The position numbers and the translations under genes are program-made. A stretch of DNA of 64,000 nucleotides from a virus: positions 7,299-71,298 of the IMG/VR virus record IMGVR_UViG_3300042991_000483. The stretch is one strand, 5' to 3'. The notes under the pieces are model-generated. The model ran no database searches. It saw only the letters and a list, made by a program, of their open reading frames with translations, and was not told where the DNA came from. Below, in pieces: positions 1-64,000 of the stretch. Numbering within the stretch: position 1 is the first letter of the stretch; each line of letters begins with the position of its first letter.

Positions 1-1553
1 AGGGTGGCGGGGACATAGGGGCTGTAGATGTAGCCCGTGTTGCGGCTGTCCTGTCCCTTGTAACCCATGAGCAGAGTCCCCTTGGCGAGACGAGCATCCT
101 TGTAGAGCTTGTACTTGGAGGTCAGGGTGCCGACGGGGACGATGCCGACTTCAGTGTCGAGGTCGTTGAGGCTGGCAGACTTGAAGTCGGGCAGGGACTC
201 AACGATGGTGGAAACGTCAGGGCTGCAGACGGCGAAGTTTGCGGGGCCCCTGAGGATACGGGTGTGGATGCTGTTGGCGACGTCGTTCATGAGCATCGGC
301 AACGTCTCCCACCACTCCTTGAGGGAGCCACGGTAAGCAGGCATGGACGTGTTCGCGCCGGAGGTGGGGGTGGTGCCAGGGAACTTGTTCCATGTTGCGG
401 CGATGCCGGCCATGTTGAGGAGGTCCTTCAGAACGATGAAGTCGATCTCGTTCATCAGTTCCTGAGTGAGGAGGTTGCTCAGAACCTCTTCAAGGCTTTC
501 ACCCTGAAGGGCGTTGACGTCCTGAGCGGCTTCGAGTGACCACGTCGCCTGGAGCTTGTAGTCTTCGGCGACGATCGGGTGCGTTTCGAATTTCACGGAG
601 AGGCTTGCGGGTGACGCCTGCTCAAGACCGTTGGCCACGAGAACGGGGCATCCGGCTTTCAGGAACACACCGTCATTGAAAATGGCTGCGGCAGGAGCAT
701 CAGGGGCACCGGGCTTATCGTAGGTGACGATGGACGCAACGTCACCGGCGAAGCATGTGATGACGAAGACGAGGGCCGCCTGCGTGTAGGTGGCGGGGGC
801 GGAGCAAGCGAAGTGATCGCCAGCGCCTGGAGTTGCGCCGACGCCGTCGAAAACCACCGTGGGCCCGGAGATCTGAGTGAACTCGCCAGTCCAAGACGGG
901 AGAGACGCGCCATAGGGAGCGGAATTGGTGAGGGTGAGAACACCAACGGCATCCGTGGCGGAAGAGGCTACATTGATCTGAAGCTTCGCCGTGAATGAGG
1001 CTGCACCAGACCAGGTATCCCACGTCTGACCAGTGCCGGTGCTTCCATTACCGGGAAGGAGAAGAGCGTTTGCACCGAAAGTTGCGGTGACAGTGGCGGT
1101 GCCGTTGTTAGTGATGGCGCCGTGAGGAGCGGCACCACCGACGATGGAGTCGAGGTACGGCCCAGACTCAAACGAACGCATGTAGATCCTGCGACCATCC
1201 ACAGCGCCCTGAGGCTTGAGGATTTCTTGGCCGGATGCCTCATAGAAGTACTTGAGGAAGATTGCGAGGCCGGTGGGGCCCGTCATCGGCTGGATGCCCA
1301 CGAGTTCGGGGGCTACGAGGCGGGGGAAGACACGGCGGATTACAGGAAGGATGACCTTCTGGAATGCGCCTGCATCGCCGGAAAGAGTTGCCTCACGGAG
1401 GAGGGAACCTTTGTTGTAGTTGTTCTGGTTCTCAAGAAGGATGGCGAGGTTAGTGCGCTTCTCTTCGGTCTTGACGCCCTTGAGCCACTTCTCCCACTTC
1501 TTCGTGATCCCCGCTACATCTACACGGTTGTTGATGGGGACTGCTACTGGCAT
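1..1553 (-). CDS. Major capsid protein, T4 gp23-like (3' end runs off the window)
   Basis: Not in the ORF track because it has no stop in the window. Manual translation from ATG 1553 (SD GGAG): MPVAVPINN..KKWEKWLKG..LAILLENQ..SLREAT..ILPVIRRVFPRLVAPELVGIQPMTGPTGLAIFLK, ending near GYIYSPYVP; these are gp23 signatures. Confidence 0.95.
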   Translation of the reverse strand, partial: MPVAVPINNRVDVAGITKKWEKWLKGVKTEEKRTNLAILLENQNNYNKGSLLREATLSGDAGAFQKVILPVIRRVFPRLVAPELVGIQPMTGPTGLAIFLKYFYEASGQEILKPQGAVDGRRIYMRSFESGPYLDSIVGGAAPHGAITNNGTATVTATFGANALLLPGNGSTGTGQTWDTWSGAASFTAKLQINVASSATDAVGVLTLTNSAPYGASLPSWTGEFTQISGPTVVFDGVGATPGAGDHFACSAPATYTQAALVFVITCFAGDVASIVTYDKPGAPDAPAAAIFNDGVFLKAGCPVLVANGLEQASPASLSVKFETHPIVAEDYKLQATWSLEAAQDVNALQGESLEEVLSNLLTQELMNEIDFIVLKDLLNMAGIAATWNKFPGTTPTSGANTSMPAYRGSLKEWWETLPMLMNDVANSIHTRILRGPANFAVCSPDVSTIVESLPDFKSASLNDLDTEVGIVPVGTLTSKYKLYKDARLAKGTLLMGYKGQDSRNTGYIYSPYVPAT

Positions 1554-1579
1554 TTTTCACTCCATTGAGAGTTTTGTTC

Positions 1580-2530
1580 CTAGTCTTCCACTCCCGCTAA
1601 CTTTAACAGGGCAGGATCATTTATGTCCTGCTCCTGCGGGGTGGCTTGAGGCACGTTCGCCTCGTTAAGCGGCCTACGGAGTGCTTCAGGCTTCTGTGAT
1701 TTGGCCGTATCCACCACGGGATTCATGACCATATCGGAAGTCTTCACACGAGCCGATTCCCGCAACGCTGCCATATATATTCTCTTTATATCAGAAACGT
1801 TGTTCGCTTTCTCCATCTCTTTCAGGACTTTATCCTTGATAGAGTTTGGCAAGGATTTACATACCTGTTCCTTGTACAGTGACATCTTAGCCTTAGCGGC
1901 CTCAGCGGTTGCCTCGTTTAACCTTGCTTGTATCTCACCGAGTCTTTTCTCGGATTGGGCACGATTGAACTCTGCCTCCTGCTTACTGCGCTCCATTGCT
2001 TCCTGTAACCGCTGTAGTTTGGAAGTTATGTCTTTGTCTGAGAGGTAGGGGGATAAGAGTCTACCCATCTCCTGAAGCATAGACTCGCCAAGCACGGTGA
2101 AATCTTTGTCGAAGTTCTTTTTCGCAGCGGAAAAAGCAGAGAAAGCAACTTCATTAACGTGCTTCTCTAGCCGGTTCGTAACTGATTCCACGAACGCCTT
2201 CTTCTCCTTCTCGGCCGCTTCCCTGGCCGAGTTTATAGACGTTCGCGCTTTGGCGGTTACGGCTTTGGCTTCGTTAATGACTGCCTGCATCCTCTTCCTG
2301 CCTATCTCTTTCTCTAAAAGAGACCTTCTGATTTTTCCGATGGCATCGAGATGATCCCGCCTGAGAGCTTCAGTTTCTTGCCCCTTAGCGAGGACGGCTT
2401 GCTGAAGGCTGGCGTTCTCATTGAGAAGACGAGCATTCTCTTCTGCTTTTGCATTTAGTTGCTCTTTGATTGGAGCAACTTCTGCTTGTATCAGTTCTGG
2501 AAGATTGGGCTTCTTCGTCTCTCTCGCCAT
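1580..2530 (-). CDS. Prohead core/scaffolding protein (coiled-coil)
   Basis: Coiled-coil 316 aa between protease and capsid genes; C-terminal LLKLAGV is typical of scaffolds. Confidence 0.7.
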   Translation of the reverse strand: MARETKKPNLPELIQAEVAPIKEQLNAKAEENARLLNENASLQQAVLAKGQETEALRRDHLDAIGKIRRSLLEKEIGRKRMQAVINEAKAVTAKARTSINSAREAAEKEKKAFVESVTNRLEKHVNEVAFSAFSAAKKNFDKDFTVLGESMLQEMGRLLSPYLSDKDITSKLQRLQEAMERSKQEAEFNRAQSEKRLGEIQARLNEATAEAAKAKMSLYKEQVCKSLPNSIKDKVLKEMEKANNVSDIKRIYMAALRESARVKTSDMVMNPVVDTAKSQKPEALRRPLNEANVPQATPQEQDINDPALLKLAGVED

Positions 2531-2578
2531 ATGACCACCTCGCTAAAGGATTACTTTGTCTATATTCTTCTACGTGGG

Positions 2579-3277
2579 CTACGACATTTTATTGGGAAGG
2601 TTGAACTCCTTAGCCAGGACTTCCCTTATGACCTTTTGTACGTATTCGTGGTCATATTCCTGCCCTTCCCTAGCCGGAGCCACCTTCGCCGCTGTGTTCT
2701 CCGAAAGCTTTTGCTGAACCCGGTTCTGCGTTTCCTTCATCAAGGTCCATTCCTGCAGCGCCGTTGTCGCTTTCATCTTAGACTCCACAACCGAGGGGCC
2801 TACGACCATATCGAAAGTGATGATCTTCAAGCTCTCATCTACATATTGAAACCCATCCACCCCGTCTCTGACGTCTCCGAGGGCGCGGCTGCTGACACCG
2901 ATCTGAACTTTCTTCTTAATGAACTCTTGCAAAATCTGACCCACGGGAGTATTCAGAGCTTCGGCTCTGCCGTAGATGACGTCCCCCTCCGCCCACAGCT
3001 TCACGATGACGTGGGAAGAGTGTTGGGCGTGGATTATGGAAGCCTCATTGGGGTCTGGATAAAAGGGGTGATCCAACTCACCTACGAGCGCCCGTTCTTT
3101 CGTGAGAACAGAGAGCCTATCCACTTCCTTCAGTAGATACTCGGTTGGGTAAACCCTTCTATTTGCGTTGGGTTGGTTGCCCTTTTGGAAGATCCCCTCT
3201 ACGACGATAATGCCGTTTGGAGTTACTTTCGCTTCGGCCTTCTCTAAAACGAGAACTTCTTGGAGTACTTTGAACAT
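2579..3277 (-). CDS. Prohead protease, T4 gp21-like
   Basis: EGIFQKGNQPNANRRVYP, ALVGELDHP, TPVGQI, IGVSSRALG and TFDMVVGPS motifs. Confidence 0.95.
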   Translation of the reverse strand: MFKVLQEVLVLEKAEAKVTPNGIIVVEGIFQKGNQPNANRRVYPTEYLLKEVDRLSVLTKERALVGELDHPFYPDPNEASIIHAQHSSHVIVKLWAEGDVIYGRAEALNTPVGQILQEFIKKKVQIGVSSRALGDVRDGVDGFQYVDESLKIITFDMVVGPSVVESKMKATTALQEWTLMKETQNRVQQKLSENTAAKVAPAREGQEYDHEYVQKVIREVLAKEFNLPNKMS

Positions 3278-6200
3278 TAGGACATCCCCTCGGGAAGAGT
3301 CCCGAGATTTGGCAGCGCCTCACCTTTCAGTTCTGGCTCTGTTTCTGTTGCCATCTCCGGAGACGTGATGTCGTAGAAAGATTTTAGCTCGTCCTCAGGG
3401 ACGAAAAACTCAAGGAACTTCTTCACTTGCTGTTTCGTGAACTCGTCAGGGCTATCTTTGAGTTTGTTCGTGAGTGCATTCAGGAGTTCTTTGTACTCCT
3501 TAACTTCTGTCGAAGTCTGGTAGGTGTCTGAGGCTTTAACCCCATCTACCCCTTCCTGCGTATCCAACTGTGTCATGGTCTCGGAGACCTGGTTCAGTTT
3601 ATTGAACAGGAACATTGCCTCTGGGTCTGACGACATTTCCGGATTCAGGTCCTGGAATCCGCGACCGGAGGACAGCGCAGTCCCTGTGGCGAAGTCTGGA
3701 TCTTCCTCTCCTACTACGTGCTCAACATCCGAAAGGTCTTCCAACCCCGGCTCGCCCTCTGGCGTCATCCCAGGTACGTCTCCGGGTTGATCTGGCTCTC
3801 CGAATATTGCCGTACCTAGATCCTCAGGGGCGACAGTTTCAAAATCTGGAGCTAAGGCTTCAGTAGGCTCTATGCTTCCTGAGAGGGAATCGCCGATGGC
3901 CGCGGCGCCAGAAGCTGCGCCCTCACTGCCTTCTTCGCCTTCACCCCCACCGCCGCCACCACCGCCAGCGTCTCCAAGCCCGTCCATCCCACCTTCTTCA
4001 CCACCATCACCCTCGAAGTCAGGAGCGTCTTCTCCATCTAAAGAGACGCCCTCTTCCCCTGCTTCTGGAACCTCTAAGTCGTTACCGTCTTCATCCACAC
4101 CGCCTAGGTCAAGAGGGGTGAGTTCGTCTAGTAAATCAGACTCGGAGGGGTCTGGAACTTCATCGTCGGAAATAGCTGGAGACCCTGATGTCTTAGAGGC
4201 AGGAGTGATAGGGGAGTCTGCTGGGGGATCTAGAGCAAAATCATCCCCAAAGCCGGGGCCAGAGGGAACAGAAGCATCCATATCTCCAGACTCAAATGGT
4301 GTCTTAGGAAGGCTGCCGGTATCCTTTTGGGAATTGCTCTCAAACGGAGTAGGCGGCGGCTCCCGCTTCTCCATCAAGTGCTTACTTTCTGTCGATACTT
4401 CGGGCTCGTCGTCAAACTCCACCCTGTCGTCGCCGTCTGCGGCTTCAGGCTCTTGCCCGTCCACGTCAACCCTTACGAAGGATTCTAGGCTTTGTAAGGA
4501 GATGATGTACTGCTCTTCGGAACCGTCACCGCTCTCATCCACCTTCGTCACAGTAACGGTATCCTCACCCGTATCATCCACGAAGTAGTAGCCAGGAGGT
4601 AGTACCTTCTTCCCCCCCACGCAAGTGACTTCGTCGCCGCCCTCGTCTTCAGACAAGAGTTCTAGAGCGTCACCGCTACGGACATCCTCTTTTATCGGTG
4701 AGTAATCCTCTTCGAAGGAGGATAATACAGAGAGGTCGACGAAGAACTTGTTGCCGTCGTCGTCCATCATGACGGCAGCAGACTTCTCGTCGTCTATATC
4801 CATGATTGTGTACGAACCTGGGAACAGGAGCATCCCCGTTTCCACGTCCGAGACCTGATCGTCCTCCTCAAACATATACTCATTTCCTACCAAGATAGAA
4901 GACTCCTCCCTATCAAAGGAGCCCGGAAATTCCTCATGAGCATGGTCCTCTATTTCTTCGTCCTCAACTTTCTCTTCTTCACTACCTGGGACAAGCAAGT
5001 CTTCTTCAGATTCAAACCCCTCATCGGGATCCTCCTCCGGAGGGGCGGGAGCACCGAATCCATCCACCTCAGCATCCTCAAACTCCTCCACTTCAACTGT
5101 CTCTTCGTTTTCGTCGTCTTCAGGCTCCTCATCCTCTTCTCCCTCTGCTGTTTCAGCTTCGGAGTAGTCTTCGGGAGCCTCTTCCGCCACTTCTTCATCG
5201 ACACCTTCAAGATATTCCAAGTCCTTCTCCAGAGCCTCCTTCTGTTCCTCATCCATGCCGTCAGCGTGTGAGAGCAAGTCCTCTAGAGAATCTTTTACTT
5301 GTGATAGAGTCCAATCGACATCGTTGACCTCTTCGGTCTTCTCTTTTGCGTCTTCGTCCTCTTCCAACTCGGCTAATTCTTTCTCGTCCTCTGCGTCTTC
5401 TTCAGCCTCCAGCAAACGAGATTCCATGGCGATTTTAGTGGGGCTGCCGGTTGGGACACTTGTTCCCGGTGCTGTTCCCTGCGGAGCCTTTTTTATCTGA
5501 GTGGATATCCCACCTTTGAAATGTACCGTGCCTGTTGCATCATCCACCTTCTCAACTTCATACTCTGTATCTGGATTGAGGGGCTTCGGGGAGCCGCCGA
5601 CATCGCCAACTACACTCACCGTGCCGTTTTGGATTTCGTCGGGAGTAAACTTGACCGCGTTCCCTGGCTTCACGTCCTGCGAAGTCATGAATTGGTTTTT
5701 GATGTCTTCAGGCTTTGCTGGCGTTGATATTTGTATCTCACCTAGAAGGTGACGAGCGACTGTCTCCATCATCAAATGACTTAACTCACGAGCTTTTGGT
5801 TCACCTAAGTATGCAGCAGTGGCACGGTGAAGGTTCTTGAAATCAAAACGCTCCAGCTTAAACTGCTGCCCCAAGCCGATATTGAGGAGGTTATGGGTGA
5901 GGAGCTTAGACTGTTCGTAGGTGAGACCTATCTGGTCTCTAAAGAACTTGATCAGTTTCTCGCGGGACCGTAGCCCAATGAACGGGAGAGATTCGACCAG
6001 TAACATTCTCCCGTTTTTCATCGCCTTACCCAACTCAGTCAAGTACTCCACGAAGAGTTCATTCTCCATGAGAGAGTTAAAGACTTTCTTTCGGTCGCTC
6101 TCAGCGAGGGGGAATACGCCCTGCATGGGCATCTTCATGAGCAACACCCTCTCCGAGATAAGAGAAGAGTACTCATCGAGCGCCACGTCCAACCCCTCAC

Positions 6201-6471
6201 CCGTAACAGCAGCTCCCGCCAACCTCTCACAAACAAGCCGAGTCTTTTGCTTCAACCCCTCCTGAGAGAAATCCACACGGGTGATGGTAGCTTCCGGCTC
6301 TGTGTACTCGTAGAGAGCGCCTGTTTTGAAGCTAAGGAACAAGGCTCTATCCTCGCTGAAGGACTCTACGTAGTAGTTATCTCCGTAAACCTTAGCGTTC
6401 TTCCGGATAGCATCGTCCAATCGAGCCGAGAAAGAATCGAAAAGACGATCCAGTATGTTGGGATTCCTCAT
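3277..6471 (-). CDS. Very acidic 1064-aa head-module protein, function unknown
   Basis: Long ORF between portal and protease; D/E/P/G-rich low-complexity C-terminal two-thirds. Confidence 0.75.
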   Translation of the reverse strand: MRNPNILDRLFDSFSARLDDAIRKNAKVYGDNYYVESFSEDRALFLSFKTGALYEYTEPEATITRVDFSQEGLKQKTRLVCERLAGAAVTGEGLDVALDEYSSLISERVLLMKMPMQGVFPLAESDRKKVFNSLMENELFVEYLTELGKAMKNGRMLLVESLPFIGLRSREKLIKFFRDQIGLTYEQSKLLTHNLLNIGLGQQFKLERFDFKNLHRATAAYLGEPKARELSHLMMETVARHLLGEIQISTPAKPEDIKNQFMTSQDVKPGNAVKFTPDEIQNGTVSVVGDVGGSPKPLNPDTEYEVEKVDDATGTVHFKGGISTQIKKAPQGTAPGTSVPTGSPTKIAMESRLLEAEEDAEDEKELAELEEDEDAKEKTEEVNDVDWTLSQVKDSLEDLLSHADGMDEEQKEALEKDLEYLEGVDEEVAEEAPEDYSEAETAEGEEDEEPEDDENEETVEVEEFEDAEVDGFGAPAPPEEDPDEGFESEEDLLVPGSEEEKVEDEEIEDHAHEEFPGSFDREESSILVGNEYMFEEDDQVSDVETGMLLFPGSYTIMDIDDEKSAAVMMDDDGNKFFVDLSVLSSFEEDYSPIKEDVRSGDALELLSEDEGGDEVTCVGGKKVLPPGYYFVDDTGEDTVTVTKVDESGDGSEEQYIISLQSLESFVRVDVDGQEPEAADGDDRVEFDDEPEVSTESKHLMEKREPPPTPFESNSQKDTGSLPKTPFESGDMDASVPSGPGFGDDFALDPPADSPITPASKTSGSPAISDDEVPDPSESDLLDELTPLDLGGVDEDGNDLEVPEAGEEGVSLDGEDAPDFEGDGGEEGGMDGLGDAGGGGGGGGEGEEGSEGAASGAAAIGDSLSGSIEPTEALAPDFETVAPEDLGTAIFGEPDQPGDVPGMTPEGEPGLEDLSDVEHVVGEEDPDFATGTALSSGRGFQDLNPEMSSDPEAMFLFNKLNQVSETMTQLDTQEGVDGVKASDTYQTSTEVKEYKELLNALTNKLKDSPDEFTKQQVKKFLEFFVPEDELKSFYDITSPEMATETEPELKGEALPNLGTLPEGMS

Positions 6472-6504
6472 GCGCCTGCTCCTGTGAGGGCAAAAAGAAA
6501 CGGC

Positions 6505-8700
6505 TTAGTCGGCCGGTTCCTCTGGAGGATTTGGGATTTCATCCTCTGGATCTCCGCCCTGGGCTCTTCCGTAGTTATATTCTTTATTGGACAACTCTAA
6601 CGCGAGTTTGAGGCTGGAGACCACAGTCCGTATCAATTGCTCTCGTAGTGGCCCGATCTTCGTTGTAGGCTCGTAGAGGATGGTATGATCCTTGAGGATT
6701 TTCTTCGTCTTGCCCTCGCATTGTGCCTCTACAAAAGACATGAACTTCAACACGTCCGGCGAAGACATAGAATGTCCAGGGACGCCAATAGGAGACATAG
6801 ACGTTCTGACTCTGGACTTTTCCATTAAAAGGTTGCCCTTAGAACGCCTACTCTCGTTCGCAGGGGCTGGAGGTTCAGTGCCCCCACCAGCAGGCTCCTC
6901 CATAGACGGCTCTTCTACGCCTCCGGGCCCTCCTTGGCTCCCGCCAATGGCATTCCCTAGCTCGTCACCAATGGCGTCAAGCCCCCCAGACTGGTCTTCT
7001 CCGGAAGGAAGTTCACCGAAGGAAGGTGCGTTCTTGCCTGCTGCCGTTTGACCCTCCTCCCCAGTAAGAAGAAGCTCTTCCTCTTCTGGAGTGAGTTGGA
7101 ATATCTTCTGTGCAATGTACTTCTTCGCGGACTCCCCGAAGGTGTTCTTGATAGTATCCGCGGCTTCAGCGCGAAGCTTCATCCCCTCGAACCTTGCGTT
7201 CTCTTCAATGAAGGAGGCGGCAGTCCAACGCAAGGAGATGCTATACTTGTCAAGAAAATCCTTCACCTTCTGTATGTTTTCGGGGTCGTTGCTCATGCCC
7301 GTGAAATGAGCGTAGAGTTGCATGATAGCGAGCTTCTCCAGCCCCTCGGATAGAGACTCTTGGAAACGGGTGACGAGACGAGCGAAGCGAACGTCTTGCT
7401 GTGAGAGGGTAGCGCGATTGATGTCCTCTTCCTGAGCGAGATACGCCTTCGGAACGCGGAGGCCTGCGTACATCTTCGTCTTGAAGTACGAGAGGTCTTC
7501 TATGTCACCGAGATTTGTTGCACCGGGGAGCGTGTCGATCTTAGTGGCTTCGCCGCCAGCGGGAACAGGGATCCAATAGTCCTCATCTATCCCGACAAAG
7601 CGGAATCTCTTGTCCATATCCTCGATGCTATTGAAATCTTCCGTCCCGCTCCCGCTCGGGCTCCCCCACATGAAGCTGTTGATGGGCTTCCTCTTGAGGG
7701 AATTCTTGACTTTGTTGACAATATCTATTGCTCGACTGGGCGGGTTCTTACCTGTGGCGATGTAGAAAACTTTTCTTTCGGGGGCACGAACCATACGGTA
7801 TATCATAACCGCATCCTCCATCCTCTTCAATATCTCCCAAGTATTCCGGATAGAATCTAGATGTGAGGTTCCGTACGGTTGATAGATGGGTTTGCCAGAG
7901 AGTCGGAAGTGGATGATTTCTCCGTCGTAGTAGATGATAGCCTTACCAGTTTGTATGTTGCTCGCGTACTGCTGCACGACCGCTGGTTGCCATATCAGCG
8001 AAGACGGGTAATCCCTTGCCATCCCCATCGACGCCTGAGTGGCTTCGTCGGACTCCCGGTTGTAGATGTAATAAGAGAAGCCGTTAGGAAGTTCTATCTT
8101 GATGATGTTGTAGAAGTCGAAGAAGGGCTTTACGTCTATGACACCGCGGTTGCCGATGATAGGTTCTATGAACCAGTCGCCGTACTTTACCATGTTCCTC
8201 GCCCAGTCCCAAGAACGCTTAGAGACGTCCAAAGTCTTGAAGAGGAAAGTCTCAAGAACGGTTTTGATTCCGGATATCTCTACGGACTCTTCATCCGTGG
8301 GCTGAGTGTTGTCTGACTTCTCTATGACGATGTCGAAGATTTGGTTATTGAGCCCTCTAATACATATCTCGTCGGCGATAGTATCCAAAACGACGCTGAC
8401 TTCGGGATGCCATTCCTCGATGAGATCGTAGACGTGGTAACGGATTCTACGTCCGAGATTGATGACGTTGAACGCGTATTTAGTGTAAGTGCTATTGTCT
8501 ATCTGACGGACTTCGTCTTCCATAAAGTCCACTGCGGGAAGGGTCTGCATCGCCCCCTTCTCTTTGTAATCCTGCAAGAACCTTCGCGAGAACTTAGGGG
8601 ACAACAGCGCCTCACCGACAGAGATTCTGCTATAAGAACTCAGCCAGCGAGAGAGAAGAGGGAGTCTATACACCTTTTTGTCTTCAGCCATACCGTTCAC
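6505..8700 (-). CDS. Portal protein, T4 gp20-like
   Basis: HPEVSVVLDTIADE, YGTSHLD, EDAVMIYRMVRAPERKVFYI, EDYWIP, IDTLPGATNLGDIEDLSYF, LRVPKAYL and DVRFAR motifs. Confidence 0.95.
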   Translation of the reverse strand: MNGMAEDKKVYRLPLLSRWLSSYSRISVGEALLSPKFSRRFLQDYKEKGAMQTLPAVDFMEDEVRQIDNSTYTKYAFNVINLGRRIRYHVYDLIEEWHPEVSVVLDTIADEICIRGLNNQIFDIVIEKSDNTQPTDEESVEISGIKTVLETFLFKTLDVSKRSWDWARNMVKYGDWFIEPIIGNRGVIDVKPFFDFYNIIKIELPNGFSYYIYNRESDEATQASMGMARDYPSSLIWQPAVVQQYASNIQTGKAIIYYDGEIIHFRLSGKPIYQPYGTSHLDSIRNTWEILKRMEDAVMIYRMVRAPERKVFYIATGKNPPSRAIDIVNKVKNSLKRKPINSFMWGSPSGSGTEDFNSIEDMDKRFRFVGIDEDYWIPVPAGGEATKIDTLPGATNLGDIEDLSYFKTKMYAGLRVPKAYLAQEEDINRATLSQQDVRFARLVTRFQESLSEGLEKLAIMQLYAHFTGMSNDPENIQKVKDFLDKYSISLRWTAASFIEENARFEGMKLRAEAADTIKNTFGESAKKYIAQKIFQLTPEEEELLLTGEEGQTAAGKNAPSFGELPSGEDQSGGLDAIGDELGNAIGGSQGGPGGVEEPSMEEPAGGGTEPPAPANESRRSKGNLLMEKSRVRTSMSPIGVPGHSMSSPDVLKFMSFVEAQCEGKTKKILKDHTILYEPTTKIGPLREQLIRTVVSSLKLALELSNKEYNYGRAQGGDPEDEIPNPPEEPAD

Positions 8701-8715
8701 CTCTAAGCTATGTCG

Positions 8716-11523
8716 TTACTTTTCAAACCTAACGACCATCCCGTGATCCTGCCTCTTCAACGTCTTCCGGTCGGCGTGCTCTATGCCGAAGGCGTTCCAC
8801 ACAGACTCCTGAGCCAGAACGGCGGGGTTATCGTCGTAGTTCACCCCGGTATAGACATCTTCCAGAACAGAGAAAATGTCTCCGTCTTGCATTCTCTTAT
8901 CTTCTTGTGGAACGGTTGGGTCTTGTTGCATGAGCATATTCTCTGCCACTGCGCCCAAGGCTTCTGGGGATAAGATGCCAAAGACCTTATTCGATTGGTC
9001 CCAGGTGGTCAATACCGTAGCCAGGATAGCTAATGACATTACCAAGTCGTCGTTCTCTCCAGCCGTAGCCTCTGCCTTCTGCTTCCTACCGTAGCCGGTG
9101 TTGTGCTCTGCCCAAACGAACACTTCCATTTCATGTAAGAGTCTGCCATCGTTTATAACGGGGGCATCCTTGAACACGGGGTTCTGTATAAAGCCTATGA
9201 GACGAGAAACGAAAAAGTTTCGTGAGCCACCGGAAGCATTCGTGCCGCCACCAGTGGTGAGGAAGCCCGTCTTCCCATCTAACCCTTCCAATACCCTACC
9301 GTAGCCTAGATCAGACTCCAAACGGAGTATGACATCGTTTCCGTATGAGTTCCTTTCTATCGCCAGCCCCGCTTCATTGTAAAACATCCCTACGATGTAG
9401 AGGATGATCGAGAACACCTTAGTATCCACTTTCCCCTTGAACCCACAGACCTGATACCCTTTCTGGTCCATCCCCACGAAAGCGGAGTAGTCGCTGCCAC
9501 CCCCAGAAGCGACGTCTGCGGCGATGACGATCTCATCTTTGGGTAGGGGCACTTTATAGATGGTGAGCATACTCTCCATACACCGCCGAAGAGACAAGCG
9601 ATAGCTTTCTTGGTCATTCTCATCCCCTACGTCGTACATATTCAGGATATGTGGGAGATGCCGATCTAAAATCTCATCCATCCTATCGGTGTGGCCGGCG
9701 ATGATGGGGACTCGCCTCGGATCTTCTTTTGCTCGTTTCAGAAACTCAGGCATGATAACTTTTTGCCCTGAGTAGGCGAAAGAACAATCCAACTCCTGAC
9801 TGATCTTACGCAAGTCGAAGTTGAAGGTCTTACACATGTTATCGTACCACGCCTGATCCCTTTCGGGGTGGACGTGCCACGGCAAAGTCACCATGTGAAA
9901 GTTAGTACCCTCTTGTTCTTTGGTGAGTAATATCCCAGATTGCTTAAGCCTCTGCGCTTCTTCCGCGAGCATGCACGTCTGATAGAACCAACCCTGAGCA
10001 CCGTTAGGCGTGGAGAGAGCTATTGCTTTACCGCCGGTGGAGATGGTAGGTGCGCATGCCGTCCACAAGTCCGACATTTGAGAAATGAACGCAGAGTTTC
10101 CGCTAACAGTACTATTTGTCTGATAAAGAGCGCCATCTGCTACGCCCAAGAGATCGTACAGGAATGACTCATTTTCTTGCTCTCGTCTTACCACGTCCTC
10201 TATTTCTGTGCCGCCTGCCAGCATCGTTCCTTTATCTAACTGGGTAGTCTCTACTTTTCTACCGTCGCCTAAAAGATGTTTGTGGTGTTTGGAGCATGAG
10301 AGAATGACTTTTCCGGCACTAACTACATCGTACACCACTTGATGCGTTGTGCGCTGGACCCCCTTGAACTCCCTCCATCCCGAGGGAGTCAACACTTCCC
10401 ATTCCCCTATCTCCTTAACCTCTCTCTGATGCGGATCTAATTGAAGGCTGACGGCTGGAGGCGCGAACTTGCTAACGAAAGCAACAATGGCTTTACCCAC
10501 GTCTCTATTAGATGCGGTTTCTGGCATAGAAAGCGCAGTTCGAAAATACTCTTCTCCAATAATCTGGTATCTCCTCCCCAGAGCTTTACAGTGTAGATGA
10601 AGAGCGGCAACTTTTGCCTTGAACTTTCCAGTTTCAGATTGTGAAGCCGGTTTTACTTCAGTTATGATTCCGGTATTTGGATTGTAAAAATCGGTGAGGT
10701 AAGTATGAATCTCTCCTGCAAACAAGTAAGGAATTCTTACGGCCTCATACTGCTCGTCCCGATTCAAAAGCCAAAAACAAGCATCCCACGTGCTACGGAA
10801 CTTACGCACCACCCCGTCCACTTCAATTAACGCCGTCCAATGCGTCCAAGTATTCGTTATCTCTGGCGTAAATGATCCCGAAAGGATATTCTGCTTCATC
10901 GTCTCAGACTGCTTCTTTCTGGCTTTTTCCGTGTTCATCTTTGCCTTATATTGTGGGTCCCGATGAAGGGCTTTCGAAATGAGAGACTGCCGTCTTCGCC
11001 AAGACTCGGAATGACGATGTTTTCCTTTGTTACTTTCAGATATCCGTGATCTGGTGGCTGAGGATAGAGAAAACCCCTTTCGATAAGGGGTACCTCGCCC
11101 TCTCCTCGTTCTAGTACTCTGACCTTTCTTTTCGGGGTGGGCTAAGTAGAAGCGTCTAATGGCTTCTCCTCTTTGTCGCTTTGCTTTTTCGCTCTGTGGT
11201 CGTTCTTTCGCCATCCTGCTACGAAAAACACTGGTACATTGAGCGTCACCGCAAAGAGTTCTTAGGACTGGACTTCCAGACTCCACTCCAACCGCTTTCC
11301 CACAGACCTTGCATCCTACTGGCTCAGTAAGTCCAAGCCTCAGGTACCAGAGTCTATCACGCAAAGTGAAGTCAGTAGGAAGGAAAGACGTCTCCGATAA
11401 GATACTCGCTAAAAGAAGACGCCTCTCTGTACGTGCATACCAACGTTCTTGGCAGCACCAATGATTAAGATGGCCGTCTTTCCACAGGGCCTCTATTATT
11501 TCTTCCCTACTTATACTCAGCAT
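8716..11523 (-). CDS. Endonuclease fused to C-intein and terminase large subunit C-terminal part
   Basis: About 350 aa of Zn/NUMOD-like and TnsA-like nuclease (FRSTWD, YLTDF, EVKP), then a Hint C-part (WEVLTPSGW..CSKHH..LYDLL..VSGN/S), then TerL STPNG, QELDCSF, IAADVASG, IERNSYG and NDDLVMSLA; own SD GAGGGG before the ATG. Confidence 0.9.
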   Translation of the reverse strand: MLSISREEIIEALWKDGHLNHWCCQERWYARTERRLLLASILSETSFLPTDFTLRDRLWYLRLGLTEPVGCKVCGKAVGVESGSPVLRTLCGDAQCTSVFRSRMAKERPQSEKAKRQRGEAIRRFYLAHPEKKGQSTRTRRGRGTPYRKGFSLSSATRSRISESNKGKHRHSESWRRRQSLISKALHRDPQYKAKMNTEKARKKQSETMKQNILSGSFTPEITNTWTHWTALIEVDGVVRKFRSTWDACFWLLNRDEQYEAVRIPYLFAGEIHTYLTDFYNPNTGIITEVKPASQSETGKFKAKVAALHLHCKALGRRYQIIGEEYFRTALSMPETASNRDVGKAIVAFVSKFAPPAVSLQLDPHQREVKEIGEWEVLTPSGWREFKGVQRTTHQVVYDVVSAGKVILSCSKHHKHLLGDGRKVETTQLDKGTMLAGGTEIEDVVRREQENESFLYDLLGVADGALYQTNSTVSGNSAFISQMSDLWTACAPTISTGGKAIALSTPNGAQGWFYQTCMLAEEAQRLKQSGILLTKEQEGTNFHMVTLPWHVHPERDQAWYDNMCKTFNFDLRKISQELDCSFAYSGQKVIMPEFLKRAKEDPRRVPIIAGHTDRMDEILDRHLPHILNMYDVGDENDQESYRLSLRRCMESMLTIYKVPLPKDEIVIAADVASGGGSDYSAFVGMDQKGYQVCGFKGKVDTKVFSIILYIVGMFYNEAGLAIERNSYGNDVILRLESDLGYGRVLEGLDGKTGFLTTGGGTNASGGSRNFFVSRLIGFIQNPVFKDAPVINDGRLLHEMEVFVWAEHNTGYGRKQKAEATAGENDDLVMSLAILATVLTTWDQSNKVFGILSPEALGAVAENMLMQQDPTVPQEDKRMQDGDIFSVLEDVYTGVNYDDNPAVLAQESVWNAFGIEHADRKTLKRQDHGMVVRFEK

Positions 11524-11605
11524 CGAACAGCCCCTCTATTGGAATTTTTCTTACCTCCCCAGTAAACCTATTTCTTACCGTCACTTCGGTGCCTCCGGTA
11601 ACACA
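10096..11605 (-). mobile_element. Naturally split intein with homing endonuclease in TerL
   Basis: 32-aa IntN (CVTGGTEV..DAEYK*) follows Walker B LLIVDE; IntC ends GN before Ser of SAFI. Confidence 0.85.
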
Positions 11606-12163
11606 TTCATCCACGATGAGCAATGAAATAGCGAATGAACGGCCAGCGTCAGTAGTCGTAGTAGAGACGTTAACGGAAGAGCCATTGTCTAAGACTAGAC
11701 TCATCTTGTTCCATTCTCTAACTGGTTTCTTCATCCACCTCGGAGTGTACTGGTAGATGAGCTTAACTTTGTCGAGAAACCCCTTCGCAGTGGTGGCTTT
11801 AGTGGCAATGACGAGGATGGACTTATCGGGGTAGAAAATGGCGTACCAGGCCGCCAAACCTGCGGTGATAGTGGAGATGCCCAACTGTCTAGATTTGAGT
11901 ACAATAGTATTCTTGTTTTCGGCGACTGTTTTCAGCAAATCCTCTTGAAAGGGGTAGAGATCGAAACGGATCTTTCCACGCTTAGGGTGCTGAATGCAGC
12001 CGTAGGTGCGTAAAAAGTAGGCAGGGTCTTTCTTACACTTGAAGAACTCGTCTGTTCGTCTCTGCTTATCCCAAGACTGAGTCTTCTCCATCCAAGGAAG
12101 AGGCGCTGGATTGTAAAGTAATTCTGTCTTCGACAGCTTCTTGGGTCCGAAGCTAACTTTCAT
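11507..12163 (-). CDS. Terminase large subunit N-terminal ATPase plus 32-aa N-intein
   Basis: KCKKDPAYF, FDLYPFQ, LKSRQLGIST and GRSFAISLLIVDE motifs; ATG 12163 has SD GGAG (the ORF track starts at 12226). Confidence 0.93.
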   Translation of the reverse strand: MKVSFGPKKLSKTELLYNPAPLPWMEKTQSWDKQRRTDEFFKCKKDPAYFLRTYGCIQHPKRGKIRFDLYPFQEDLLKTVAENKNTIVLKSRQLGISTITAGLAAWYAIFYPDKSILVIATKATTAKGFLDKVKLIYQYTPRWMKKPVREWNKMSLVLDNGSSVNVSTTTTDAGRSFAISLLIVDECVTGGTEVTVRNRFTGEVRKIPIEGLFDAEYK

Positions 12164-12698
12164 CCGGGTTCTCCAGAGGATCTCTTTCGGTGGAGTACTC
12201 AGCGTACCCAGATCCTTCTTCGTCAAGCTTCACCCGCATATCCACGGCAGTCCATTGAATAGACAAGTCAGCTATCATCTTGACGACCCTAACGATTTCC
12301 TTAGAAGACCCGCCTGCGTTTTCCACAAACTTGGCGAGGGCGGCGAGAGTGAACGGATCCAGTGAGTAGTTTCCACCCTTGAGTATTCTATTTGATATCT
12401 CATAGGAGTTTTGCTTATCCTGCTCAAGAGACTCTATCGTGGAAGAGAGAAGATCCAAAAGACCTTCCCTGTTCCCACTACGAGACAGTTCCCTGATACT
12501 GGCAATATCTACTCGTCTATTTCTGAGGGTGAAATCGACTTTGTCTTGCTCTTTACCGCTAGAAAGAGTCATACGAGTGGGAAGAACTTCTACTTCTCCA
12601 GGAGGGAGCCTCTGTATCGCACTGTCTGCGGCATCCTCCAGAGCCCTTAACCCCTTCCTGATCTCATCCATAGTATCGTTTCTGCTGTCCTCAGACAT
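12153..12698 (-). CDS. Hypothetical protein, candidate terminase small subunit
   Basis: Helical 181-aa ORF directly upstream of and overlapping TerL; function assigned by position only. Confidence 0.5.
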   Translation of the reverse strand: MSEDSRNDTMDEIRKGLRALEDAADSAIQRLPPGEVEVLPTRMTLSSGKEQDKVDFTLRNRRVDIASIRELSRSGNREGLLDLLSSTIESLEQDKQNSYEISNRILKGGNYSLDPFTLAALAKFVENAGGSSKEIVRVVKMIADLSIQWTAVDMRVKLDEEGSGYAEYSTERDPLENPDES

Positions 12699-13476
12699 CT
12701 GCTTCCTCCGGAATTCCGTTCGTTGCCCTGTAATCTATTTTCAACGCTCGGAGGTATTGCTTGCATTCTTGTGTACTGAAGTCTTTCGATTTTAAGTGGC
12801 ACATGAGGCTTCTGAGCGTATACACGCTCTTTTCCGGCATTTCTGAGGACAGCGAGTGGTCGCCGCTGATGAAGTTCACTATCTCCTGCCCGATGGCGCT
12901 GCCCGTCAGTAGGTTCATTTTGATAGAAGTATCCTCGTCCTCCAACAAGTTTAGCCACGCCTTCGGATCAACCTTCATGGAGTCGTTGGGCATTCTCTCC
13001 ACCGGATCTTGCGCGGGACGATCTGATGCGGCATCCGCCCCATTAGAACTTGAAGATGATTGCGGGAAAGAGATGAAGATTGTGCGGTGCTTTCTGACTT
13101 TGAAAACGTAAGTGAGAAGCCAGTGCGTGATGATGGTGGTCAAGTAGATGAAGGCGCTGGCGTCCTTTTTCTTTTTCTTATTGGGATCGAACTTTTCGAA
13201 GTCCTTCAACACCTTAAAGGCGGCCTCTTGCATGAGTTCCGCCTCAGGCGCCAAGCTTGAGAGCTTGAGCATTCTTATTCGTGCTTTTGCGATGAGTTGT
13301 GACGCCACTACTATCTCAGAGCGAATGATCTCTTTCTCTGGGTCTCCAAGGGGCAGAGAAAAATACTCTGTCCATCGGCGAGTGTAGTATGCGTCATCGA
13401 AATAGTGGCGGGGGTTTACCGCGTCCCCTGCTGGTTTACGGCCCTTCTGGCGTGGACTCTGGCTCTTCTGCTCCAT
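12691..13476 (-). CDS. Late sigma factor, T4 gp55-like
   Basis: HYFD..ELMQEA..FEKFDPNK..SAFIYLTTII resembles gp55/sigma region 2. Confidence 0.75.
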   Translation of the reverse strand: MEQKSQSPRQKGRKPAGDAVNPRHYFDDAYYTRRWTEYFSLPLGDPEKEIIRSEIVVASQLIAKARIRMLKLSSLAPEAELMQEAAFKVLKDFEKFDPNKKKKKDASAFIYLTTIITHWLLTYVFKVRKHRTIFISFPQSSSSSNGADAASDRPAQDPVERMPNDSMKVDPKAWLNLLEDEDTSIKMNLLTGSAIGQEIVNFISGDHSLSSEMPEKSVYTLRSLMCHLKSKDFSTQECKQYLRALKIDYRATNGIPEEADV

Positions 13477-14626
13477 TCTCTTCCTCCTGGGAAGAGACGT
13501 CAGGTTTCAACAAGAGCCCACTGATTTCATGTGCATACTTTTCTACGTCAGCACGGAACGAGACATCGTCTACATACTCTGGCTCGAATCCTATGCCCTG
13601 TAGAATCCCCGCTGTCTTGATACCTGCCTTACTCTTTCTAAACCACTTACTGCCCTTCATCGACTCCATAATTGCCGACATCTGGTCAAATTTCCCAGAA
13701 AGATACATGAGGCTAAGTACCGTTCTCTGCCACGGAGGAGCGGTCTTGCACTTCACTGTTTCAAATCGTACTGATTGCCCGACGACTTCTTCACCTGATT
13801 TGATTTTACCTACGGTCTTGACTTTGATTCGGTAAGAAGCGTAAAACTTCATTGCTTTTCCGCCAGTGCTCTCGTATGGATCTGCTCCCCACATCACAGG
13901 GCCGGACTGCATTTTCGTCCTCACCTGATTTACGAAAACGAGGGCGATCCGAAGAGCCCCTAGCGTTCTAGGAATCTGTCTGAACTGTACGCTGTTGTAA
14001 CGCGCCCGAGCCATAGCCTGCATGTTGGAGAAGTCTTTTCCGGTGACGGCTGCGGCGATCTCGTCAGTAGTGGAGACCCCGGCGATGGTATCCACTATCA
14101 TAAGGCAAGGAACAGCGTCCTCACCTTTAGACTCTTGTGTCTGCATGACCCTGTACACAGTGTTCCATACTTGCTCAAGCGTGTCAGCTTCGGCCACAAT
14201 GATAGACTCATTGTCTCCACCGAGGTCGAGGAAACGGTCATGATCCCATGAGTGTTCAGTATCTACTGCCACCACATAGCCACCGGCCCTCTGGACTGCC
14301 ACTGCTAGGTGATATCCTAGCGTAGATTTTCCGCTGCCTTCTTCGCCAAATATCTCACCTATCTTCCCTACAGGAAGACCGCCGCCGAGCATCTTATCCA
14401 GGGGCAAACCCGTGGGGATATACTCTTTGACAGGAGCATCCGGTTCGTTGTAGTGAATGTAATTCGGATTAAGAGATCCCTGTTTCAAAAGGCTATCGGT
14501 CAGATTCTTAGCGGACAAAATAGCAGACCCTTTTTCCAAATCCTTACGATTTGTGATTTTCATTTCAGACTTTTTTACCATCTGTCTCATTCTCCTATTT
14601 TCTCGTAGTTCAGACAAAGAAAACAA
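13436..14626 (-). CDS. recA: RecA/UvsX recombinase
   Basis: PTGLPLDKMLGGGLPVGKIGEIFGEEGSGKST, DTEH, FVNQVR and TGGKAMKFYASYRI motifs. Confidence 0.95.
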   Translation of the reverse strand: MFSLSELRENRRMRQMVKKSEMKITNRKDLEKGSAILSAKNLTDSLLKQGSLNPNYIHYNEPDAPVKEYIPTGLPLDKMLGGGLPVGKIGEIFGEEGSGKSTLGYHLAVAVQRAGGYVVAVDTEHSWDHDRFLDLGGDNESIIVAEADTLEQVWNTVYRVMQTQESKGEDAVPCLMIVDTIAGVSTTDEIAAAVTGKDFSNMQAMARARYNSVQFRQIPRTLGALRIALVFVNQVRTKMQSGPVMWGADPYESTGGKAMKFYASYRIKVKTVGKIKSGEEVVGQSVRFETVKCKTAPPWQRTVLSLMYLSGKFDQMSAIMESMKGSKWFRKSKAGIKTAGILQGIGFEPEYVDDVSFRADVEKYAHEISGLLLKPDVSSQEEENGAEEPESTPEGP

Positions 14627-14658
14627 CCCGTACTGAATATAGCGTGGAGAACGAACAG

Positions 14659-14685
14659 AAAAGGGGCGCTTACTGGCGCCCCCTT
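14659..14685 (-). terminator. Intrinsic terminator after HU
   Basis: aaggggcgc-ttactg-gcgcccctt hairpin with a U-run on the minus strand. Confidence 0.75.
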
Positions 14686-14714
14686 CTGCTTCTGCTTGTT
14701 TTGTCTGTGATGTC

Positions 14715-14993
14715 TTAGTCTACTTGCTTCGCTTTGAGAAAGCGGAACTTTCGGACCACCTTCGCCGGAACATCAATAGCCTCATTGGTCACGGGGTTTC
14801 GCGCTTTGCGCGCATTGCGTTGTTTGACTTCGAAGACGCCGAAGCCCGACACACGAACCTTGTCACCTGGGTCGATGAGGTTACCAAGGATCACACCATT
14901 CTCTCCGAACACGGCGTCGAAGATACGCGCGGCTCGGGCCCTCGGCTCGGCAAGTTCTTCAGCCAGAGCTTTGATCAGATCGCCTTTGTTCAT
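14715..14993 (-). CDS. HU/IHF-family DNA-binding protein
   Basis: MNKGDLIKALA..VSGFGVFEVKQRNARKARNPVTNEAIDVPAK; SD GGAGG. Confidence 0.95.
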   Translation of the reverse strand: MNKGDLIKALAEELAEPRARAARIFDAVFGENGVILGNLIDPGDKVRVSGFGVFEVKQRNARKARNPVTNEAIDVPAKVVRKFRFLKAKQVD

Positions 14994-15122
14994 TGTACTA
15001 CCTCCTCTTTGATTCACCAGCCACGACCGCTGACAGAGTTCAAACCACCCAGAGACGGGGGATTCCTACGGTCCTCTACTATTAGATAGCGTAAAACGAC
15101 CGTTATTTTCCCTGAACACAGA

Positions 15123-15815
15123 TTAGGAGGTCAGGACCGCCCCATAGATTTTCACGATGGTTCTTGTGAACCGTATAGATTTATCTACTTTGATGGGGAA
15201 TACTGGCGTGGACTCGCTGTGTCCAACTGCGTCTGCCCATGAACCGACGAAAGGCGTGTCCCCAACGTCATAGCCAGAATAATGTGTCCAAGCATCAACC
15301 TCTGACTGCGTTTTGGGGGCGAAATTCTTATCAATGTAGGTAAAGGGAAAGAGGAAGTAGCCGTTGACGATGATGGACATGTTCACGTTAGCAGGCTCTA
15401 CGGGGAGGTCCGAATATCCTCCCCCGGTGCTGCTGTACTTGTACGCCAAAGGATCTGGAGCATACCCGAAAGTTACCTTCACAGGATAGTCGGACATAAT
15501 GTAGAGGAAATTAGGCTGAACATCGTTGATACTTCCCGACCTCCCGTCTATGGTTTGGAAGACTCCATTTACGTCCTTCGTCAGTTGTGAGGTGGTGGGG
15601 ACGGGGAAGACAAAACTCGGGGCGGTTGTAGAGAGGGTCTTCTGTACAAGCCAATCCTTCTCGTTTAGGAGCTTCTTCTGAATCTCCAGAGGTATCTGTC
15701 TGATTATCTCCTTGCATGCGCTCATCTGCTGCAGGCGCCCGAGGAGGGTCAACTGTTTGTAATTCGGATTGGGGTTGCATCCGCTGTATCCGGTTGGCTG
15801 TCCTACTATACCCAT
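15123..15815 (-). CDS. Hypothetical protein (possibly virion)
   Basis: 230-aa ORF with SD; co-transcribed with 15827-16318. Confidence 0.65.
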   Translation of the reverse strand: MGIVGQPTGYSGCNPNPNYKQLTLLGRLQQMSACKEIIRQIPLEIQKKLLNEKDWLVQKTLSTTAPSFVFPVPTTSQLTKDVNGVFQTIDGRSGSINDVQPNFLYIMSDYPVKVTFGYAPDPLAYKYSSTGGGYSDLPVEPANVNMSIIVNGYFLFPFTYIDKNFAPKTQSEVDAWTHYSGYDVGDTPFVGSWADAVGHSESTPVFPIKVDKSIRFTRTIVKIYGAVLTS

Positions 15816-15826
15816 TGGGATCTCCT

Positions 15827-16318
15827 TTATACGGTCGAAAACTTCGCGAAGTATACCTCCGCGCTCGTAGACGCCAAACCAATGGGGAGGTAGAGTTTCA
15901 AAGGAAGCACTCTACGGTAAAAGCCGTCTTCCAACGAGACGTCGTACGGACAATTCCCTTTCCACAAGAAGACGTCGTTAATGGGAGGAAGTACAGTAGG
16001 AGAATATCCTACCACTCCGTATCCTAAAACCACTCCCAGAGGACCGTCGGGGACTATGACCACGAGGTCTATGTCCTGCTGCGGGCTGTCTCCACTAAAT
16101 CCCACTAGGCTCTCGTCAAAGACGTACGTGGGATTGTTCGTATCCAAGGAGACCTTGAAGTAGAACTCACCGTTATCAGCAATCGCCCCAAAATCAGAAA
16201 CGGCAAACCTGTTTACGACGTTTCCCAACCTGTCAGACACCTCGATGCGGCTGTCCATGATAAGGATCTGACTGCCTTGAAGGTAGGTGCTGTTGGTCGG
16301 AGATAGGGGGTTAGTCAT
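15827..16318 (-). CDS. Hypothetical protein (possibly virion)
   Basis: 163-aa ORF with SD GGAGG and an AGAATATA motif upstream. Confidence 0.65.
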   Translation of the reverse strand: MTNPLSPTNSTYLQGSQILIMDSRIEVSDRLGNVVNRFAVSDFGAIADNGEFYFKVSLDTNNPTYVFDESLVGFSGDSPQQDIDLVVIVPDGPLGVVLGYGVVGYSPTVLPPINDVFLWKGNCPYDVSLEDGFYRRVLPLKLYLPIGLASTSAEVYFAKFSTV

Positions 16319-16368
16319 AATAGTTCCTCCATAAGGGTCTACTTGGTATATTCTACCCTGTCAAAGCA

Positions 16369-16397
16369 AAACAAAAGGGGGCCGACTGGCCCCCTTT
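16369..16397 (-). terminator. Intrinsic terminator
   Basis: aaaggggg-ccgactgg-cccccttt GC-rich hairpin with a U-tract on the minus strand. Confidence 0.75.
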
Positions 16398-16421
16398 ATG
16401 CTCTGTCTGGAGTGGGTAAAG

Positions 16422-17051
16422 TTAGAAAATATCGTCGTTTGTGCATTCCAGCCAAAAAAAGTTGGGTCTGGCCCTCTTCTCCAGCTTCAGATCATCGGGG
16501 ACGATAACGATCTTCTGCTGCCAGTTCGTTTCGCCGTCATGTGAGTGCTTCTCAGCATGAAGTTCTCCATGATGCTTAAAGTTGACGGAGAGAACCTTTG
16601 GAATTGAGGAGTAGATACCTAGCGCCTTAGCCGTATAGCTCGTATTTGGGTCGAAGAAGACGTCAGCCATCAAGAAGAATGGAGTCGACTTCGTACCCTT
16701 CTCTTGAGAATGCACAAACTTAAGCAAGAACTTATCCAGCTTGTACGTCTCCCCAGAGGCATAGGCGGTCTTAGATGAAGAATTTGGGTACTTGGAAGAG
16801 ACGTTATCGTCTCGTCTGGACTCTTTCTGCTGCACGAACCAGTACACGGACTTCAGCGAGAACTTATTTTCTGTGGTGAATTTCCTGTTCGCCCCGAACA
16901 TATCTGTGGGGATCGTGGACAGGAAAATATCCGAAGTCACTAAAGACTTCGGCAAATAGACGGTGAGCCCTACAGGAGTAGACAATTCTACGTCAGACTC
17001 TACTGGAGCATACCCACTCTCTTCCTCTTTTTTACTTCCGAAAAATGCCAT
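16422..17051 (-). CDS. Hypothetical protein
   Basis: ATG 17051 with SD GGAGG, in frame with track ORF 16422-17126. Confidence 0.7.
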   Translation of the reverse strand: MAFFGSKKEEESGYAPVESDVELSTPVGLTVYLPKSLVTSDIFLSTIPTDMFGANRKFTTENKFSLKSVYWFVQQKESRRDDNVSSKYPNSSSKTAYASGETYKLDKFLLKFVHSQEKGTKSTPFFLMADVFFDPNTSYTAKALGIYSSIPKVLSVNFKHHGELHAEKHSHDGETNWQQKIVIVPDDLKLEKRARPNFFWLECTNDDIF

Positions 17052-17173
17052 TACAGCCTCCTGATCATCTCTATTCCGGTTTTTTGCACAAGCGTAAGAG
17101 GCTTGCACACCCAAGAAGACACGCACACATTCTAATTAGCGAAAACAAACACCATTATTTGCGAAGGCTAAGA

Positions 17174-19624
17174 TTAGCACTTACTATCTCCGCAAGATAC
17201 GCAACGATCACAGCCATTTTCTTTGATGACGGCAAGATTTTTGCATCTAGGACAGAGGGAGTACTCGTACGCTCCCTCAGCCAAAAGCGTCTTAGGCTTA
17301 CTTGCCTCAGTAACACCTTCACTACTTTCGACGCTAGCAAGAAAAAACTTCAGAGCGAAGGCAGCTGCTTGCGAGAGACCGCTGATGAAAGCGTGTTTTC
17401 CGGTGGTGATATCTTCGGAAAAAGCGCCGGGGAGAGCAATGATATCCATGAGTTCATCTATGACCCAATGCGAACTCACTCCATGTGCAGCGTCCCTGCG
17501 CAGAAGCGCAGTCAAGAGAATGCTTAGTTGTTTCGCCTGAGGCTCATCCTCCGGCTTCTTTGTGACGATGGATATTTCCACCGGCTCTCCAGTAATCGGG
17601 TCTCCGGCGATGCTGATTCTGGCTTTGTGAGTGGGGCAGTACTTGATCGCGTACACCCTGCCATTGAGCACGGCCGGGCGAGGGGTGATCATATCCTTGG
17701 AGTGCTTGAAGAGCTTCCGAATCAGAGAACGACTCTCTTCTTTTCCGGTCTTTAGAACTCCCTCGCGGCTTCCCTCTCGGTAAACCGTAATGCCCTTGAG
17801 ACCCGCTTTCCAGGCCTGCAGGTAGATTTTGGAAACGTCGTCTATAGTCGCGGTGCTGGGAAGATTGATGGTGCTGGAGACGGCGGCGTCTATGTAGCTT
17901 TGGACGATGCTCTGCATCTCCACCCTTAGTTCAGGGCTGAGGTCATGGGCAGTAATTAGATACTCGGGGTAGTTAGTGGAGCCGGTAGCCCTCATGTAGT
18001 CCTTGATTACGGAGACGTACTCGGTGAACTCTCTGTCGCCGTCACTGAACTTGACCCGCCTCGTAAACGAAGGAGCGAAAATGGGTTCGATGCCGGAAGA
18101 AACTCCTCCTAGTATCTCAGAGCCTGTCCCGACTGGTGCGACGGTTAAAAGGGTGACGTTGCGGACTCCATACTTCTTCAGGTTCTTCTCGAAGTCCTTG
18201 TCTCCGAACTTACTGACTTCGTCCAATAGGCGCTGCATGTACCCGGACTTAGTAAACTCATCGAACTTGAACTGCGGGAAGGGGCCGAGTTCCTTTGACA
18301 TCTCCATAGATGCAGTGTATGCTGAATGAGCCAGAGTGAACATGATCTCTTTGACAATCTTTTTCGATTGCTTGCTGCCGTAAGCGACCCCAAGCTTAAA
18401 GAGCATGTCGCCGAGACCGGTGATTCCCACCCCTATTCTACGGTCTCTAAGTGTCGCCTCATCCTGTCCCTTAACCGCTTGCTTGCCAACGTTATAGTCC
18501 ACTACTAAATCCAAGAACTTCACCGTGTCCCTCACAAGCTCTCTCAGCCTTTCGTAGTTCAGAGCGGCTTTGGGAGTGAAAGGGTCTGAAACAAGAGCGG
18601 AGAGGTTGACGTGTGCGAGGTTACAGTTACCATGTACGGGTAGAGGTTCTTCTGCACAAGGGTTTGTACTAGAGAGGGGAGCGTAGTATTCACCATTATG
18701 CTCAGACACCATCTTATCCCAAAACAAGAGCCCCGGCTCTGCCGTAGACCAAGCGTTCTTGATGATGTTCTCCCACAACGCCTTCGCCTTGATTGTCCTA
18801 GTCACCATCTTTTGTTCACCGTGAATCTCGCCGGACCACTTCAATTCGAAGTCTGAATCCTTCTCCACGGCTTTCATGAATTTATCAGTTAACCGAACAG
18901 AGAGGTTGGCGTGATTGACGGAAAAGGTAGGGGAGATGGCGTCCTTCAGGTCTTGAAAAGAGTTCTCGCCTCGCACATATTTTGCGATAGAGTCATCTAT
19001 AGAGCACCTATCATACTGTTTGAGATTGATGAAGTCGAAGATGTCTGGATGATCGACCCCCATAGTCACCATCAACGCCCCTCTACGGTTGTGTTGCCCG
19101 ATGGTGCCGGTGGCTTTAGAGAAGATGTCTATGAAAGAGGCAGCACCAGTGCTACTCCTGGCGGCGTTGTTAACTTGCGCACCCTTGGGCCTAAGCTTAG
19201 AGACATCGAAGCCGAAGCCACCGCCGTGGCTGAACGTCAACACCATCTCCAATAATGTGTTGAAAATACCCTCGAGGGTGTCGTCGGGTGGAGTTCCTAC
19301 GTAGCAGTTAAACGCAGTGACACGCCCGTCTCCACCTATGGCAGAAGTGATCCTTCCCCCGGGCACTACCTCGCCGTTGTTCAACATCGTGAAGATCTTG
19401 TTCTGTACCTCTACTTCCTGGGTCAGGTTCAAGGCTAGTCTACGCCAAACCTCTTCCTTGGTTGTTTCTAGGAGTTCGTCGTCAACCCCAGTCTTGCAAT
19501 ACTTCGCAAGAAAAATAGCCGCCGACTTTCTGCTGTTCCGCATCTCCTGCATGATCTTAGCTAGTTCGGGAGGGATAGTGGCGTCTTCAGAGTAGAGAAT
19601 GGACAGAGCATCCTTCAGTTTCAT
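17174..19624 (-). CDS. nrdJ: Ribonucleotide reductase class II (B12-dependent)
   Basis: PGGRI, FNCY, GGGFG, RRGALM, TNPCAEEPL, CNL, VAPVGT, SSGIEP, SSTINLP and KGITVYR motifs; C-terminal Cys-rich tail. Confidence 0.93.
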   Translation of the reverse strand: MKLKDALSILYSEDATIPPELAKIMQEMRNSRKSAAIFLAKYCKTGVDDELLETTKEEVWRRLALNLTQEVEVQNKIFTMLNNGEVVPGGRITSAIGGDGRVTAFNCYVGTPPDDTLEGIFNTLLEMVLTFSHGGGFGFDVSKLRPKGAQVNNAARSSTGAASFIDIFSKATGTIGQHNRRGALMVTMGVDHPDIFDFINLKQYDRCSIDDSIAKYVRGENSFQDLKDAISPTFSVNHANLSVRLTDKFMKAVEKDSDFELKWSGEIHGEQKMVTRTIKAKALWENIIKNAWSTAEPGLLFWDKMVSEHNGEYYAPLSSTNPCAEEPLPVHGNCNLAHVNLSALVSDPFTPKAALNYERLRELVRDTVKFLDLVVDYNVGKQAVKGQDEATLRDRRIGVGITGLGDMLFKLGVAYGSKQSKKIVKEIMFTLAHSAYTASMEMSKELGPFPQFKFDEFTKSGYMQRLLDEVSKFGDKDFEKNLKKYGVRNVTLLTVAPVGTGSEILGGVSSGIEPIFAPSFTRRVKFSDGDREFTEYVSVIKDYMRATGSTNYPEYLITAHDLSPELRVEMQSIVQSYIDAAVSSTINLPSTATIDDVSKIYLQAWKAGLKGITVYREGSREGVLKTGKEESRSLIRKLFKHSKDMITPRPAVLNGRVYAIKYCPTHKARISIAGDPITGEPVEISIVTKKPEDEPQAKQLSILLTALLRRDAAHGVSSHWVIDELMDIIALPGAFSEDITTGKHAFISGLSQAAAFALKFFLASVESSEGVTEASKPKTLLAEGAYEYSLCPRCKNLAVIKENGCDRCVSCGDSKC

Positions 19625-19728
19625 TTGTTTTCCTTATAAATGCGGATGGCGAAGTCTCCAACGAGTAGGGAAAGCATATATTCCTCAACGAGGCACGACA
19701 TTGATAGTAGCGTGAAATGAGGATACAA

Positions 19729-19756
19729 AGAGAGGACCACCGAAGTGGTCCTCTCA
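19729..19756 (-). terminator. Intrinsic terminator
   Basis: gagaggaccac-cgaa-gtggtcctctc hairpin (UUCG loop on the minus strand). Confidence 0.75.
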
Positions 19757-19812
19757 TTTGCTAGGATCCCGATAGGGAGCCCGTAACTGTTTCCACACTT
19801 GGTGGATCAGAT

Positions 19813-20826
19813 TTACTTATTCATGTGCTCAGCAAGGTATTTAGCGAGACGAGCCTTGCGGTTGACATAGGCCTGAGACTCTTTGAGGGCGGGCTTCACC
19901 GCCTTCTTCGACTCTTTGATGCCGGTAGCGGACTGGTTCTGCTCACCGGATTTTAGGTCAGTGGGCTTCTTCTCTTTCTGAGGTTCGCCGACTGCGGGAA
20001 ACTCCTTGGCATTCTCCAAGCTATCCTTGGGGTCTGCGAGATCCTCACCAGGGACGGGATTCTTCTCAACGGTGTCTTCGAGAGTATCCACCGCGTCCTC
20101 GGCACTCTCTTTCAAAGCAGCAGCACGACGAGCGCGAGACTCAGCAAGGTGCTTACGGATCAGTTGCAGACGAGCTTCACGGAGCTTCTTGGAATCAGTA
20201 ACGGGCTTCTCACCCTTACCGGGGCTCATGTCAGCAGGCTTGCGACCCTTGAGGAGTTGCTTTGGCTTTTCGGCGCCAAGGGGACCACCGCATTCCCTGC
20301 AAAGCCCCTCTGCCATCGCCCGGCGGCGCTCGGCAAAACGCTGACGACGAGATTCCATCATCCGCTCCTGCTGTCTACGCTCTAGCCACTGCTCGCGGGA
20401 CTCACGCACGGGTCCACGAGACTCACGCATCTCAGCGAGACGTGCGGCTCTGGCTTCACGGAGACGATCCCTACGAGCTTCCTCGCGAAGCTGCTTTGCC
20501 TTGGCTTCGTAGATCCTGGCTTTCCTCTCACTCAAGGAAGCGCGCCTACGACCCTCGTGGTAGGGAATGGGTCCGTCTTTCTTCCCCCTGACTGCGTCCT
20601 CCATCTTGCCTCCGGCGTTGCCATCGCCCTTGTAAGACATGGAATCGGCGGCGCCGTAGCCACGAGCCTTGGCGTTAAAGGGATCCTTCTCTTCCTTGCG
20701 AAGCTTCTTTTTACTGGCTTCTGCTAGGAGGTGACGACGACGCGCTTCGAGGAGGCGCTGACGACGGGCCTTGCTCTCTCTCAGCATCTCCGGATTCATA
20801 CGAATAAGTTTCATGTTGTTCTCCAT
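19813..20826 (-). CDS. R/E/K/A-rich protein, candidate internal head protein
   Basis: Many [LIMV]xE-[SA] motifs; AGAATATA motif upstream. Confidence 0.65.
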   Translation of the reverse strand: MENNMKLIRMNPEMLRESKARRQRLLEARRRHLLAEASKKKLRKEEKDPFNAKARGYGAADSMSYKGDGNAGGKMEDAVRGKKDGPIPYHEGRRRASLSERKARIYEAKAKQLREEARRDRLREARAARLAEMRESRGPVRESREQWLERRQQERMMESRRQRFAERRRAMAEGLCRECGGPLGAEKPKQLLKGRKPADMSPGKGEKPVTDSKKLREARLQLIRKHLAESRARRAAALKESAEDAVDTLEDTVEKNPVPGEDLADPKDSLENAKEFPAVGEPQKEKKPTDLKSGEQNQSATGIKESKKAVKPALKESQAYVNRKARLAKYLAEHMNK

Positions 20827-20903
20827 TAGAGTCTGTTACTGTCTCGTCATCCCAGAGACTCTTCTCCGGGCTGCCTACTTGCCTACCATCGTATATTCTT
20901 TTT

Positions 20904-21131
20904 TCATCCTCCATCAGGTTTTGGCGGTGGAACGGGATCGGACGAAGACGGCGCATAGTCCGTCTTGTAGAAGCCTGCCCCGTTGAATTTAAGGGACGGG
21001 ACGGAGAAAACCTTATTCACGTTTCCCCCACACTTAGGGCACTCTCCAACAGGAGGAGAGGAAAGGGTTTGCAACTTTTCGAACTTGTTATTGCAGTCTA
21101 CACAAAGATACTCGTAGATGGGCATGTGCAT
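20904..21131 (-). CDS. FmdB-family zinc ribbon protein
   Basis: MPIYEYLCVDC..CPKCGG..FNGAGFYKTDY. Confidence 0.9.
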   Translation of the reverse strand: MHMPIYEYLCVDCNNKFEKLQTLSSPPVGECPKCGGNVNKVFSVPSLKFNGAGFYKTDYAPSSSDPVPPPKPDGG

Positions 21132-21141
21132 CTCCTCTTCA

Positions 21142-22194
21142 CTACATCGGCAAACTATCCACAAAGGCGCTATAATCCTCTGCGTTTTTGAACGCCATTT
21201 TCCAAGCCGCTTCTAACCTATCCTTCGGGACTAGGGTCACATAGAACATGTAGTCGAAGATGACAGGCTTGATTAAGTTGGCGTTGTCGAACTTGTGGAT
21301 TTCTATATGCTCTGTTCTCTTTATCATCCTCAGATGTTTTCCCAAGGACTTGATCACCTTTTTAGTATCCAGAGAGTCCGAGTAGACGAGATTTCCGAAT
21401 TTATTGAACACGGACTCTATATAGTCCTCACCCTCTAACTCGGCGTCCCCCTCTGCCTCAGTAAGGAACATCCTGTTCTCGGACAAGTACTCATGCGGAT
21501 CTGCGGGACGGGTGGTTATCTCTTGTGAGGGATGTTCGACGTCGTAGAATTCTTGAGAGATGGCGAGAGGGAAGGCGTAGATGGCGAAGCCGTGTATCTG
21601 CTCCAGGTCGTCTACCTTACGCGTGTCTATTTCTATGGACGCCCCCACGGAATTGTAGTCATCGGGGTCAGGCTCTGATACGAACTCTTCTGGAAGATAG
21701 TGGTACACCTGAGCCACGAATTGTTCTATGGACTTAGTAGGATCCTTAGTCAATATAACCTTACCCGCGTTCGGGATCGTCTCCTCCTCAGGAACGGTAA
21801 CTACCTCCAGGTTGATGTCCTTCACGAAGTAGTCTCCAGGAACTCCTCTAGAAGCAAACCCAAAAGTGCCTACGAAGAAGGCAGCGTGTTCAAATTTCCC
21901 GTTGACGAACTCCACGAGAACGACGGAGGGGTCTCTAGACATATCGGAGCCTAGAGCATGCAAGAACGTGGTCGTGTCCTCTCTCCCGATCTCCAAGAAA
22001 TAGTCCCAGTCGTTTCGTAGGCCCAGCCCCGAAGAGCCGAAGACATTCATAACGACCTTCGCCATATCCATTGAGGAGTGGGAGAGGTTGGAACGGAAGT
22101 AAGCGGAAACGGCTTCTCCCGTGGCCCTAATCGCCCCCACGACTTTATTATTGACGTCTGGACGGAGCGGCTGTAGTTGGCGAACGATAGGCAT
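21142..22194 (-). CDS. Hypothetical protein
   Basis: 350-aa ORF translationally coupled to its neighbours. Confidence 0.7.
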   Translation of the reverse strand: MPIVRQLQPLRPDVNNKVVGAIRATGEAVSAYFRSNLSHSSMDMAKVVMNVFGSSGLGLRNDWDYFLEIGREDTTTFLHALGSDMSRDPSVVLVEFVNGKFEHAAFFVGTFGFASRGVPGDYFVKDINLEVVTVPEEETIPNAGKVILTKDPTKSIEQFVAQVYHYLPEEFVSEPDPDDYNSVGASIEIDTRKVDDLEQIHGFAIYAFPLAISQEFYDVEHPSQEITTRPADPHEYLSENRMFLTEAEGDAELEGEDYIESVFNKFGNLVYSDSLDTKKVIKSLGKHLRMIKRTEHIEIHKFDNANLIKPVIFDYMFYVTLVPKDRLEAAWKMAFKNAEDYSAFVDSLPM

Positions 22195-24896
22195 TACGCT
22201 TCTCCCTTTTCATCAGAGATACTCTTCTCAGGTCGCCCCCAGGTCTTTGAGAGTTTGCCCATGAAATACTTGAAGACGTTCTTCAGCACTTCAGAGAATT
22301 CTACGTCGTCAGACTCTAAGTTGGGGAGGGTAACTTCGGGGTCGAGTAGCTGTTTTGTGTTGAGGACGTTACCGGCTTGCTTCGCCGGAGTTTGGATGTA
22401 CCCGCCTTCTTTGAATTTCTGATACAATGCGGGTTTATGCTCCTTCACAACGTCGTTGAACAGAGTCTCTACGATGAGAGAGTAGATTTCATCGGTGGAA
22501 TACTCTCGCCCACTAGCAGGAATGAACTCAGTAAAGACGTAGTCAGCGGCTTTACTTATGCGAGTCTCAGTCACGTAAGACTGTATCACCCACTTGAAAT
22601 AGGATCCGATATTAGACCCGCGATCAACGTCTCGTCTGCTCTTCAGTGTTTCAGTGAACTCCGGGTCTACTAGCTTGGTGAAGATGACCTCACCGTCAGG
22701 ACTTTGGGAATAGTGCTTGAGAACGATTCCTTCTACGTTCTCGCCCAGCATCGGCTTGACGGCGGGGTTGAGCATACCCAGTATGTATTCGGTGAATGAG
22801 CCAGTCCCAAATAGCTTCTCTCGCCTTTCTTCTACCGGAGTAGAGAGGAAAGAGAGAATGGATGCCTTCTGCTCATCTGAGAGCCTGCCGCGGAAGATGA
22901 GGCTGATGGGCTCTGACTCTAGTAAAGTCGCTACTTCATTGATGGTGTCAAGGTCTTGATAGGCGCCACTGAACCTGACGTCGAAGACAACGAAGTTTCC
23001 CTTTGGAATACGTTTGTATAATATCTGGTTTTGTGTGGTGGATATCAACATCTCGCCGATGACCTGCGAATCATTAGGAAGAAAGTCGAAGTTGTTCGTA
23101 TTCTCTCGTATCGCTTCTAGTCTGGAAACGAGAATGTCCCAAGACCCGGAGAGCATCATCGGCTTTGTGAGGAAAAAGTTCTTGGTACGATACCGAACCA
23201 CCCCTCCCTCGTCTTTGATGATGCCGAACTGCTGCCCATCTACTTTTTCAGATACCCATACCTCTTCATTGAGGAGGACATCTAAGGCTTCTTTGCCTGA
23301 TTTTGTTTCCAGCATGTCCGAAGCATGTTCGATACTAAAGTACTTCTGGGTTGAATCTGATATTCGTCCGACGATATCGCCCTCTAGCGCCCGCGGGTCA
23401 TCAAGCTTCGCACTCACGCCTGAGACCTTACTCCCTATTACTTTCTGGATGTATTTTGCGAGTTCTCTTGTTCTTTCAGGACTAAAACTATCCTTGGGCT
23501 TAGAAATTTCTGCAAGGGTATCATCGGAGTAATCGGTTTCGAATATCGCACTCAACACCGCCGCCGAATCCTCCAAGTACGAGAGGACGTCCATGTCGCG
23601 CTCATTCAAACACACGCGCCGCAAAGACTGTGAGAAGGCGGAGTAGGGAATAGTTCTCTCTTGCAAACAGGCTACTATTGCGGATAAAAGCTTTTGTGGA
23701 GATTCCAATGCCTCGCCGTCATCGGGCAAAGACAATATAGTCATCGTCTCGTCCAGGCTCTCAGTGAGAGATTGGGAGCTTACCCGCTCCCCCTCACCAT
23801 CGTACCAGACCTCACAAAGCCCCTGAGATTGGGAGTAGCCGAGGGAGATGACGGCTCTATTGCCGAAGTCGTCGCAGACCTCGTCTAAAACGCAAGCCCC
23901 CGCCACCGCATCTAGAAGCCTGGAGGATACTAGACTCCCCGAAACCGGGACCCCACCCTCCGTCAATAAGTCTGCATAGTCTGTTCCCATTATGGCAGCG
24001 AACCGCTCCTTGGTCTTGTCACAGTCAAGTGGTGAAGGACCGGAAGGTCTCCCAGCAGATATGCACTCTCGCTCAAGGTGATCTATAAAGACTTCAACGA
24101 AGGTCGGCACCTCTGACTCTGAAAGAGATTTTACATATTCGGCAATAAGGCCCAAGACCTCATCTGGGCCAGCCACGCTCGACAGATTGATATCCCTACG
24201 GAGCACGGTTGATAGCACTGACAGCGGATTTCGGTTCACTAGCTCTTTGCCGCGCGGACGCCAAACCGGATTTCCAGTTCGAGTGATGCCAAACTCTTCT
24301 TTTTTCTTATAGACGCCACGAGCAGGGCGATAAGATAGCCTCTCACGGTTCTTGTCTTCAGACCTTAGCATTATAGAGCCGAGAAAACACCGCAAAAGCA
24401 AGTTCCTCTGTGAAGATGCTTTCTCCCAGTCCTCATTAGGCGGGATATGACCGTAGAAGAAGTCAAACCCTACCTCCTTCGGAGCGATAAAGAGATCGAC
24501 CTGCACTCTCTTCTTCGTCTTCCTACCCTCAGAATTGTAAATAGGAACTTGCATACTCACAAACCCTAGAGCAGTGGAAGCTCTGGTTTTGTACACTCCC
24601 TTTTCGTGCTTGAGCGACTCCGCAAATTCTTTGATTCTGTCACTGATGTCTTCGTCGAAGTCTTCTTCTGTTAAGTCAGGAAACAGTATCTCGGGAGGCA
24701 CGAGGAGGTCCAGGTCCCCCGAATCAGGCTTCTTCCCCGCACTTCCGAGCAGAGTCAGGTCTTGTTCAGATATCCCATAGTTGGCTAAGACATTAGACAA
24801 AAGAGCTATGAGCGTCGGATGAATACAGTCCTTTGGGATACGAGACGATCCCTCAAACTGGTGTCCACCTTCTGTCAAAACCAAGTCTACAGTCAC
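22194..24896 (-). CDS. Pol-beta-type nucleotidyltransferase fused to ATP-dependent (RNA) ligase domain
   Basis: N-terminal LGSAGKKPDSGDLDLLV..VQVDLF; C-terminal ligase motifs EKVDG, IGEM, FVVFDV, VEGIVLK and FTKL. Confidence 0.75.
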   Translation of the reverse strand: MTVDLVLTEGGHQFEGSSRIPKDCIHPTLIALLSNVLANYGISEQDLTLLGSAGKKPDSGDLDLLVPPEILFPDLTEEDFDEDISDRIKEFAESLKHEKGVYKTRASTALGFVSMQVPIYNSEGRKTKKRVQVDLFIAPKEVGFDFFYGHIPPNEDWEKASSQRNLLLRCFLGSIMLRSEDKNRERLSYRPARGVYKKKEEFGITRTGNPVWRPRGKELVNRNPLSVLSTVLRRDINLSSVAGPDEVLGLIAEYVKSLSESEVPTFVEVFIDHLERECISAGRPSGPSPLDCDKTKERFAAIMGTDYADLLTEGGVPVSGSLVSSRLLDAVAGACVLDEVCDDFGNRAVISLGYSQSQGLCEVWYDGEGERVSSQSLTESLDETMTILSLPDDGEALESPQKLLSAIVACLQERTIPYSAFSQSLRRVCLNERDMDVLSYLEDSAAVLSAIFETDYSDDTLAEISKPKDSFSPERTRELAKYIQKVIGSKVSGVSAKLDDPRALEGDIVGRISDSTQKYFSIEHASDMLETKSGKEALDVLLNEEVWVSEKVDGQQFGIIKDEGGVVRYRTKNFFLTKPMMLSGSWDILVSRLEAIRENTNNFDFLPNDSQVIGEMLISTTQNQILYKRIPKGNFVVFDVRFSGAYQDLDTINEVATLLESEPISLIFRGRLSDEQKASILSFLSTPVEERREKLFGTGSFTEYILGMLNPAVKPMLGENVEGIVLKHYSQSPDGEVIFTKLVDPEFTETLKSRRDVDRGSNIGSYFKWVIQSYVTETRISKAADYVFTEFIPASGREYSTDEIYSLIVETLFNDVVKEHKPALYQKFKEGGYIQTPAKQAGNVLNTKQLLDPEVTLPNLESDDVEFSEVLKNVFKYFMGKLSKTWGRPEKSISDEKGEA

Positions 24897-24906
24897 TCTC
24901 TGCCCC

Positions 24907-25260
24907 TTAAGACGGCTGTTCGCACGAAATGTCTATCCCCCCCAAGAGGGTTTCAAAGTCGGCGCCCCCCGATCCCGGCTTGACTCGAAATATCGGTGGT
25001 GCCATCTTCAAGGCTTCGTTAATAGCGTCAACTGCTGATACGACTGGAGTACCGAACACTCTCCCGTACTTGGACTTTAGGTGTCTGATACCAGCTTCAG
25101 TGAGGGAGACTCTCTTTGTATTAGCGTCAAACACGAGCATGCCCTCATTAAGGGCTCGCCTGATGACGTCCCTAGCTTCTACTATGCTATTGCTATTGCT
25201 ATTGTTTTTGCTGGAGTCTACAGATTGACGGACGCTGCCGCCCTCATCGTGCTTCATCAT
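24907..25260 (-). CDS. Hypothetical protein
   Basis: 117 aa; SD GGAG and AGAATATA motif upstream. Confidence 0.6.
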   Translation of the reverse strand: MMKHDEGGSVRQSVDSSKNNSNSNSIVEARDVIRRALNEGMLVFDANTKRVSLTEAGIRHLKSKYGRVFGTPVVSAVDAINEALKMAPPIFRVKPGSGGADFETLLGGIDISCEQPS

Positions 25261-25350
25261 CTTTCTCTCCTAAAGGATAATTTCTTCTTGCTCGTGTATA
25301 TTCTTGAAGACGGAGAGACGGGGTCATTCCCCTCCTGATCTCACCCAGGG

Positions 25351-25434
25351 TCCCTGGGTCCTGATCCCTGGGTCCTGATCCCTGGGTCCTGATCCCTGGG
25401 TCCTGATCCCTGGGTCCTGATCCCTGGGTCCTGA
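25351..25434. repeat. Perfect tandem repeat (TCCCTGGGTCCTGA) x6
   Basis: Six identical 14-mers in the divergent intergenic gap, preceded by an inverted partial copy ACCCAGGG. Confidence 0.95.
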
Positions 25435-25646
25435 TCTGATCATTATATTCCAGGACTGGTGACTCGAAACGATATAATACCCGTTATAGCGAAAAATGCC
25501 TCGCGTTTTTTCCTCAATGAAAATAAGTGATTTTGAAAACTGCATTCTTTTACCAGGCAGATATGCTGCCCCTGTTTTTGACAGAAATATTCGAAATCAC
25601 AGGCTTCTCCGCTATAATCTTCTCAAGGTCTAATAAGGAGACTTGA

Positions 25647-26711
25647 ATGCAGCCCTTCAAAAAGTGGAATCTCACCCCAGGATCTAAAAGTTCCGGTAGA
25701 CCCAGGAAACCAAAAGAGCATAATTTCAACAGGTCCGACCTTTTCCCACCTGACGCAAAAGTAACTCTAGTCATAGACGGCTCCAACCATTTTGTTCGTA
25801 ACTGCTCTATTCCCAATCTCTCCCTCCTCACTAATCCAGCAGGACAAAAAACTGGAGGTATCTATGGGACCCTCAAATCTATTGTCTCTGAGATCAGGTT
25901 GTGGCGTCCCTCAACCATATATTTCGTGTTGGACAAGAGTGGTAGCCATCGTAAGAAAGGGATCCTCCCTGAGTACAAAGCGGGAAGAGGCGGAGGATTA
26001 CAGACCCAACTCACAGACAACTTAGACGACGCCGGAGACGCTATCCAAGCCGAGATCATGGAGCAGCGACAAGAAGCTGAAGCCAGGCAACGTCAACTAG
26101 ATGTTCTAGAAAAGCTACTTCCCAATATCGGTATCAGGTTTGTATCTGTCTCAGGCGTCGAAGCTGACGATCTCATCGGCGCGATAGCCTCCATACATCC
26201 TCACAGCGTCGTCTCCTCCACGGACACTGACTTCATTCAACTCCACGACGGTGTGAGTTGTGTGGTTTATAATCCAGCCACTGGCCGTATCCGTACCGTC
26301 GAAGATTTTGGTGTCATCGGTCGTTCCTACGCAATATTGAAGTCCGTCATCGGAGACCCCACAGATAACATCAGAGGCTTAGAACGGGTGGGCTGGAAGA
26401 CAATCATCAAGTGGTGTGACGGTTCATATCCCAACTCTCTAGAGGAGTTAAAACAGCAGGCCCAATCTAAGCCGGATAAGCTCGGACAAAAGATCCTAGA
26501 CAACTGGGAGATGGTAGAAAGGAATTTTTCCTTAATCAGCCTCCACCCAGACGTGACGATGGTGTACCCTCACCTGCTTCTCAAAATTAAAGCCTGGACC
26601 CAGAATCGCCCTCGCTTCTCGCTAAAAGATGCACTAACGATTCTGAAGCCTGAGAACATCGGCATGCAGATACTAACTGAAGCAATGGCTGTACTCACTA
26701 ACTTGAAATAG
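25647..26711 (+). CDS. 5'-3' exonuclease / flap endonuclease (Pol I N-terminal, T4 RNase H-like)
   Basis: IDGSN, YKAGR, VEADDLIG, STDTDFIQL and GDPTDNIRGLERVG motifs. Confidence 0.93.
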   Translation: MQPFKKWNLTPGSKSSGRPRKPKEHNFNRSDLFPPDAKVTLVIDGSNHFVRNCSIPNLSLLTNPAGQKTGGIYGTLKSIVSEIRLWRPSTIYFVLDKSGSHRKKGILPEYKAGRGGGLQTQLTDNLDDAGDAIQAEIMEQRQEAEARQRQLDVLEKLLPNIGIRFVSVSGVEADDLIGAIASIHPHSVVSSTDTDFIQLHDGVSCVVYNPATGRIRTVEDFGVIGRSYAILKSVIGDPTDNIRGLERVGWKTIIKWCDGSYPNSLEELKQQAQSKPDKLGQKILDNWEMVERNFSLISLHPDVTMVYPHLLLKIKAWTQNRPRFSLKDALTILKPENIGMQILTEAMAVLTNLK

Positions 26712-26721
26712 GAGGTCGCCT

Positions 26722-27303
26722 TTGAGCGATGACTTCGTCCTTCCCAGCCTACGTTTATCTAGTTTTCTTCCAATCATAGCCTCAGACGAGATTAGGAATA
26801 TGACCGTCGAAGCCTTCAAGCAATCTCCGGATTACTTCTGGACTCTCCCTTGTTCAGTTTCTGGTAAGTATCACGGAGGTGAGTCATTAGTAGACCACGT
26901 TGCGACGTGCTGCCTCGTCCTTACGAAGTCTGTCTGGCAGCAAGTCGGAAATTTATGGAATCCCACCACCAAAGACCTTACCCTGTCAGCGATGCTGCTC
27001 CATGATTGTTGGCGTTGCGGCTACCCTGGCAAGGAGCGTCGGTACAACGGTAACATTGGTACTGACTCAAAGCACCCGGAAATTGGCGCCGAGATGCTCC
27101 GTGGGATATGGGGACCAGGTGAGCATGCAGATCGAATCGCTGAGATGGTGGAGTGGCATTACGGACCCTGGGGTATCCATAAAACCGAGTTCCTTTCTGA
27201 TCAGCGCCCCTTGCCGTGGTGGGATCCTCGGATCATGATACACACTATCGACGCACACAACGCCTGGAATTCGCAATACATCAAAGCCAACTCCGCTAAC
27301 TAA
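26722..27303 (+). CDS. HD-domain phosphohydrolase
   Basis: PCSVSGKYH, LVDHV, LLHD, HPEIGA and HYGPW motifs. Confidence 0.85.
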   Translation: MSDDFVLPSLRLSSFLPIIASDEIRNMTVEAFKQSPDYFWTLPCSVSGKYHGGESLVDHVATCCLVLTKSVWQQVGNLWNPTTKDLTLSAMLLHDCWRCGYPGKERRYNGNIGTDSKHPEIGAEMLRGIWGPGEHADRIAEMVEWHYGPWGIHKTEFLSDQRPLPWWDPRIMIHTIDAHNAWNSQYIKANSAN

Positions 27304-27341
27304 GGTAGTCGTTCTATCTCACTTGCGTCTAAGGAGAGTTC

Positions 27342-28463
27342 GTGAGGATATTGTATTTCACGGATATGCACGGAAACGTCAAAGCCTTTAACCACATGCT
27401 TCCTCGTGGCGTCCCCGCTAGACACGAAGAGTTTGTCAATACCTTCACCTGGTTGAAACAGATGAAGGAGAAGCACAACTGCTCTAGGTGTGTTTTCGGC
27501 GGCGACCTCTTTGACAGCGTCTGTGATCTGAAGATGCCATACTTCAACATGATGCACCGGGGGATGTGGAGTCTGGATTGCTCTATGGACCTGATAGACG
27601 GGAACCATGACAAGTACGACGCCATCTACAAAGCCATAGATCCGTTCAAACCATTCGCAAGAGTCCACTCCGTCCCTGAAGCCTACTACGATCCCAGCAT
27701 GGGCCATAAACTTGTTTTCCTCCCCTTCCAAAGAGATCCTGAAGTGGCAACGAGTTGGGTGAATGAGTTGACTAAGGAAGAAGTCCCGACGCTGGTCTTC
27801 ATTCATCAAGGCATTCAAGGTTACGTTATAGACGATTGCGCCATCAACAAATCCGTGTTTGCGAAGCCACATATCAAGAAAGTTTTTGGTGGGCATTACC
27901 ACTTTCGCATAGAGACCGGCATAGTCTCTGGGCCTAAGAAGATCATCTACCCAGGGTCCGTGGTGTCCTTGCATTTTGACGACAGTTTCACTGGAAAGTA
28001 CTGCGTTATCTACGACACAGATACGGACGAGTTGATATGGGAGGAGAATCCCTCCACGAGCTTCTTCATACAGATGCCGCAAAAACAGGTCCTAGAATCT
28101 ATGGAACAACTGGAAGGCTTGACCTCTGTAAGCTTCATCCGAATCCTCAAAACGAAAGATGAAGAACTGTCCGTGCCTATGTCTTTCCTCTTGAAGTTCA
28201 GAGGCTACGACATCGGTGAGGAAAAGATCGACCCAGACGCTAAATTTAAGAATGAGCAACAGGAGCAGAGCGAGTTCGACTACGCCTCACACCTGAAGGA
28301 GATGTCTAAGACCGCCAGCGGAGACCTCTCCTACGATCTCACCCACGAACAGTATAAGACCCTCGTACTGAACGGGAACGAAGACGGAACGTTAGTGGAA
28401 CGAGCCACCCAGGAAAAGCTAGACGAAGTCCTGCAAAGCACGTACTTACTGGGAAAAACCTGA
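27342..28463 (+). CDS. SbcD/Mre11/gp47-like nuclease
   Basis: TDMH, GGDLFD, GNHD, GHYH and YPGS metallophosphoesterase motifs. Confidence 0.92.
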   Translation: MRILYFTDMHGNVKAFNHMLPRGVPARHEEFVNTFTWLKQMKEKHNCSRCVFGGDLFDSVCDLKMPYFNMMHRGMWSLDCSMDLIDGNHDKYDAIYKAIDPFKPFARVHSVPEAYYDPSMGHKLVFLPFQRDPEVATSWVNELTKEEVPTLVFIHQGIQGYVIDDCAINKSVFAKPHIKKVFGGHYHFRIETGIVSGPKKIIYPGSVVSLHFDDSFTGKYCVIYDTDTDELIWEENPSTSFFIQMPQKQVLESMEQLEGLTSVSFIRILKTKDEELSVPMSFLLKFRGYDIGEEKIDPDAKFKNEQQEQSEFDYASHLKEMSKTASGDLSYDLTHEQYKTLVLNGNEDGTLVERATQEKLDEVLQSTYLLGKT

Positions 28464-28475
28464 TAGGGGTGTGTC

Positions 28476-30326
28476 TTGTATACAGTGCAGAGCCTCAAAG
28501 CGAAGAATCTTTTCTCATATCACGACATAGATCTGGACTTCTCCGGAAAAGCAGTGATACTCATTGAGGCCGAAGCGTCCAGCATTATGACCACCACGCA
28601 GAAGTCTAATGGGTTTGGAAAATCAACCATAGTAGAGGCGATCAGCTACGCCCTCTATGGGAAATTCCTCCGAAGCCTAGGCGTCCGAATTGCCCCGATA
28701 GACATCATCACAGACGGGGAAAAGAAGATGGAGGTCGAAGTCTGCCTCGTGAAAGAGGAAGACCAAAACGTCTCCATTCGCATCCACAGGAGCCTTGATC
28801 AGAGCGGGGCTAAGGAAGTTTCCATGACGGTCAATGGCGTAGAGAGAAAGTTTGACAAGAAGAAAGACATGGATAAAGCCATCGAAGAATGGCTAGGCAT
28901 AGACTTTGACATGATCCTCCGTAGGTTCTTGACTCCAGAGAACACTTCCTTTATCTCGTTGTCGCCCTCGTCTCGGTTCAAGAGCATAGACTCCCTCATG
29001 TCTTTCAATTGGGATAGGGTCTACGTTGACGCAGCAAACAATATCAAGACGATCAAGGGAGTCCTAGATGGGGCCAAGAAAGAGATGCAATCTCTTGAGG
29101 TAGAGAAGGCTCGTCTAGAGGGGGAGAAGAACATGCTCTCCTACCAGGAGAACGTGCGACAACAGAAATTAACAGACATAGAGAAAAAGATAACCGAACT
29201 GGCGGTGAAGTGCAACGACCTCAAAGCCATTTTGGACCCTCTCGTTGCCTCCTGCGAGGAAGTGGAAAAGACTTTGGAAGCGGTGCGTAAGAAATATGAT
29301 ACGCATCGGGTGCTGAAGGATAGGGTCCAGCAGAAGGTAAGGGATCTGCAAAATGCAGATCCAGAGAAAGATATTCGCAAGCGATTCAACGCTGTCGGCA
29401 ATATCAACTGTCCCCACTGTAAGAAAGATATCGGCACAGAAGACTTGGTACAGCATATGGCCGCAGACAAGAAAAAGGAAATTGCCGATCTCCTCTTCGC
29501 CCTTTCAGAGGAAGTGAAAACCGTCTGCGACGCATTCGATGCTTCTGAGATGCTGCTGAGAAAGAGTCAGACCCTCCTCAAAGAAGAAGAGGGAAAGAAG
29601 TCTAAGGCCCAGAACGATTTCAATATTCGCAAGGCTGAACTTGGAATCCTCATCAAGGAAAAGAACGCCATCGCCAAAGAGATCGCCAACGCCCAAGCCG
29701 ATGCTCGAAAGCTGGAAGAGACTACGGCGCGGTTAGCGGATATGGGAGAAAGACGTGATACCCTCAAGGTAGAAGTCACAAACTACGAGAAGAGCCACGC
29801 CGCTTACCAAGTCGTTAGGAACGCCTCGCAAGCGTCTTCTCCGGCCAGACTCAACTCGGTGGCTCTCCTCTTGCCTGTCCTTTCTTACGGCGTCACCACT
29901 CTCATTTCGCACTTGTTCTCCCGCTCAATTCCTGTTGCTTTTGAAATTCAGAATGACCAGCTTTGGGTAGAGGCCCCTGCTCTCCACATTCCGACCATGT
30001 CCACCGGCGAGAAACGAAGCTTCGACATCGCCGTCTCCCTCACTATACAAAATCTTGCGCTGCAATCTAGCCGAAATCAAATCGGCTTCTTCATCGGGGA
30101 CGAACTCTTCGATGGTTTAGACGCAGACAGAATAAATCTCTCCATCGATCTAATCAAAGCGCAGAAGATACCTCAGATCATCCTCATCACCCACAACGAC
30201 AAGGCGAGGGACGTCATAGAAATGATACCCGAAGTTCACGTCCTGCGGGTGACTAACGACAATGGAATATCCAGCGCGAGGTTCGCAGAAGTAAGAGAGG
30301 AAGCGGATGACCAACGCCCCCAGTAG
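28476..30326 (+). CDS. SbcC/Rad50/gp46-like ATPase
   Basis: NGFGKST, coiled coil with CPHC zinc hook, MSTGE, DELFDGLD and LITH motifs. Confidence 0.93.
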   Translation: MYTVQSLKAKNLFSYHDIDLDFSGKAVILIEAEASSIMTTTQKSNGFGKSTIVEAISYALYGKFLRSLGVRIAPIDIITDGEKKMEVEVCLVKEEDQNVSIRIHRSLDQSGAKEVSMTVNGVERKFDKKKDMDKAIEEWLGIDFDMILRRFLTPENTSFISLSPSSRFKSIDSLMSFNWDRVYVDAANNIKTIKGVLDGAKKEMQSLEVEKARLEGEKNMLSYQENVRQQKLTDIEKKITELAVKCNDLKAILDPLVASCEEVEKTLEAVRKKYDTHRVLKDRVQQKVRDLQNADPEKDIRKRFNAVGNINCPHCKKDIGTEDLVQHMAADKKKEIADLLFALSEEVKTVCDAFDASEMLLRKSQTLLKEEEGKKSKAQNDFNIRKAELGILIKEKNAIAKEIANAQADARKLEETTARLADMGERRDTLKVEVTNYEKSHAAYQVVRNASQASSPARLNSVALLLPVLSYGVTTLISHLFSRSIPVAFEIQNDQLWVEAPALHIPTMSTGEKRSFDIAVSLTIQNLALQSSRNQIGFFIGDELFDGLDADRINLSIDLIKAQKIPQIILITHNDKARDVIEMIPEVHVLRVTNDNGISSARFAEVREEADDQRPQ

Positions 30327-31524
30327 TACCTGGCCCTATGGGATGCCCTTGTTTCAAGTCGTTTTGTGCGGCGAAGAACTAGCGGGAAAAAGCCACGCCG
30401 TCTCCCACCTAGAAAAAGTCTTTGTAGGAGAGGGATTCCGAGTCTTTAAGGTGAAGGAGGGTGCCTCCGATTTTATCTTGGACAGTGAAACCGATTCTTA
30501 CGATGCCTTTGCAAAAAAGTCTCCATTGGAGCGCAGGGACGCCCAGTTTAAGGCTCTACAGCATAGGATAGAAGAAGAGGGCATCGTTCTCAAAGAGGCG
30601 TTAGAGCAAACGATGACCGGGAACAAAGCCGTTATGATCGTCGACCGCCCCTGGTGGGATCCGTATTACTACATGCTGAAGAGGACTGCCAATGATAAAG
30701 GCGTAGTAAAGGAGTATTCTTGGGACTCTATTTTTGCCGATATTATGCTAAGAGGGAGAATGGTCTTCTACCCTTATGGGGTAGTTCCACTTTACGTACA
30801 CCTCGCCCCCTTAGACCACTCCATCACCAAAGGCGCAGACGACTCAAATCTTCGTCCATCAAAAGCACTAGGTAATACCCCGTCTACATTGCGATATCGC
30901 CTGCAATCCTATGTGGACTATCACCTCTTTTTCTTCTTCGTGAAGTCTATGATCGTTCACCACAAAGCCGTGATGACCACCGCCGTAGAGAACGAGAGGG
31001 AGACGATAGTGATCCCACCCAACTATCGGGATAGAGTACTGGGGGTCGCCAAAGAACTTTCCGCTACAGTGGATTGGTCCGGTCTCCCTGTAGTGGAAAG
31101 ATTGGCTCGGGAAGAGGTGATCAAGACATTCAACGAAGCCTCAGTCTATGCCATGTTAGAATCAGATCCAGAGGTACAAAAAGGCGGGGCGAATGTCTTT
31201 GATGTGGCCGCGACAAAAGAATGGGCGTTGATGGACTCTTCCATGACCCTTTCCGTGTTAAAACAAGTACTGGACGTAACCAACTTAGGCTGGCTTCCCA
31301 AGAAAGAATCTGACACACTCATACGGGATCTCACGAGCCAGATCTTTGTAAAAGACGTCCAGAAACGGGATAAGTTTTTGGATGGGTGTGTGGGAAGCAT
31401 CATTAGACAGTATGCACACATCCTCTCGCAAATGGAAGAGAGTGAGAAAGAAGAGAAGCTGCTATCTGTACTAAAAAACAATTACGGTGTCCCAGGCAGT
31501 AAGGGCCCATTCTTCGTCAACTAG
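30307..31524 (+). CDS. P-loop NTPase/kinase (AAA_28 or NMP kinase-like)
   Basis: VVLCGEELAGKS, KVKEGA and MIVDR motifs. Confidence 0.65.
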   Translation: MTNAPSSTWPYGMPLFQVVLCGEELAGKSHAVSHLEKVFVGEGFRVFKVKEGASDFILDSETDSYDAFAKKSPLERRDAQFKALQHRIEEEGIVLKEALEQTMTGNKAVMIVDRPWWDPYYYMLKRTANDKGVVKEYSWDSIFADIMLRGRMVFYPYGVVPLYVHLAPLDHSITKGADDSNLRPSKALGNTPSTLRYRLQSYVDYHLFFFFVKSMIVHHKAVMTTAVENERETIVIPPNYRDRVLGVAKELSATVDWSGLPVVERLAREEVIKTFNEASVYAMLESDPEVQKGGANVFDVAATKEWALMDSSMTLSVLKQVLDVTNLGWLPKKESDTLIRDLTSQIFVKDVQKRDKFLDGCVGSIIRQYAHILSQMEESEKEEKLLSVLKNNYGVPGSKGPFFVN

Positions 31525-31545
31525 CCGAAAATGTCCGGTGTTTCA

Positions 31546-31591
31546 CGCTATATAAATCTGGGGACGATAAATATCCCCTTGCTCTTTGAAA
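31546..31591 (+). promoter_or_regulatory. CGCTATATAAAT promoter-like motif followed by boxA-like TGCTCTTTGAAA
   Basis: Recurrent intergenic motifs immediately before the Y-RNA-like array. Confidence 0.6.
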
Positions 31592-31595
31592 CTTA

Positions 31596-31749
31596 GATGC
31601 CCGATGGTGATAGATGGGAAGTTCATCGCCTATCAAGCGGGGAGTGTGGGTTCGATTCCCACCTTCGATTACCTGGTTCGTCCAGGCTCGGAGTAGTGTA
31701 ACGGCAGCACACCTAAAACAATTTCCTGTCGCGTGTTCCTCGGTCATCT
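31596..31749 (+). ncRNA. YrlA-like Y RNA (circularly permuted tRNA-like domain)
   Basis: Closing stem agatg..ccga/tcgg..catct; order T-arm (gtggg-ttcgatt-cccac), closed acceptor stem (cttcga/tcggag), D-arm (tagtgtaacggcagcac); upstream of TROVE. Confidence 0.85.
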
Positions 31750-31763
31750 TAGTCTATCTGTTT

Positions 31764-31874
31764 CCGGTGGTGATTAGGTATGGGGTACTTCGCTAATGGA
31801 TAGCAGCCCTCTAATCAAGGACAATCGTGGGTTCAATTCCCACAAGTAACACACCCCTCCTTCCAGTTCCCCGG
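31764..31874 (+). ncRNA. Y-RNA-like unit 2 containing an unpermuted tRNA cloverleaf
   Basis: ccgg-TGGTGAT..TACTTC..GTTCC-ccgg frame enclosing a D-arm, a cct-ctaatca-agg arm and a gtggg-ttcaatt-cccac T-arm. Confidence 0.75.
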
Positions 31875-31993
31875 TAACTCTTAAAATCGCCCCCATGGGG
31901 GCATTTTCATTTTGGGGGCATTTCAAAGTCTTTCCGGTTGGGCGTTTCAGAAGACCCCCGGAATTTGTTCCGGTTTCACGCTATATAAATAGA

Positions 31994-32055
31994 ACCGATG
32001 GTGATCGGACGGATACTTCTTGAAAAAGTGCTCCCGTCCAACAATGTTCCTCGGT
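31994..32055 (+). ncRNA. Y-RNA-like unit 3 (minimal)
   Basis: accga-TGGTGAT-cggacgga-TACTTC..ccgtcc..GTTCC-tcggt; own CGCTATATAAAT at 31979. Confidence 0.7.
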
Positions 32056-32064
32056 CAAAAAGCA

Positions 32065-32140
32065 GGCGTGGTGATAGAGTCAGATACTTCACCCTCCCTT
32101 AATCGGAAGATCAAAAAGAGCTGACTCGCTAGTTCCCGCC
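32065..32140 (+). ncRNA. Y-RNA-like unit 4
   Basis: ggcg-TGGTGAT-agagtcaga-TACTTC..ctgactc..GTTCC-cgcc. Confidence 0.7.
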
Positions 32141-32223
32141 AACTATGCTTTCCCTGACCAGAGGGCCATAACGGCTCCCTGGTTTTCCGTTTTACTGGCC
32201 CAACTTTGAATAGGAGGTGGCCA

Positions 32224-32730
32224 ATGTCGAAGACGAATGGTACTAAGCCCAAGACCGGAATGAAGACGACCGCGTGGCCGCAGGTTGCGAACCCGATGAC
32301 TTATGGCGGAACGCCCTCGCCCAAGGCACCCAACGCAGAGTTCATGCTGCGTAGGTCTCTACTGTCCACCCTGCTTTGGGAGGGACAATTCTACGAGGAC
32401 GGCGAGTCCATCGCGGAGCGCATTCGCAGGAACGTGGCGAATGTGGATCCGAACAAGGTCGCTTCTCTTGTGGAAGAGGCTCGCTCAAAGTACAAGCTCA
32501 GGCATGCCCCACTTCTGGTCGTGCGCGAGATGTCTCGTCTGCCGAAGCACAAGGCGTTTGTTGCTGACGCACTGGAGAAGGTCATCCAGCGTCCCGACGA
32601 GATGGCAGAATTTCTCGCCATCTACTGGTCCGAAGGAAAATGCCCCCTTTCTTCTCAGGTTAAGAAGGGTCTTTCTCGCGCGTTTAACAAGTTCAGTGAT
32701 TACCAGTTGGCGAAATACAAAAACGGCTAA
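32224..32730 (+). CDS. Ro60/TROVE protein, N-terminal fragment
   Basis: LLWEGQFYEDG, LRHAPL, IQRPDEMAEFLAIY, KKGL..FNKFSDYQLAKY; SD AGGAGG. Confidence 0.9.
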   Translation: MSKTNGTKPKTGMKTTAWPQVANPMTYGGTPSPKAPNAEFMLRRSLLSTLLWEGQFYEDGESIAERIRRNVANVDPNKVASLVEEARSKYKLRHAPLLVVREMSRLPKHKAFVADALEKVIQRPDEMAEFLAIYWSEGKCPLSSQVKKGLSRAFNKFSDYQLAKYKNG

Positions 32731-32748
32731 CCGGAGAATATATGTTTG

Positions 32749-33366
32749 ATGGCTAATCGACGAGTTTCCTTAGACAAAGAAAGAGTGATTCGTTTATACT
32801 TCGATGAGGGATTAAGTTTTGCCCAAATCGGAGAAATCCTTGGAACGAACCACGGAACCATCGCAAACAGGTTTAGGGAATGGGGTCTCATTCCGAGAAA
32901 GCCGTCAGACAGTAACAAGGGAAAACCTCTCACAGAGGAACACAGGCGTAGGATAGGAAATGCCAATAGAGGAAAGCACCTTTCAGAAGACACGAAGAAA
33001 AAACTATCCGAAGCAAGGGAGGGCAAGCCTTCACCTTTCAAAGGATTACGAAAGTCAACTAACCCGGACATAGTAACCTGGGGAGTATCCGGTGAAGCGC
33101 ATTGGGCATGGAAAGGCGGAATAAGCAAGATTGCAAATCGTCTTCGGCAAACCTCAGAATACAAGGCATGGAGAGATGCCGTTTTCGCTAGAGACGATTT
33201 TACTTGTCAATTTTGCGGAGAACGAGAAAAGAACCTGAGAGCGCACCATCTGATTCTTTTCTCTGTAGTATTGGATTTAGAGGAGAAGGACGATCTCCTC
33301 TTCGCAGTAGAAAATGGGTTGACACTTTGCGCTGCGTGTCACAACGACTTACACTTTGGAGGTTAA
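32749..33366 (+). CDS. NUMOD3-repeat HNH homing endonuclease
   Basis: KPLTEEHRRRIG and HLSEDTKKKLS repeats; WRDAVFARDDFTCQFC, AHH, NGLTLCAACH. Confidence 0.9.
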   Translation: MANRRVSLDKERVIRLYFDEGLSFAQIGEILGTNHGTIANRFREWGLIPRKPSDSNKGKPLTEEHRRRIGNANRGKHLSEDTKKKLSEAREGKPSPFKGLRKSTNPDIVTWGVSGEAHWAWKGGISKIANRLRQTSEYKAWRDAVFARDDFTCQFCGEREKNLRAHHLILFSVVLDLEEKDDLLFAVENGLTLCAACHNDLHFGG

Positions 33367-33367
33367 A

Positions 33368-34393
33368 ATGCAGAACCAGGCAAGAAACACGACCGAAATG
33401 AACACCACAAGAATCTCTCTCCGGGACATCCTCTTCCTCACTCACGCCAAGCCCCAGGACCTTACGGCTACGGGCGCGAAGAAGAAGTTCACCAAGGACG
33501 AGCGCCAGAAGGGCATCCGTAGGAAGCTGACGGCGCAGGAGAAGCTGTGGAAGTCCCTCGTCGAAGGTACTCTCGAAGTCCCCGACACCTGGGAAACGCA
33601 ACTCTCGGCTGGTGCAGACAAGAAGGAGACCTTCACTCGTCTCCTGAAGGAGAACAAGCTCGGTGCCCTTGCTCTCATCCGTAACCTCCGTAACATGACG
33701 AAGTCCGGTGTGGACAAGGATATCATCAAGTCCGGCATCAAGACGATGAAGGTTGAGCGTGTACTCCCGTTCCGCTTCATCACTGCGGCCAAGTACGCAC
33801 CGCAGTTTGAGAAGGAACTAGAAGATGCCATGTTCCGTTGCCTCGATGGCGTTGAGAAGCTGCAGGGAAAGACGGTCCTCATGATCGACGTCTCTGGCTC
33901 TATGAACGGCGGCATTGGGGGAAAGTCCGAACTCAGCCGGATCGACGCAGCTGCTGCCCTCGCAATCCTCGCCCGCGAAATGTGTGAGGATGTGGTCATC
34001 TACTGCACCGCCGGTAACGACGGTTGTAAGGTCCACGCTACTGAAGTCATCCCGAGCCGTAGGGGATTCGCTCTGGCAGAAGCGGTTCGTAACTCCGCTA
34101 ATCGTCTCGGTGGCGGGGGCATCTTCCTCCAGCAGTGTCTAGACTATGCTTACGAGCATGAGAAGAGGGCTGACCGCATCATCGTCTTCACCGACGAGCA
34201 AGACTGCTCCGGATACGATGCCAAGCTGGCTCCGGACAAGGCCAAAGCTTTTGGAGACACAGGGAACTACATCGTGAACGTCTCCTCCTCCGCGAACGGG
34301 ATCGGCTACAAGAAGTTCACACACGTAAACGGTTTTTCAGAAGCCACTCTCCAATTCATCTCCGCACTAGAGAGCGAGTCTAGCCAGCAATAA
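33368..34393 (+). CDS. Ro60/TROVE protein, C-terminal fragment with vWA domain
   Basis: LRDILFLTHAKP, PDTWETQLS, ALIRNLRNM, LPFRF, DVSGSM, FTDEQ and NGFSE motifs; own SD GGAGGT. Confidence 0.92.
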   Translation: MQNQARNTTEMNTTRISLRDILFLTHAKPQDLTATGAKKKFTKDERQKGIRRKLTAQEKLWKSLVEGTLEVPDTWETQLSAGADKKETFTRLLKENKLGALALIRNLRNMTKSGVDKDIIKSGIKTMKVERVLPFRFITAAKYAPQFEKELEDAMFRCLDGVEKLQGKTVLMIDVSGSMNGGIGGKSELSRIDAAAALAILAREMCEDVVIYCTAGNDGCKVHATEVIPSRRGFALAEAVRNSANRLGGGGIFLQQCLDYAYEHEKRADRIIVFTDEQDCSGYDAKLAPDKAKAFGDTGNYIVNVSSSANGIGYKKFTHVNGFSEATLQFISALESESSQQ

Positions 34394-34414
34394 CCGTCAC
34401 CAGCCTACGCTATA

Positions 34415-34444
34415 AAGGGAGGGGGAACCCTCCCTTTTTCTTTT
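34415..34444 (+). terminator. Intrinsic terminator
   Basis: aagggaggg-ggaa-ccctccctt followed by a T-run. Confidence 0.8.
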
Positions 34445-34474
34445 CTTAGAATATACTCGTAGAGGAGAACGAGA

Positions 34475-35119
34475 ATGCCGACGAAGAAAGCCCTTAAAGA
34501 GAAAGCCAAACAGGTTCAGAGAGAGTCTGTGAGTATGTCCAGGGTCTGCGACTTCCTCGGGAAGAAATGTAGCGGCCCCGTTCAATTCTATCTTAGGGAG
34601 AACAACACCACCGGCATTCGCGTCTTACTAGAAGCCGACGGGACAGCGCCACCACCACAGTCTTCTTCAGATCCAGAGTTCAGCGTTGTCAAAGAGAAGG
34701 ACATTGCCTACTCTCTCCTCCCTCCCAGTAAACTCAAGATCCTGACGAAGATAGACTTGGATATCTCGCAATTAGAGATAGTCTCCTCCTCCGGTACGAC
34801 TGAGACCTTCCCCATCCAGAAACAATCCTCAGATTCCACCATGTACTACAAGAACTACCAGACAAAAGGAAACGAAGTATCTCCGAGGTGGATATACACG
34901 GTGGACATGTCCAAGAGCGAAGAAGGTAACGCACCTGCCAATGCCAACGACGAGAATCTGATAGAAGCCTTGGTAAACGCCTTCGTCCTCGCTATATTAA
35001 GTGACAGGAAAGAGAACCCTGATGTGAGCGCAGACCCCGCTACGGGTGGAGCCTCTCAGGGTAACGGCGTAGAAGGCAATGCAGGCGCAGATGTATTGGG
35101 ACCATTAGGCCAAACCTAA
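34475..35119 (+). CDS. Hypothetical protein
   Basis: 214 aa; SD GAGGAG; AGAATATA motif upstream. Confidence 0.7.
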   Translation: MPTKKALKEKAKQVQRESVSMSRVCDFLGKKCSGPVQFYLRENNTTGIRVLLEADGTAPPPQSSSDPEFSVVKEKDIAYSLLPPSKLKILTKIDLDISQLEIVSSSGTTETFPIQKQSSDSTMYYKNYQTKGNEVSPRWIYTVDMSKSEEGNAPANANDENLIEALVNAFVLAILSDRKENPDVSADPATGGASQGNGVEGNAGADVLGPLGQT

Positions 35120-35206
35120 TCCCACCACTCGCCTCAGGTGATACGGGACCTACCCCGAAGCCTTCGAGTTGCCGTCCCTCCTCCTCCATAGTCTTGGGGT
35201 GATCTG

Positions 35207-36775
35207 TTGAACGAAGAAGAGATTAGAAAAAAACTGCATAATCTAGAACCCACTACAGACTGGACCGCTGCTTCTGTACAGGAAGTATCGACTGCTCCGT
35301 ACGGATTAGACGACCGCGGTGGGGGTTGGGTTGTTCGGTGGCCAAAAGACGAATCTAATTTAGACGACTTTCTTATCAACCTCGCCAAAACGAGTTGGTC
35401 TCTGTGTATCCCGCCAGTGTCAGAGTTACCCGCCATTCTTGAGCGAGCTAGGACCGAGAAGGTATCTTTCGATATAGAGACAAACAGCCTCAACCCGTAT
35501 CGTCCTGGGACGGAAGTTATCTGTTTTTCGTTGGGGTTCGACGACAAAGCCTATTCCATTCCGACGAAGCCCCCATTCACGGACCCCGACACGGCGAAGA
35601 TCTACGAAAACTTCATGATCGAGATTGTAAAATCGGCCGCATATCTCATCATGCACTTCGGCGTGTTTGATGTGAGTTTCGTCTGCCATAAGTATCCAGA
35701 AGAACTTGACTTTGAAAAAATCGCTTATAAATTTGATACAATGACTGGTGCCCACGTTCTCACTGGGGCCGGATTGCGCGAATACAATCTCCAGTACGTG
35801 TCCAACTACTTCTGCAAGGCACCGATATGGAAAGGTGGGCCTTCTGACTGGTTGGCCCAAAACTACCGGCTTAAGCAGGACCGTACCTACGACAAAGTCC
35901 CCCCTTATATCTTGCTTCCATACGCGAAGACGGACGCATGGTGGACTAGAAAAGATGCGTCCGTAATAACTGAAGGATTGGAGAAGCAAAATCTTACTCA
36001 GACCTACAGGAACGTCCACGACAGGATCGGATACCTGTGTCTGCTCATGCACATCACCGGACTCTACACAGATAAGTTCATGATAGATTATCTTGAGAGC
36101 ATATACTCCGAGAAGAAAGTTCACACCAAGGGCGTATTCAAGGATATCGTCAGAGATAGGGCATCCCTCTTCTTCGTTACTGAAGACTTTGAGAAAGAGA
36201 TGACACAGGAGATGCAGGAAGCGGTTGATGAGTTCGTTCACGAGATTAACTTAGATAGCCCCAAGCAGATGTCTAAGTTCTTGTTTGAAGTACTGGGGTT
36301 GCCCATCCTAGAAAGGACGAAGCTGACACAGGAGCCGAAGACGGGGGTAAAGATTCTGACTAGGGTGGCTTCGTTCGATCCAGAAATATTTGCGGCACTG
36401 TTCACGTATAAGAAGTGGAGCAAGTACATCGGCTACCTCAAAAACTACGTCACTTACTCTAGCCAAGTCGCCGGCCTCAATACCTCTCCCAAGCGAATCT
36501 GCGCCCACTCTACTTTCAGCCCCATCGGGACGAAGACGGGGAGGCTCTCCTCCGTGAAGCCAAATGCTCAAAACATCAACTTAGGCTCGGGGTTGAAAGC
36601 GGTGTTCTGCTGTCCAGATCGTGCGGAGATGGTGAACGATATCTACGACGAGCTCCGAAAGCGCGGTATGTCTACCGGCATCTGCGAAGCTCACTTCGTA
36701 GACGTCCCCTTATACGAAGATCTTCCGGATGAAGAAGTCGACGACGAAGAAGAGGACGAGGAGATAGTAGAATGA
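35207..36775 (+). CDS. Family A DNA polymerase, N-terminal half (3'-5' exonuclease plus thumb)
   Basis: SFDIET, FDV, DTM, YAKTD, NLDSPKQM..LF and TKTGRLSSVKPNAQNI; lacks motifs A, B and C; acidic tail. Confidence 0.9.
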   Translation: MNEEEIRKKLHNLEPTTDWTAASVQEVSTAPYGLDDRGGGWVVRWPKDESNLDDFLINLAKTSWSLCIPPVSELPAILERARTEKVSFDIETNSLNPYRPGTEVICFSLGFDDKAYSIPTKPPFTDPDTAKIYENFMIEIVKSAAYLIMHFGVFDVSFVCHKYPEELDFEKIAYKFDTMTGAHVLTGAGLREYNLQYVSNYFCKAPIWKGGPSDWLAQNYRLKQDRTYDKVPPYILLPYAKTDAWWTRKDASVITEGLEKQNLTQTYRNVHDRIGYLCLLMHITGLYTDKFMIDYLESIYSEKKVHTKGVFKDIVRDRASLFFVTEDFEKEMTQEMQEAVDEFVHEINLDSPKQMSKFLFEVLGLPILERTKLTQEPKTGVKILTRVASFDPEIFAALFTYKKWSKYIGYLKNYVTYSSQVAGLNTSPKRICAHSTFSPIGTKTGRLSSVKPNAQNINLGSGLKAVFCCPDRAEMVNDIYDELRKRGMSTGICEAHFVDVPLYEDLPDEEVDDEEEDEEIVE

Positions 36776-36975
36776 GTCCAGCCAAAAGCGGTTTCCAAAT
36801 CAATATGCTCCGACAACTCGTGGAGTACTTCGAGAAGAACCCGAGTAAGACCGCTTTAGACTACTCCAAGTCTAGGCACATCCAACTGGAACTCGTAGAG
36901 GGGATGTGCAAGGAGTTGATCCAGCAGGGGGTGTTGTCCAAATCGGTTCTAGGAGAAAAAGATGAAGAAAAGTAA
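36772..36975 (+). CDS. Small winged-helix-like hypothetical protein
   Basis: 67 aa, overlapping both neighbours. Confidence 0.55.
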   Translation: MSPAKSGFQINMLRQLVEYFEKNPSKTALDYSKSRHIQLELVEGMCKELIQQGVLSKSVLGEKDEEK

Positions 36976-37699
36976 GGATTTTCGTCATGTCACAGACGAT
37001 CTTCAGTTGAGTGTTGTCAGCCTCGTAGACAACGCCGAACCCGAGAGTAGGATCAAGCCGGAGAATGTAGTGCAGAAGCTGGAGCCGAGGCGAGGAGCCA
37101 TAGCTACTTGTTCCATAGGGAGTCTCGGACTCATCCTCAGGGAGGCTCCGGAAGATATTACTTACCCAGACGGGAACAAGGGCAAGGCGTGGACAGGAAT
37201 CTACCTCGCGGACCGCACCGTGCATTGGCACTTCGGCCCTAAGCAGGGACAGGACGAGTTCATCACCGCGGGTTCGCCTTGGTCTAGTAGTAAGCCTAAT
37301 GTCATCTGCTATGTCGAGGACCTTCTTCTCTTCGCCAAACACTCGCAAGTCTTTCACGCTCTCGTGGCAGACCTCAATATCAACTCGGATATGGACCTGT
37401 CTTATTTCAAACACAAACTCTACCGAGGCTATACAGTTCCCGCTAATGTAATAAAAGAGAGAGCGGAAAAGATGAACCGCACCGTAGACCTTTTGACTAA
37501 ACTGTGTCATGAGATCGAGATCCTCTGTGAAGGGGAAAGTTGCAACGAGCCCGCTTGCTACTTCGAAGCGGTGCAAAACGTAGAAGAAAGAACTGGAAAA
37601 GCCTTCGTTACCAATTGGGGTAAGACGAGGGAGGAGTTAGCCACTTACGAAGAGGAGATACAAAATGCGAAGACGAACACTGTCGGAGAGATTCGCTAA
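36962..37699 (+). CDS. Hypothetical protein
   Basis: 245 aa with SD AGGAG. Confidence 0.7.
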   Translation: MKKSKDFRHVTDDLQLSVVSLVDNAEPESRIKPENVVQKLEPRRGAIATCSIGSLGLILREAPEDITYPDGNKGKAWTGIYLADRTVHWHFGPKQGQDEFITAGSPWSSSKPNVICYVEDLLLFAKHSQVFHALVADLNINSDMDLSYFKHKLYRGYTVPANVIKERAEKMNRTVDLLTKLCHEIEILCEGESCNEPACYFEAVQNVEERTGKAFVTNWGKTREELATYEEEIQNAKTNTVGEIR

Positions 37700-37709
37700 C
37701 CATCCTTTG

Positions 37710-38033
37710 ATGGGAAGACGAGTGAAGAACGCAGTATTTGAGAACTGCAAACCGGAGGAAGAAAACAAGATCTCTGTCCTTCTCGATGTCCGTCAGATGC
37801 TGGACACCATCGAAGATCAGTTGGCATACCTTATAGAAGACGACCCCGAAGAAGAAGCGTGGGAAGCGGACGCCGAAGAAGCCGAAAGTGGAGATGACGA
37901 CGTAACTACGGAGATTGGTGACCGTTTGACAAAACTAGAAGCCATCGTCATCGCCCAAGACAAACGTCTGGCTAGGCTGGTAGAGGAATTTCGTCGTCAC
38001 ACGCAGCATCCTCCGTATAAAGTCGGAGAATAG
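37710..38033 (+). CDS. Hypothetical coiled-coil protein
   Basis: In-frame ATG after the upstream stop. Confidence 0.6.
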   Translation: MGRRVKNAVFENCKPEEENKISVLLDVRQMLDTIEDQLAYLIEDDPEEEAWEADAEEAESGDDDVTTEIGDRLTKLEAIVIAQDKRLARLVEEFRRHTQHPPYKVGE

Positions 38034-38200
38034 TTTTGGCTCCACGCTATATAAAGTAGTGAACATGTCGATTGGCAAACTCGTCGTTGAAGAGAACATA
38101 TTCGACAGACTCAGGTTTGCCATAAGCCGCAACGCCCACCACCATTGGGGTGACAAGAGGGCAAACAGGCAAAGGCAAGTTGAGCATAGGAGGTAGTACA

Positions 38201-39037
38201 ATGGCCAAAGCTACGCAGTCTACTCAGTCCCAAAAACCAAAAGCCTATCAATCAGGTCTCACAAAGATCCTCGCCCTCAAGAAAGAAGTGGACGAGAAGT
38301 CGGCCCGCCGCAGCGGGGGAGATAACAAGTACCTTCCCTGGTTCAAGGCAAAGCCAGGTGACAACATCCGCGTTAGGATCCTTCCTCTTCCTTTCTTGGA
38401 TGTCCCCTTCATCACCGTAGCCGAGCATGGCAAGCTTCACCCCAATCAGCCCTACCGTTCCGAATGCTGCCCCAAGTCGGTGGGTGAGGGCGAATGCCCC
38501 ATCTGCGATTACGCTTTCACTCAATACAAGGACGCAAAGGACCGGGACGATCAGAACGCAATGTCGTTCCTAAAAGGTCTCATGCCTAAGCAGAGAGCTT
38601 ATGCCATCCTCTACAACCGCGCCACCAACCGTCTCGAGAAGTACGGCATGAGTTTGCAGATGCTCGGTCAGATCCTTTCCGAGATCGAATCCGCAGACGT
38701 TGACCCCACCGATGTCCATAACGGACGAGATGGCCGAATCAAGGTCATCCTCGGTCAGAACAATCTTCCGAATTTCAGCTTCTCCCTCTCTGAACTCTCC
38801 ACCCCTCTCCTTGAAGACGAGGATGAGATCGAGAAAGTCATGACTACGGTGGAAGATCACAAGGATGAGATCCTCCGTATCCGCACCTCTCGTAACCACG
38901 CCGAACTCAAGGCTCTTCTTAACTTCGAAGAGAAAGAGGACGACGACTCGGACGAAGGTCCTGATATCACCCCGTCCGACGAAGACGCCGACGCAGAAGC
39001 CACTCGTCTCATTGCCGAGGCTACTGGCAAGAAATAA
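38201..39037 (+). CDS. ssDNA-binding protein, T4 gp32-like
   Basis: IRVRILP, H..CCP..ECPIC Zn site, DPTDVHNGRD and an acidic tail; SD AGGAGG. Confidence 0.85.
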   Translation: MAKATQSTQSQKPKAYQSGLTKILALKKEVDEKSARRSGGDNKYLPWFKAKPGDNIRVRILPLPFLDVPFITVAEHGKLHPNQPYRSECCPKSVGEGECPICDYAFTQYKDAKDRDDQNAMSFLKGLMPKQRAYAILYNRATNRLEKYGMSLQMLGQILSEIESADVDPTDVHNGRDGRIKVILGQNNLPNFSFSLSELSTPLLEDEDEIEKVMTTVEDHKDEILRIRTSRNHAELKALLNFEEKEDDDSDEGPDITPSDEDADAEATRLIAEATGKK

Positions 39038-39065
39038 TCCCACGGAATCATCACTCCACGCTATA

Positions 39066-39095
39066 AAGGGAGGGAGCAATCCCTCCCTTCTTTTT
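39066..39095 (+). terminator. Intrinsic terminator
   Basis: aagggaggga-gcaa-tccctccctt followed by a T-run. Confidence 0.8.
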
Positions 39096-39106
39096 TGGAG
39101 AGACCC

Positions 39107-39748
39107 ATGCCTAACATAGCCCCTCATCCAGCTAAGTACTCCAATATCTTATTGCCGATATTCAGGGAGATATTAGCCCCTTATGCGAGGGTTCTCGACC
39201 CGTTTGCCGGTACAGGCAAGCTGAAGTGGGTGAGGCCTGACGCCTATCTCCTGGAGATCGAGAGGGAGTGGGCGGCAATCGGTGGGGCAGTCATTGGAGA
39301 CGCAACGTGCATGCCGTGGAAGGACGGCGCCTTCGACGCCATCTGTACGTCACCGTCCTATGGAAATAGGATGGCTGACAATTTTGTAGACCACCAAACA
39401 GATAAGAACTACAAGCGCAACACCTATCGCCATTATCTCGGACGTGAGATGAATCCCAACAATAGCGGCGGCATGAACTGGGGAAAGAAGTATAGGTCAC
39501 TCCACGAAAAGGCGTGGGGAGAGTGTTTCCGCGTCCTCCGTCCGAAGGGGGTACTCGTTCTGAACATCAGCGACCACATCCGCAAAGGGAAAATAGTTCC
39601 CGTGAGCGCATGGCACCTGGCGACTCTCATGAGACTCGGCTTCGTTCTAATAGATAGAAAACAGGTTACTACGCGGCGAAATAAGATGGGACGGAACGGG
39701 CAGATCCGGGTAGATTACGAGCAAGTATTCACTTTCATGAGAGAGTGA
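39107..39748 (+). CDS. DNA amino-methyltransferase (N4-C/N6-A)
   Basis: HPAKY, VLDPFAGTG, TSPSY and RVLRPKG motifs. Confidence 0.88.
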   Translation: MPNIAPHPAKYSNILLPIFREILAPYARVLDPFAGTGKLKWVRPDAYLLEIEREWAAIGGAVIGDATCMPWKDGAFDAICTSPSYGNRMADNFVDHQTDKNYKRNTYRHYLGREMNPNNSGGMNWGKKYRSLHEKAWGECFRVLRPKGVLVLNISDHIRKGKIVPVSAWHLATLMRLGFVLIDRKQVTTRRNKMGRNGQIRVDYEQVFTFMRE

Positions 39749-39785
39749 GCAGAACGAATGCTACACATAGAAAGCGAGGAAAAGA

Positions 39786-40295
39786 ATGGGTGGAACCAGT
39801 AGTAGTAGAAAGGGGAAGAAGGGAGAACGAGGGTTAGCGGAAACCCTCACCGAAGTCATTGGCGTCCAATTTCGACGCGTTCCCCATAGTGGGTCCCTTC
39901 GCGTGCACCTAGACGCTAAGTTCTCCGACTTCACCAAGAGGGCGCTCTCCGGTGATATCATGATTGACTCCGAGCACCAAGCCCGATTCCCATTCAGTGT
40001 TGAGTGCAAGAATTTGAAGAAACTGAATTACTTGAGGATGATGTTAGATGACTCACGGGAGTTGAAGGCATTTTGGCAACAAGTCCTTGACGAGCGCCCG
40101 AACGAAGACACGATCCCACTGCTCTGCATTCACACCGACCGCCAACCTTGGATAGCCTTCACCACTTTTGACGGCGCTGGCCACGAGTGGCATACTGTTA
40201 GGATCAAAATAAACGGAGAATATACCTATGCAGGTTCTCTACTGGCGGTGGCAGAAGCAATAAAGAAAGCCTTTTTCGATGACCTTAACCGGTAG
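39786..40295 (+). CDS. Holliday junction resolvase (Hjc-type PD-(D/E)xK)
   Basis: KGKKGER, RRVPHSG, GDI and VECKN motifs. Confidence 0.85.
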   Translation: MGGTSSSRKGKKGERGLAETLTEVIGVQFRRVPHSGSLRVHLDAKFSDFTKRALSGDIMIDSEHQARFPFSVECKNLKKLNYLRMMLDDSRELKAFWQQVLDERPNEDTIPLLCIHTDRQPWIAFTTFDGAGHEWHTVRIKINGEYTYAGSLLAVAEAIKKAFFDDLNR

Positions 40296-40304
40296 GAGAA
40301 ATAA

Positions 40305-41621
40305 ATGGTTAGACCCAAAGAAGTGGCGACCCACGAAGCTACAGTAGAAGACCGCTCCAGTAGATATAAAGTAGCCTATCTCGGTGCCACGGACTTCGAA
40401 GACGCAGACAACCTGCAGGTCGGTACGGACTTTCGCTGGGGGATCTCAGATGCGCAGCACCCAGACGCCGGGGCTTTCATCTATAGTATCAGGGTCATGA
40501 CGCATTATATCTCGCACCTTGCTCGTATCGCGTATGAAGATAACATGATCGGGCGCGGGGAGGAAACTGCCATTGCCGCCGGTAATGGTATTATCTTCGC
40601 CAAGGATAAGGCGGGGTTGAAGCATTGGTATGACACCCTTAAATCAGCCACAAGGATAGAAGTAGACTTAGACATCAAGTGGCAGTTTGACTCCGACCAA
40701 GCCGATCTGGAGGAGGGATTTCCAGAGAGGGTAGGCGTCATCTTCTCCAACGAGATATCTACTAGCTCAGGAAAAGAGAAGAAGGATCACCCTTACGAAG
40801 TCTATACAATCAGCGAGGAAAAGTTCGTTAAGGACTTCTTTCTCGTCGCCCCCACCCTTGTTAAGAAGGATTTCGGGGCCAAGGGCATGCAGAAGTTCGG
40901 AATCAATGCTACTGCCCTCGTCCAGTCCGTATCCGAATCTGAGTTGAAGGTCGCCTTCGACCACATCAATAGAGTCTTGGTCAAAAGAAAAGCAGCGATA
41001 GCGTCTATCTCATCCCCTACAAAAGGATCCATGGAGGACGAGATAGATGACTACGAGAGCCAAGACGGAGCGGGAGAAAGAGATCCCACAGCCACCGAAC
41101 TCGCATCCCTAGAAAAAGGGGATCTGGAGGAGTGCAAAGCCAACATCCTCCTAGATGAGGACGGAGTCCCTGCTGCTACTAAAAAGTGGATACAGGATTT
41201 CCGTACCAAGAAAGAAAAGGAAGAAGCAGTGAAGATGGCCGGACTCAGCCAGAGCAAACCCATCCCTCCCGCTGAAGGGGTAAAGCCTACGAAATCGGCT
41301 AATAAACTTGGAGTCTCTGATCGTTGGGATTTCTCAGTAGAAAGAGAATCTCGCCAGTCTCTATCCGAATCCTACACCTACATGGATATCCTCATGTTTA
41401 GGGAAGGTAACTGGACCGTCACAATCAACCCCGTAGGTACCTCCGGTTGGATAGTCAGGGAGAACATCATGCAGAATCCCTCCTTCCCTTGGCGTTTGGT
41501 TGGAAACTATTTACAGATAGCGACTCCCGAAGACATGAAGGATAAGGAATTGGACTCTGCAATAAAGAAGCTAGCTGAGGCATTGCAAAAGGGCGGAGAC
41601 ATTACCGTCCTAGAGGATTAG
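40305..41621 (+). CDS. Hypothetical protein
   Basis: 438 aa with SD AGGAG. Confidence 0.7.
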   Translation: MVRPKEVATHEATVEDRSSRYKVAYLGATDFEDADNLQVGTDFRWGISDAQHPDAGAFIYSIRVMTHYISHLARIAYEDNMIGRGEETAIAAGNGIIFAKDKAGLKHWYDTLKSATRIEVDLDIKWQFDSDQADLEEGFPERVGVIFSNEISTSSGKEKKDHPYEVYTISEEKFVKDFFLVAPTLVKKDFGAKGMQKFGINATALVQSVSESELKVAFDHINRVLVKRKAAIASISSPTKGSMEDEIDDYESQDGAGERDPTATELASLEKGDLEECKANILLDEDGVPAATKKWIQDFRTKKEKEEAVKMAGLSQSKPIPPAEGVKPTKSANKLGVSDRWDFSVERESRQSLSESYTYMDILMFREGNWTVTINPVGTSGWIVRENIMQNPSFPWRLVGNYLQIATPEDMKDKELDSAIKKLAEALQKGGDITVLED

Positions 41622-43081
41622 AGAGAGGATAAGAGGTCAAATAGATCTTTTTGCCCCTTGATCTCAAATCCCTCTTCCTCGTATATCTTTTTTCGGTTCT
41701 TTCCGTGCTTGGAGAATAGCACATCCCAAATGTCTATGACGAAAGCGTGAACCTTCCCCTCTTTCTTTCGCGTCGACCTTCCTATACTTTGGATCAGTTT
41801 TATCTCTGCGTACCCCACGTCGCAGAGTAGGACGACGTTCAAGCCCTTCAAGTCTACTCCCTCTCCCCCCACCGTCCCGCAGAGGATGACGTTCTCCTCC
41901 TCCTCCACTAAGGCGTAGGCATCGTCTCTTTCGGCGCTGGCTGTGTGCCCAGTTAGGAAATGGATGTGGCTAGTGATCTGGTCCTCCGCAAGTACTTGTT
42001 GCAGGGCGTCTATTTGCTCCGTCCAAGCCAATACGATGAAGACGTGAAGTCCTTTGATCCTGCATAGTTCTGCTAGTTTGAGGATGAGTCGGTTTCTTTC
42101 TTTGTTTTGGACTAGGCCCAACCTCTTCTGAGTGATGAAATCTTTCTTCTTGATGGCGACAAGGAGGTCATGAATCTCTCGACTTCCTATGTTTTTAGCT
42201 TCATATGGTACCAAATACACTTCGGGTTTGAAGACTTTCTTCTCCACTCTTTCGTCACCTTTACTATTAAATACCACGTCCCCAAAGTTTGCGATCAGTC
42301 TGACTTTCTCATACTCTTGCCAAGTCTTTGCCCAAGGCGTAGCAGAGAAGCCGGCCCTATACTCGGCCTTACATCGTCCTAGTAAGGCATACATCTTCTT
42401 CTTCGCGTGGTGGACCTCGTCCACTATCACAGACCGTACGCGTTTGTCCAAGGCTGTAAGCTCCGGAGACCTGGGGGTCGTCTTCTTCGCCCCCCTCTCG
42501 TCTTCGTCGTCTTCACCTTGCGCCTTTCTCTTTCTTCCAGAATAGGACGCATTGATCATGATGATGATGTCCCCGCTAGTATCCTTGTGCCCGTCTCCAT
42601 AGACGGAGCACTTGAGACCATGAGCCGTACACTCTCTGTACATTTGAGACATAAGGCTTCGGCTCGGCACAAGCACTAGACAAGGTTTAGGGAACCTCTT
42701 CATCAACGCCATCTCTATTTTGGTTTTTCCTGATCCGGTGACAGAGGAAATTATTCCACGTCCCTTCGAGAGTACAGCATTTACTGCGTCAACCTGGTAG
42801 TCCCACAAAGACATATCTGATATCTCAGCCTCAGTCAGAGGGGGCAACGCCAACGATTTCTCTAGTTCAAACTCCACATCCTGCATGACACTGTTCAAGT
42901 AGTCAAGGAGACCTAATTTGAAACCGGTGCTTCCGTACATCCGCACCTTATAAGTAGCCCTATACTCTTTTCGGAAGAACGTCAGAGAGCGTTTGACCCT
43001 ATACTCTAGTATAGGGTCAGATATCGGCTCTGCTTGCCATCCCTTATTCTTTAGTATGATCGGTCTTTTTTTCATTTCCAC
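41618..43081 (-). CDS. SF2 helicase, UvsW-like
   Basis: WDYQ, TGSGKT, DEVHH, SATP, EGVDL and QSIGR motifs. Confidence 0.92.
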   Translation of the reverse strand: MEMKKRPIILKNKGWQAEPISDPILEYRVKRSLTFFRKEYRATYKVRMYGSTGFKLGLLDYLNSVMQDVEFELEKSLALPPLTEAEISDMSLWDYQVDAVNAVLSKGRGIISSVTGSGKTKIEMALMKRFPKPCLVLVPSRSLMSQMYRECTAHGLKCSVYGDGHKDTSGDIIIMINASYSGRKRKAQGEDDEDERGAKKTTPRSPELTALDKRVRSVIVDEVHHAKKKMYALLGRCKAEYRAGFSATPWAKTWQEYEKVRLIANFGDVVFNSKGDERVEKKVFKPEVYLVPYEAKNIGSREIHDLLVAIKKKDFITQKRLGLVQNKERNRLILKLAELCRIKGLHVFIVLAWTEQIDALQQVLAEDQITSHIHFLTGHTASAERDDAYALVEEEENVILCGTVGGEGVDLKGLNVVLLCDVGYAEIKLIQSIGRSTRKKEGKVHAFVIDIWDVLFSKHGKNRKKIYEEEGFEIKGQKDLFDLLSSL

Positions 43082-43694
43082 TCTTAGAAGGTTGCCTGCA
43101 CCAGGCTTCGAAGTTAGTGAATTTGGACATGTCGTCCGGGTCCCTCGGCAATACTCCTCGCTTCATCCATAGCGTCACTCTCTTTTCCGGCCTTGCGAAG
43201 GTAGAGGCGAGGGGTTCTATGACGTCTTTGAAATCTTCGTAGTCTAACTTGAATCCACGAATCAAGTACGAAAGAGCCTCTGGAGAAAGACTTCCATTTA
43301 ATAGCCCATCTACCACACTGACCTTGGCTAGACTGATGTTGTTTACCTCTCGTTTGATCCTATCGAATATAGGTGTCGGCGAAGTCGCGTACCCGTACCA
43401 AGTAGGGTCTAAGGCTTTGTCTACAAACACTTTTTGGTAAGACACGGCGTTGAAGTAACGAAACCCCACCCGCCTGATCTCATCTTTCTTGCATGTGAAA
43501 CAGGTGAAGACGTATTTGAACCGATCTAGCTCGTACTTGTCACAAGTCTCGCCGACTTTTCTGGCTGAGGTGATGTGACCCTTAGAGAAGAAATACTCCT
43601 CCAAGAATGCAGCCATGTATAGCTCTTGGAAGTACAGGAGGATCTCCCGGAACGGACCCTGTTCAGCCCTCCACTCAATATACGTGCTTCTCAT
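43044..43694 (-). CDS. Hypothetical protein
   Basis: ATG 43694 with SD GGAGG and a CGCTATA motif upstream; this start avoids overlap with the divergent gene. Confidence 0.7.
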   Translation of the reverse strand: MRSTYIEWRAEQGPFREILLYFQELYMAAFLEEYFFSKGHITSARKVGETCDKYELDRFKYVFTCFTCKKDEIRRVGFRYFNAVSYQKVFVDKALDPTWYGYATSPTPIFDRIKREVNNISLAKVSVVDGLLNGSLSPEALSYLIRGFKLDYEDFKDVIEPLASTFARPEKRVTLWMKRGVLPRDPDDMSKFTNFEAWCRQPSKSGNEKKTDHTKE

Positions 43695-43794
43695 TTGTCC
43701 TCCTATAGATATAGCGAAAACTTGCAAGGGCTTCGGCAGAATATACATCCTGATCCCGCTATAATCAGATAGCGTCACCCACCAAGGAGATAGT

Positions 43795-44142
43795 ATGCGA
43801 GAACGCAAGTTAGATAGACTCATTTTCTGTGAAGAAAAAGGTGCAAAGCCCAAAGACGCCAGAGACTGCCGCCCCCCAAGCTGTAGGTGCCTAACCTCCG
43901 ACATCACCGCAGAACCCTCAGGTGTTCGTGGTATCGGCGGCGACATGCACGAGCCTCAGATCCGTTTCTTCGACGACGATATCCCCGGTGTAGAAGTCAT
44001 AGTTCGTGGGCTGAAAAATGGAGAAGAGGCGATAGAGAATCTGCTCTCTCTCCTGAACAAGTTCGGACATGATAGTTTCACGAGCAAGATCAACGAACTT
44101 ATCTCCGGCTATGATGAGTGCATTGAGTCTATAAAGGAATAA
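43795..44142 (+). CDS. Hypothetical protein
   Basis: SD AGGAG; CGCTATAAT at 43757. Confidence 0.65.
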   Translation: MRERKLDRLIFCEEKGAKPKDARDCRPPSCRCLTSDITAEPSGVRGIGGDMHEPQIRFFDDDIPGVEVIVRGLKNGEEAIENLLSLLNKFGHDSFTSKINELISGYDECIESIKE

Positions 44143-44143
44143 C

Positions 44144-44524
44144 GTGACGGCTTTGCTTTTTGTGCTGTCTTACATTATCGTTGGTGTTACTGGGTTCGGT
44201 GGGGCTCTTTTTGTTGTTGAGTCCCCGTACTTGAAACCACTACTCTCCTATATAGAGAAGAGACGAGAACAAGCCGAGAACGAAAAGGTAAAGTCCGTTC
44301 TCGCTATGTTAGTGAAGGGCATGGGCTGCATGACGTGCTCTGGCTTCTGGGCGAGTCTCTTGTGTGGGTTCGTGTTCCTAGTTCCGTTAACCGTTTACCT
44401 GCAATCGACCCTGACGATATGGGCGTGGTTGCTGTCATGCGCCTTATTTGGTTCCGGCGTCAGTACAGCCGGAAGCTACCTCATGAACCTCTACTTCGAC
44501 TGGCGCAAGCTGAAAGGTCTGTAA
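44144..44524 (+). CDS. Membrane protein (DUF1360-like CxxCxGFW)
   Basis: Three hydrophobic segments and CMTCSGFW. Confidence 0.65.
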   Translation: MTALLFVLSYIIVGVTGFGGALFVVESPYLKPLLSYIEKRREQAENEKVKSVLAMLVKGMGCMTCSGFWASLLCGFVFLVPLTVYLQSTLTIWAWLLSCALFGSGVSTAGSYLMNLYFDWRKLKGL

Positions 44525-45528
44525 TGGATCAGAGAACTTACGACGAAAACCTGTTCAAGGCTCTCCATTACTCTAGCTATAGCAGGATGGGCACTTTTTT
44601 CGACTGCTCGCAGTACTTCCTCTGGTACTACGTCTACGGCGTAAAACCCGAGTTCGAATCTCCAGCCCTCACCAAGGGAGACACCCTTCACAAATACTAC
44701 CAGGTCTTAAACGACGTGAACGCCACCCCAGAAGCAAGGAAAGAAGTTGTGGAGAAGTTCACTAAACAGTTTCCTCTTGAGTTTATGAAGTACTCAACGA
44801 AGTGGAAGTCACACGTCAAGAAGTTACCACAAGGGCCAAACGTAGTCTTAGAAAAAGAAATGCAGATGTCGATTCCCATCTCCTCGCCTTTGCTTAACCC
44901 CTCGGGGAAGCCGTTCAACTCAATCATTTTCAAGGGCTACATAGACTACCTCAACTTCAACCAGCCGAAGACGGCTTACGTCATCGACTACAAGTCCGGT
45001 AGGGCGGCAACAGCCCCGAAGTACGCCGACCAACTCGCCATATACGCCGCCATGGTATTCTCCGCCTTCCCAATGGTGGATACCGTTCGCGCCTACACCT
45101 ACGACATCTCAGACAACATGAACTCAGAAGTAAGTGAGCAAAACTCTTTCGAGTTCGACCGCGGCAAGGACTCTCAGAACCTCATTGATACCTTGGCGAA
45201 GATGATGGAGACCATGATATCGGCAGCGTCTAAGAAAGAGTTTTCTCCTACTCCTTGCATCCGTTGCTCGTACTGCCCAGATTACAGTTGCCGCTTCAAT
45301 AGGGTTCCTCCTTCTAAGCGGGGAGTCACTGCGCAACCCGACCTCTCCCCTCCAACGCCCACTCCTCCTCCAGCCCCAATACAGCAGGAGTATGATACCT
45401 ATGGGTCTCCTATCCCCCCCGCTCCAACTCCCGCCCCCACTGAGATACCGATAGAAACCGTGACTCAGATTGGGGAGAAAGAGAAAGCGATTTTGCTAGA
45501 AATGAAGAAGAAGCTGGATAGAAAGTAG
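44524..45528 (+). CDS. PD-(D/E)xK exonuclease (RecB/Cas4-like)
   Basis: SYS..C, GDTLH, LEK, GYID, IDYKSG, QLAIYA and C..C..C motifs. Confidence 0.88.
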   Translation: MDQRTYDENLFKALHYSSYSRMGTFFDCSQYFLWYYVYGVKPEFESPALTKGDTLHKYYQVLNDVNATPEARKEVVEKFTKQFPLEFMKYSTKWKSHVKKLPQGPNVVLEKEMQMSIPISSPLLNPSGKPFNSIIFKGYIDYLNFNQPKTAYVIDYKSGRAATAPKYADQLAIYAAMVFSAFPMVDTVRAYTYDISDNMNSEVSEQNSFEFDRGKDSQNLIDTLAKMMETMISAASKKEFSPTPCIRCSYCPDYSCRFNRVPPSKRGVTAQPDLSPPTPTPPPAPIQQEYDTYGSPIPPAPTPAPTEIPIETVTQIGEKEKAILLEMKKKLDRK

Positions 45529-45556
45529 TATCGCTATATTGAAAGAGGAGGTTGCG

Positions 45557-46858
45557 ATGCCGGTATTCACCCCGTCTCAGGGTCTGACCATGCTTTCGCC
45601 TTGGGAGCCCAATCAAAGGGCTTTCTTTCTCAAGACATACAAGAGGGATAAGAACTTTCGCAAATTCGTGAATGATAAAGTAGACGCTTACATCGAAGAC
45701 CCCTTCGTCATGGTCTGCGCAGACGCCTCTCAAGCAGAAGTCCGCATCGCCGCAGAACTTGCCCACGAGCAGAAGCTGATAGACCTCTATAAGACCAAAC
45801 AAGCCTTTGACGAATCTGGAGATACGAGTGACCACCCAGAGCTCGATGTCCACATGCTCACCGCCTCCGGAATCTTTGGTGTCCCCATCAACAAAGTCAC
45901 TAGTGACCAGCGAAAAGCGGCGAAGAGCATCACCTTCGCCGTCATGTACGGAGCCACCGAATTCAGGATTGCATTCGAAACCGGACGAAGTGTTAAGGAA
46001 GCGAAGAAGTTGCTCGACAACTTCTGGAAGTCTTACCCGGCCATCCGCACCTGGGTGAACAAGATCATAGCAGAAGCAGTTGCCACAGGCTACGTCTCCA
46101 CCCCCACGGGGCGCAGAGAAGCCATGCCCTTCCTCAAGGGAAGGCGCGAAGTCTTGCAGTGCGTGATCAAGGGTGACAGCCTCTACGATAAGCAAGACAA
46201 GATAGGAAAGTCCCTCATCTCTAAGCTGATGAAAGAGATCGGGCAAGCCCGTAACTTCCCCGTGCAGAGTTTTACTTCAGACCTCATGACCACCGGCGCC
46301 TTCTACTCAGTTAACCAAGCCAAAGAAGAAGGCATAGAGATATACCTGCACACTATCGTCCACGACTCCGTGGTCATCTCCGTACGGTATTCCAACCTCA
46401 AGCGGTTGCTGGAGATCCTCAAGTATAATTTCGAGCATAGGCTCGTGGAAGACTTCAATCTCATCTGCCCGATGCAGATAGAATACGAGGTCGGCCTGAA
46501 TTACGACGCCCAGGTGAAGAAGCTCCCTTACCTCATTGACGCACTGGACTTCGCCTCCCTCCCGCAGAAGATGTATGATCGCTGGCGGCAACTCAAGGCG
46601 AAGACCGTTATCACCTCCGTCCGCTCAGACCCCACCTACCTCTTCCAGCCGGAGCACGGAAAGTGTGCGATACTTACCTCTAAAGAGCAGAAGATAGCGG
46701 AGATATCTCAGCGCGACTTCGAAAACTCTTACGCGTGGTATCGGAAACGATGGAAGATTACGGACGGTAGCCTTCAACTGCGAAAACCCACGATCGAAGT
46801 CGCAGCGTCTAGTTCCAAGACCAAAGTCGAGGAGGAGTACATTGGAAGACTTCAGTAA
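45557..46858 (+). CDS. Family A DNA polymerase, C-terminal half (palm and fingers)
   Basis: Motif A ADASQAEVR, DVH, motif B RKAAKSITFAVMYG, TPTGRR, NFPVQS and motif C VHDS; own CGCTATA motif and SD GGAGG. Confidence 0.92.
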   Translation: MPVFTPSQGLTMLSPWEPNQRAFFLKTYKRDKNFRKFVNDKVDAYIEDPFVMVCADASQAEVRIAAELAHEQKLIDLYKTKQAFDESGDTSDHPELDVHMLTASGIFGVPINKVTSDQRKAAKSITFAVMYGATEFRIAFETGRSVKEAKKLLDNFWKSYPAIRTWVNKIIAEAVATGYVSTPTGRREAMPFLKGRREVLQCVIKGDSLYDKQDKIGKSLISKLMKEIGQARNFPVQSFTSDLMTTGAFYSVNQAKEEGIEIYLHTIVHDSVVISVRYSNLKRLLEILKYNFEHRLVEDFNLICPMQIEYEVGLNYDAQVKKLPYLIDALDFASLPQKMYDRWRQLKAKTVITSVRSDPTYLFQPEHGKCAILTSKEQKIAEISQRDFENSYAWYRKRWKITDGSLQLRKPTIEVAASSSKTKVEEEYIGRLQ

Positions 46859-47228
46859 TATCCTTCCCACCGATATTCTTAATGGCACTCTCACCGGAGT
46901 CAAGTGCGTTAACCCGGACGAGTTGATGTTGTTCGAGTTCAGAGAGGATGAACTTCTAGGCTCCGGCATCGTCCTCATGAGCGTATCTACAAAGACCTAC
47001 GACCAAGTCGGGATCCTCCCAAAGTTCCGGGTCCTTGCCGTCGGAGATAATGTCGAACGAGAAACGGGGATAAAGCCGGGTGATTTGATTGTCATCCCAA
47101 AACTCTGCGGAAGGTTGAGGATGCTAGATGAAATCGAGGTTAGGTACATCAATCACAGGGACGTCTTTGCTAAGGTAGTGTCGGAAGCTTCTGACTATGA
47201 AGAATACCTCAAGAAGTTTTTCAAGTAG
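46842..47228 (+). CDS. GroES-like co-chaperonin
   Basis: SGIVL..VLAVG..IKPGDLIV..DVFAKV. Confidence 0.75.
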   Translation: MEDFSNILPTDILNGTLTGVKCVNPDELMLFEFREDELLGSGIVLMSVSTKTYDQVGILPKFRVLAVGDNVERETGIKPGDLIVIPKLCGRLRMLDEIEVRYINHRDVFAKVVSEASDYEEYLKKFFK

Positions 47229-47236
47229 GAGACTAC

Positions 47237-47788
47237 ATGCCGGAACAGACCTCCCCCATCACAGATTTCTTCGTAGACGCCTCTGTCTACCCTCTCACCG
47301 TTCCCTACTTCCTCAGTAAGACTCTCGAAGTAGATAACGCCGGTTTCGATCTCAGGGCTTGCGACATGACGAACCTAGACACCGGCATGGAATGCAAGCC
47401 CGTGCGCGGGCTTAATTGGGGCATGCGCACCCTCTTTGAATCGGAGGAGTTGGGAAGCGAGCACTTGCATATGGAACCTCTAACTCCTTACATTATCAAC
47501 ACCGGCATCAAAGCCTCCATCCCAAAAGGCTACTACGGAGACGTCTGTCTTCGTTCTTCATCCAAAAAGAGAGTGGCAATGCCAGATCACGGTACGATAG
47601 ACTGCAACTACCGCGGTCATATCAAACTCGTCATCTTCTCCTACTTCCCCCTCTACATACAAAAGTACGCTAGGGTGGGTCAGATGAAGATAGTTCCGTA
47701 TCTGAAGTCTTATGGGTTTGTAGACGATCCGCTGTCTCTACTGGAGACGAGCCGAGGCGCTTCCGGGTTTGGGGAATATACTGCCTGA
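47237..47788 (+). CDS. dut: Trimeric dUTPase
   Basis: AGFDL, TGI, RSS, GTIDCNYRG, Q and RGASGFG motifs. Confidence 0.92.
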   Translation: MPEQTSPITDFFVDASVYPLTVPYFLSKTLEVDNAGFDLRACDMTNLDTGMECKPVRGLNWGMRTLFESEELGSEHLHMEPLTPYIINTGIKASIPKGYYGDVCLRSSSKKRVAMPDHGTIDCNYRGHIKLVIFSYFPLYIQKYARVGQMKIVPYLKSYGFVDDPLSLLETSRGASGFGEYTA

Positions 47789-47800
47789 CCGGAGGAAGGC

Positions 47801-48322
47801 ATGGATATCTCAGACACAGTTCTCTTAGAAATAGGCGCACCCCCGAAAGAGCTAGAGTCCATTATCGCTCCCGCAGTAGCGAATCCGAAGAAGGACATGA
47901 TCGTCGTAGATAACGAAGACTTCGAAGTCCGCTTCGACCTCTGGGGAGATACCTACCGCTTCAACTGGATCATCAATAGAACTGCCAAGTACCGCGGGGC
48001 AGATATCTTCCACGCTCTCATCACGGCAGTGGAGATGGCGTACGGCGCTAAACCTATCACCACTTCCGCCGAGAAAGGCTACGACGAACAAGCGAAAAAA
48101 GACTTGAACGGCTACTACACGATGCTGAGATGGGGGTTCATCCCCGACAAAGGCGTGAAGATGTTCAACGCCCTCCTCGGAGAAACCTACCCCACAATGG
48201 AGGCGGCGTTCAAAGACTCCTCGTTCTGGAAGAATTGGCGGGACTACGGTTCTAGCTATACCGGAGTCTTCGATATGACTCCTGGGTCTCTGTCTTGGGA
48301 CTTGCTAGAGAAGAAAATTTGA
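47801..48322 (+). CDS. Hypothetical protein
   Basis: 173 aa with SD GGAGG. Confidence 0.7.
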   Translation: MDISDTVLLEIGAPPKELESIIAPAVANPKKDMIVVDNEDFEVRFDLWGDTYRFNWIINRTAKYRGADIFHALITAVEMAYGAKPITTSAEKGYDEQAKKDLNGYYTMLRWGFIPDKGVKMFNALLGETYPTMEAAFKDSSFWKNWRDYGSSYTGVFDMTPGSLSWDLLEKKI

Positions 48323-48362
48323 CCCTATCTCTGGAACGTGTGTTAGACTCGGAGTCCTGGAG

Positions 48363-49064
48363 GTGTTGATGCCGATATACTTGGTGAATAAAACCCACTA
48401 CGATTCCAAGCTATTGAAGGACGTTTTCACTTTCGCCGCTAGGAAGATGAAGGTTAAGGGAGTGGTGGCAGTCTGCGTCACTGAGACCAAGTACAATTCC
48501 TGCTACGGCACCGCCTACAAAGGCTCTCCTCCGAGGCAATGGAAGCGTAGAGGCAAGCCTCTTCCGAGGGCTTATGTTCGGTTTCGGATCCCGAAACCGG
48601 AGATGTTCCCAAAATATCACAACCTCACTGAGGAAGATCTGATAAAGGTCCGAAAGCCTTTTAACCTCCTTCACGTAGCCTTGCATGAGATGAGCCACAT
48701 CTTCGACGATAGGAAGCCTTTCTCTTTCCTACCAAGGAGATGCGAGGTAGATAACAACATCGTCAGCTACTTCGGCAGACCGATGGACGAATCCGGAAGC
48801 CCTCACCGTCATAGGAAGCGCATTGCCCACGACAAGCGCCCGTGTGAGGTTATGGCTGAGAACAGGGTCTACGACGTCTGCCAAAACAGTTCAAACAGGA
48901 AACGGATACTAGAACTCAACAACGTCGTACTTGAAGAAGCGGAGGGGTTGAGAAAATGCCGAGCTACCAAATCTACGAAGCCCACTACAAATTCACCAAA
49001 GCGCAAAAGAAAATGCGAATCACGCCGGACATCGTCTCAGAAGCAAAGGCGAGGTTCGGCTTAA
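48363..49064 (+). CDS. Hypothetical protein with zincin HExxH motif
   Basis: ALHEMSH..PCE; follows a TATCTC-N9-TGTTAGACT promoter-like motif. Confidence 0.6.
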   Translation: MLMPIYLVNKTHYDSKLLKDVFTFAARKMKVKGVVAVCVTETKYNSCYGTAYKGSPPRQWKRRGKPLPRAYVRFRIPKPEMFPKYHNLTEEDLIKVRKPFNLLHVALHEMSHIFDDRKPFSFLPRRCEVDNNIVSYFGRPMDESGSPHRHRKRIAHDKRPCEVMAENRVYDVCQNSSNRKRILELNNVVLEEAEGLRKCRATKSTKPTTNSPKRKRKCESRRTSSQKQRRGSA

Positions 49065-49243
49065 TCGTCGCCTCGCAGCTTGAACGAGATATGCAGACTC
49101 AGTTCTCATTATGGGATTCGGCATCCATGATTGAGCAGGGTTGGGATTACTTTCAAGCCTATGAGTTTGTGCCTCCAGTCTGCGAATGGGCGAAATGGAC
49201 GTTTAAGAGGCTCGGGTATGTTGAAGACGTGGGTCAGGCGTAG
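48956..49243 (+). CDS. Hypothetical protein
   Basis: 95 aa with SD GGAGG. Confidence 0.55.
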   Translation: MPSYQIYEAHYKFTKAQKKMRITPDIVSEAKARFGLIVASQLERDMQTQFSLWDSASMIEQGWDYFQAYEFVPPVCEWAKWTFKRLGYVEDVGQA

Positions 49244-49550
49244 CGTCTGGGATTTTCGTTGCGGTAGGCACAGCAACATCCCCAGCTGCTGCATGATCTG
49301 GTTTATTCTGGTCTGGCCCTTCGTTTTTAGGTTTGGGTCTGCGAACTCGTATTGGGAGAGGATAAATAGGCTCCGAGGCGGTGGCGTAGACTACGTCGTC
49401 TGCCCCTTGTGTCTGGCTCTTGGTAGGGTTGTGGACGTTAGGGACTGCGAGAAATCTTACTGCGAGTGTTCCCGACGACAAGTAGTAGAATATACCCAAC
49501 AGGAGAATAGCGGATGTGGAAAACGGAGATGGTTCCCAGGGAAGTCGTGA
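49218..49550 (+). CDS. Cys-rich hypothetical protein
   Basis: GRHSNIPSCC..YVVCPLC; SD GAGG. Confidence 0.5.
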   Translation: MLKTWVRRSVWDFRCGRHSNIPSCCMIWFILVWPFVFRFGSANSYWERINRLRGGGVDYVVCPLCLALGRVVDVRDCEKSYCECSRRQVVEYTQQENSGCGKRRWFPGKS

Positions 49551-49747
49551 TTGATGTTATCTGCGACCGATGCCAAAAGAGTACTACTTACGAAGAAGAA
49601 TGCGGTCCCGATTACGCTACTTTAGATGCACACTGGGGTTTTGGTTCTTCACGGGACGGAGACAAAGTCGAATTACATCTTTGCGATACCTGCTGTGGGG
49701 TCGTAGAGGCATTCATAAGAAAAGGTGGTCATGCCAATGAAACCTAA
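49514..49747 (+). CDS. Small zinc-finger protein
   Basis: CDRC..WGFGSSRDG..LCDTC. Confidence 0.7.
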   Translation: MWKTEMVPREVVIDVICDRCQKSTTYEEECGPDYATLDAHWGFGSSRDGDKVELHLCDTCCGVVEAFIRKGGHANET

Positions 49748-50477
49748 GATTCCGAAAGACGTGAAGGGCGCCCTCCTGGACCTTTACTACAATGGCAACG
49801 ACAGGGACACGCAGATACTTGCTGGTATCGTCTTGGAACTCTTCAAGAAGATGCAAGGCGGAGTCATGAAGGAGTCTCACATAACCAGAGGAGCAGACGG
49901 GTCCGAACATTCTCTTCCAGGTCGATCTCAGACTCCCCATCGAGTAGTGACGACTGTCACCACAGGTCCTGTCGGTCCGGAAGATGAGGACGAGCCGGAT
50001 CAGTTTATCAACCACTACCGATGCCCATACGACGGTACGGAATGGGATGACGCTTCTCCATACACGAACAACGACCGTTGTCCGGAGTGCAATAAAGAGA
50101 TCGAGCCCTATGACTCCGAAGGCATAACCGATATCTCTGAGACCACATTTACTCCTGGCGGCAAGAAACTAACGGAGAACACCATCAGAGGCAAGGGGGC
50201 TTCTGGTGAGGGCGAGTGGGTAGAAGGTACTTTTGACTCAGAGGGGCGTACCTACTTCTTCCAGGCGAAGGTCTACGGCGAGAGAAGTGAGCAGTATGGA
50301 GTACTAAAGTCTGCTGTTTCCAAACTCGTGGTCTGTGATGGCTCCCGCTGGGACTCTCGTACTATCCTCTACGATTACGACAGAGGCGTCATCATGGACT
50401 CGCTGGACGACGACCTCCTTCGTGATATTATCACGTACATCGAAACTGAGTCTGGCGTTCTACTCGGGGAGGAATAA
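49725..50477 (+). CDS. Multi-domain hypothetical protein
   Basis: Zn ribbon CPYD..CPEC and a C-terminal AKVY..SKL..YDRG domain. Confidence 0.7.
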   Translation: MVMPMKPKIPKDVKGALLDLYYNGNDRDTQILAGIVLELFKKMQGGVMKESHITRGADGSEHSLPGRSQTPHRVVTTVTTGPVGPEDEDEPDQFINHYRCPYDGTEWDDASPYTNNDRCPECNKEIEPYDSEGITDISETTFTPGGKKLTENTIRGKGASGEGEWVEGTFDSEGRTYFFQAKVYGERSEQYGVLKSAVSKLVVCDGSRWDSRTILYDYDRGVIMDSLDDDLLRDIITYIETESGVLLGEE

Positions 50478-50480
50478 GCT

Positions 50481-51227
50481 ATGGAATTCAATGCAGAAGA
50501 ACTCGCAGGGTTAGAGCCTAGAGAAGCCGGTGCTTATGTCAAGCAGTTCGTAACAGAAGCGACAAAGTATTGGAGCTTCTACGAACCCTACGACGACTTG
50601 GACATGAGTGACGCCGGATTGAAGGAGAGGTCTCACGCCCTTCTAGAGTCCAGGCTCTCTGAGATGACCGACTTCTTCGTGGACAACTACTTTGGCGCAG
50701 ACGACGACGCCCGAACCTTTGAGGAGCACACCGGCGTTCCCTTCGAGGAACTGAGTGACGACGGTGGGGACAACACCTACAACTGGTCCTGGCTTTACCC
50801 TTCGGATTTGAACTTCAAGAACTACTCCACTCCTGATGGACAGAAGATCCTAGAAATTAGGATCCACCTCGGCGGCGATGTCAGAGGCAACTACGGCGGC
50901 GGTTACTACAAAATCTTCGCTGGGGACGAAGAAGATGAGTCTATGCAGTACATCTACGACCTTACCCAAGGCTCCATGTCCGTCAATATGAAATTCAGCG
51001 ACGGCTCTTCCATCAGCTTCAGCGGCGAACAGGCATCGGATATAGAATCCTACGAAGTCGCGAACGTCGCCGGATACGATACCAAGCAGCCCGGACTTTT
51101 CAATCCTGATGAGGGTAACGCTGAGGGTGGGATCGCGTATGCTGTAGAAGAAGCCTTCTCCGGTTTCCGAAAAGGCGGCCGAGGCTATGAAGGTGACGAG
51201 TTCGTGAACGAGATCGTGGAGGACTAA
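50481..51227 (+). CDS. Acidic hypothetical protein
   Basis: 248 aa; IHLGGDVRGNY motif. Confidence 0.7.
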   Translation: MEFNAEELAGLEPREAGAYVKQFVTEATKYWSFYEPYDDLDMSDAGLKERSHALLESRLSEMTDFFVDNYFGADDDARTFEEHTGVPFEELSDDGGDNTYNWSWLYPSDLNFKNYSTPDGQKILEIRIHLGGDVRGNYGGGYYKIFAGDEEDESMQYIYDLTQGSMSVNMKFSDGSSISFSGEQASDIESYEVANVAGYDTKQPGLFNPDEGNAEGGIAYAVEEAFSGFRKGGRGYEGDEFVNEIVED

Positions 51228-51392
51228 CGCGAGATGAAGGCTCCAATCTAATAGTCCGAAACCAAAACAAATAACGGCAAAGACGACCCTTCAGGAGGTG
51301 AGTACGGGTCTGTCTAGGTCGCTTCGCTATATAAAGAAGTGCGGAACAGCGGAGTTTGCTCAACTAAACCCTTTTAATGGAGGTAACACACG

Positions 51393-51983
51393 ATGAAGAA
51401 GATTCTAATCGCAATCGTCACCGCCCTCATGCTCGCCACCGGCGTCCTCGCCTCTGGCACGGCCCCCGTCAATCCCATGTCCGTCGCCGTAGGCCCCACC
51501 TACTTCACCGTCCAGAACTTCGTAGCTGAAGCCGGATATGACGTCAATCTCCAGTCCAGTACTGGTGTCGCCGTCAACTTCAGCTACCCCCTTAGCACTC
51601 ACTTCAGCGCGTACCCGAGTGTGAATGTCGCCTGGAACAAGATCTCCAACCCCCTCGCTAACAAGGCAGACGCCACTTTCACCACTGTTGATTTCGATAT
51701 CAAGTACACTTTCAACCCCGGACAGACGACCGAGTTCTACCTCGTAGGTGGTCCGACTTGGTTCAACAGCCACTACAGTAATGACCTTGCTGGATACTCC
51801 GGCAACAACCTCACCTTTAATGTTGGTGGCGGCGTCCAGTTCCCGTTCTTCTACCCCAAGCTGAAACTCCTGACCGAGGCGAAGTACTACTACGTCCCAC
51901 AGACGGCGTTTCCTCTCGCTCTTCAAGGTACTACAGGGTACAATGCCTGGAATGTAAGCGCACTTCTTTCTTGGAAGTTCTAA
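51393..51983 (+). CDS. Outer-membrane beta-barrel protein (OmpW/Ail/Lom-like)
   Basis: Signal peptide MKKILIAIV..VLA, amphipathic strands and C-terminal LSWKF. Confidence 0.85.
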   Translation: MKKILIAIVTALMLATGVLASGTAPVNPMSVAVGPTYFTVQNFVAEAGYDVNLQSSTGVAVNFSYPLSTHFSAYPSVNVAWNKISNPLANKADATFTTVDFDIKYTFNPGQTTEFYLVGGPTWFNSHYSNDLAGYSGNNLTFNVGGGVQFPFFYPKLKLLTEAKYYYVPQTAFPLALQGTTGYNAWNVSALLSWKF

Positions 51984-52012
51984 CCCAAGACTCCGCTAGT
52001 TTCCCACCCTCG

Positions 52013-52044
52013 ACTGGGCGTCCTCATTGGGCGCCCAGTTTTTT
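52013..52044 (+). terminator. Intrinsic terminator
   Basis: actgggcgtcc-tcatt-gggcgcccagt followed by T6. Confidence 0.8.
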
Positions 52045-52075
52045 GTCGCTATCTCCGAGACGGTATGGTATACTC

Positions 52076-52260
52076 TCGCCGTGGTGGAGATGAACCCAAA
52101 CGCTGAAAAAGGCCGAGGCAACTTCTCCTCCACTGGGCCCGACCACGCCATAAACGTGGAAGGGGGTGAACCGAAGACCTCGTTAAGTCCGAGCGGTAGA
52201 GGTCAAGCGAAGCCGAGGGGTGGGTCGCAGACAGCGACCTAATTCCTCCCCCTGGAGGAT
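52076..52260 (+). ncRNA. Unclassified multi-hairpin RNA candidate
   Basis: Follows a TGGTATACT promoter; stems gtgg..ag/ctccac, ccacg/cgtgg, gacctc/gaggtc, ggtcgc/gcgacc and tcctcc/ggagga. Confidence 0.4.
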
Positions 52261-52330
52261 ACGATAAGGATTTCGTCGAGAATATACGCTATATAAATAG
52301 GTGGTACTGGACCACCGAGGAGAACAGAAG

Positions 52331-52405
52331 ATGAAGACCATGTCCTACGCAGCTATTTATTGGTTTAATGCGAATGCCAATGCCCTTTGGAGGCTGCTGG
52401 TCTAA
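52331..52405 (+). CDS. Leader peptide 1, MKTMSYAAIYWFNANANALWRLLV
   Basis: SD GAGGAG 8 nt upstream; 24 codons; overlaps the antiterminator arm. Confidence 0.8.
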   Translation: MKTMSYAAIYWFNANANALWRLLV

Positions 52406-52464
52406 GTCCATCTCTACCCCAGACCAACACAACCTCCGAGGGCGACTTCGGAGGTTTTCGTTTT
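52389..52464 (+). promoter_or_regulatory. Attenuator 1 (antiterminator/terminator)
   Basis: ggagg..tggtct pairs with agacca..cctcc and is mutually exclusive with terminator aacctccgag/ttcggaggtt plus T-run. Confidence 0.8.
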
Positions 52465-52471
52465 GGAGGAG

Positions 52472-52696
52472 ATGATGCCAGTGTCAGAGAAGGTGTTTAG
52501 GCTACAGACGAAGTTGATGCAGTGCGAACATATCCTACAAGCACTGGCGGAAATGCACCATGACTTAGTAGAGGAAGCGGAGACTTTGATAGCAGTCTTG
52601 GAAAGGGAAGGGTTAGGAAGTTTCAGTACCAGCGTCGCCTACAGATCGGAGATGCTGAAGCGAATGCTAGAAGAGCATAAGGAGAAGATGAGTTAA
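52472..52696 (+). CDS. Small helical hypothetical protein, first gene after attenuator 1
   Basis: SD GGAGGAG. Confidence 0.6.
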   Translation: MMPVSEKVFRLQTKLMQCEHILQALAEMHHDLVEEAETLIAVLEREGLGSFSTSVAYRSEMLKRMLEEHKEKMS

Positions 52697-52703
52697 GACA
52701 TGC

Positions 52704-52786
52704 TGTGAGGACCCCGTTGGGTGGGGCTGAGGCTGTTAACCTCACGCTGAAAAGCAGATAGGGTTCGATTCCCTACCTCACAGCCA
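52704..52786 (+). tRNA. tRNA with GTT anticodon (Asn) and long variable arm
   Basis: tgtgagg/cctcaca-G-CCA; tgagg-ctGTTaa-cctca; gct-gaaa-agc arm; TTCGATT loop. Confidence 0.75.
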
Positions 52787-52789
52787 AAC

Positions 52790-52864
52790 GGAGCGTTAGT
52801 TCAATGGTAGAACGCGGGGTCTGTTAAACCCACGACGAAGGTCCGATTCCTTCACGCTTCGCCA
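52790..52864 (+). tRNA. tRNA-Asn(GTT)
   Basis: ggagcgt/acgcttc-G-CCA; gggt-ctGTTaa-accc. Confidence 0.85.
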
Positions 52865-52978
52865 ATTTTTTAATAAGGTCACCGGGGCAACCAAGTAGAT
52901 GACGCCACATCGTGTGGCTAAGGATAAGGTCAGTGTTCGATATGTGGGAGGTGACGTTACAGAACAAACAGTACTAAT

Positions 52979-53074
52979 GCCATCATTTCCCCTCAACCGG
53001 CTGTAACCCGGTTGCCCGTTACCAATAAGAGGGGTCGGCTGGGCGTCCGGTTCGAATCCGCGATGGTGGCACCA
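52979..53074 (+). tRNA. tRNA-Tyr(GTA), D-arm-less rewired type
   Basis: gccatca/tggtggc-A-CCA; aaccgg-ctGTAac-ccggtt; cccctc pairs with gagggg in the variable arm. Confidence 0.8.
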
Positions 53075-53076
53075 TT

Positions 53077-53152
53077 CTCTGTCTGGTGTAAGTGGTCTGC
53101 ACTGTAGCTCGAAACACTACGGGACTCCGTTCGATTCGGAGGGCAGAGGCCA
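53077..53152 (+). tRNA. tRNA with CGA anticodon (Ser-like), 9-nt loop and short variable region
   Basis: ctctgtc/ggcagag-G-CCA; gtag-ctCGAaaca-ctac. Confidence 0.65.
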
Positions 53153-53161
53153 AAGTTCTGT

Positions 53162-53235
53162 AGCCCTTTAGTTCAACATTAGAACAATGCTCTGATAAAG
53201 CATAGACTTCCGTGAGACTCGGAGAAGGGCTACCA
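53162..53235 (+). tRNA. tRNA-Ile(GAT)
   Basis: agccctt/aagggct-A-CCA; atgct-ctGATaa-agcat. Confidence 0.88.
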
Positions 53236-53244
53236 AACAATCAG

Positions 53245-53319
53245 GCTTCCTTCGTCTAGCTAGGAGGACTCCCGGCCGATTACCGGGGAACGCTGGGGCA
53301 GAGCCAGCAGGAAGTTCCA
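53245..53319 (+). tRNA. Atypical tRNA with GAT anticodon (Ile?)
   Basis: gcttcct/aggaagt-T-CCA; cccgg-ccGATta-ccggg; T-loop GGCAGAG. Confidence 0.65.
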
Positions 53320-53327
53320 AAATATGT

Positions 53328-53401
53328 GGGGTCGTCGTTCAACGGGAGGACACTACAATGGCATTGTAGGGATCGGGGTTCGATTCCCCGTGACTCCACC
53401 A
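53328..53401 (+). tRNA. tRNA-Ala(GGC)
   Basis: G3:U70; ctaca-atGGCat-tgtag; ACCA. Confidence 0.92.
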
Positions 53402-53408
53402 ACATAGT

Positions 53409-53484
53409 GGGGGCGCATGTACCAAGGGGGCGATGATGCCTCGCAAGCATCGTGCGGAGAGTTCGATTCTCTTCGTCTCCACCA
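53409..53484 (+). tRNA. tRNA-Ala(CGC)
   Basis: G3:U70; gatgc-ctCGCaa-gcatc; ACCA. Confidence 0.9.
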
Positions 53485-53494
53485 AAAGTTTTAT

Positions 53495-53568
53495 AGGTCC
53501 GTCGGTTAACAGAAGGCTCCTGGTCTCCAAAACCAGCAATCTCCGTGCAAATCGGAGCGGACCTGCCA
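53495..53568 (+). tRNA. tRNA-Trp(CCA)
   Basis: aggtccg/cggacct-G-CCA; ctggt-ctCCAaa-accag. Confidence 0.9.
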
Positions 53569-53574
53569 ATTTAT

Positions 53575-53650
53575 CCCAGGGTCGTCTAACACTTAGGACA
53601 CGCGCCTCCAAAGCGCGAAGGTGTGGGTGAAAATCCTACCTCTGGGGCCA
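53575..53650 (+). tRNA. tRNA-Trp(CCA), second copy
   Basis: cccaggg/ctctggg-G-CCA; cgcgc-ctCCAaa-gcgcg. Confidence 0.88.
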
Positions 53651-53865
53651 ACTCTTAGGAGGTTGCCTATGTCATCGCCAAACGCAAGTCCGAGTACTAC
53701 CACATACTCCTGACTAGGTTCAGTTCCGATATAGACAGGGACACGGCACTGGCGGAATGCAGGAGTAGGTGCTACACAAAACCCAATGTAGTAGAGGGTC
53801 TTGGCAACAAACTTCTGACACTTTCTGGTAAAGTCTTTCGCTCACCTGAGTCTTGCTTCGAGGCG

Positions 53866-54126
53866 ATGGACGGTATGGGAGTTGGCCTGGACCTGATCCG
53901 GTGCGAGGACTACATCACTCTCGGTCGCTACCTCTACGGGAAGCGGATGCTCAACGTCACCGTGACTCAGTGGATCGAGGACATGAACATCTACATCTTC
54001 TGGCCAGAACTCTTCCGCGAGTACCCGCGTTGGTTCTTAGAAACCTACCTCTCCCGGATTTGGACGGCGGAGATTGGGATGTGGTATGGCGCTTTCACTT
54101 CTGATCTCGCTATAAATAAGGAGTAG
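53866..54126 (+). CDS. Hypothetical protein (frame open back to 53659)
   Basis: Track ORF; the upstream extension has no in-frame ATG. Confidence 0.45.
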   Translation: MDGMGVGLDLIRCEDYITLGRYLYGKRMLNVTVTQWIEDMNIYIFWPELFREYPRWFLETYLSRIWTAEIGMWYGAFTSDLAINKE

Positions 54127-54253
54127 AGACGGAGCAGCATCTGCTGCGGGAAAGTTGGAGGAAGAGTTGGTAGCCCTTCCTTGGCATCTGCCAAAACGAA
54201 GAACGCCCGATGTCCTGCGCCAACAGCCGAAGGGACACGCCGTCTCTACCTCC
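54120..54253 (+). ncRNA. Unclassified rod-shaped RNA with possible pseudoknot
   Basis: gtagagacgg/ccgtctctac closing stem, nested ttggagg/cct..ccaa and ttggtag/ctgccaa; CGCTATAAATA just upstream. Confidence 0.55.
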
Positions 54254-54256
54254 ATA

Positions 54257-54388
54257 GGAACCTGGGCTGGTGTACGAGACGATCAGAAATGGCATTCCCT
54301 GCTAGTAGCCCCTCCTGTTACGAGGGAGCCCGGTATAGGGGGTAGGGAGGAGTGGGTGGCGAATCGAGACTCCCACGCCCGCGTTCCA
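54257..54388 (+). ncRNA. Enlarged tRNA-like RNA (GTT loop, CCA end)
   Basis: gaac..gggc/gccc..gttc ends; ccctc-ctGTTac-gaggg; tccctgc/gtaggga; gtggg/cccac arm. Confidence 0.5.
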
Positions 54389-54610
54389 AATTCTTTCGCT
54401 ATCTCTGAGGGAGTGTGGTAGAATGTATCTGACCGGATCCATGCCGCAGGGCAGTGGGTTAATGAGAGAGGGTTCTCCGGGCGCTTCACCTAACGTAAAC
54501 GAACCCTCGTCACGGAGATTGTGAAAGGGACGCAATCCCGTTCCCACAAGGTACTTAATCGGCAACGCCGGTAGCCTTCCCTCACCGGCACTTCTTCTAC
54601 GGAGGCAAGT

Positions 54611-55027
54611 ATGAAGTTCACCAAGCTCAATTACGTCAAGAGGGGAGAGGTTACGAAGGCTATCCGTCAATCTTGTCCCACCGCCTCTTTTCCAAAAGAC
54701 CAAAACAAAGCCACCGTGACGGTTTGGTTGCAGGATGAGGACCTTCCAGCATTAGATGCTGTCGCTAACTCCTTCGGTCTCCCCAAGCCTTTTCATCCCC
54801 ACTGTAGTGAGACATATAGTAGGGTTAGGGATGTCTGGCTCTTCAAAGATGATGCTAATCTTGCTGCATACGAAGAAGAGTGGGCACAAGTTCGGGCCAA
54901 GGAGAACGCTAGGCTGAGGAAAGAGCGGGACGAGGAGAGGGCATGGTACAAGTCTCAGGGTCGGGAAATACCATCATACCTGATGTGGGCGATTAGCCCA
55001 GCGGAGGCATATTGTTTAGGCGCATAG
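54611..55027 (+). CDS. Hypothetical protein
   Basis: 138 aa with SD GGAGG. Confidence 0.7.
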   Translation: MKFTKLNYVKRGEVTKAIRQSCPTASFPKDQNKATVTVWLQDEDLPALDAVANSFGLPKPFHPHCSETYSRVRDVWLFKDDANLAAYEEEWAQVRAKENARLRKERDEERAWYKSQGREIPSYLMWAISPAEAYCLGA

Positions 55028-55455
55028 AATTGATCACGGTCACCGACTACCGAGAGATCGCCAAGGAGATGAAAGCCAACGGCTGGACCCCCTCTGACTT
55101 CATCGCCGAACTGGCTCAATCCGGCGAGAGGGAGTGGTTAAAATCAGGACTCTGCTTCAACGGATGCGACATGGCCGTCTTTGACTCCTGGGTAGACAGA
55201 CTCGAAGAAGGCATCACGAATAAGCATAGGGGCGTCCCGAATAAGAACGGGAGGTTCTACTTCACAGAAGAGGGCTGGAACAGGGTTGGACGGTATGCTG
55301 TTGCAGCTTGTATTAAGACCGGGACACAGTACCGTGTGCTGAAGGTCAAAGAGAAGGAGATGGATGTTATATTTCGCGGTGCCTACGAGGTCATGCTGAG
55401 ACCGAAGAAGAAGCGTAGGGATCGCAAAGAAGATCAGCGACTGAGTCAAGATTAG
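55012..55455 (+). CDS. Hypothetical protein
   Basis: 147 aa; RFYFTEEGW; SD GGAGG. Confidence 0.7.
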   Translation: MFRRIELITVTDYREIAKEMKANGWTPSDFIAELAQSGEREWLKSGLCFNGCDMAVFDSWVDRLEEGITNKHRGVPNKNGRFYFTEEGWNRVGRYAVAACIKTGTQYRVLKVKEKEMDVIFRGAYEVMLRPKKKRRDRKEDQRLSQD

Positions 55456-55526
55456 GGCCTATGGCGTAATTAGGAACGCATCGCCCCTGCAAGGCGAAGT
55501 CCCCGGGGCGGAGCCGGGTAGGTCCA
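55455..55526 (+). tRNA. tRNA-Ala(TGC), CCA not encoded
   Basis: gggccta/taggtcc-A with G3:U70; tcgcc-ccTGCaa-ggcga; T-loop GGCGGAG. Confidence 0.8.
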
Positions 55527-55530
55527 CAGG

Positions 55531-55590
55531 GGTTCGTTTCCTGTTGGGTTCACCAAAAGAATATACATAGGAACCCAACAGGAGATGAAC
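55531..55590 (+). promoter_or_regulatory. RBS-sequestering hairpin with promoter motif in its loop
   Basis: gttcgtttcctgttgggttc/gaacccaacaggagatgaac; loop contains AGAATATA; 3' arm contains SD AGGAG. Confidence 0.75.
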
Positions 55591-55591
55591 T

Positions 55592-56584
55592 ATGTCAGAC
55601 GTTTATAAATGCGAACAATGCGGAAAAACAGTCGAATCCTCTAAACGTTTTTGCGGAAGACCATGTTCTAACCGTTGGATAGCCACTCACAGAAAGACCC
55701 ATCCGAGAGAAGCTAAATTAGAATGCGCGTGTAAACACTGTGGAAGCATGTTCAAGAAAAAGCATAATCTCGGGTTTCGCCTCTGTACGAGGTGCAGAAA
55801 TAAACAAGACTACATCAGGGATAGAAATAAAACAGCGCAGCCAGGAAGAGAAAGGCTTTGTAAGTACTGTGAAAAACCCAACTTAGGAGAATACGGGGCT
55901 GGAATATTCTGCTCTCAACTCTGTTCGAAACGATACGCCAGTGCATACACGCAGACGCCGATTCTAGTCGTTTGTATGGACTGCGAAAAAGAGTTCTCTA
56001 CGTTTGAAAGAAACAAGTCCCAAACAAAGCGATGTCCGGCCTGTAGAAAAAGGGCTAGACGTAAACGACAAGGGCTACATGGGATATCAAAAAAGGAAAA
56101 GTGTTCGAAATGTCAGAAGAACATAGGTCCTACAAAGCACGGAATGTGCAAAGTATGCCTTTATAAGGACCCTGAATTTAGACTGAAAGTGAAAGCACTA
56201 TCTGCGGGCTGGCACTTTCGACCAAGGAAAATGAGGTCGTTTCCAGAACTTTTCTTTGAGCGGGTCATAAAGAATAACAGAAGACGGTTTAAGGGAGAGG
56301 GGTATTTACCGGATTACCCAGTGAAAAAGAAATCTCTGGGTCTCATCAATAATGGCTCCTATTTCCTTGATTTCTATTTCCCAAATTGGAAGTTAGACCT
56401 GGAAATAGATGGGAGCCAGCATTGGCAATATGAGGAGCGGATACAGAGCGATATTACGAGAGACATTGCTCTGAAAGCTAATGGTATAAAGGTATATAGG
56501 ATCCCGTGGCCGGGGGTAGAGAAGAAAGAGGTTTTGTCTATGGAGATCGAGAAATTTTTATCTTACGTGGATGAGCTTTCATGA
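55592..56584 (+). CDS. Zn-finger-repeat DUF559/Vsr-like homing endonuclease
   Basis: Multiple CxxC; SFPE, YFLDF, LEIDGSQH, RDIAL..GIKVYRI; AT-rich. Confidence 0.88.
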   Translation: MSDVYKCEQCGKTVESSKRFCGRPCSNRWIATHRKTHPREAKLECACKHCGSMFKKKHNLGFRLCTRCRNKQDYIRDRNKTAQPGRERLCKYCEKPNLGEYGAGIFCSQLCSKRYASAYTQTPILVVCMDCEKEFSTFERNKSQTKRCPACRKRARRKRQGLHGISKKEKCSKCQKNIGPTKHGMCKVCLYKDPEFRLKVKALSAGWHFRPRKMRSFPELFFERVIKNNRRRFKGEGYLPDYPVKKKSLGLINNGSYFLDFYFPNWKLDLEIDGSQHWQYEERIQSDITRDIALKANGIKVYRIPWPGVEKKEVLSMEIEKFLSYVDELS

Positions 56585-56677
56585 TTCTCTCCAGGTCCAC
56601 CATTGACAGCGCGAGGGCTTCGGCTCTCGCTTTCTGCTGCCAGACGAGAATATAGTGATATAACGAAGGAGAACGCC

Positions 56678-56935
56678 ATGCCCATGTACGAAGTCTTTCT
56701 CAGCGGAACCCTCTATCTCAACGCCCGCGTGGAAGTGGAAGCCAATAGCCCAGAAGAAGCTGAATCTGTTGCGATGCACAGAGCTGCATCAGATGACGAG
56801 TCTATCGAATGGATAAACTTGGACAGTAGCCTGGAAATGCCTCCTGGGGTATTTCCTTCGGATGCTGTCTACGTGGACGATGTCTCAGAGATGGACGAGG
56901 ACGATGGTATCGGCTCTGATTTCATCGAGACCTAA
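56678..56935 (+). CDS. Small acidic hypothetical protein
   Basis: SD AGGAG; VEVEANSPEEA motif. Confidence 0.7.
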   Translation: MPMYEVFLSGTLYLNARVEVEANSPEEAESVAMHRAASDDESIEWINLDSSLEMPPGVFPSDAVYVDDVSEMDEDDGIGSDFIET

Positions 56936-56936
56936 G

Positions 56937-57242
56937 ATGTCGCAATACGGATACAAACCCGAACCCAGTGAAGCCGGGGTGGTTTCCCGTATCGTCATAG
57001 AACCGAACTATTCCAGTAACGAAGAGTTTCCTGGAAAGCTATCGGTGATGATGTTGGACGCAGAGGACAGGCTAGTGGACGTCTGGAGTGCCAACGACAT
57101 CAATGAAGCCGCTGCGCTATTGATCCGATACGGTGGCGAAGCCGGATACGAAATCAACAAAGTCGAGTCTCCCCAGATCCCGAACGAAGGCGACGCCCCC
57201 GAGCCACCTTGGCCTGTAGGCGGAGACGTCGGCGGCGTCTAA
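56937..57242 (+). CDS. Hypothetical protein
   Basis: ATG immediately after the upstream stop. Confidence 0.6.
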   Translation: MSQYGYKPEPSEAGVVSRIVIEPNYSSNEEFPGKLSVMMLDAEDRLVDVWSANDINEAAALLIRYGGEAGYEINKVESPQIPNEGDAPEPPWPVGGDVGGV

Positions 57243-57264
57243 TCCCCCACTTCCTAACTCAATA

Positions 57265-57292
57265 AAAGAGCCTGCTATTTGCAGGCTTTTTT
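57265..57292 (+). terminator. Intrinsic terminator
   Basis: agcctgc-tattt-gcaggct followed by T-run. Confidence 0.75.
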
Positions 57293-57403
57293 GTTGCCCT
57301 GTTTAGATACTCACCGCCGGATGTAGAGTTAATGAACAGAAACTCCTTATTCTATAAAGAGAATATATGAGTAGTGACTCGCTAATATAAGAGGAGGTTC
57401 GCC

Positions 57404-57589
57404 ATGACCGCAGTCCTTGTGATACTCACCATCCTCGTTCTCGTTCTCGTTGCCGCAGACGCTACCAGACTCTCTCTTGTTCGTAGGAGAATGATAAAGG
57501 TAGGAGCCGTATTTGAACCTGGGCTTGGTTTCTGCATGGGCGACGGGCTTCGGAAAGATGACGCTGATCCGGAGAATATACAGGCTTAG
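57404..57589 (+). CDS. Small membrane-anchored protein
   Basis: Hydrophobic N-terminus; SD GGAGG. Confidence 0.6.
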   Translation: MTAVLVILTILVLVLVAADATRLSLVRRRMIKVGAVFEPGLGFCMGDGLRKDDADPENIQA

Positions 57590-57654
57590 CCGGGGAAGTT
57601 TTCAAAATTCTCCGCTATTATATTCAAGGTGTGATATACTCAACCCCTTGGAGG

Positions 57655-57759
57655 ATGAAGACGATGTTTAAGAGATCTAGGCAACCCAAACCAGTACAGA
57701 CAGGGACTACGGGACATATGCGCCCGTGCGTCGGCGTCAAGGGAGGTCAGACCTCGTAA
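57655..57759 (+). CDS. Leader peptide 2, MKTMFKRSRQPKPVQTGTTGHMRPCVGVKGGQTS
   Basis: TGATATACT -10 at 57632-57640; SD GGAGG is best spaced to the second Met (57664); overlaps the antiterminator arm. Confidence 0.8.
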   Translation: MKTMFKRSRQPKPVQTGTTGHMRPCVGVKGGQTS

Positions 57760-57822
57760 AATCATCGGCATTATTAGGTGAAACGAGGCGACCTCCAAGA
57801 AAATTGGGGGTCGTTTTAGTTT
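57742..57822 (+). promoter_or_regulatory. Attenuator 2 (antiterminator/terminator)
   Basis: ggaggtc..cctcgt pairs with acgagg.gacctcc and is exclusive with terminator gcgacctccaa-gaaa-ttgggggtcgt plus T-run. Confidence 0.8.
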
Positions 57823-57918
57823 TGGGGTCAGGGTAAGGTTTCGGATGTAGCTTATGCTGTCACCGGAGAAACCAGCACAGTGGCGAGGGCGGGGCCGACT
57901 GGGCGAAGTGGAGTTGAG

Positions 57919-58128
57919 ATGAGAGAAGAATGCTTGCATGGTAGGACGTACAGGGTGGTTGTAGGAGCGGAGGCTAGAAGGACTACGGTCACGGAATTTG
58001 GAGACGAGATTCAGTATTGCGTGGAACGGATCATTTTCAGGTGTTCAGATTGCAACAGAGAAGTATCAGAACTAGGTAGACGCAGGGCTTACTTCCCCAC
58101 GACTACTGAATTAGAAACGACGAAGTAA
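57919..58128 (+). CDS. Small Cys/His hypothetical protein, first gene after attenuator 2
   Basis: CLH..CSDC; SD GGAG. Confidence 0.55.
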   Translation: MREECLHGRTYRVVVGAEARRTTVTEFGDEIQYCVERIIFRCSDCNREVSELGRRRAYFPTTTELETTK

Positions 58129-58131
58129 GTC

Positions 58132-58143
58132 GCTCTTTGAAAA
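58132..58143 (+). promoter_or_regulatory. boxA-like antitermination element
   Basis: GCTCTTTGAAAA before tRNA array 2. Confidence 0.6.
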
Positions 58144-58246
58144 TCAGTCGGAAGAACGGACCGCAGAACCCCTCACGTTCTGCGTGGCATGATTCTGCGG
58201 TCTCGAACTTTAGATTTGGAACGCGCTCGTGCGCGTTCCCACCTCC

Positions 58247-58318
58247 GCGCCTTTAATGTAACGGTAGCATGCGGTCAGGCTTGATCCCCCGCAGAGCGGT
58301 TCGATTCCGCAAGGCGCT
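58247..58318 (+). ncRNA. tRNA-like RNA (Gly-type body) with aberrant 14-nt anticodon loop
   Basis: gcgcctt/aaggcgc-T, D-arm and gcgg-ttcgatt-ccgc. Confidence 0.65.
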
Positions 58319-58331
58319 TCTTATTACTTAT

Positions 58332-58429
58332 GGGGTCTGTTAGTGTAAAAGGATAGCACACTCCGTCCTACGCGGGTACCGGCGAGACGGGTCAAAGTAG
58401 ACGCGGTTCGATTCCGCACGGGCCCCCCA
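58332..58429 (+). ncRNA. tRNA-like RNA (His-type G-1:C73 end) with extended anticodon arm
   Basis: ggggtctgt/acgggcccc-CCA, D-arm, ccgtc/gacgg extension and gcgg-ttcgatt-ccgc. Confidence 0.7.
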
Positions 58430-58443
58430 ATTCTTATCTATGA

Positions 58444-58521
58444 CTGAGAGTGGACTAATGGCTAAGTCTCCTGCTTTGGAAGCAGGACATCGTGAGAGTT
58501 CGAGTCTCTCCTCTCAGACCA
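58444..58521 (+). tRNA. tRNA-Pro(TGG)
   Basis: ctgagag/ctctcag-A-CCA; cctgc-ttTGGaa-gcagg. Confidence 0.93.
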
Positions 58522-58529
58522 AAACATGA

Positions 58530-58604
58530 TGGCGTTTGGTGGACCAGCGGACACATCGGGCCTTGAACCCGAAGAACAGGGGCCGGCACCCTGAACGCCT
58601 GCCA
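58530..58604 (+). tRNA. tRNA-Gln(TTG)
   Basis: tcggg-ccTTGaa-cccga; G-CCA; T-loop GCCGGCA. Confidence 0.8.
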
Positions 58605-58615
58605 AAAACGATTAC

Positions 58616-58689
58616 TGGCGCTTCGTTCAATAGTAGGATTCTGCTCTCTGAAAGCAGAGACGATGGGGCGGTACCATCAGTGCCAGCCA
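58616..58689 (+). tRNA. tRNA-Gln(CTG)
   Basis: tggcgct/agtgcca-G-CCA; ctgct-ctCTGaa-agcag. Confidence 0.88.
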
Positions 58690-58711
58690 ATATCTCCGAG
58701 TATCTTAACGT

Positions 58712-58799
58712 CAGGGTGTAGTCCCGTAAATAGCAGCGGTCCGGCCTCGGACGCCGGTGGGGCAACCCCTTGGTGGTGCAAGTCCACTCGCCCTGACCA
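58712..58799 (+). tRNA. tRNA-Pro(CGG) with long variable arm
   Basis: cagggtg/cgccctg-A-CCA; ccggc-ctCGGac-gccgg; ggg-gcaa-ccc arm. Confidence 0.8.
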
Positions 58800-58816
58800 A
58801 TTCTTCTTTGTACAAT

Positions 58817-58860
58817 CCCCTCCATCGAGGAAACGTTGGTTCAACTCCAGCACCGGGCAC
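58817..58860 (+). pseudogene. 3'-half tRNA remnant
   Basis: T-arm gttgg-ttcaact-ccagc and accgggc-A with no matching 5' strand. Confidence 0.5.
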
Positions 58861-58917
58861 TTTCACTTTCCATCTGGAAACTATAATGTCCAAATGGACA
58901 CTCAAATGACCAAGTAA

Positions 58918-58993
58918 GCGGGAATGGTGTAAAGGAAGCATCGAACGTTGCCAACGTTCAGGTCCGGGTTCGCCTTGCCCGGTTTCCGCTCCA
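58918..58993 (+). tRNA. tRNA-Gly(GCC)
   Basis: gcgggaa/tttccgc-T-CCA; gaacg-ttGCCaa-cgttc; 9-nt T-loop. Confidence 0.88.
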
Positions 58994-59002
58994 AAAACAA
59001 AT

Positions 59003-59093
59003 AGTCGGCATTCCCTATGCTGGTCTGCAAAACCAGTGGGCCCAACCAAGTAGGGCGGATGCCTGTGAGGTTCGACTCCTCTGCTGACTTCCA
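59003..59093 (+). tRNA. tRNA-Cys(GCA), D-arm-less rewired type
   Basis: agtcggca/tgctgact-T-CCA (U73); ctggt-ctGCAaa-accag; cccta pairs with taggg in the variable arm. Confidence 0.8.
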
Positions 59094-59150
59094 ATTTCTT
59101 TCTATATCTCCAGAGACTGTGGTAGAATATACCTTTGTCATGGAGATAGC

Positions 59151-61052
59151 ATGAGAGAGAGTGCAGTCGGTACTTGCCAGATCTGCGAAAGACTCGTCAA
59201 GTCTAACCGCGGCACTATCGCCCACCACGGATACACCAGACCTGGGGCAGGGTGGCAAACAGAATCGTGCATGGGATCCATGTACAAACCCTACGAAGTC
59301 AGTAGGGACAGGATCCCGGACGCCATAGCCTCCGTGGAAGCCTACATCAAAACAGCAAAGGCTAGGTTGAAGCAGTTGAAGTCCGGGGGCGTGGTGCTCA
59401 GCAAGAGAGTTCAGAAAGAGTTTAATCGTCAGACTTGGAAATACGAATACGAAGATGTTGAAGTCAGACCTGGAGACGAAGACTACGACCAACTCCTTCA
59501 CTCTGCTGTCGCTAAGACTGAATCCAATATCTCTGGCTCTCAAACCACGCTCAACAGATTCAAGCAGAGGTACGAGGAATGGGAGCCAAAGGACTTGCGT
59601 AGGGTCGCGGAGCCCACTACAGCTGCTGAGAGGATACAGAAGCGGAAGGAAGAGGGACCACAAGAAGATTTCAAATTTGAAGTAGGGGATTGGGTCTACC
59701 GAGTCCTCGGTGGCAGGGTGCAGAAGGGCGTCAAGCTTGAGTTTTGGGGCGAAAGCAAAGCCGTCCCGAGCCGTATCAAATACCCCATGGGACAGATCCT
59801 TCGGAGAAACTTTAGACCTCGTGCGGCTGAGTATAAGCGTCACGAGTACGAGATCATCTTTTTCGAAGACTACCTGGGTTGGGTCAACGACGCCGACAAG
59901 GACTGGAAACGAGACAGCGAGAGGGTGACGACTTCGCAGGAGATGCTAGTGGCTTCTCCAGAACAAGTCCCTGAACTCGGTACAGGAGTCGAGTTCGCCA
60001 GTAAGCGAAATGCAGAGTTAGCACTACTGCCGAAGGAGGCAGTGAGAAAAAGTTCAGATGACGCCCCCTTCAAATTCGAAGTCGGAGATACCGTGTATAG
60101 ACTCGGGAACGACGGGATGCCTATAACCGACATAGGCACGGACAAATACCACGACGTCGGTGAACCACCTCTCCATATAACCTATCCCGTAGGTAAGATA
60201 AAGAAACGCATATACAAAGCGAAACTTGCCAAAGAAAATCTTCGAATCCGTTACATCGTGGAATGGGTCACGGACTGGTTCAAACCCGATACCCACGAAG
60301 GTCCTACCATGACTTATCGCTATGAGAGAGAAACCAGAAGCACGGAAGAGATGGAAACCAGCCTCGTCCCTGCAGCAAGTGCTGTGCCGCCAATACCAAA
60401 AGAAACAGCAACGAGAAAGAATGCTCTCTATTCGGAGACTACAGTGATAACCGAAGACAAAGCAGAACAGATTAAGATCGCCGGTAGAACGATGACCACT
60501 CGCGCTGGTGGCGGCGCCTCTAAACCAATTCGCTGGCTCATCAACAACTCCTGCATCCTCGGTCATGTCCTCTACCACGGCAGGGGCAAAGATATCGCCG
60601 GTGAGAGTATGCTAGCCTCTGACGTGGGTGTCTCTAGTGTGTCCGCTTACGATCCTAATATCAGCGGTATAGATGATGCCAGCACCCTCAATGGGGATTA
60701 TGATACTGTTGTCACCGTCTTCGTTCTCAATGTCCTCCCCCCAGATATCCGCGCCGAAGTCTTAGACGACCTCCGTACCGCAACAGGAGATGGCGTGTGC
60801 TTCGCCGCTGTCAGAGGCAAGGGAGAAAGAGGGTATCAAGACGCGACCAGAGAAGGCGCGAACTGGATCCCCGAGGAAGACGGCTACCGATACCAGGGAG
60901 CAAGGAACACTTTCCAGAAATGGTATGACCCCAGTGAACTCGTGTCAGAACTCAAGTCCGTATTCTCTCATGTCGAGATCGTGAACACTGATAGGGAAGC
61001 CCCTATCGCGATGGCCTGGAATCAGGGCAACCACTCCTGTCCGAATAAATAA
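59151..61052 (+). CDS. Multidomain protein with C-terminal SAM-methyltransferase-like domain
   Basis: GTCQIC..HHGY N-domain, duplicated FKFEVGDxVYR module, and VLYHGRGKD..YDP..YDTVVTVFVLNVL. Confidence 0.7.
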   Translation: MRESAVGTCQICERLVKSNRGTIAHHGYTRPGAGWQTESCMGSMYKPYEVSRDRIPDAIASVEAYIKTAKARLKQLKSGGVVLSKRVQKEFNRQTWKYEYEDVEVRPGDEDYDQLLHSAVAKTESNISGSQTTLNRFKQRYEEWEPKDLRRVAEPTTAAERIQKRKEEGPQEDFKFEVGDWVYRVLGGRVQKGVKLEFWGESKAVPSRIKYPMGQILRRNFRPRAAEYKRHEYEIIFFEDYLGWVNDADKDWKRDSERVTTSQEMLVASPEQVPELGTGVEFASKRNAELALLPKEAVRKSSDDAPFKFEVGDTVYRLGNDGMPITDIGTDKYHDVGEPPLHITYPVGKIKKRIYKAKLAKENLRIRYIVEWVTDWFKPDTHEGPTMTYRYERETRSTEEMETSLVPAASAVPPIPKETATRKNALYSETTVITEDKAEQIKIAGRTMTTRAGGGASKPIRWLINNSCILGHVLYHGRGKDIAGESMLASDVGVSSVSAYDPNISGIDDASTLNGDYDTVVTVFVLNVLPPDIRAEVLDDLRTATGDGVCFAAVRGKGERGYQDATREGANWIPEEDGYRYQGARNTFQKWYDPSELVSELKSVFSHVEIVNTDREAPIAMAWNQGNHSCPNK

Positions 61053-61062
61053 GGAGAAGACG

Positions 61063-61332
61063 ATGCGCAGATACCTTATCTTCGCCGGAAGCGAATTTTA
61101 TCCTAGTGGTGGGTGGGCAGACCTCGTAGATATGGCTGACGAACTAGGCAAAGTCTACTACATCATAGATGGTTGGCGAGAGTTTGACGACTGGGATGCA
61201 GAGGCTTTGCGAGATGATAGCCCAAGCTCCTACAAATACGATTGGGTACAGGTTGTGGACACACAGGCATCGACCCCCTTCAAGTTCGAGGGGACGGTAG
61301 AAGAAGTTCTTTACGGACTCAGACGCCCGTAA
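61063..61332 (+). CDS. Hypothetical phage protein
   Basis: RYLIFAG.FYPSGGWAD..DWVQVVD; SD AGGAG. Confidence 0.75.
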   Translation: MRRYLIFAGSEFYPSGGWADLVDMADELGKVYYIIDGWREFDDWDAEALRDDSPSSYKYDWVQVVDTQASTPFKFEGTVEEVLYGLRRP

Positions 61333-61396
61333 GATCCTCCCTTATCTTCCGGAGTTATGGTATACTGTCTCCGTGGAGATAGTAGCTTCCGCGATG

Positions 61397-61407
61397 GTTC
61401 TTTGAAA
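61397..61407 (+). promoter_or_regulatory. boxA-like element after TGGTATACT promoter
   Basis: GTTCTTTGAAA; promoter at 61343-61366. Confidence 0.6.
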
Positions 61408-61410
61408 CTG

Positions 61411-61694
61411 CTTTCGGTGGTAGGCTTAGAAGTAGCCAGTACGGCTCACACCCGTACCTGCCTTAATGAGCAGAAGCATAGCCTATAGTGAGTGGTGCGT
61501 GGGTTGGGGACTTATACGCGCACCGGCGGGGGAAAGTTGCCCCGAAATATCCTACCTGCCCGACCTGAATCCCAAGCGTGAGAAGGGAATCCTCCCTATG
61601 AAGTACCTTCTCATAACGTGATGGTTAAGGCTGAGGCTGACAACTTGCTTTAGGTGGAGGTCTAGCTTCTCTTGGTGTAACAACACGCCGAAAG
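61411..61694 (+). ncRNA. Structured RNA resembling the 23S rRNA L11-binding domain (H43/H44)
   Basis: GGCTTAGAAGTAGCCA and GGTGTAACAACAC framed by a ctttcggtg/cgccgaaag stem. Confidence 0.7.
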
Positions 61695-61702
61695 AACATA
61701 TG

Positions 61703-61808
61703 ACGGGTTTGGTGTAACGTTAGCACTCTCTGGGGAGGACGGGTTCTCGCCTTCGGGCTACGACCAAATTCTTCGGGGAAGAGCGGTTAGACTCCGCAAC
61801 TCGTACCA
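61703..61808 (+). ncRNA. tRNA-like RNA with long branched anticodon arm
   Basis: acgggtt/aactcgt-A-CCA, D-arm and gcgg-ttagact-ccgc; no 7-nt anticodon loop. Confidence 0.7.
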
Positions 61809-61836
61809 AAATAATCTAATATGATGGAGGAGTCCG

Positions 61837-62313
61837 ATGAAGAAAGTGGACAAGCACATCGTCACCGCCGCTCACAAAGCCTACCACAATCGCAGTAAGA
61901 CCTGGAGACGTTCTCGTCTCAAGTACCGTTCGGAATACTTTGACTACTCCTGTAGGCATCACGGCTCTTGTCCTTACTGCCACCTCAGGCGCCTGCATAA
62001 CACCATCCGCAGAGAACTCAATGCCAGAGAAGAGATGGCAGAGTTCATCAAAGACCCAAATGGCTGGGACGCTCGGACTGAGGCAGAGTTGTGGGGCATG
62101 GACGAAGACGATCCTACAACGCCTCAGGAATATCTCGACCCCGCTTTTCTTGCCGCCTGGGAGACGTACCAAGATCGAATGGGCGGGGAGATGACGGATG
62201 AACAAGACCAGTGGGAGATTGATAACCACTTCGACGGAGACCGAGAGGCTTGGGAAAAAGCCGAAGTCGAAAGCTATTTAGAAGCTACAGAATCTATAGG
62301 ACGAGATGACTGA
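61837..62313 (+). CDS. Hypothetical protein (basic N-terminus with C-H-C-C motif, acidic C-terminus)
   Basis: FDYSCRHHGSCPYC; SD GGAGGAG. Confidence 0.7.
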   Translation: MKKVDKHIVTAAHKAYHNRSKTWRRSRLKYRSEYFDYSCRHHGSCPYCHLRRLHNTIRRELNAREEMAEFIKDPNGWDARTEAELWGMDEDDPTTPQEYLDPAFLAAWETYQDRMGGEMTDEQDQWEIDNHFDGDREAWEKAEVESYLEATESIGRDD

Positions 62314-62351
62314 TGGGTGCATGCACCTAGCATCAGCCTCGTCCCACTCAT

Positions 62352-62426
62352 GGCGTAGTTAGTCCAATGGTAGGACGCAGGACTGTGAATCCTGTTATAA
62401 GAGTTCGATTCTCTTACTTCGCCCCA
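62352..62426 (+). tRNA. tRNA-His(GTG)
   Basis: G-1 and C73; cagga-ctGTGaa-tcctg; CCA. Confidence 0.92.
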
Positions 62427-62458
62427 ATCCAAATAAAAGCGAGGATCTCGCTGAAGAT

Positions 62459-62533
62459 GTGTCGTTGGCAGAGCGACCATGCGCTGGGATGTGACCCCAG
62501 ATCAGGCCGGTTTAACTCCGGCACGACACCCCA
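62459..62533 (+). tRNA. tRNA-His(GTG), second copy without encoded G-1
   Basis: gtgtcgt/acgacac-C-CCA; ctggg-atGTGac-cccag. Confidence 0.82.
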
Positions 62534-62620
62534 ATATGAGACAGCTTGCCCCAGGCTAAGGCAGAAGATGAAGCGGAGCGAGGATGCCGAGTCTCCGATT
62601 AAACTGCCACTCTCTTTACT

Positions 62621-62694
62621 GCGGATATGGTGTAAAATCAGCATCTTGCATTCCCAATGCAAGGGACTCGGAGAGTTACCGAGTATCCGCTCCA
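62621..62694 (+). tRNA. tRNA-Gly(CCC)
   Basis: gcggata/tatccgc-T-CCA; ttgca-ttCCCaa-tgcaa. Confidence 0.88.
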
Positions 62695-62696
62695 AT

Positions 62697-62776
62697 GCTC
62701 CTGTATCGGACAGGTTTCCTAAACCTGACCACCGTAACGGATGAAAATGCGGGTTCAAGTCCCGCCGGGAGCCCCA
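62697..62776 (+). tRNA. tRNA-Arg(CCT), D-arm-less type
   Basis: gctcctg/cgggagc-C-CCA; caggt-ttCCTaa-acctg; 7-nt D region and 21-nt variable region. Confidence 0.75.
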
Positions 62777-63286
62777 CTATTCTATTCCTGCGTGTCTTTC
62801 TCTGTGGCAGTTAGCGCAGAGAAGAACGCATTTGTCCAACTCTGCCCTCATGCAGTCATTGAAGGACACACTCTTTTTCTTTGAGATAATGAAGTCTTTC
62901 TTGCTTGGGTCAGTGTGATGAAAATCCAAGGCACCAGTGAATTTGTCATACCCACACTTTTCACATTTTCCACCTTTGTAGTCTACAAACTGTTGCTTCT
63001 GCCTTTGTCCTCGGTCCCTGCACTCATCACTTGTACACTGCTTACAATACGACGAGGTATCTTTTCGATCCTCTCTCCTTACCATATAGAAGGCAGATAG
63101 TGGTCTTGTCTCTTTACATCTAGGACATCGTTTCACTCCAAGATTCTTTGGATATTGACTAGTGTTATGCTTTCCGAAGGGACTACAGGCTAGGCAGAAA
63201 CGCCGTTTACTAAAGTTTCGTTTCTTACCCTCTATCTCTACGAATATCGCGAACGCATCACCACACTTCTCACACGTTTTAGGCAT
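62777..63286 (-). CDS. HNH homing endonuclease
   Basis: KCEKCGY..ALDFHHTDP..ELDKCVLLCANCHRERH. Confidence 0.92.
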   Translation of the reverse strand: MPKTCEKCGDAFAIFVEIEGKKRNFSKRRFCLACSPFGKHNTSQYPKNLGVKRCPRCKETRPLSAFYMVRREDRKDTSSYCKQCTSDECRDRGQRQKQQFVDYKGGKCEKCGYDKFTGALDFHHTDPSKKDFIISKKKSVSFNDCMRAELDKCVLLCANCHRERHAGIE

Positions 63287-63342
63287 TTAGACCTCCTTGT
63301 CTAATTGTATATTCTCGTGGAGGTGTGTAGTTGAACTATTAT

Positions 63343-63424
63343 GCACCCGTAGCCGAGCGAGGCCCCGAACCTCGTATCCGTAATGTAGCTGCGAATGGAG
63401 GTTAAAGTCCTCTCGGGTGCTCCA
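63343..63424 (+). tRNA. tRNA-Arg(CCG), D-arm-less type
   Basis: gcacccg/cgggtgc-T-CCA; cgagg-ccCCGaa-cctcg. Confidence 0.65.
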
Positions 63425-63426
63425 AC

Positions 63427-63501
63427 GCTGTGGTCTTCTAAGACGCAGGATGCTTCTCTCACTAAGAAGCGATGGGGGTGCGAATCCTCCCCGCAGCACC
63501 A
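63427..63501 (+). tRNA. tRNA-Val(CAC)
   Basis: gctgtgg/ccgcagc-A-CCA; cttct-ctCACta-agaag. Confidence 0.85.
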
Positions 63502-63546
63502 TCACGCTATCTTTATCCGGGCTTAACTCAGCGGAATAGCTTTCAC

Positions 63547-63621
63547 CTGCCCGTAATTCAGTGGTAGAATCCAATTCTTACAAAATTGGGGTCGGTGGTT
63601 CGAGTCCACCCGGGCAGACCA
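63547..63621 (+). tRNA. tRNA-Val(TAC)
   Basis: ctgcccg/cgggcag-A-CCA; caatt-ctTACaa-aattg. Confidence 0.92.
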
Positions 63622-63683
63622 TAAAATACAACGTTCAATTCGTTCTCTCTGCACCAAAAAGAATATACGGATAGAGGTGTCAA

Positions 63684-63875
63684 ATGCCCTGTCCTGTTTG
63701 TGATCGTCCCACTAAAAAGGACGAAAGTTCTGTTCTAAGTCTTGCAGCAATAAGTGGATTGCCCAACATAGAGTCGTTCGCCGCCGTCTGACCATCTGCT
63801 CAGTTTGCTCTGACCCAGTTGAGGCGTTTCCAAACGTCCATATTGTTTATTGCCCTTCATGCAAACAAAAGAGGG
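63684..63875 (+). pseudogene. Frameshifted, truncated Zn-finger endonuclease (paralog of 55592)
   Basis: MPCPVCDRPTK, then a frame change in an A5 run to GRKFCSKSCSNKWIAQHR, matching KRFCGRPCSNRWIATHR of the 55592 ORF. Confidence 0.7.
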
Positions 63876-64000
63876 GGCATCGCCCAGAGCTTCTCCTTCG
63901 TCGCCCAGCCCCAGGGCAACGGCATCGCCGAACGCTTCATCAAGACGCTCAAGCAGCAGAGCATCTACGGCCACGTCTTCCGAAACGCCCAGGAGGTCTA
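63875..64000 (+). mobile_element. Internal fragment of an IS3/IS481-type DDE transposase
   Basis: GIAQSFSFVAQPQGNGIAERFIKTLKQQSIYGHVFRNAQEV; abrupt rise in GC. Confidence 0.75.

What the first reader, a model, noticed from the sequence alone, without database searches (positions are those of the whole stretch)
57613..57822. Attenuator 2: Gly/Thr/Pro/Gln/Arg/Val/His/Cys leader with broad synonymous-codon sampling
The 34-codon ORF contains all four Gly and all four Thr codons, Pro CCC/CCA/CCG, Arg AGA/AGG/CGC, both Gln and both Lys codons. That pattern fits an isoacceptor-level sensor better than a functional peptide. ggaggtc (57742-57748) and cctcgt (57752-57757) pair with gacctcc (57790-57796) and acgagg (57783-57788), competing with the terminator at 57788-57816. 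Thr and Lys tRNAs are not in the window and are predicted beyond 64000. Internal promoters at 59105 and 61343 may express the distal tRNAs independently.
Basis: partly seen in the sequence, partly recalled or inferred. Interest (0 to 1): 0.87.

Follow-up and report, generated by a model that had tools for sequence, protein, structure and literature searches.

The report
Leader-peptide switch before phage tRNA genes
In front of a block of tRNA genes, an uncultured giant phage carries a promoter, a tiny translatable reading frame and a transcription stop that can be switched off by an alternative RNA fold, so it probably transcribes these tRNA genes only when ribosomes are slow, a control known for amino-acid genes but apparently not described for tRNA genes.

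Summary
It holds a promoter of a repeated phage motif, a Shine-Dalgarno site and a 34-codon ORF (57655-57759). It also holds a terminator hairpin (57790-57812) with a T-tract, and a 7+6 bp alternative helix joining the ORF's last codons and stop codon to the terminator's 5' arm.

- **Alternative helix:** it beats shuffles (4 of 2000 reach it). Ten other terminator-like hairpins in the contig lack such a partner.
- **Twin cassette:** a second cassette (52331-52456) heads the other tRNA array. Its leader is the only place in the contig, in six frames, with at least 11 of 14 residues from its array's amino acids.
- **Leader 2 match:** it is weaker. 19 of 30 residues belong to array 2's seven identities (2% of six-frame windows do as well). 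Thr x4 and Lys x3 have no tRNA in the contig, which ends at 64000.

My best reading (about 0.5) is a ribosome-sensing leader-peptide attenuator gating tRNA array 2. I could obtain no DNA from relatives and no RNA data.

This scan has noted the same kind of cassette on other phages. I re-checked one case in phiCbK. My literature searches found no published account.

The parts
57613..57640 (+). Promoter-like element, CGCTAT...TGTGATATACT with an extended -10. The start site is inferred near 57647.
   Evidence: One of 3 matches to CGCTAT-N8-16-TGNTANANT, 0.03 expected. It aligns with the family at 48341, 52066, 54416, 59120 and 61358. No start site has been mapped.
57650..57654 (+). Shine-Dalgarno GGAGG. 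It abuts ATG 57655 and lies 9 nt before the second ATG at 57664.
   Evidence: Read from the sequence. The spacing favours the second ATG, which would give a 31-residue peptide (inference).
57655..57759 (+). Leader ORF 2: 34 codons plus TAA.
   Evidence: It is the only ORF with an SD and ATG between promoter and terminator. It has no true homologue among 1.84 billion representatives and was not gene-called in the source.
57742..57757 (+). Antiterminator 5' arm: the last five sense codons and the first base of the stop codon.
57783..57796 (+). Antiterminator 3' arm. It overlaps the first 7 nt of the terminator's 5' arm.
   Evidence: the minimum-free-energy fold of the leader up to 57812 forms this helix rather than the terminator; 4 of 2000 shuffles reach its energy.
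57790..57823 (+). Intrinsic-terminator-like hairpin (9 bp with one G-U, loop GAAAA) plus the GTTTTAGTTTT tract.
   Evidence: core -13.3 kcal/mol; extended stem -23.7. The tail GTTTTNGTTTTGG is shared with the cassette-1 terminator.
57919..58128 (+). First gene after the terminator: 69 aa, cysteine-rich, unknown function.
   Evidence: Gene-called in the source as P0001. No Pfam family. The Atlas gave only unnamed phage clusters.
58247..59090 (+). Proximal part of tRNA array 2: two tRNA-like RNAs without a normal anticodon loop, then Pro UGG, Gln UUG (weak), Gln CUG, Pro CGG, Gly GCC and Cys GCA.
   Evidence: plus my manual reading.
59105..59128 (+). Internal promoter-like site just before the 633-aa gene.
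   Evidence: 5 matches, 0.08 expected.
61343..61366 (+). Second internal promoter-like site.
62353..63621 (+). Distal part of array 2: His GUG x2, Gly CCC, Arg CCU, Arg CCG (C33), Val CAC and Val UAC.
   Evidence: plus my manual reading.
52331..52456 (+). Twin cassette 1. It comprises the leader ORF MKTMSYAAIYWFNANANALWRLLV (52331-52405), a 19-bp antiterminator (52382-52403 with 52421-52443) and the terminator 52431-52456.
   Evidence: (0 of 2000 shuffles).

Best explanation
57613-57822 is a ribosome-mediated (leader-peptide) transcription attenuator at the head of the phage's second tRNA array.

Proposed mechanism:
1. Transcription starts at the promoter and the short ORF is translated while RNA polymerase moves on.
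2. If the ribosome runs to the stop codon, it covers 57742-57757. The terminator hairpin 57790-57812 then forms and transcription stops before the 69-aa gene and the tRNA genes.
3. If the ribosome is held up earlier in the ORF, or is absent, 57742-57757 pairs with 57783-57796. That sequesters the terminator's 5' arm and transcription reads through.

The ORF is rich in the amino acids whose tRNAs follow (Gly, Pro, Gln, Arg, Val, His, Cys). Its twin at 52331-52456 mirrors the other array. The signal is therefore most likely slow decoding caused by shortage of usable tRNAs, which gives a feedback loop on tRNA supply.

Shown here: the sequence parts, the competing folds and their statistics, the twin cassette and the composition match.
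Inferred: translation of the ORF, termination, conditional read-through, and what is sensed.
For: (1) Anatomy in the right order and spacing: promoter, SD, ORF, then a stop codon that ends inside the antiterminator 5' arm and lies 30 nt before the terminator.

(2) Competing folds. The minimum-free-energy fold up to the terminator's 3' arm forms the antiterminator. The duplex is -24.1 kcal/mol against -13.9 +/- 2.6 in shuffles, and 4 of 2000 shuffles reach it.

(3) Ribosome-mask partition-function model:
- no ribosome: P(antiterminator pairs) 0.94;
- A-site at codons 26-35: P(terminator pairs) 0.94-0.99;
- A-site at codons 17-20 and 23-25: P(antiterminator) 0.92-0.99.

(4) Specificity. My scan listed 11 terminator-like hairpins in the contig. 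Only the cassette-1 terminator had a significant upstream partner (z -3.3); the other 10 had z above -1. Two control terminators were also not significant.

(5) Twin cassette before array 1. It shares the start ATGAAGACNATG, an ACCTCC terminator arm and the tail GTTTTNGTTTTGG. No shuffle of 2000 reaches its antiterminator. The only 14-residue windows with at least 11 of 14 residues in {N,Y,I,A,W}, among 85,843 six-frame windows of the contig, are the 5 windows in its leader.

(6) Leader 2 composition.
- 19 of 30 residues are in {P,Q,G,C,H,R,V}. The binomial tail is 1.2e-4 against this phage's own protein composition of 0.294.
- All 7 array-2 identities are present and none of N/Y/I/A/W. Only 4 of 54,133 windows meet this post-hoc triple criterion, and 3 of them are leader 2.
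- The leader-by-array 2x2 table [[13,2],[0,19]] gives Fisher P = 1.1e-7.

(7) The same design in an unrelated cultured phage, phiCbK. A 32-codon ORF ends 25 nt before a terminator that the record's authors annotated, and tRNA Phe, Val, Ile, Ile, Val, Gln, Gln follow. No shuffle of 1000 reaches its upstream alternative pairing of -39.6 kcal/mol.
Against: - Eleven of the 30 residues after MKTM (Thr x4, Lys x3, Ser x2, Phe, Met) have no tRNA in array 2 or anywhere in the contig.
- Against six-frame windows, 19 of 30 is reached by 1107 of 54,133 windows, or 2%.
- Only 12 of the 19 matched codons are read strictly by an array-2 anticodon. AGA, CGC and GGA x2 are not (my reading).
- In the mask model, stalls at codons 9-15 give P(terminator) 0.63-0.97. 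Several matched codons therefore lie where a stall would not help.
- Regulatory codons are single and scattered, not in tandem runs.
- The terminator is modest: core -13.3 kcal/mol with an interrupted T-tract. Both automated scans missed it.
- The SD abuts the first ATG.
- Promoters at 59105 and 61343 could express the distal tRNAs regardless of the switch.
- I could obtain no DNA from a relative, so conservation and compensatory changes are untested.
- There is no RNA evidence.
Confidence: 0.5

Rival explanations
1. It is a translation-sensing attenuator that reports general translation capacity rather than the supply of the particular tRNAs encoded downstream. The signal could be ribosome availability, global stalling or inhibitors of translation.
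For: - The switch anatomy is the same as in the best explanation.
- In the model, absence of a ribosome alone gives read-through, with P(antiterminator) 0.94.
- Leader 2 contains many codons (Thr, Lys, Ser, Phe) with no cognate tRNA in the array.
- The nearest case in print, the Anabaena trn operon, responds to general translational stress (PMC8421152, passages; PMC10272220, abstract).
Against: Leader 1's residues match its own array far beyond chance and differ from leader 2's. A general sensor has no need for that. Leader 2 contains all seven identities of its array and none of N/Y/I/A/W.
Confidence: 0.22
2. It is an ordinary small transcription unit: a promoter, a gene for a 31-34-residue basic peptide with its own function, and its terminator. 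The alternative pairing and the composition match would then be coincidental.
For: - Phage early regions are full of tiny genes with their own promoters and terminators.
- Taken alone, leader 2's composition match is only at the 2% level against six-frame windows.
- The codon-breadth test gives P = 0.017.
Against: - Only 4 of 2000 shuffles reach the alternative helix, and it lies exactly over the ORF end and stop codon.
- The same arrangement recurs at the head of the other array, with 0 of 2000 shuffles and a genome-unique composition match.
- Ten other terminator-like hairpins lack such a partner.
- The peptide has no true homologue. The only hit among 1.84 billion representatives is a tandem-repeat artefact.
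Confidence: 0.15
3. It is a non-coding element, either a small structured RNA (about 170 nt from promoter to terminator) or a protein- or ligand-controlled 5' leader. The ORF would then be fortuitous and untranslated.
For: - The region folds somewhat better than shuffles: z = -2.14, and 3 of 200 shuffles fold as well.
- The SD abuts the first ATG.
Against: - No Rfam family matches the locus at E <= 10. There is no T-box and no known leader.
- An SD lies 9 nt before the second ATG.
- The twin cassette has a well-spaced SD and ATG and a cargo-matched peptide.
Confidence: 0.06

Closest known systems
Multivalent leader-peptide attenuators of enterobacterial amino-acid operons (ilvGMEDA, thr; also trpL, hisL, leuL, pheL). 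This is recalled textbook knowledge; pheL leaders were seen only in a search listing (PMC3082878).
   Same: A short translated leader, an intrinsic terminator, a mutually exclusive antiterminator whose 5' arm is masked by a ribosome at the stop codon, and a leader enriched in the residues relevant to the cargo.
   Different: - The cargo is tRNA genes in a phage, not biosynthetic enzymes.
- At least seven amino acids are sampled with 1-5 scattered codons each, instead of tandem runs.
- No clear protector (1:2) hairpin was found, so an untranslated leader is predicted to read through.
- No sequence homology, and no Rfam leader family matches.
pheST (pheM leader) attenuation of phenylalanyl-tRNA synthetase (recalled, not checked in a paper here)
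   Same: Leader-peptide attenuation is applied to a component of the translation apparatus, giving feedback on the supply of charged tRNA.
   Different: It controls a synthetase for a single amino acid in a bacterial chromosome, not tRNA genes.
T-box riboswitches (Rfam RF00230; name and accession recalled)
   Same: They couple tRNA status to read-through of a terminator through an antiterminator.
   Different: T-boxes bind uncharged tRNA directly and need no translation. No T-box match was found at E <= 10.
Anabaena PCC 7120 trn operon: 26 tRNA genes, silent, induced under translational stress (PMC8421152, passages only; PMC10272220, abstract only)
   Same: An accessory tRNA array that is expressed only when translation is impaired. 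Homing endonucleases lie beside such arrays, as they do here.
   Different: The abstract attributes regulation to a ribbon-helix-helix repressor, TrcR. The 2021 paper's main text does not contain 'attenuat', 'leader peptide' or 'terminator'.
Ribosome-stalling attenuators of antibiotic-resistance genes (ermC, cat and vmlR types; recalled)
   Same: A stalled ribosome on a short leader ORF remodels the downstream RNA.
   Different: In those systems the drug induces the stall at a specific peptide motif. No such motif was examined here.

Membership tests
Leader-peptide (ribosome-mediated) transcription attenuator | A short ORF with a ribosome-binding site in the 5' leader, downstream of the promoter. 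| tested here: met
   GGAGG at 57650-57654; ATGs at 57655 and 57664; 34 codons. The promoter motif is shown. Translation itself is not shown.
Leader-peptide (ribosome-mediated) transcription attenuator | An intrinsic terminator between the leader ORF and the regulated genes. | tested here: met
   A 9-bp hairpin at 57790-57812 (-13.3 kcal/mol) followed by GTTTTAGTTTT. It is modest and both automated scans missed it.
Leader-peptide (ribosome-mediated) transcription attenuator | An antiterminator helix mutually exclusive with the terminator. | tested here: met
   57742-57757 pairs with 57783-57796 at -24.1 kcal/mol; 4 of 2000 shuffles reach it. It forms in the minimum-free-energy fold.
Leader-peptide (ribosome-mediated) transcription attenuator | A stop codon placed so that a terminating ribosome masks the antiterminator's 5' arm but not the terminator. 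| tested here: met
   TAA at 57757-57759 ends the 5' arm, and the terminator starts 30 nt later. The mask model gives P(terminator) 0.99 with the A-site at the stop codon.
Leader-peptide (ribosome-mediated) transcription attenuator | Regulatory codons that correspond to the product of the regulated genes. | tested here: inconclusive
   19 of 30 residues lie in the 7 identities of array 2, which 2% of six-frame windows also reach. The binomial tail against phage proteins is 1.2e-4. Thr x4 and Lys x3 are unmatched. The feature is clearly met in the twin cassette.
Leader-peptide (ribosome-mediated) transcription attenuator | A protector/pause hairpin (1:2) that enforces termination without translation. 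| tested here: not met
   With no ribosome, the model gives the antiterminator at 0.94. A local hairpin at about 57707-57733 exists but does not pair with the 5' arm.
Leader-peptide (ribosome-mediated) transcription attenuator | Conditional read-through that depends on translation of the leader. | not testable with these tools
   No RNA run holds the locus.
Leader-peptide (ribosome-mediated) transcription attenuator | Conservation of the ORF and both helices in relatives. | not testable with these tools
   The nearest viral contigs carry no tRNA genes.
T-box riboswitch | A match to the T-box covariance model (specifier loop, T-box sequence). | tested here: not met
   No T-box hit at E <= 10 in 51500-64000.

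The most novel reading that the evidence does not exclude
Phages of unrelated lineages, here a T4-like-portal cave phage and phiCbK of Caulobacter, gate their tRNA arrays with polyvalent leader-peptide attenuators. Each leader acts as a 'test message' written in the codons of its own array. The phage would then transcribe a tRNA block only when those tRNAs run short, for instance after host tRNA decay or cleavage by anticodon-nuclease defences. That would be an unpublished, general principle of phage tRNA gene control.
Probability: 0.4. Interest if true: 0.9.

Novelty: new variant of a known kind. Interest (0 to 1): 0.72.

Why it matters
Why phages carry tRNA genes, and when they use them, is still debated. 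The current ideas are codon compensation and escape from tRNA-cleaving defences (PMC10264068 and PMC11555353; I saw only the search listings and the starts of the abstracts).

A leader-peptide switch in front of the arrays would mean the phage measures decoding directly and makes tRNAs on demand. That would:
- extend classical attenuation from amino-acid and synthetase genes to tRNA genes;
- give a simple, testable read-out, namely read-through of a roughly 200-nt element;
- allow a phage's tRNA cargo to be predicted from its leader, and the reverse.

This particular copy is the weaker of two in an uncultured phage. Its main value is as one more independent instance and as the partner that makes the twin comparison possible.

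Tried and rejected
**Relatives**
- The search for related loci with the 633-aa protein and with the portal in viral contigs found nothing.
- A portal alignment found 11 viral loci. The three nearest records (42-48% identity) are fragments with 0 tRNA matches. One of the 4 records searched had tRNAs, and that one is distant at 31%.
- The single metagenome scan gave 5 loci and no long relative.
- The 82-aa ORF after the terminator has no homologue but itself.
- The 633-aa protein has one relative, P0122, at 79% identity on a 13.8-kb contig. I could not obtain its DNA.
- The leaders are not in the protein collection.
- Leader 2 against 1.84 billion representatives gave 1 hit: a 1270-aa tandem-repeat protein that matches weakly in every repeat. 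This is an artefact.
- A pattern built from the shared terminator features gave 47 viral stretches, about the number I expected by chance (my own rough estimate). ARAGORN found tRNA genes in 5 of the 47, and none lay downstream of the match on the same strand.

**Expression**
- No RNA holder was listed. Only the probable source DNA run, a cave metagenome, holds the stretch.
- Laying that run's contigs left 57556-57959 without cover, so it says nothing about the leader.

**Function of the two ORFs after the terminators**
- No Pfam or PHROG family. The Atlas hits are unnamed or below usable scores.

**Rejected readings**
- T-box or another known RNA family.
- An ORF starting at GTG 57631. That start lies inside the -10 element.

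**Weak points I kept**
- The triple criterion is post hoc.
- The phiCbK block B and A2 terminators show only weak alternative pairing: 55 and 33 of 1000 shuffles reach them.
- My assignments of the odd tRNAs (Tyr, Cys, Pro CGG, Arg CCU, Arg CCG, second Ile) are manual readings that partly disagree with ARAGORN.

**Literature**
- Searches found no account of leader-peptide attenuation of tRNA genes.
- Supplementary files were not consulted.

Full report
**Context**

The window is the last 64,000 nt of a 71,298-nt virus record, so its end is the contig end. The contig has no terminal repeat.

It encodes a T4 gp20-type portal (PF07230 on the homologues; PHROG portal). It also encodes a terminase, the ribonucleotide reductase large subunit, a DNA polymerase, a helicase and an RNA ligase. 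The nearest viral records, at 42-48% portal identity, are rated 12-24% complete at 21-44 kb. The phage is therefore probably well over 150 kb and this contig is a fragment. The only run that holds it is a cave metagenome.

**The observation**

- The ORF runs from ATG 57655 to TAA 57757-57759, 34 sense codons.
- It uses all four Gly codons, all four Thr codons, three Pro, three Arg, both Gln and both Lys codons.
- GGAGG (57650-57654) abuts the first ATG and lies 9 nt before a second in-frame ATG at 57664. The second ATG is the better-spaced start (inference).
- The codon breadth is 26 distinct codons of 34. That is modestly unusual against this phage's own codon usage: simulated mean 22.4, P = 0.017.

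**Promoter**

57613-57640 is one of 3 matches to CGCTAT-N8-16-TGNTANANT in the window, against 0.03 expected.

A looser form, TATCT-N9-12-TGNTANANT, has 5 matches against 0.08 expected. These are motif matches. No transcription start has been mapped.

**Terminator and alternative fold**

- The core hairpin 57790-57812 has 9 bp with one G-U, loop GAAAA, at -13.3 kcal/mol. GTTTTAGTTTT follows. With the flanks it extends to -23.7 kcal/mol.
- The tool's scan and my own scan both missed it. The likely reason is that the stem extends into the T-tract through G-U pairs (inference).
- The helix GGAGGTC/GACCTCC plus CCTCGT/ACGAGG exists as described. In the fold of the leader up to the terminator's 3' arm, this helix forms and the terminator does not.
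- Its duplex energy is -24.1 kcal/mol against -13.9 +/- 2.6 for 2000 dinucleotide shuffles of the upstream 80 nt. Four shuffles reach it.
- Two control terminators showed nothing comparable. Neither did 10 of the 11 terminator-like hairpins in my contig-wide scan. The eleventh is the terminator of the twin cassette.

**Ribosome-mask model**

This is an equilibrium model with a 30-nt footprint.

| Ribosome position | P(terminator pairs) | P(antiterminator pairs) |
|---|---|---|
| None | 0.06 | 0.94 |
| A-site at codons 26-35, including the stop codon | 0.94-0.99 | not above 0.46 |
| A-site at codons 17-20 and 23-25 | not above 0.07 | 0.92-0.99 |
| A-site at codons 9-15 | 0.63-0.97 | not given |

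The row for codons 9-15 is a result against a simple 'any early stall reads through' picture.

Unlike trp, no protector hairpin is evident, so an untranslated leader is predicted to read through.

**The twin cassette**

- The leader is 52331-52405, MKTMSYAAIYWFNANANALWRLLV, with a well-spaced GAGGAG.
- The terminator is 52431-52456, with 11 bp and a GCGA loop.
- A 19-bp antiterminator joins 52382-52403 to 52421-52443. No shuffle of 2000 reaches its energy.
- The two cassettes share the first four codons, the ACCTCC core of the terminator arm and the tail GTTTTNGTTTTGG. That suggests duplication of one module (inference).

**tRNA cargo**

I used ARAGORN at default and relaxed thresholds, Rfam and my own reading of the sequence.
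- **Array 1:** Asn GUU x2, Tyr GUA, one tRNA with a 9-nt anticodon loop (Phe GAA or Ser CGA), Ile GAU x2, Ala GGC, Ala CGC, Trp CCA x2, and Ala UGC at 55455.
- **Array 2:** two tRNA-like RNAs without a normal anticodon loop, Pro UGG, Gln UUG (weak), Gln CUG, Pro CGG, Gly GCC, Cys GCA, His GUG x2, Gly CCC, Arg CCU, Arg CCG, Val CAC and Val UAC.

Several of these are non-canonical. My identities for them are manual and partly differ from ARAGORN's.

**Leader against cargo**

*Leader 1.*
- 13 of 20 residues after MKTM are in {N,Y,I,A,W}.
- The first 14 residues are all in {N,Y,I,A,W,F,S}.
- Among 85,843 stop-free 14-residue windows in the six frames of the contig, the only ones with at least 11 of 14 in the strict set are the 5 windows in this leader.

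*Leader 2.*
- 19 of 30 residues are in {P,Q,G,C,H,R,V}.
- 1107 of 54,133 30-residue windows (2%) do as well.
- The binomial tail against the composition of 16 long phage ORFs (0.294) is 1.2e-4.
- All seven identities are present and none of N/Y/I/A/W. Only 4 of 54,133 windows meet this post-hoc triple criterion, and 3 of them are leader 2.
- The cross table [[13,2],[0,19]] gives Fisher P = 1.1e-7. Residues within a peptide are not independent trials, so I treat this figure as descriptive.
- Against the reading: Thr x4, Lys x3, Ser x2, Phe and Met have no tRNA in the contig. Only 12 of the 19 matched codons are strictly read by an array-2 anticodon.

**Comparative and expression evidence**

There is none for this phage. 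Relatives with tRNA arrays could not be reached. No RNA run was listed.

**Generality**

The scan's notebook lists the same kind of cassette on several other phages. Those entries are unchecked AI notes, so I tested one lead myself on phiCbK (JX100813).
- The record's authors annotated rho-independent terminators directly before tRNA blocks.
- A 32-codon ORF ends 25 nt before the terminator at 51465-51502. Its stretch QFVRQIQVVRNIRAG has 10 of 15 residues in {F,V,I,Q,G}, the identities of the block that follows.
- The upstream sequence can pair with that terminator's 5' arm at -39.6 kcal/mol, against -23.5 +/- 3.1 for shuffles. No shuffle of 1000 reaches it.
- gp083, before the Pro/Lys/Leu/Ser block, has 23 of 45 residues in {P,K,L,S} (my count). 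Its alternative pairing is weak, with 55 of 1000 shuffles reaching it.

**Literature**

Five searches found no description of leader-peptide attenuation of tRNA genes.

The nearest case in print is the silent 26-gene trn operon of Anabaena, which is induced by translational stress. For PMC8421152 I saw passages only, and its main text lacks 'attenuat', 'leader peptide' and 'terminator'. The repressor TrcR controls that operon (PMC10272220, abstract only).

Phage tRNAs as an escape from tRNA-targeting defences are discussed in PMC10264068 and PMC11555353. I saw only the listings and the starts of the abstracts.

**Verdict**

- The attenuator reading is the best explanation, at about 0.5. It rests on the anatomy, the statistics and the twin cassette.
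- The claim that leader 2 is tuned to its own cargo is only partly supported.
- The kind is a new variant of leader-peptide attenuation, and this scan has met it before on other DNA.

Noticed in passing
window 52704-53650, 58247-59090, 62621-63501: Many phage tRNAs are non-canonical and often sit beside a canonical twin for the same anticodon. Examples: an Asn GUU with a long variable arm next to a normal one, a second Ile GAU with C33 and an odd T-loop, Pro CGG with a long variable arm, and Tyr, Cys and Arg without a normal D-arm. Gln UUG and Arg CCG also have C at position 33. ARAGORN and Rfam score them low or assign other anticodons.
   Followed up: partly
window 53077-53152: A tRNA with a 9-nt anticodon loop, CUCGAAACA, and G73. 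It can be read as Phe GAA or Ser CGA. ARAGORN gives Phe by default and Ser with a 2-nt intron when introns are allowed.
   Followed up: no
window 58247-58318 and 58333-58429: Two tRNA-like RNAs with good acceptor, D and T arms. The anticodon arm is replaced by a 5-bp stem with a 4-nt loop in one and by a long extra helix in the other. They are the first RNAs after the 69-aa gene that follows the terminator.
   Followed up: no
window 48326, 52050, 54400, 57613, 59105, 61343 (+ strand): A phage promoter-like family, (CGC)TATCTC-N9-10-TGGTAnAnT, confined to the tRNA region. There are 5 matches against 0.08 expected and 3 matches against 0.03 expected for the two patterns.
   Followed up: partly
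window 63819-63998 (contig end): An integrase-core (rve_3) fragment, just under Pfam's cut-off at 26.0 against 26.5 bits. Contig depth in the source run is 313 there, against about 13 for the neighbouring phage DNA. The contig probably breaks at a repeated insertion-sequence-like element.
   Followed up: partly
window 55592-56584 (+) and 62777-63286 (-): HNH/DUF559-type homing-endonuclease-like genes lie inside the tRNA arrays. The terminase gene 8716-11523 also carries an endonuclease-like insert at residues 171-329.
   Followed up: no
window 62123-62327: The source run holds a second, lower-depth variant. It has 11 differences in 150 nt at depth 3.6, against depth 12.6 for the main form. This points to strain microdiversity near the His tRNA genes.
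   Followed up: no
window 52091-52242: Between promoter 52050-52074 and leader 1 lies a 50-codon ORF (MNPNAEKGRGNF...) whose GGAG abuts its ATG, as in cassette 2. A TCCTCC-CCCT-GGAGGA hairpin without a T-tract follows. Its role is unknown.
   Followed up: no
window 22194-24896 (-): A 900-aa protein with an RNA ligase domain (PF09414, residues 544-734) in a phage with many tRNA genes. A role in tRNA repair is possible, but that is only an inference.
   Followed up: no
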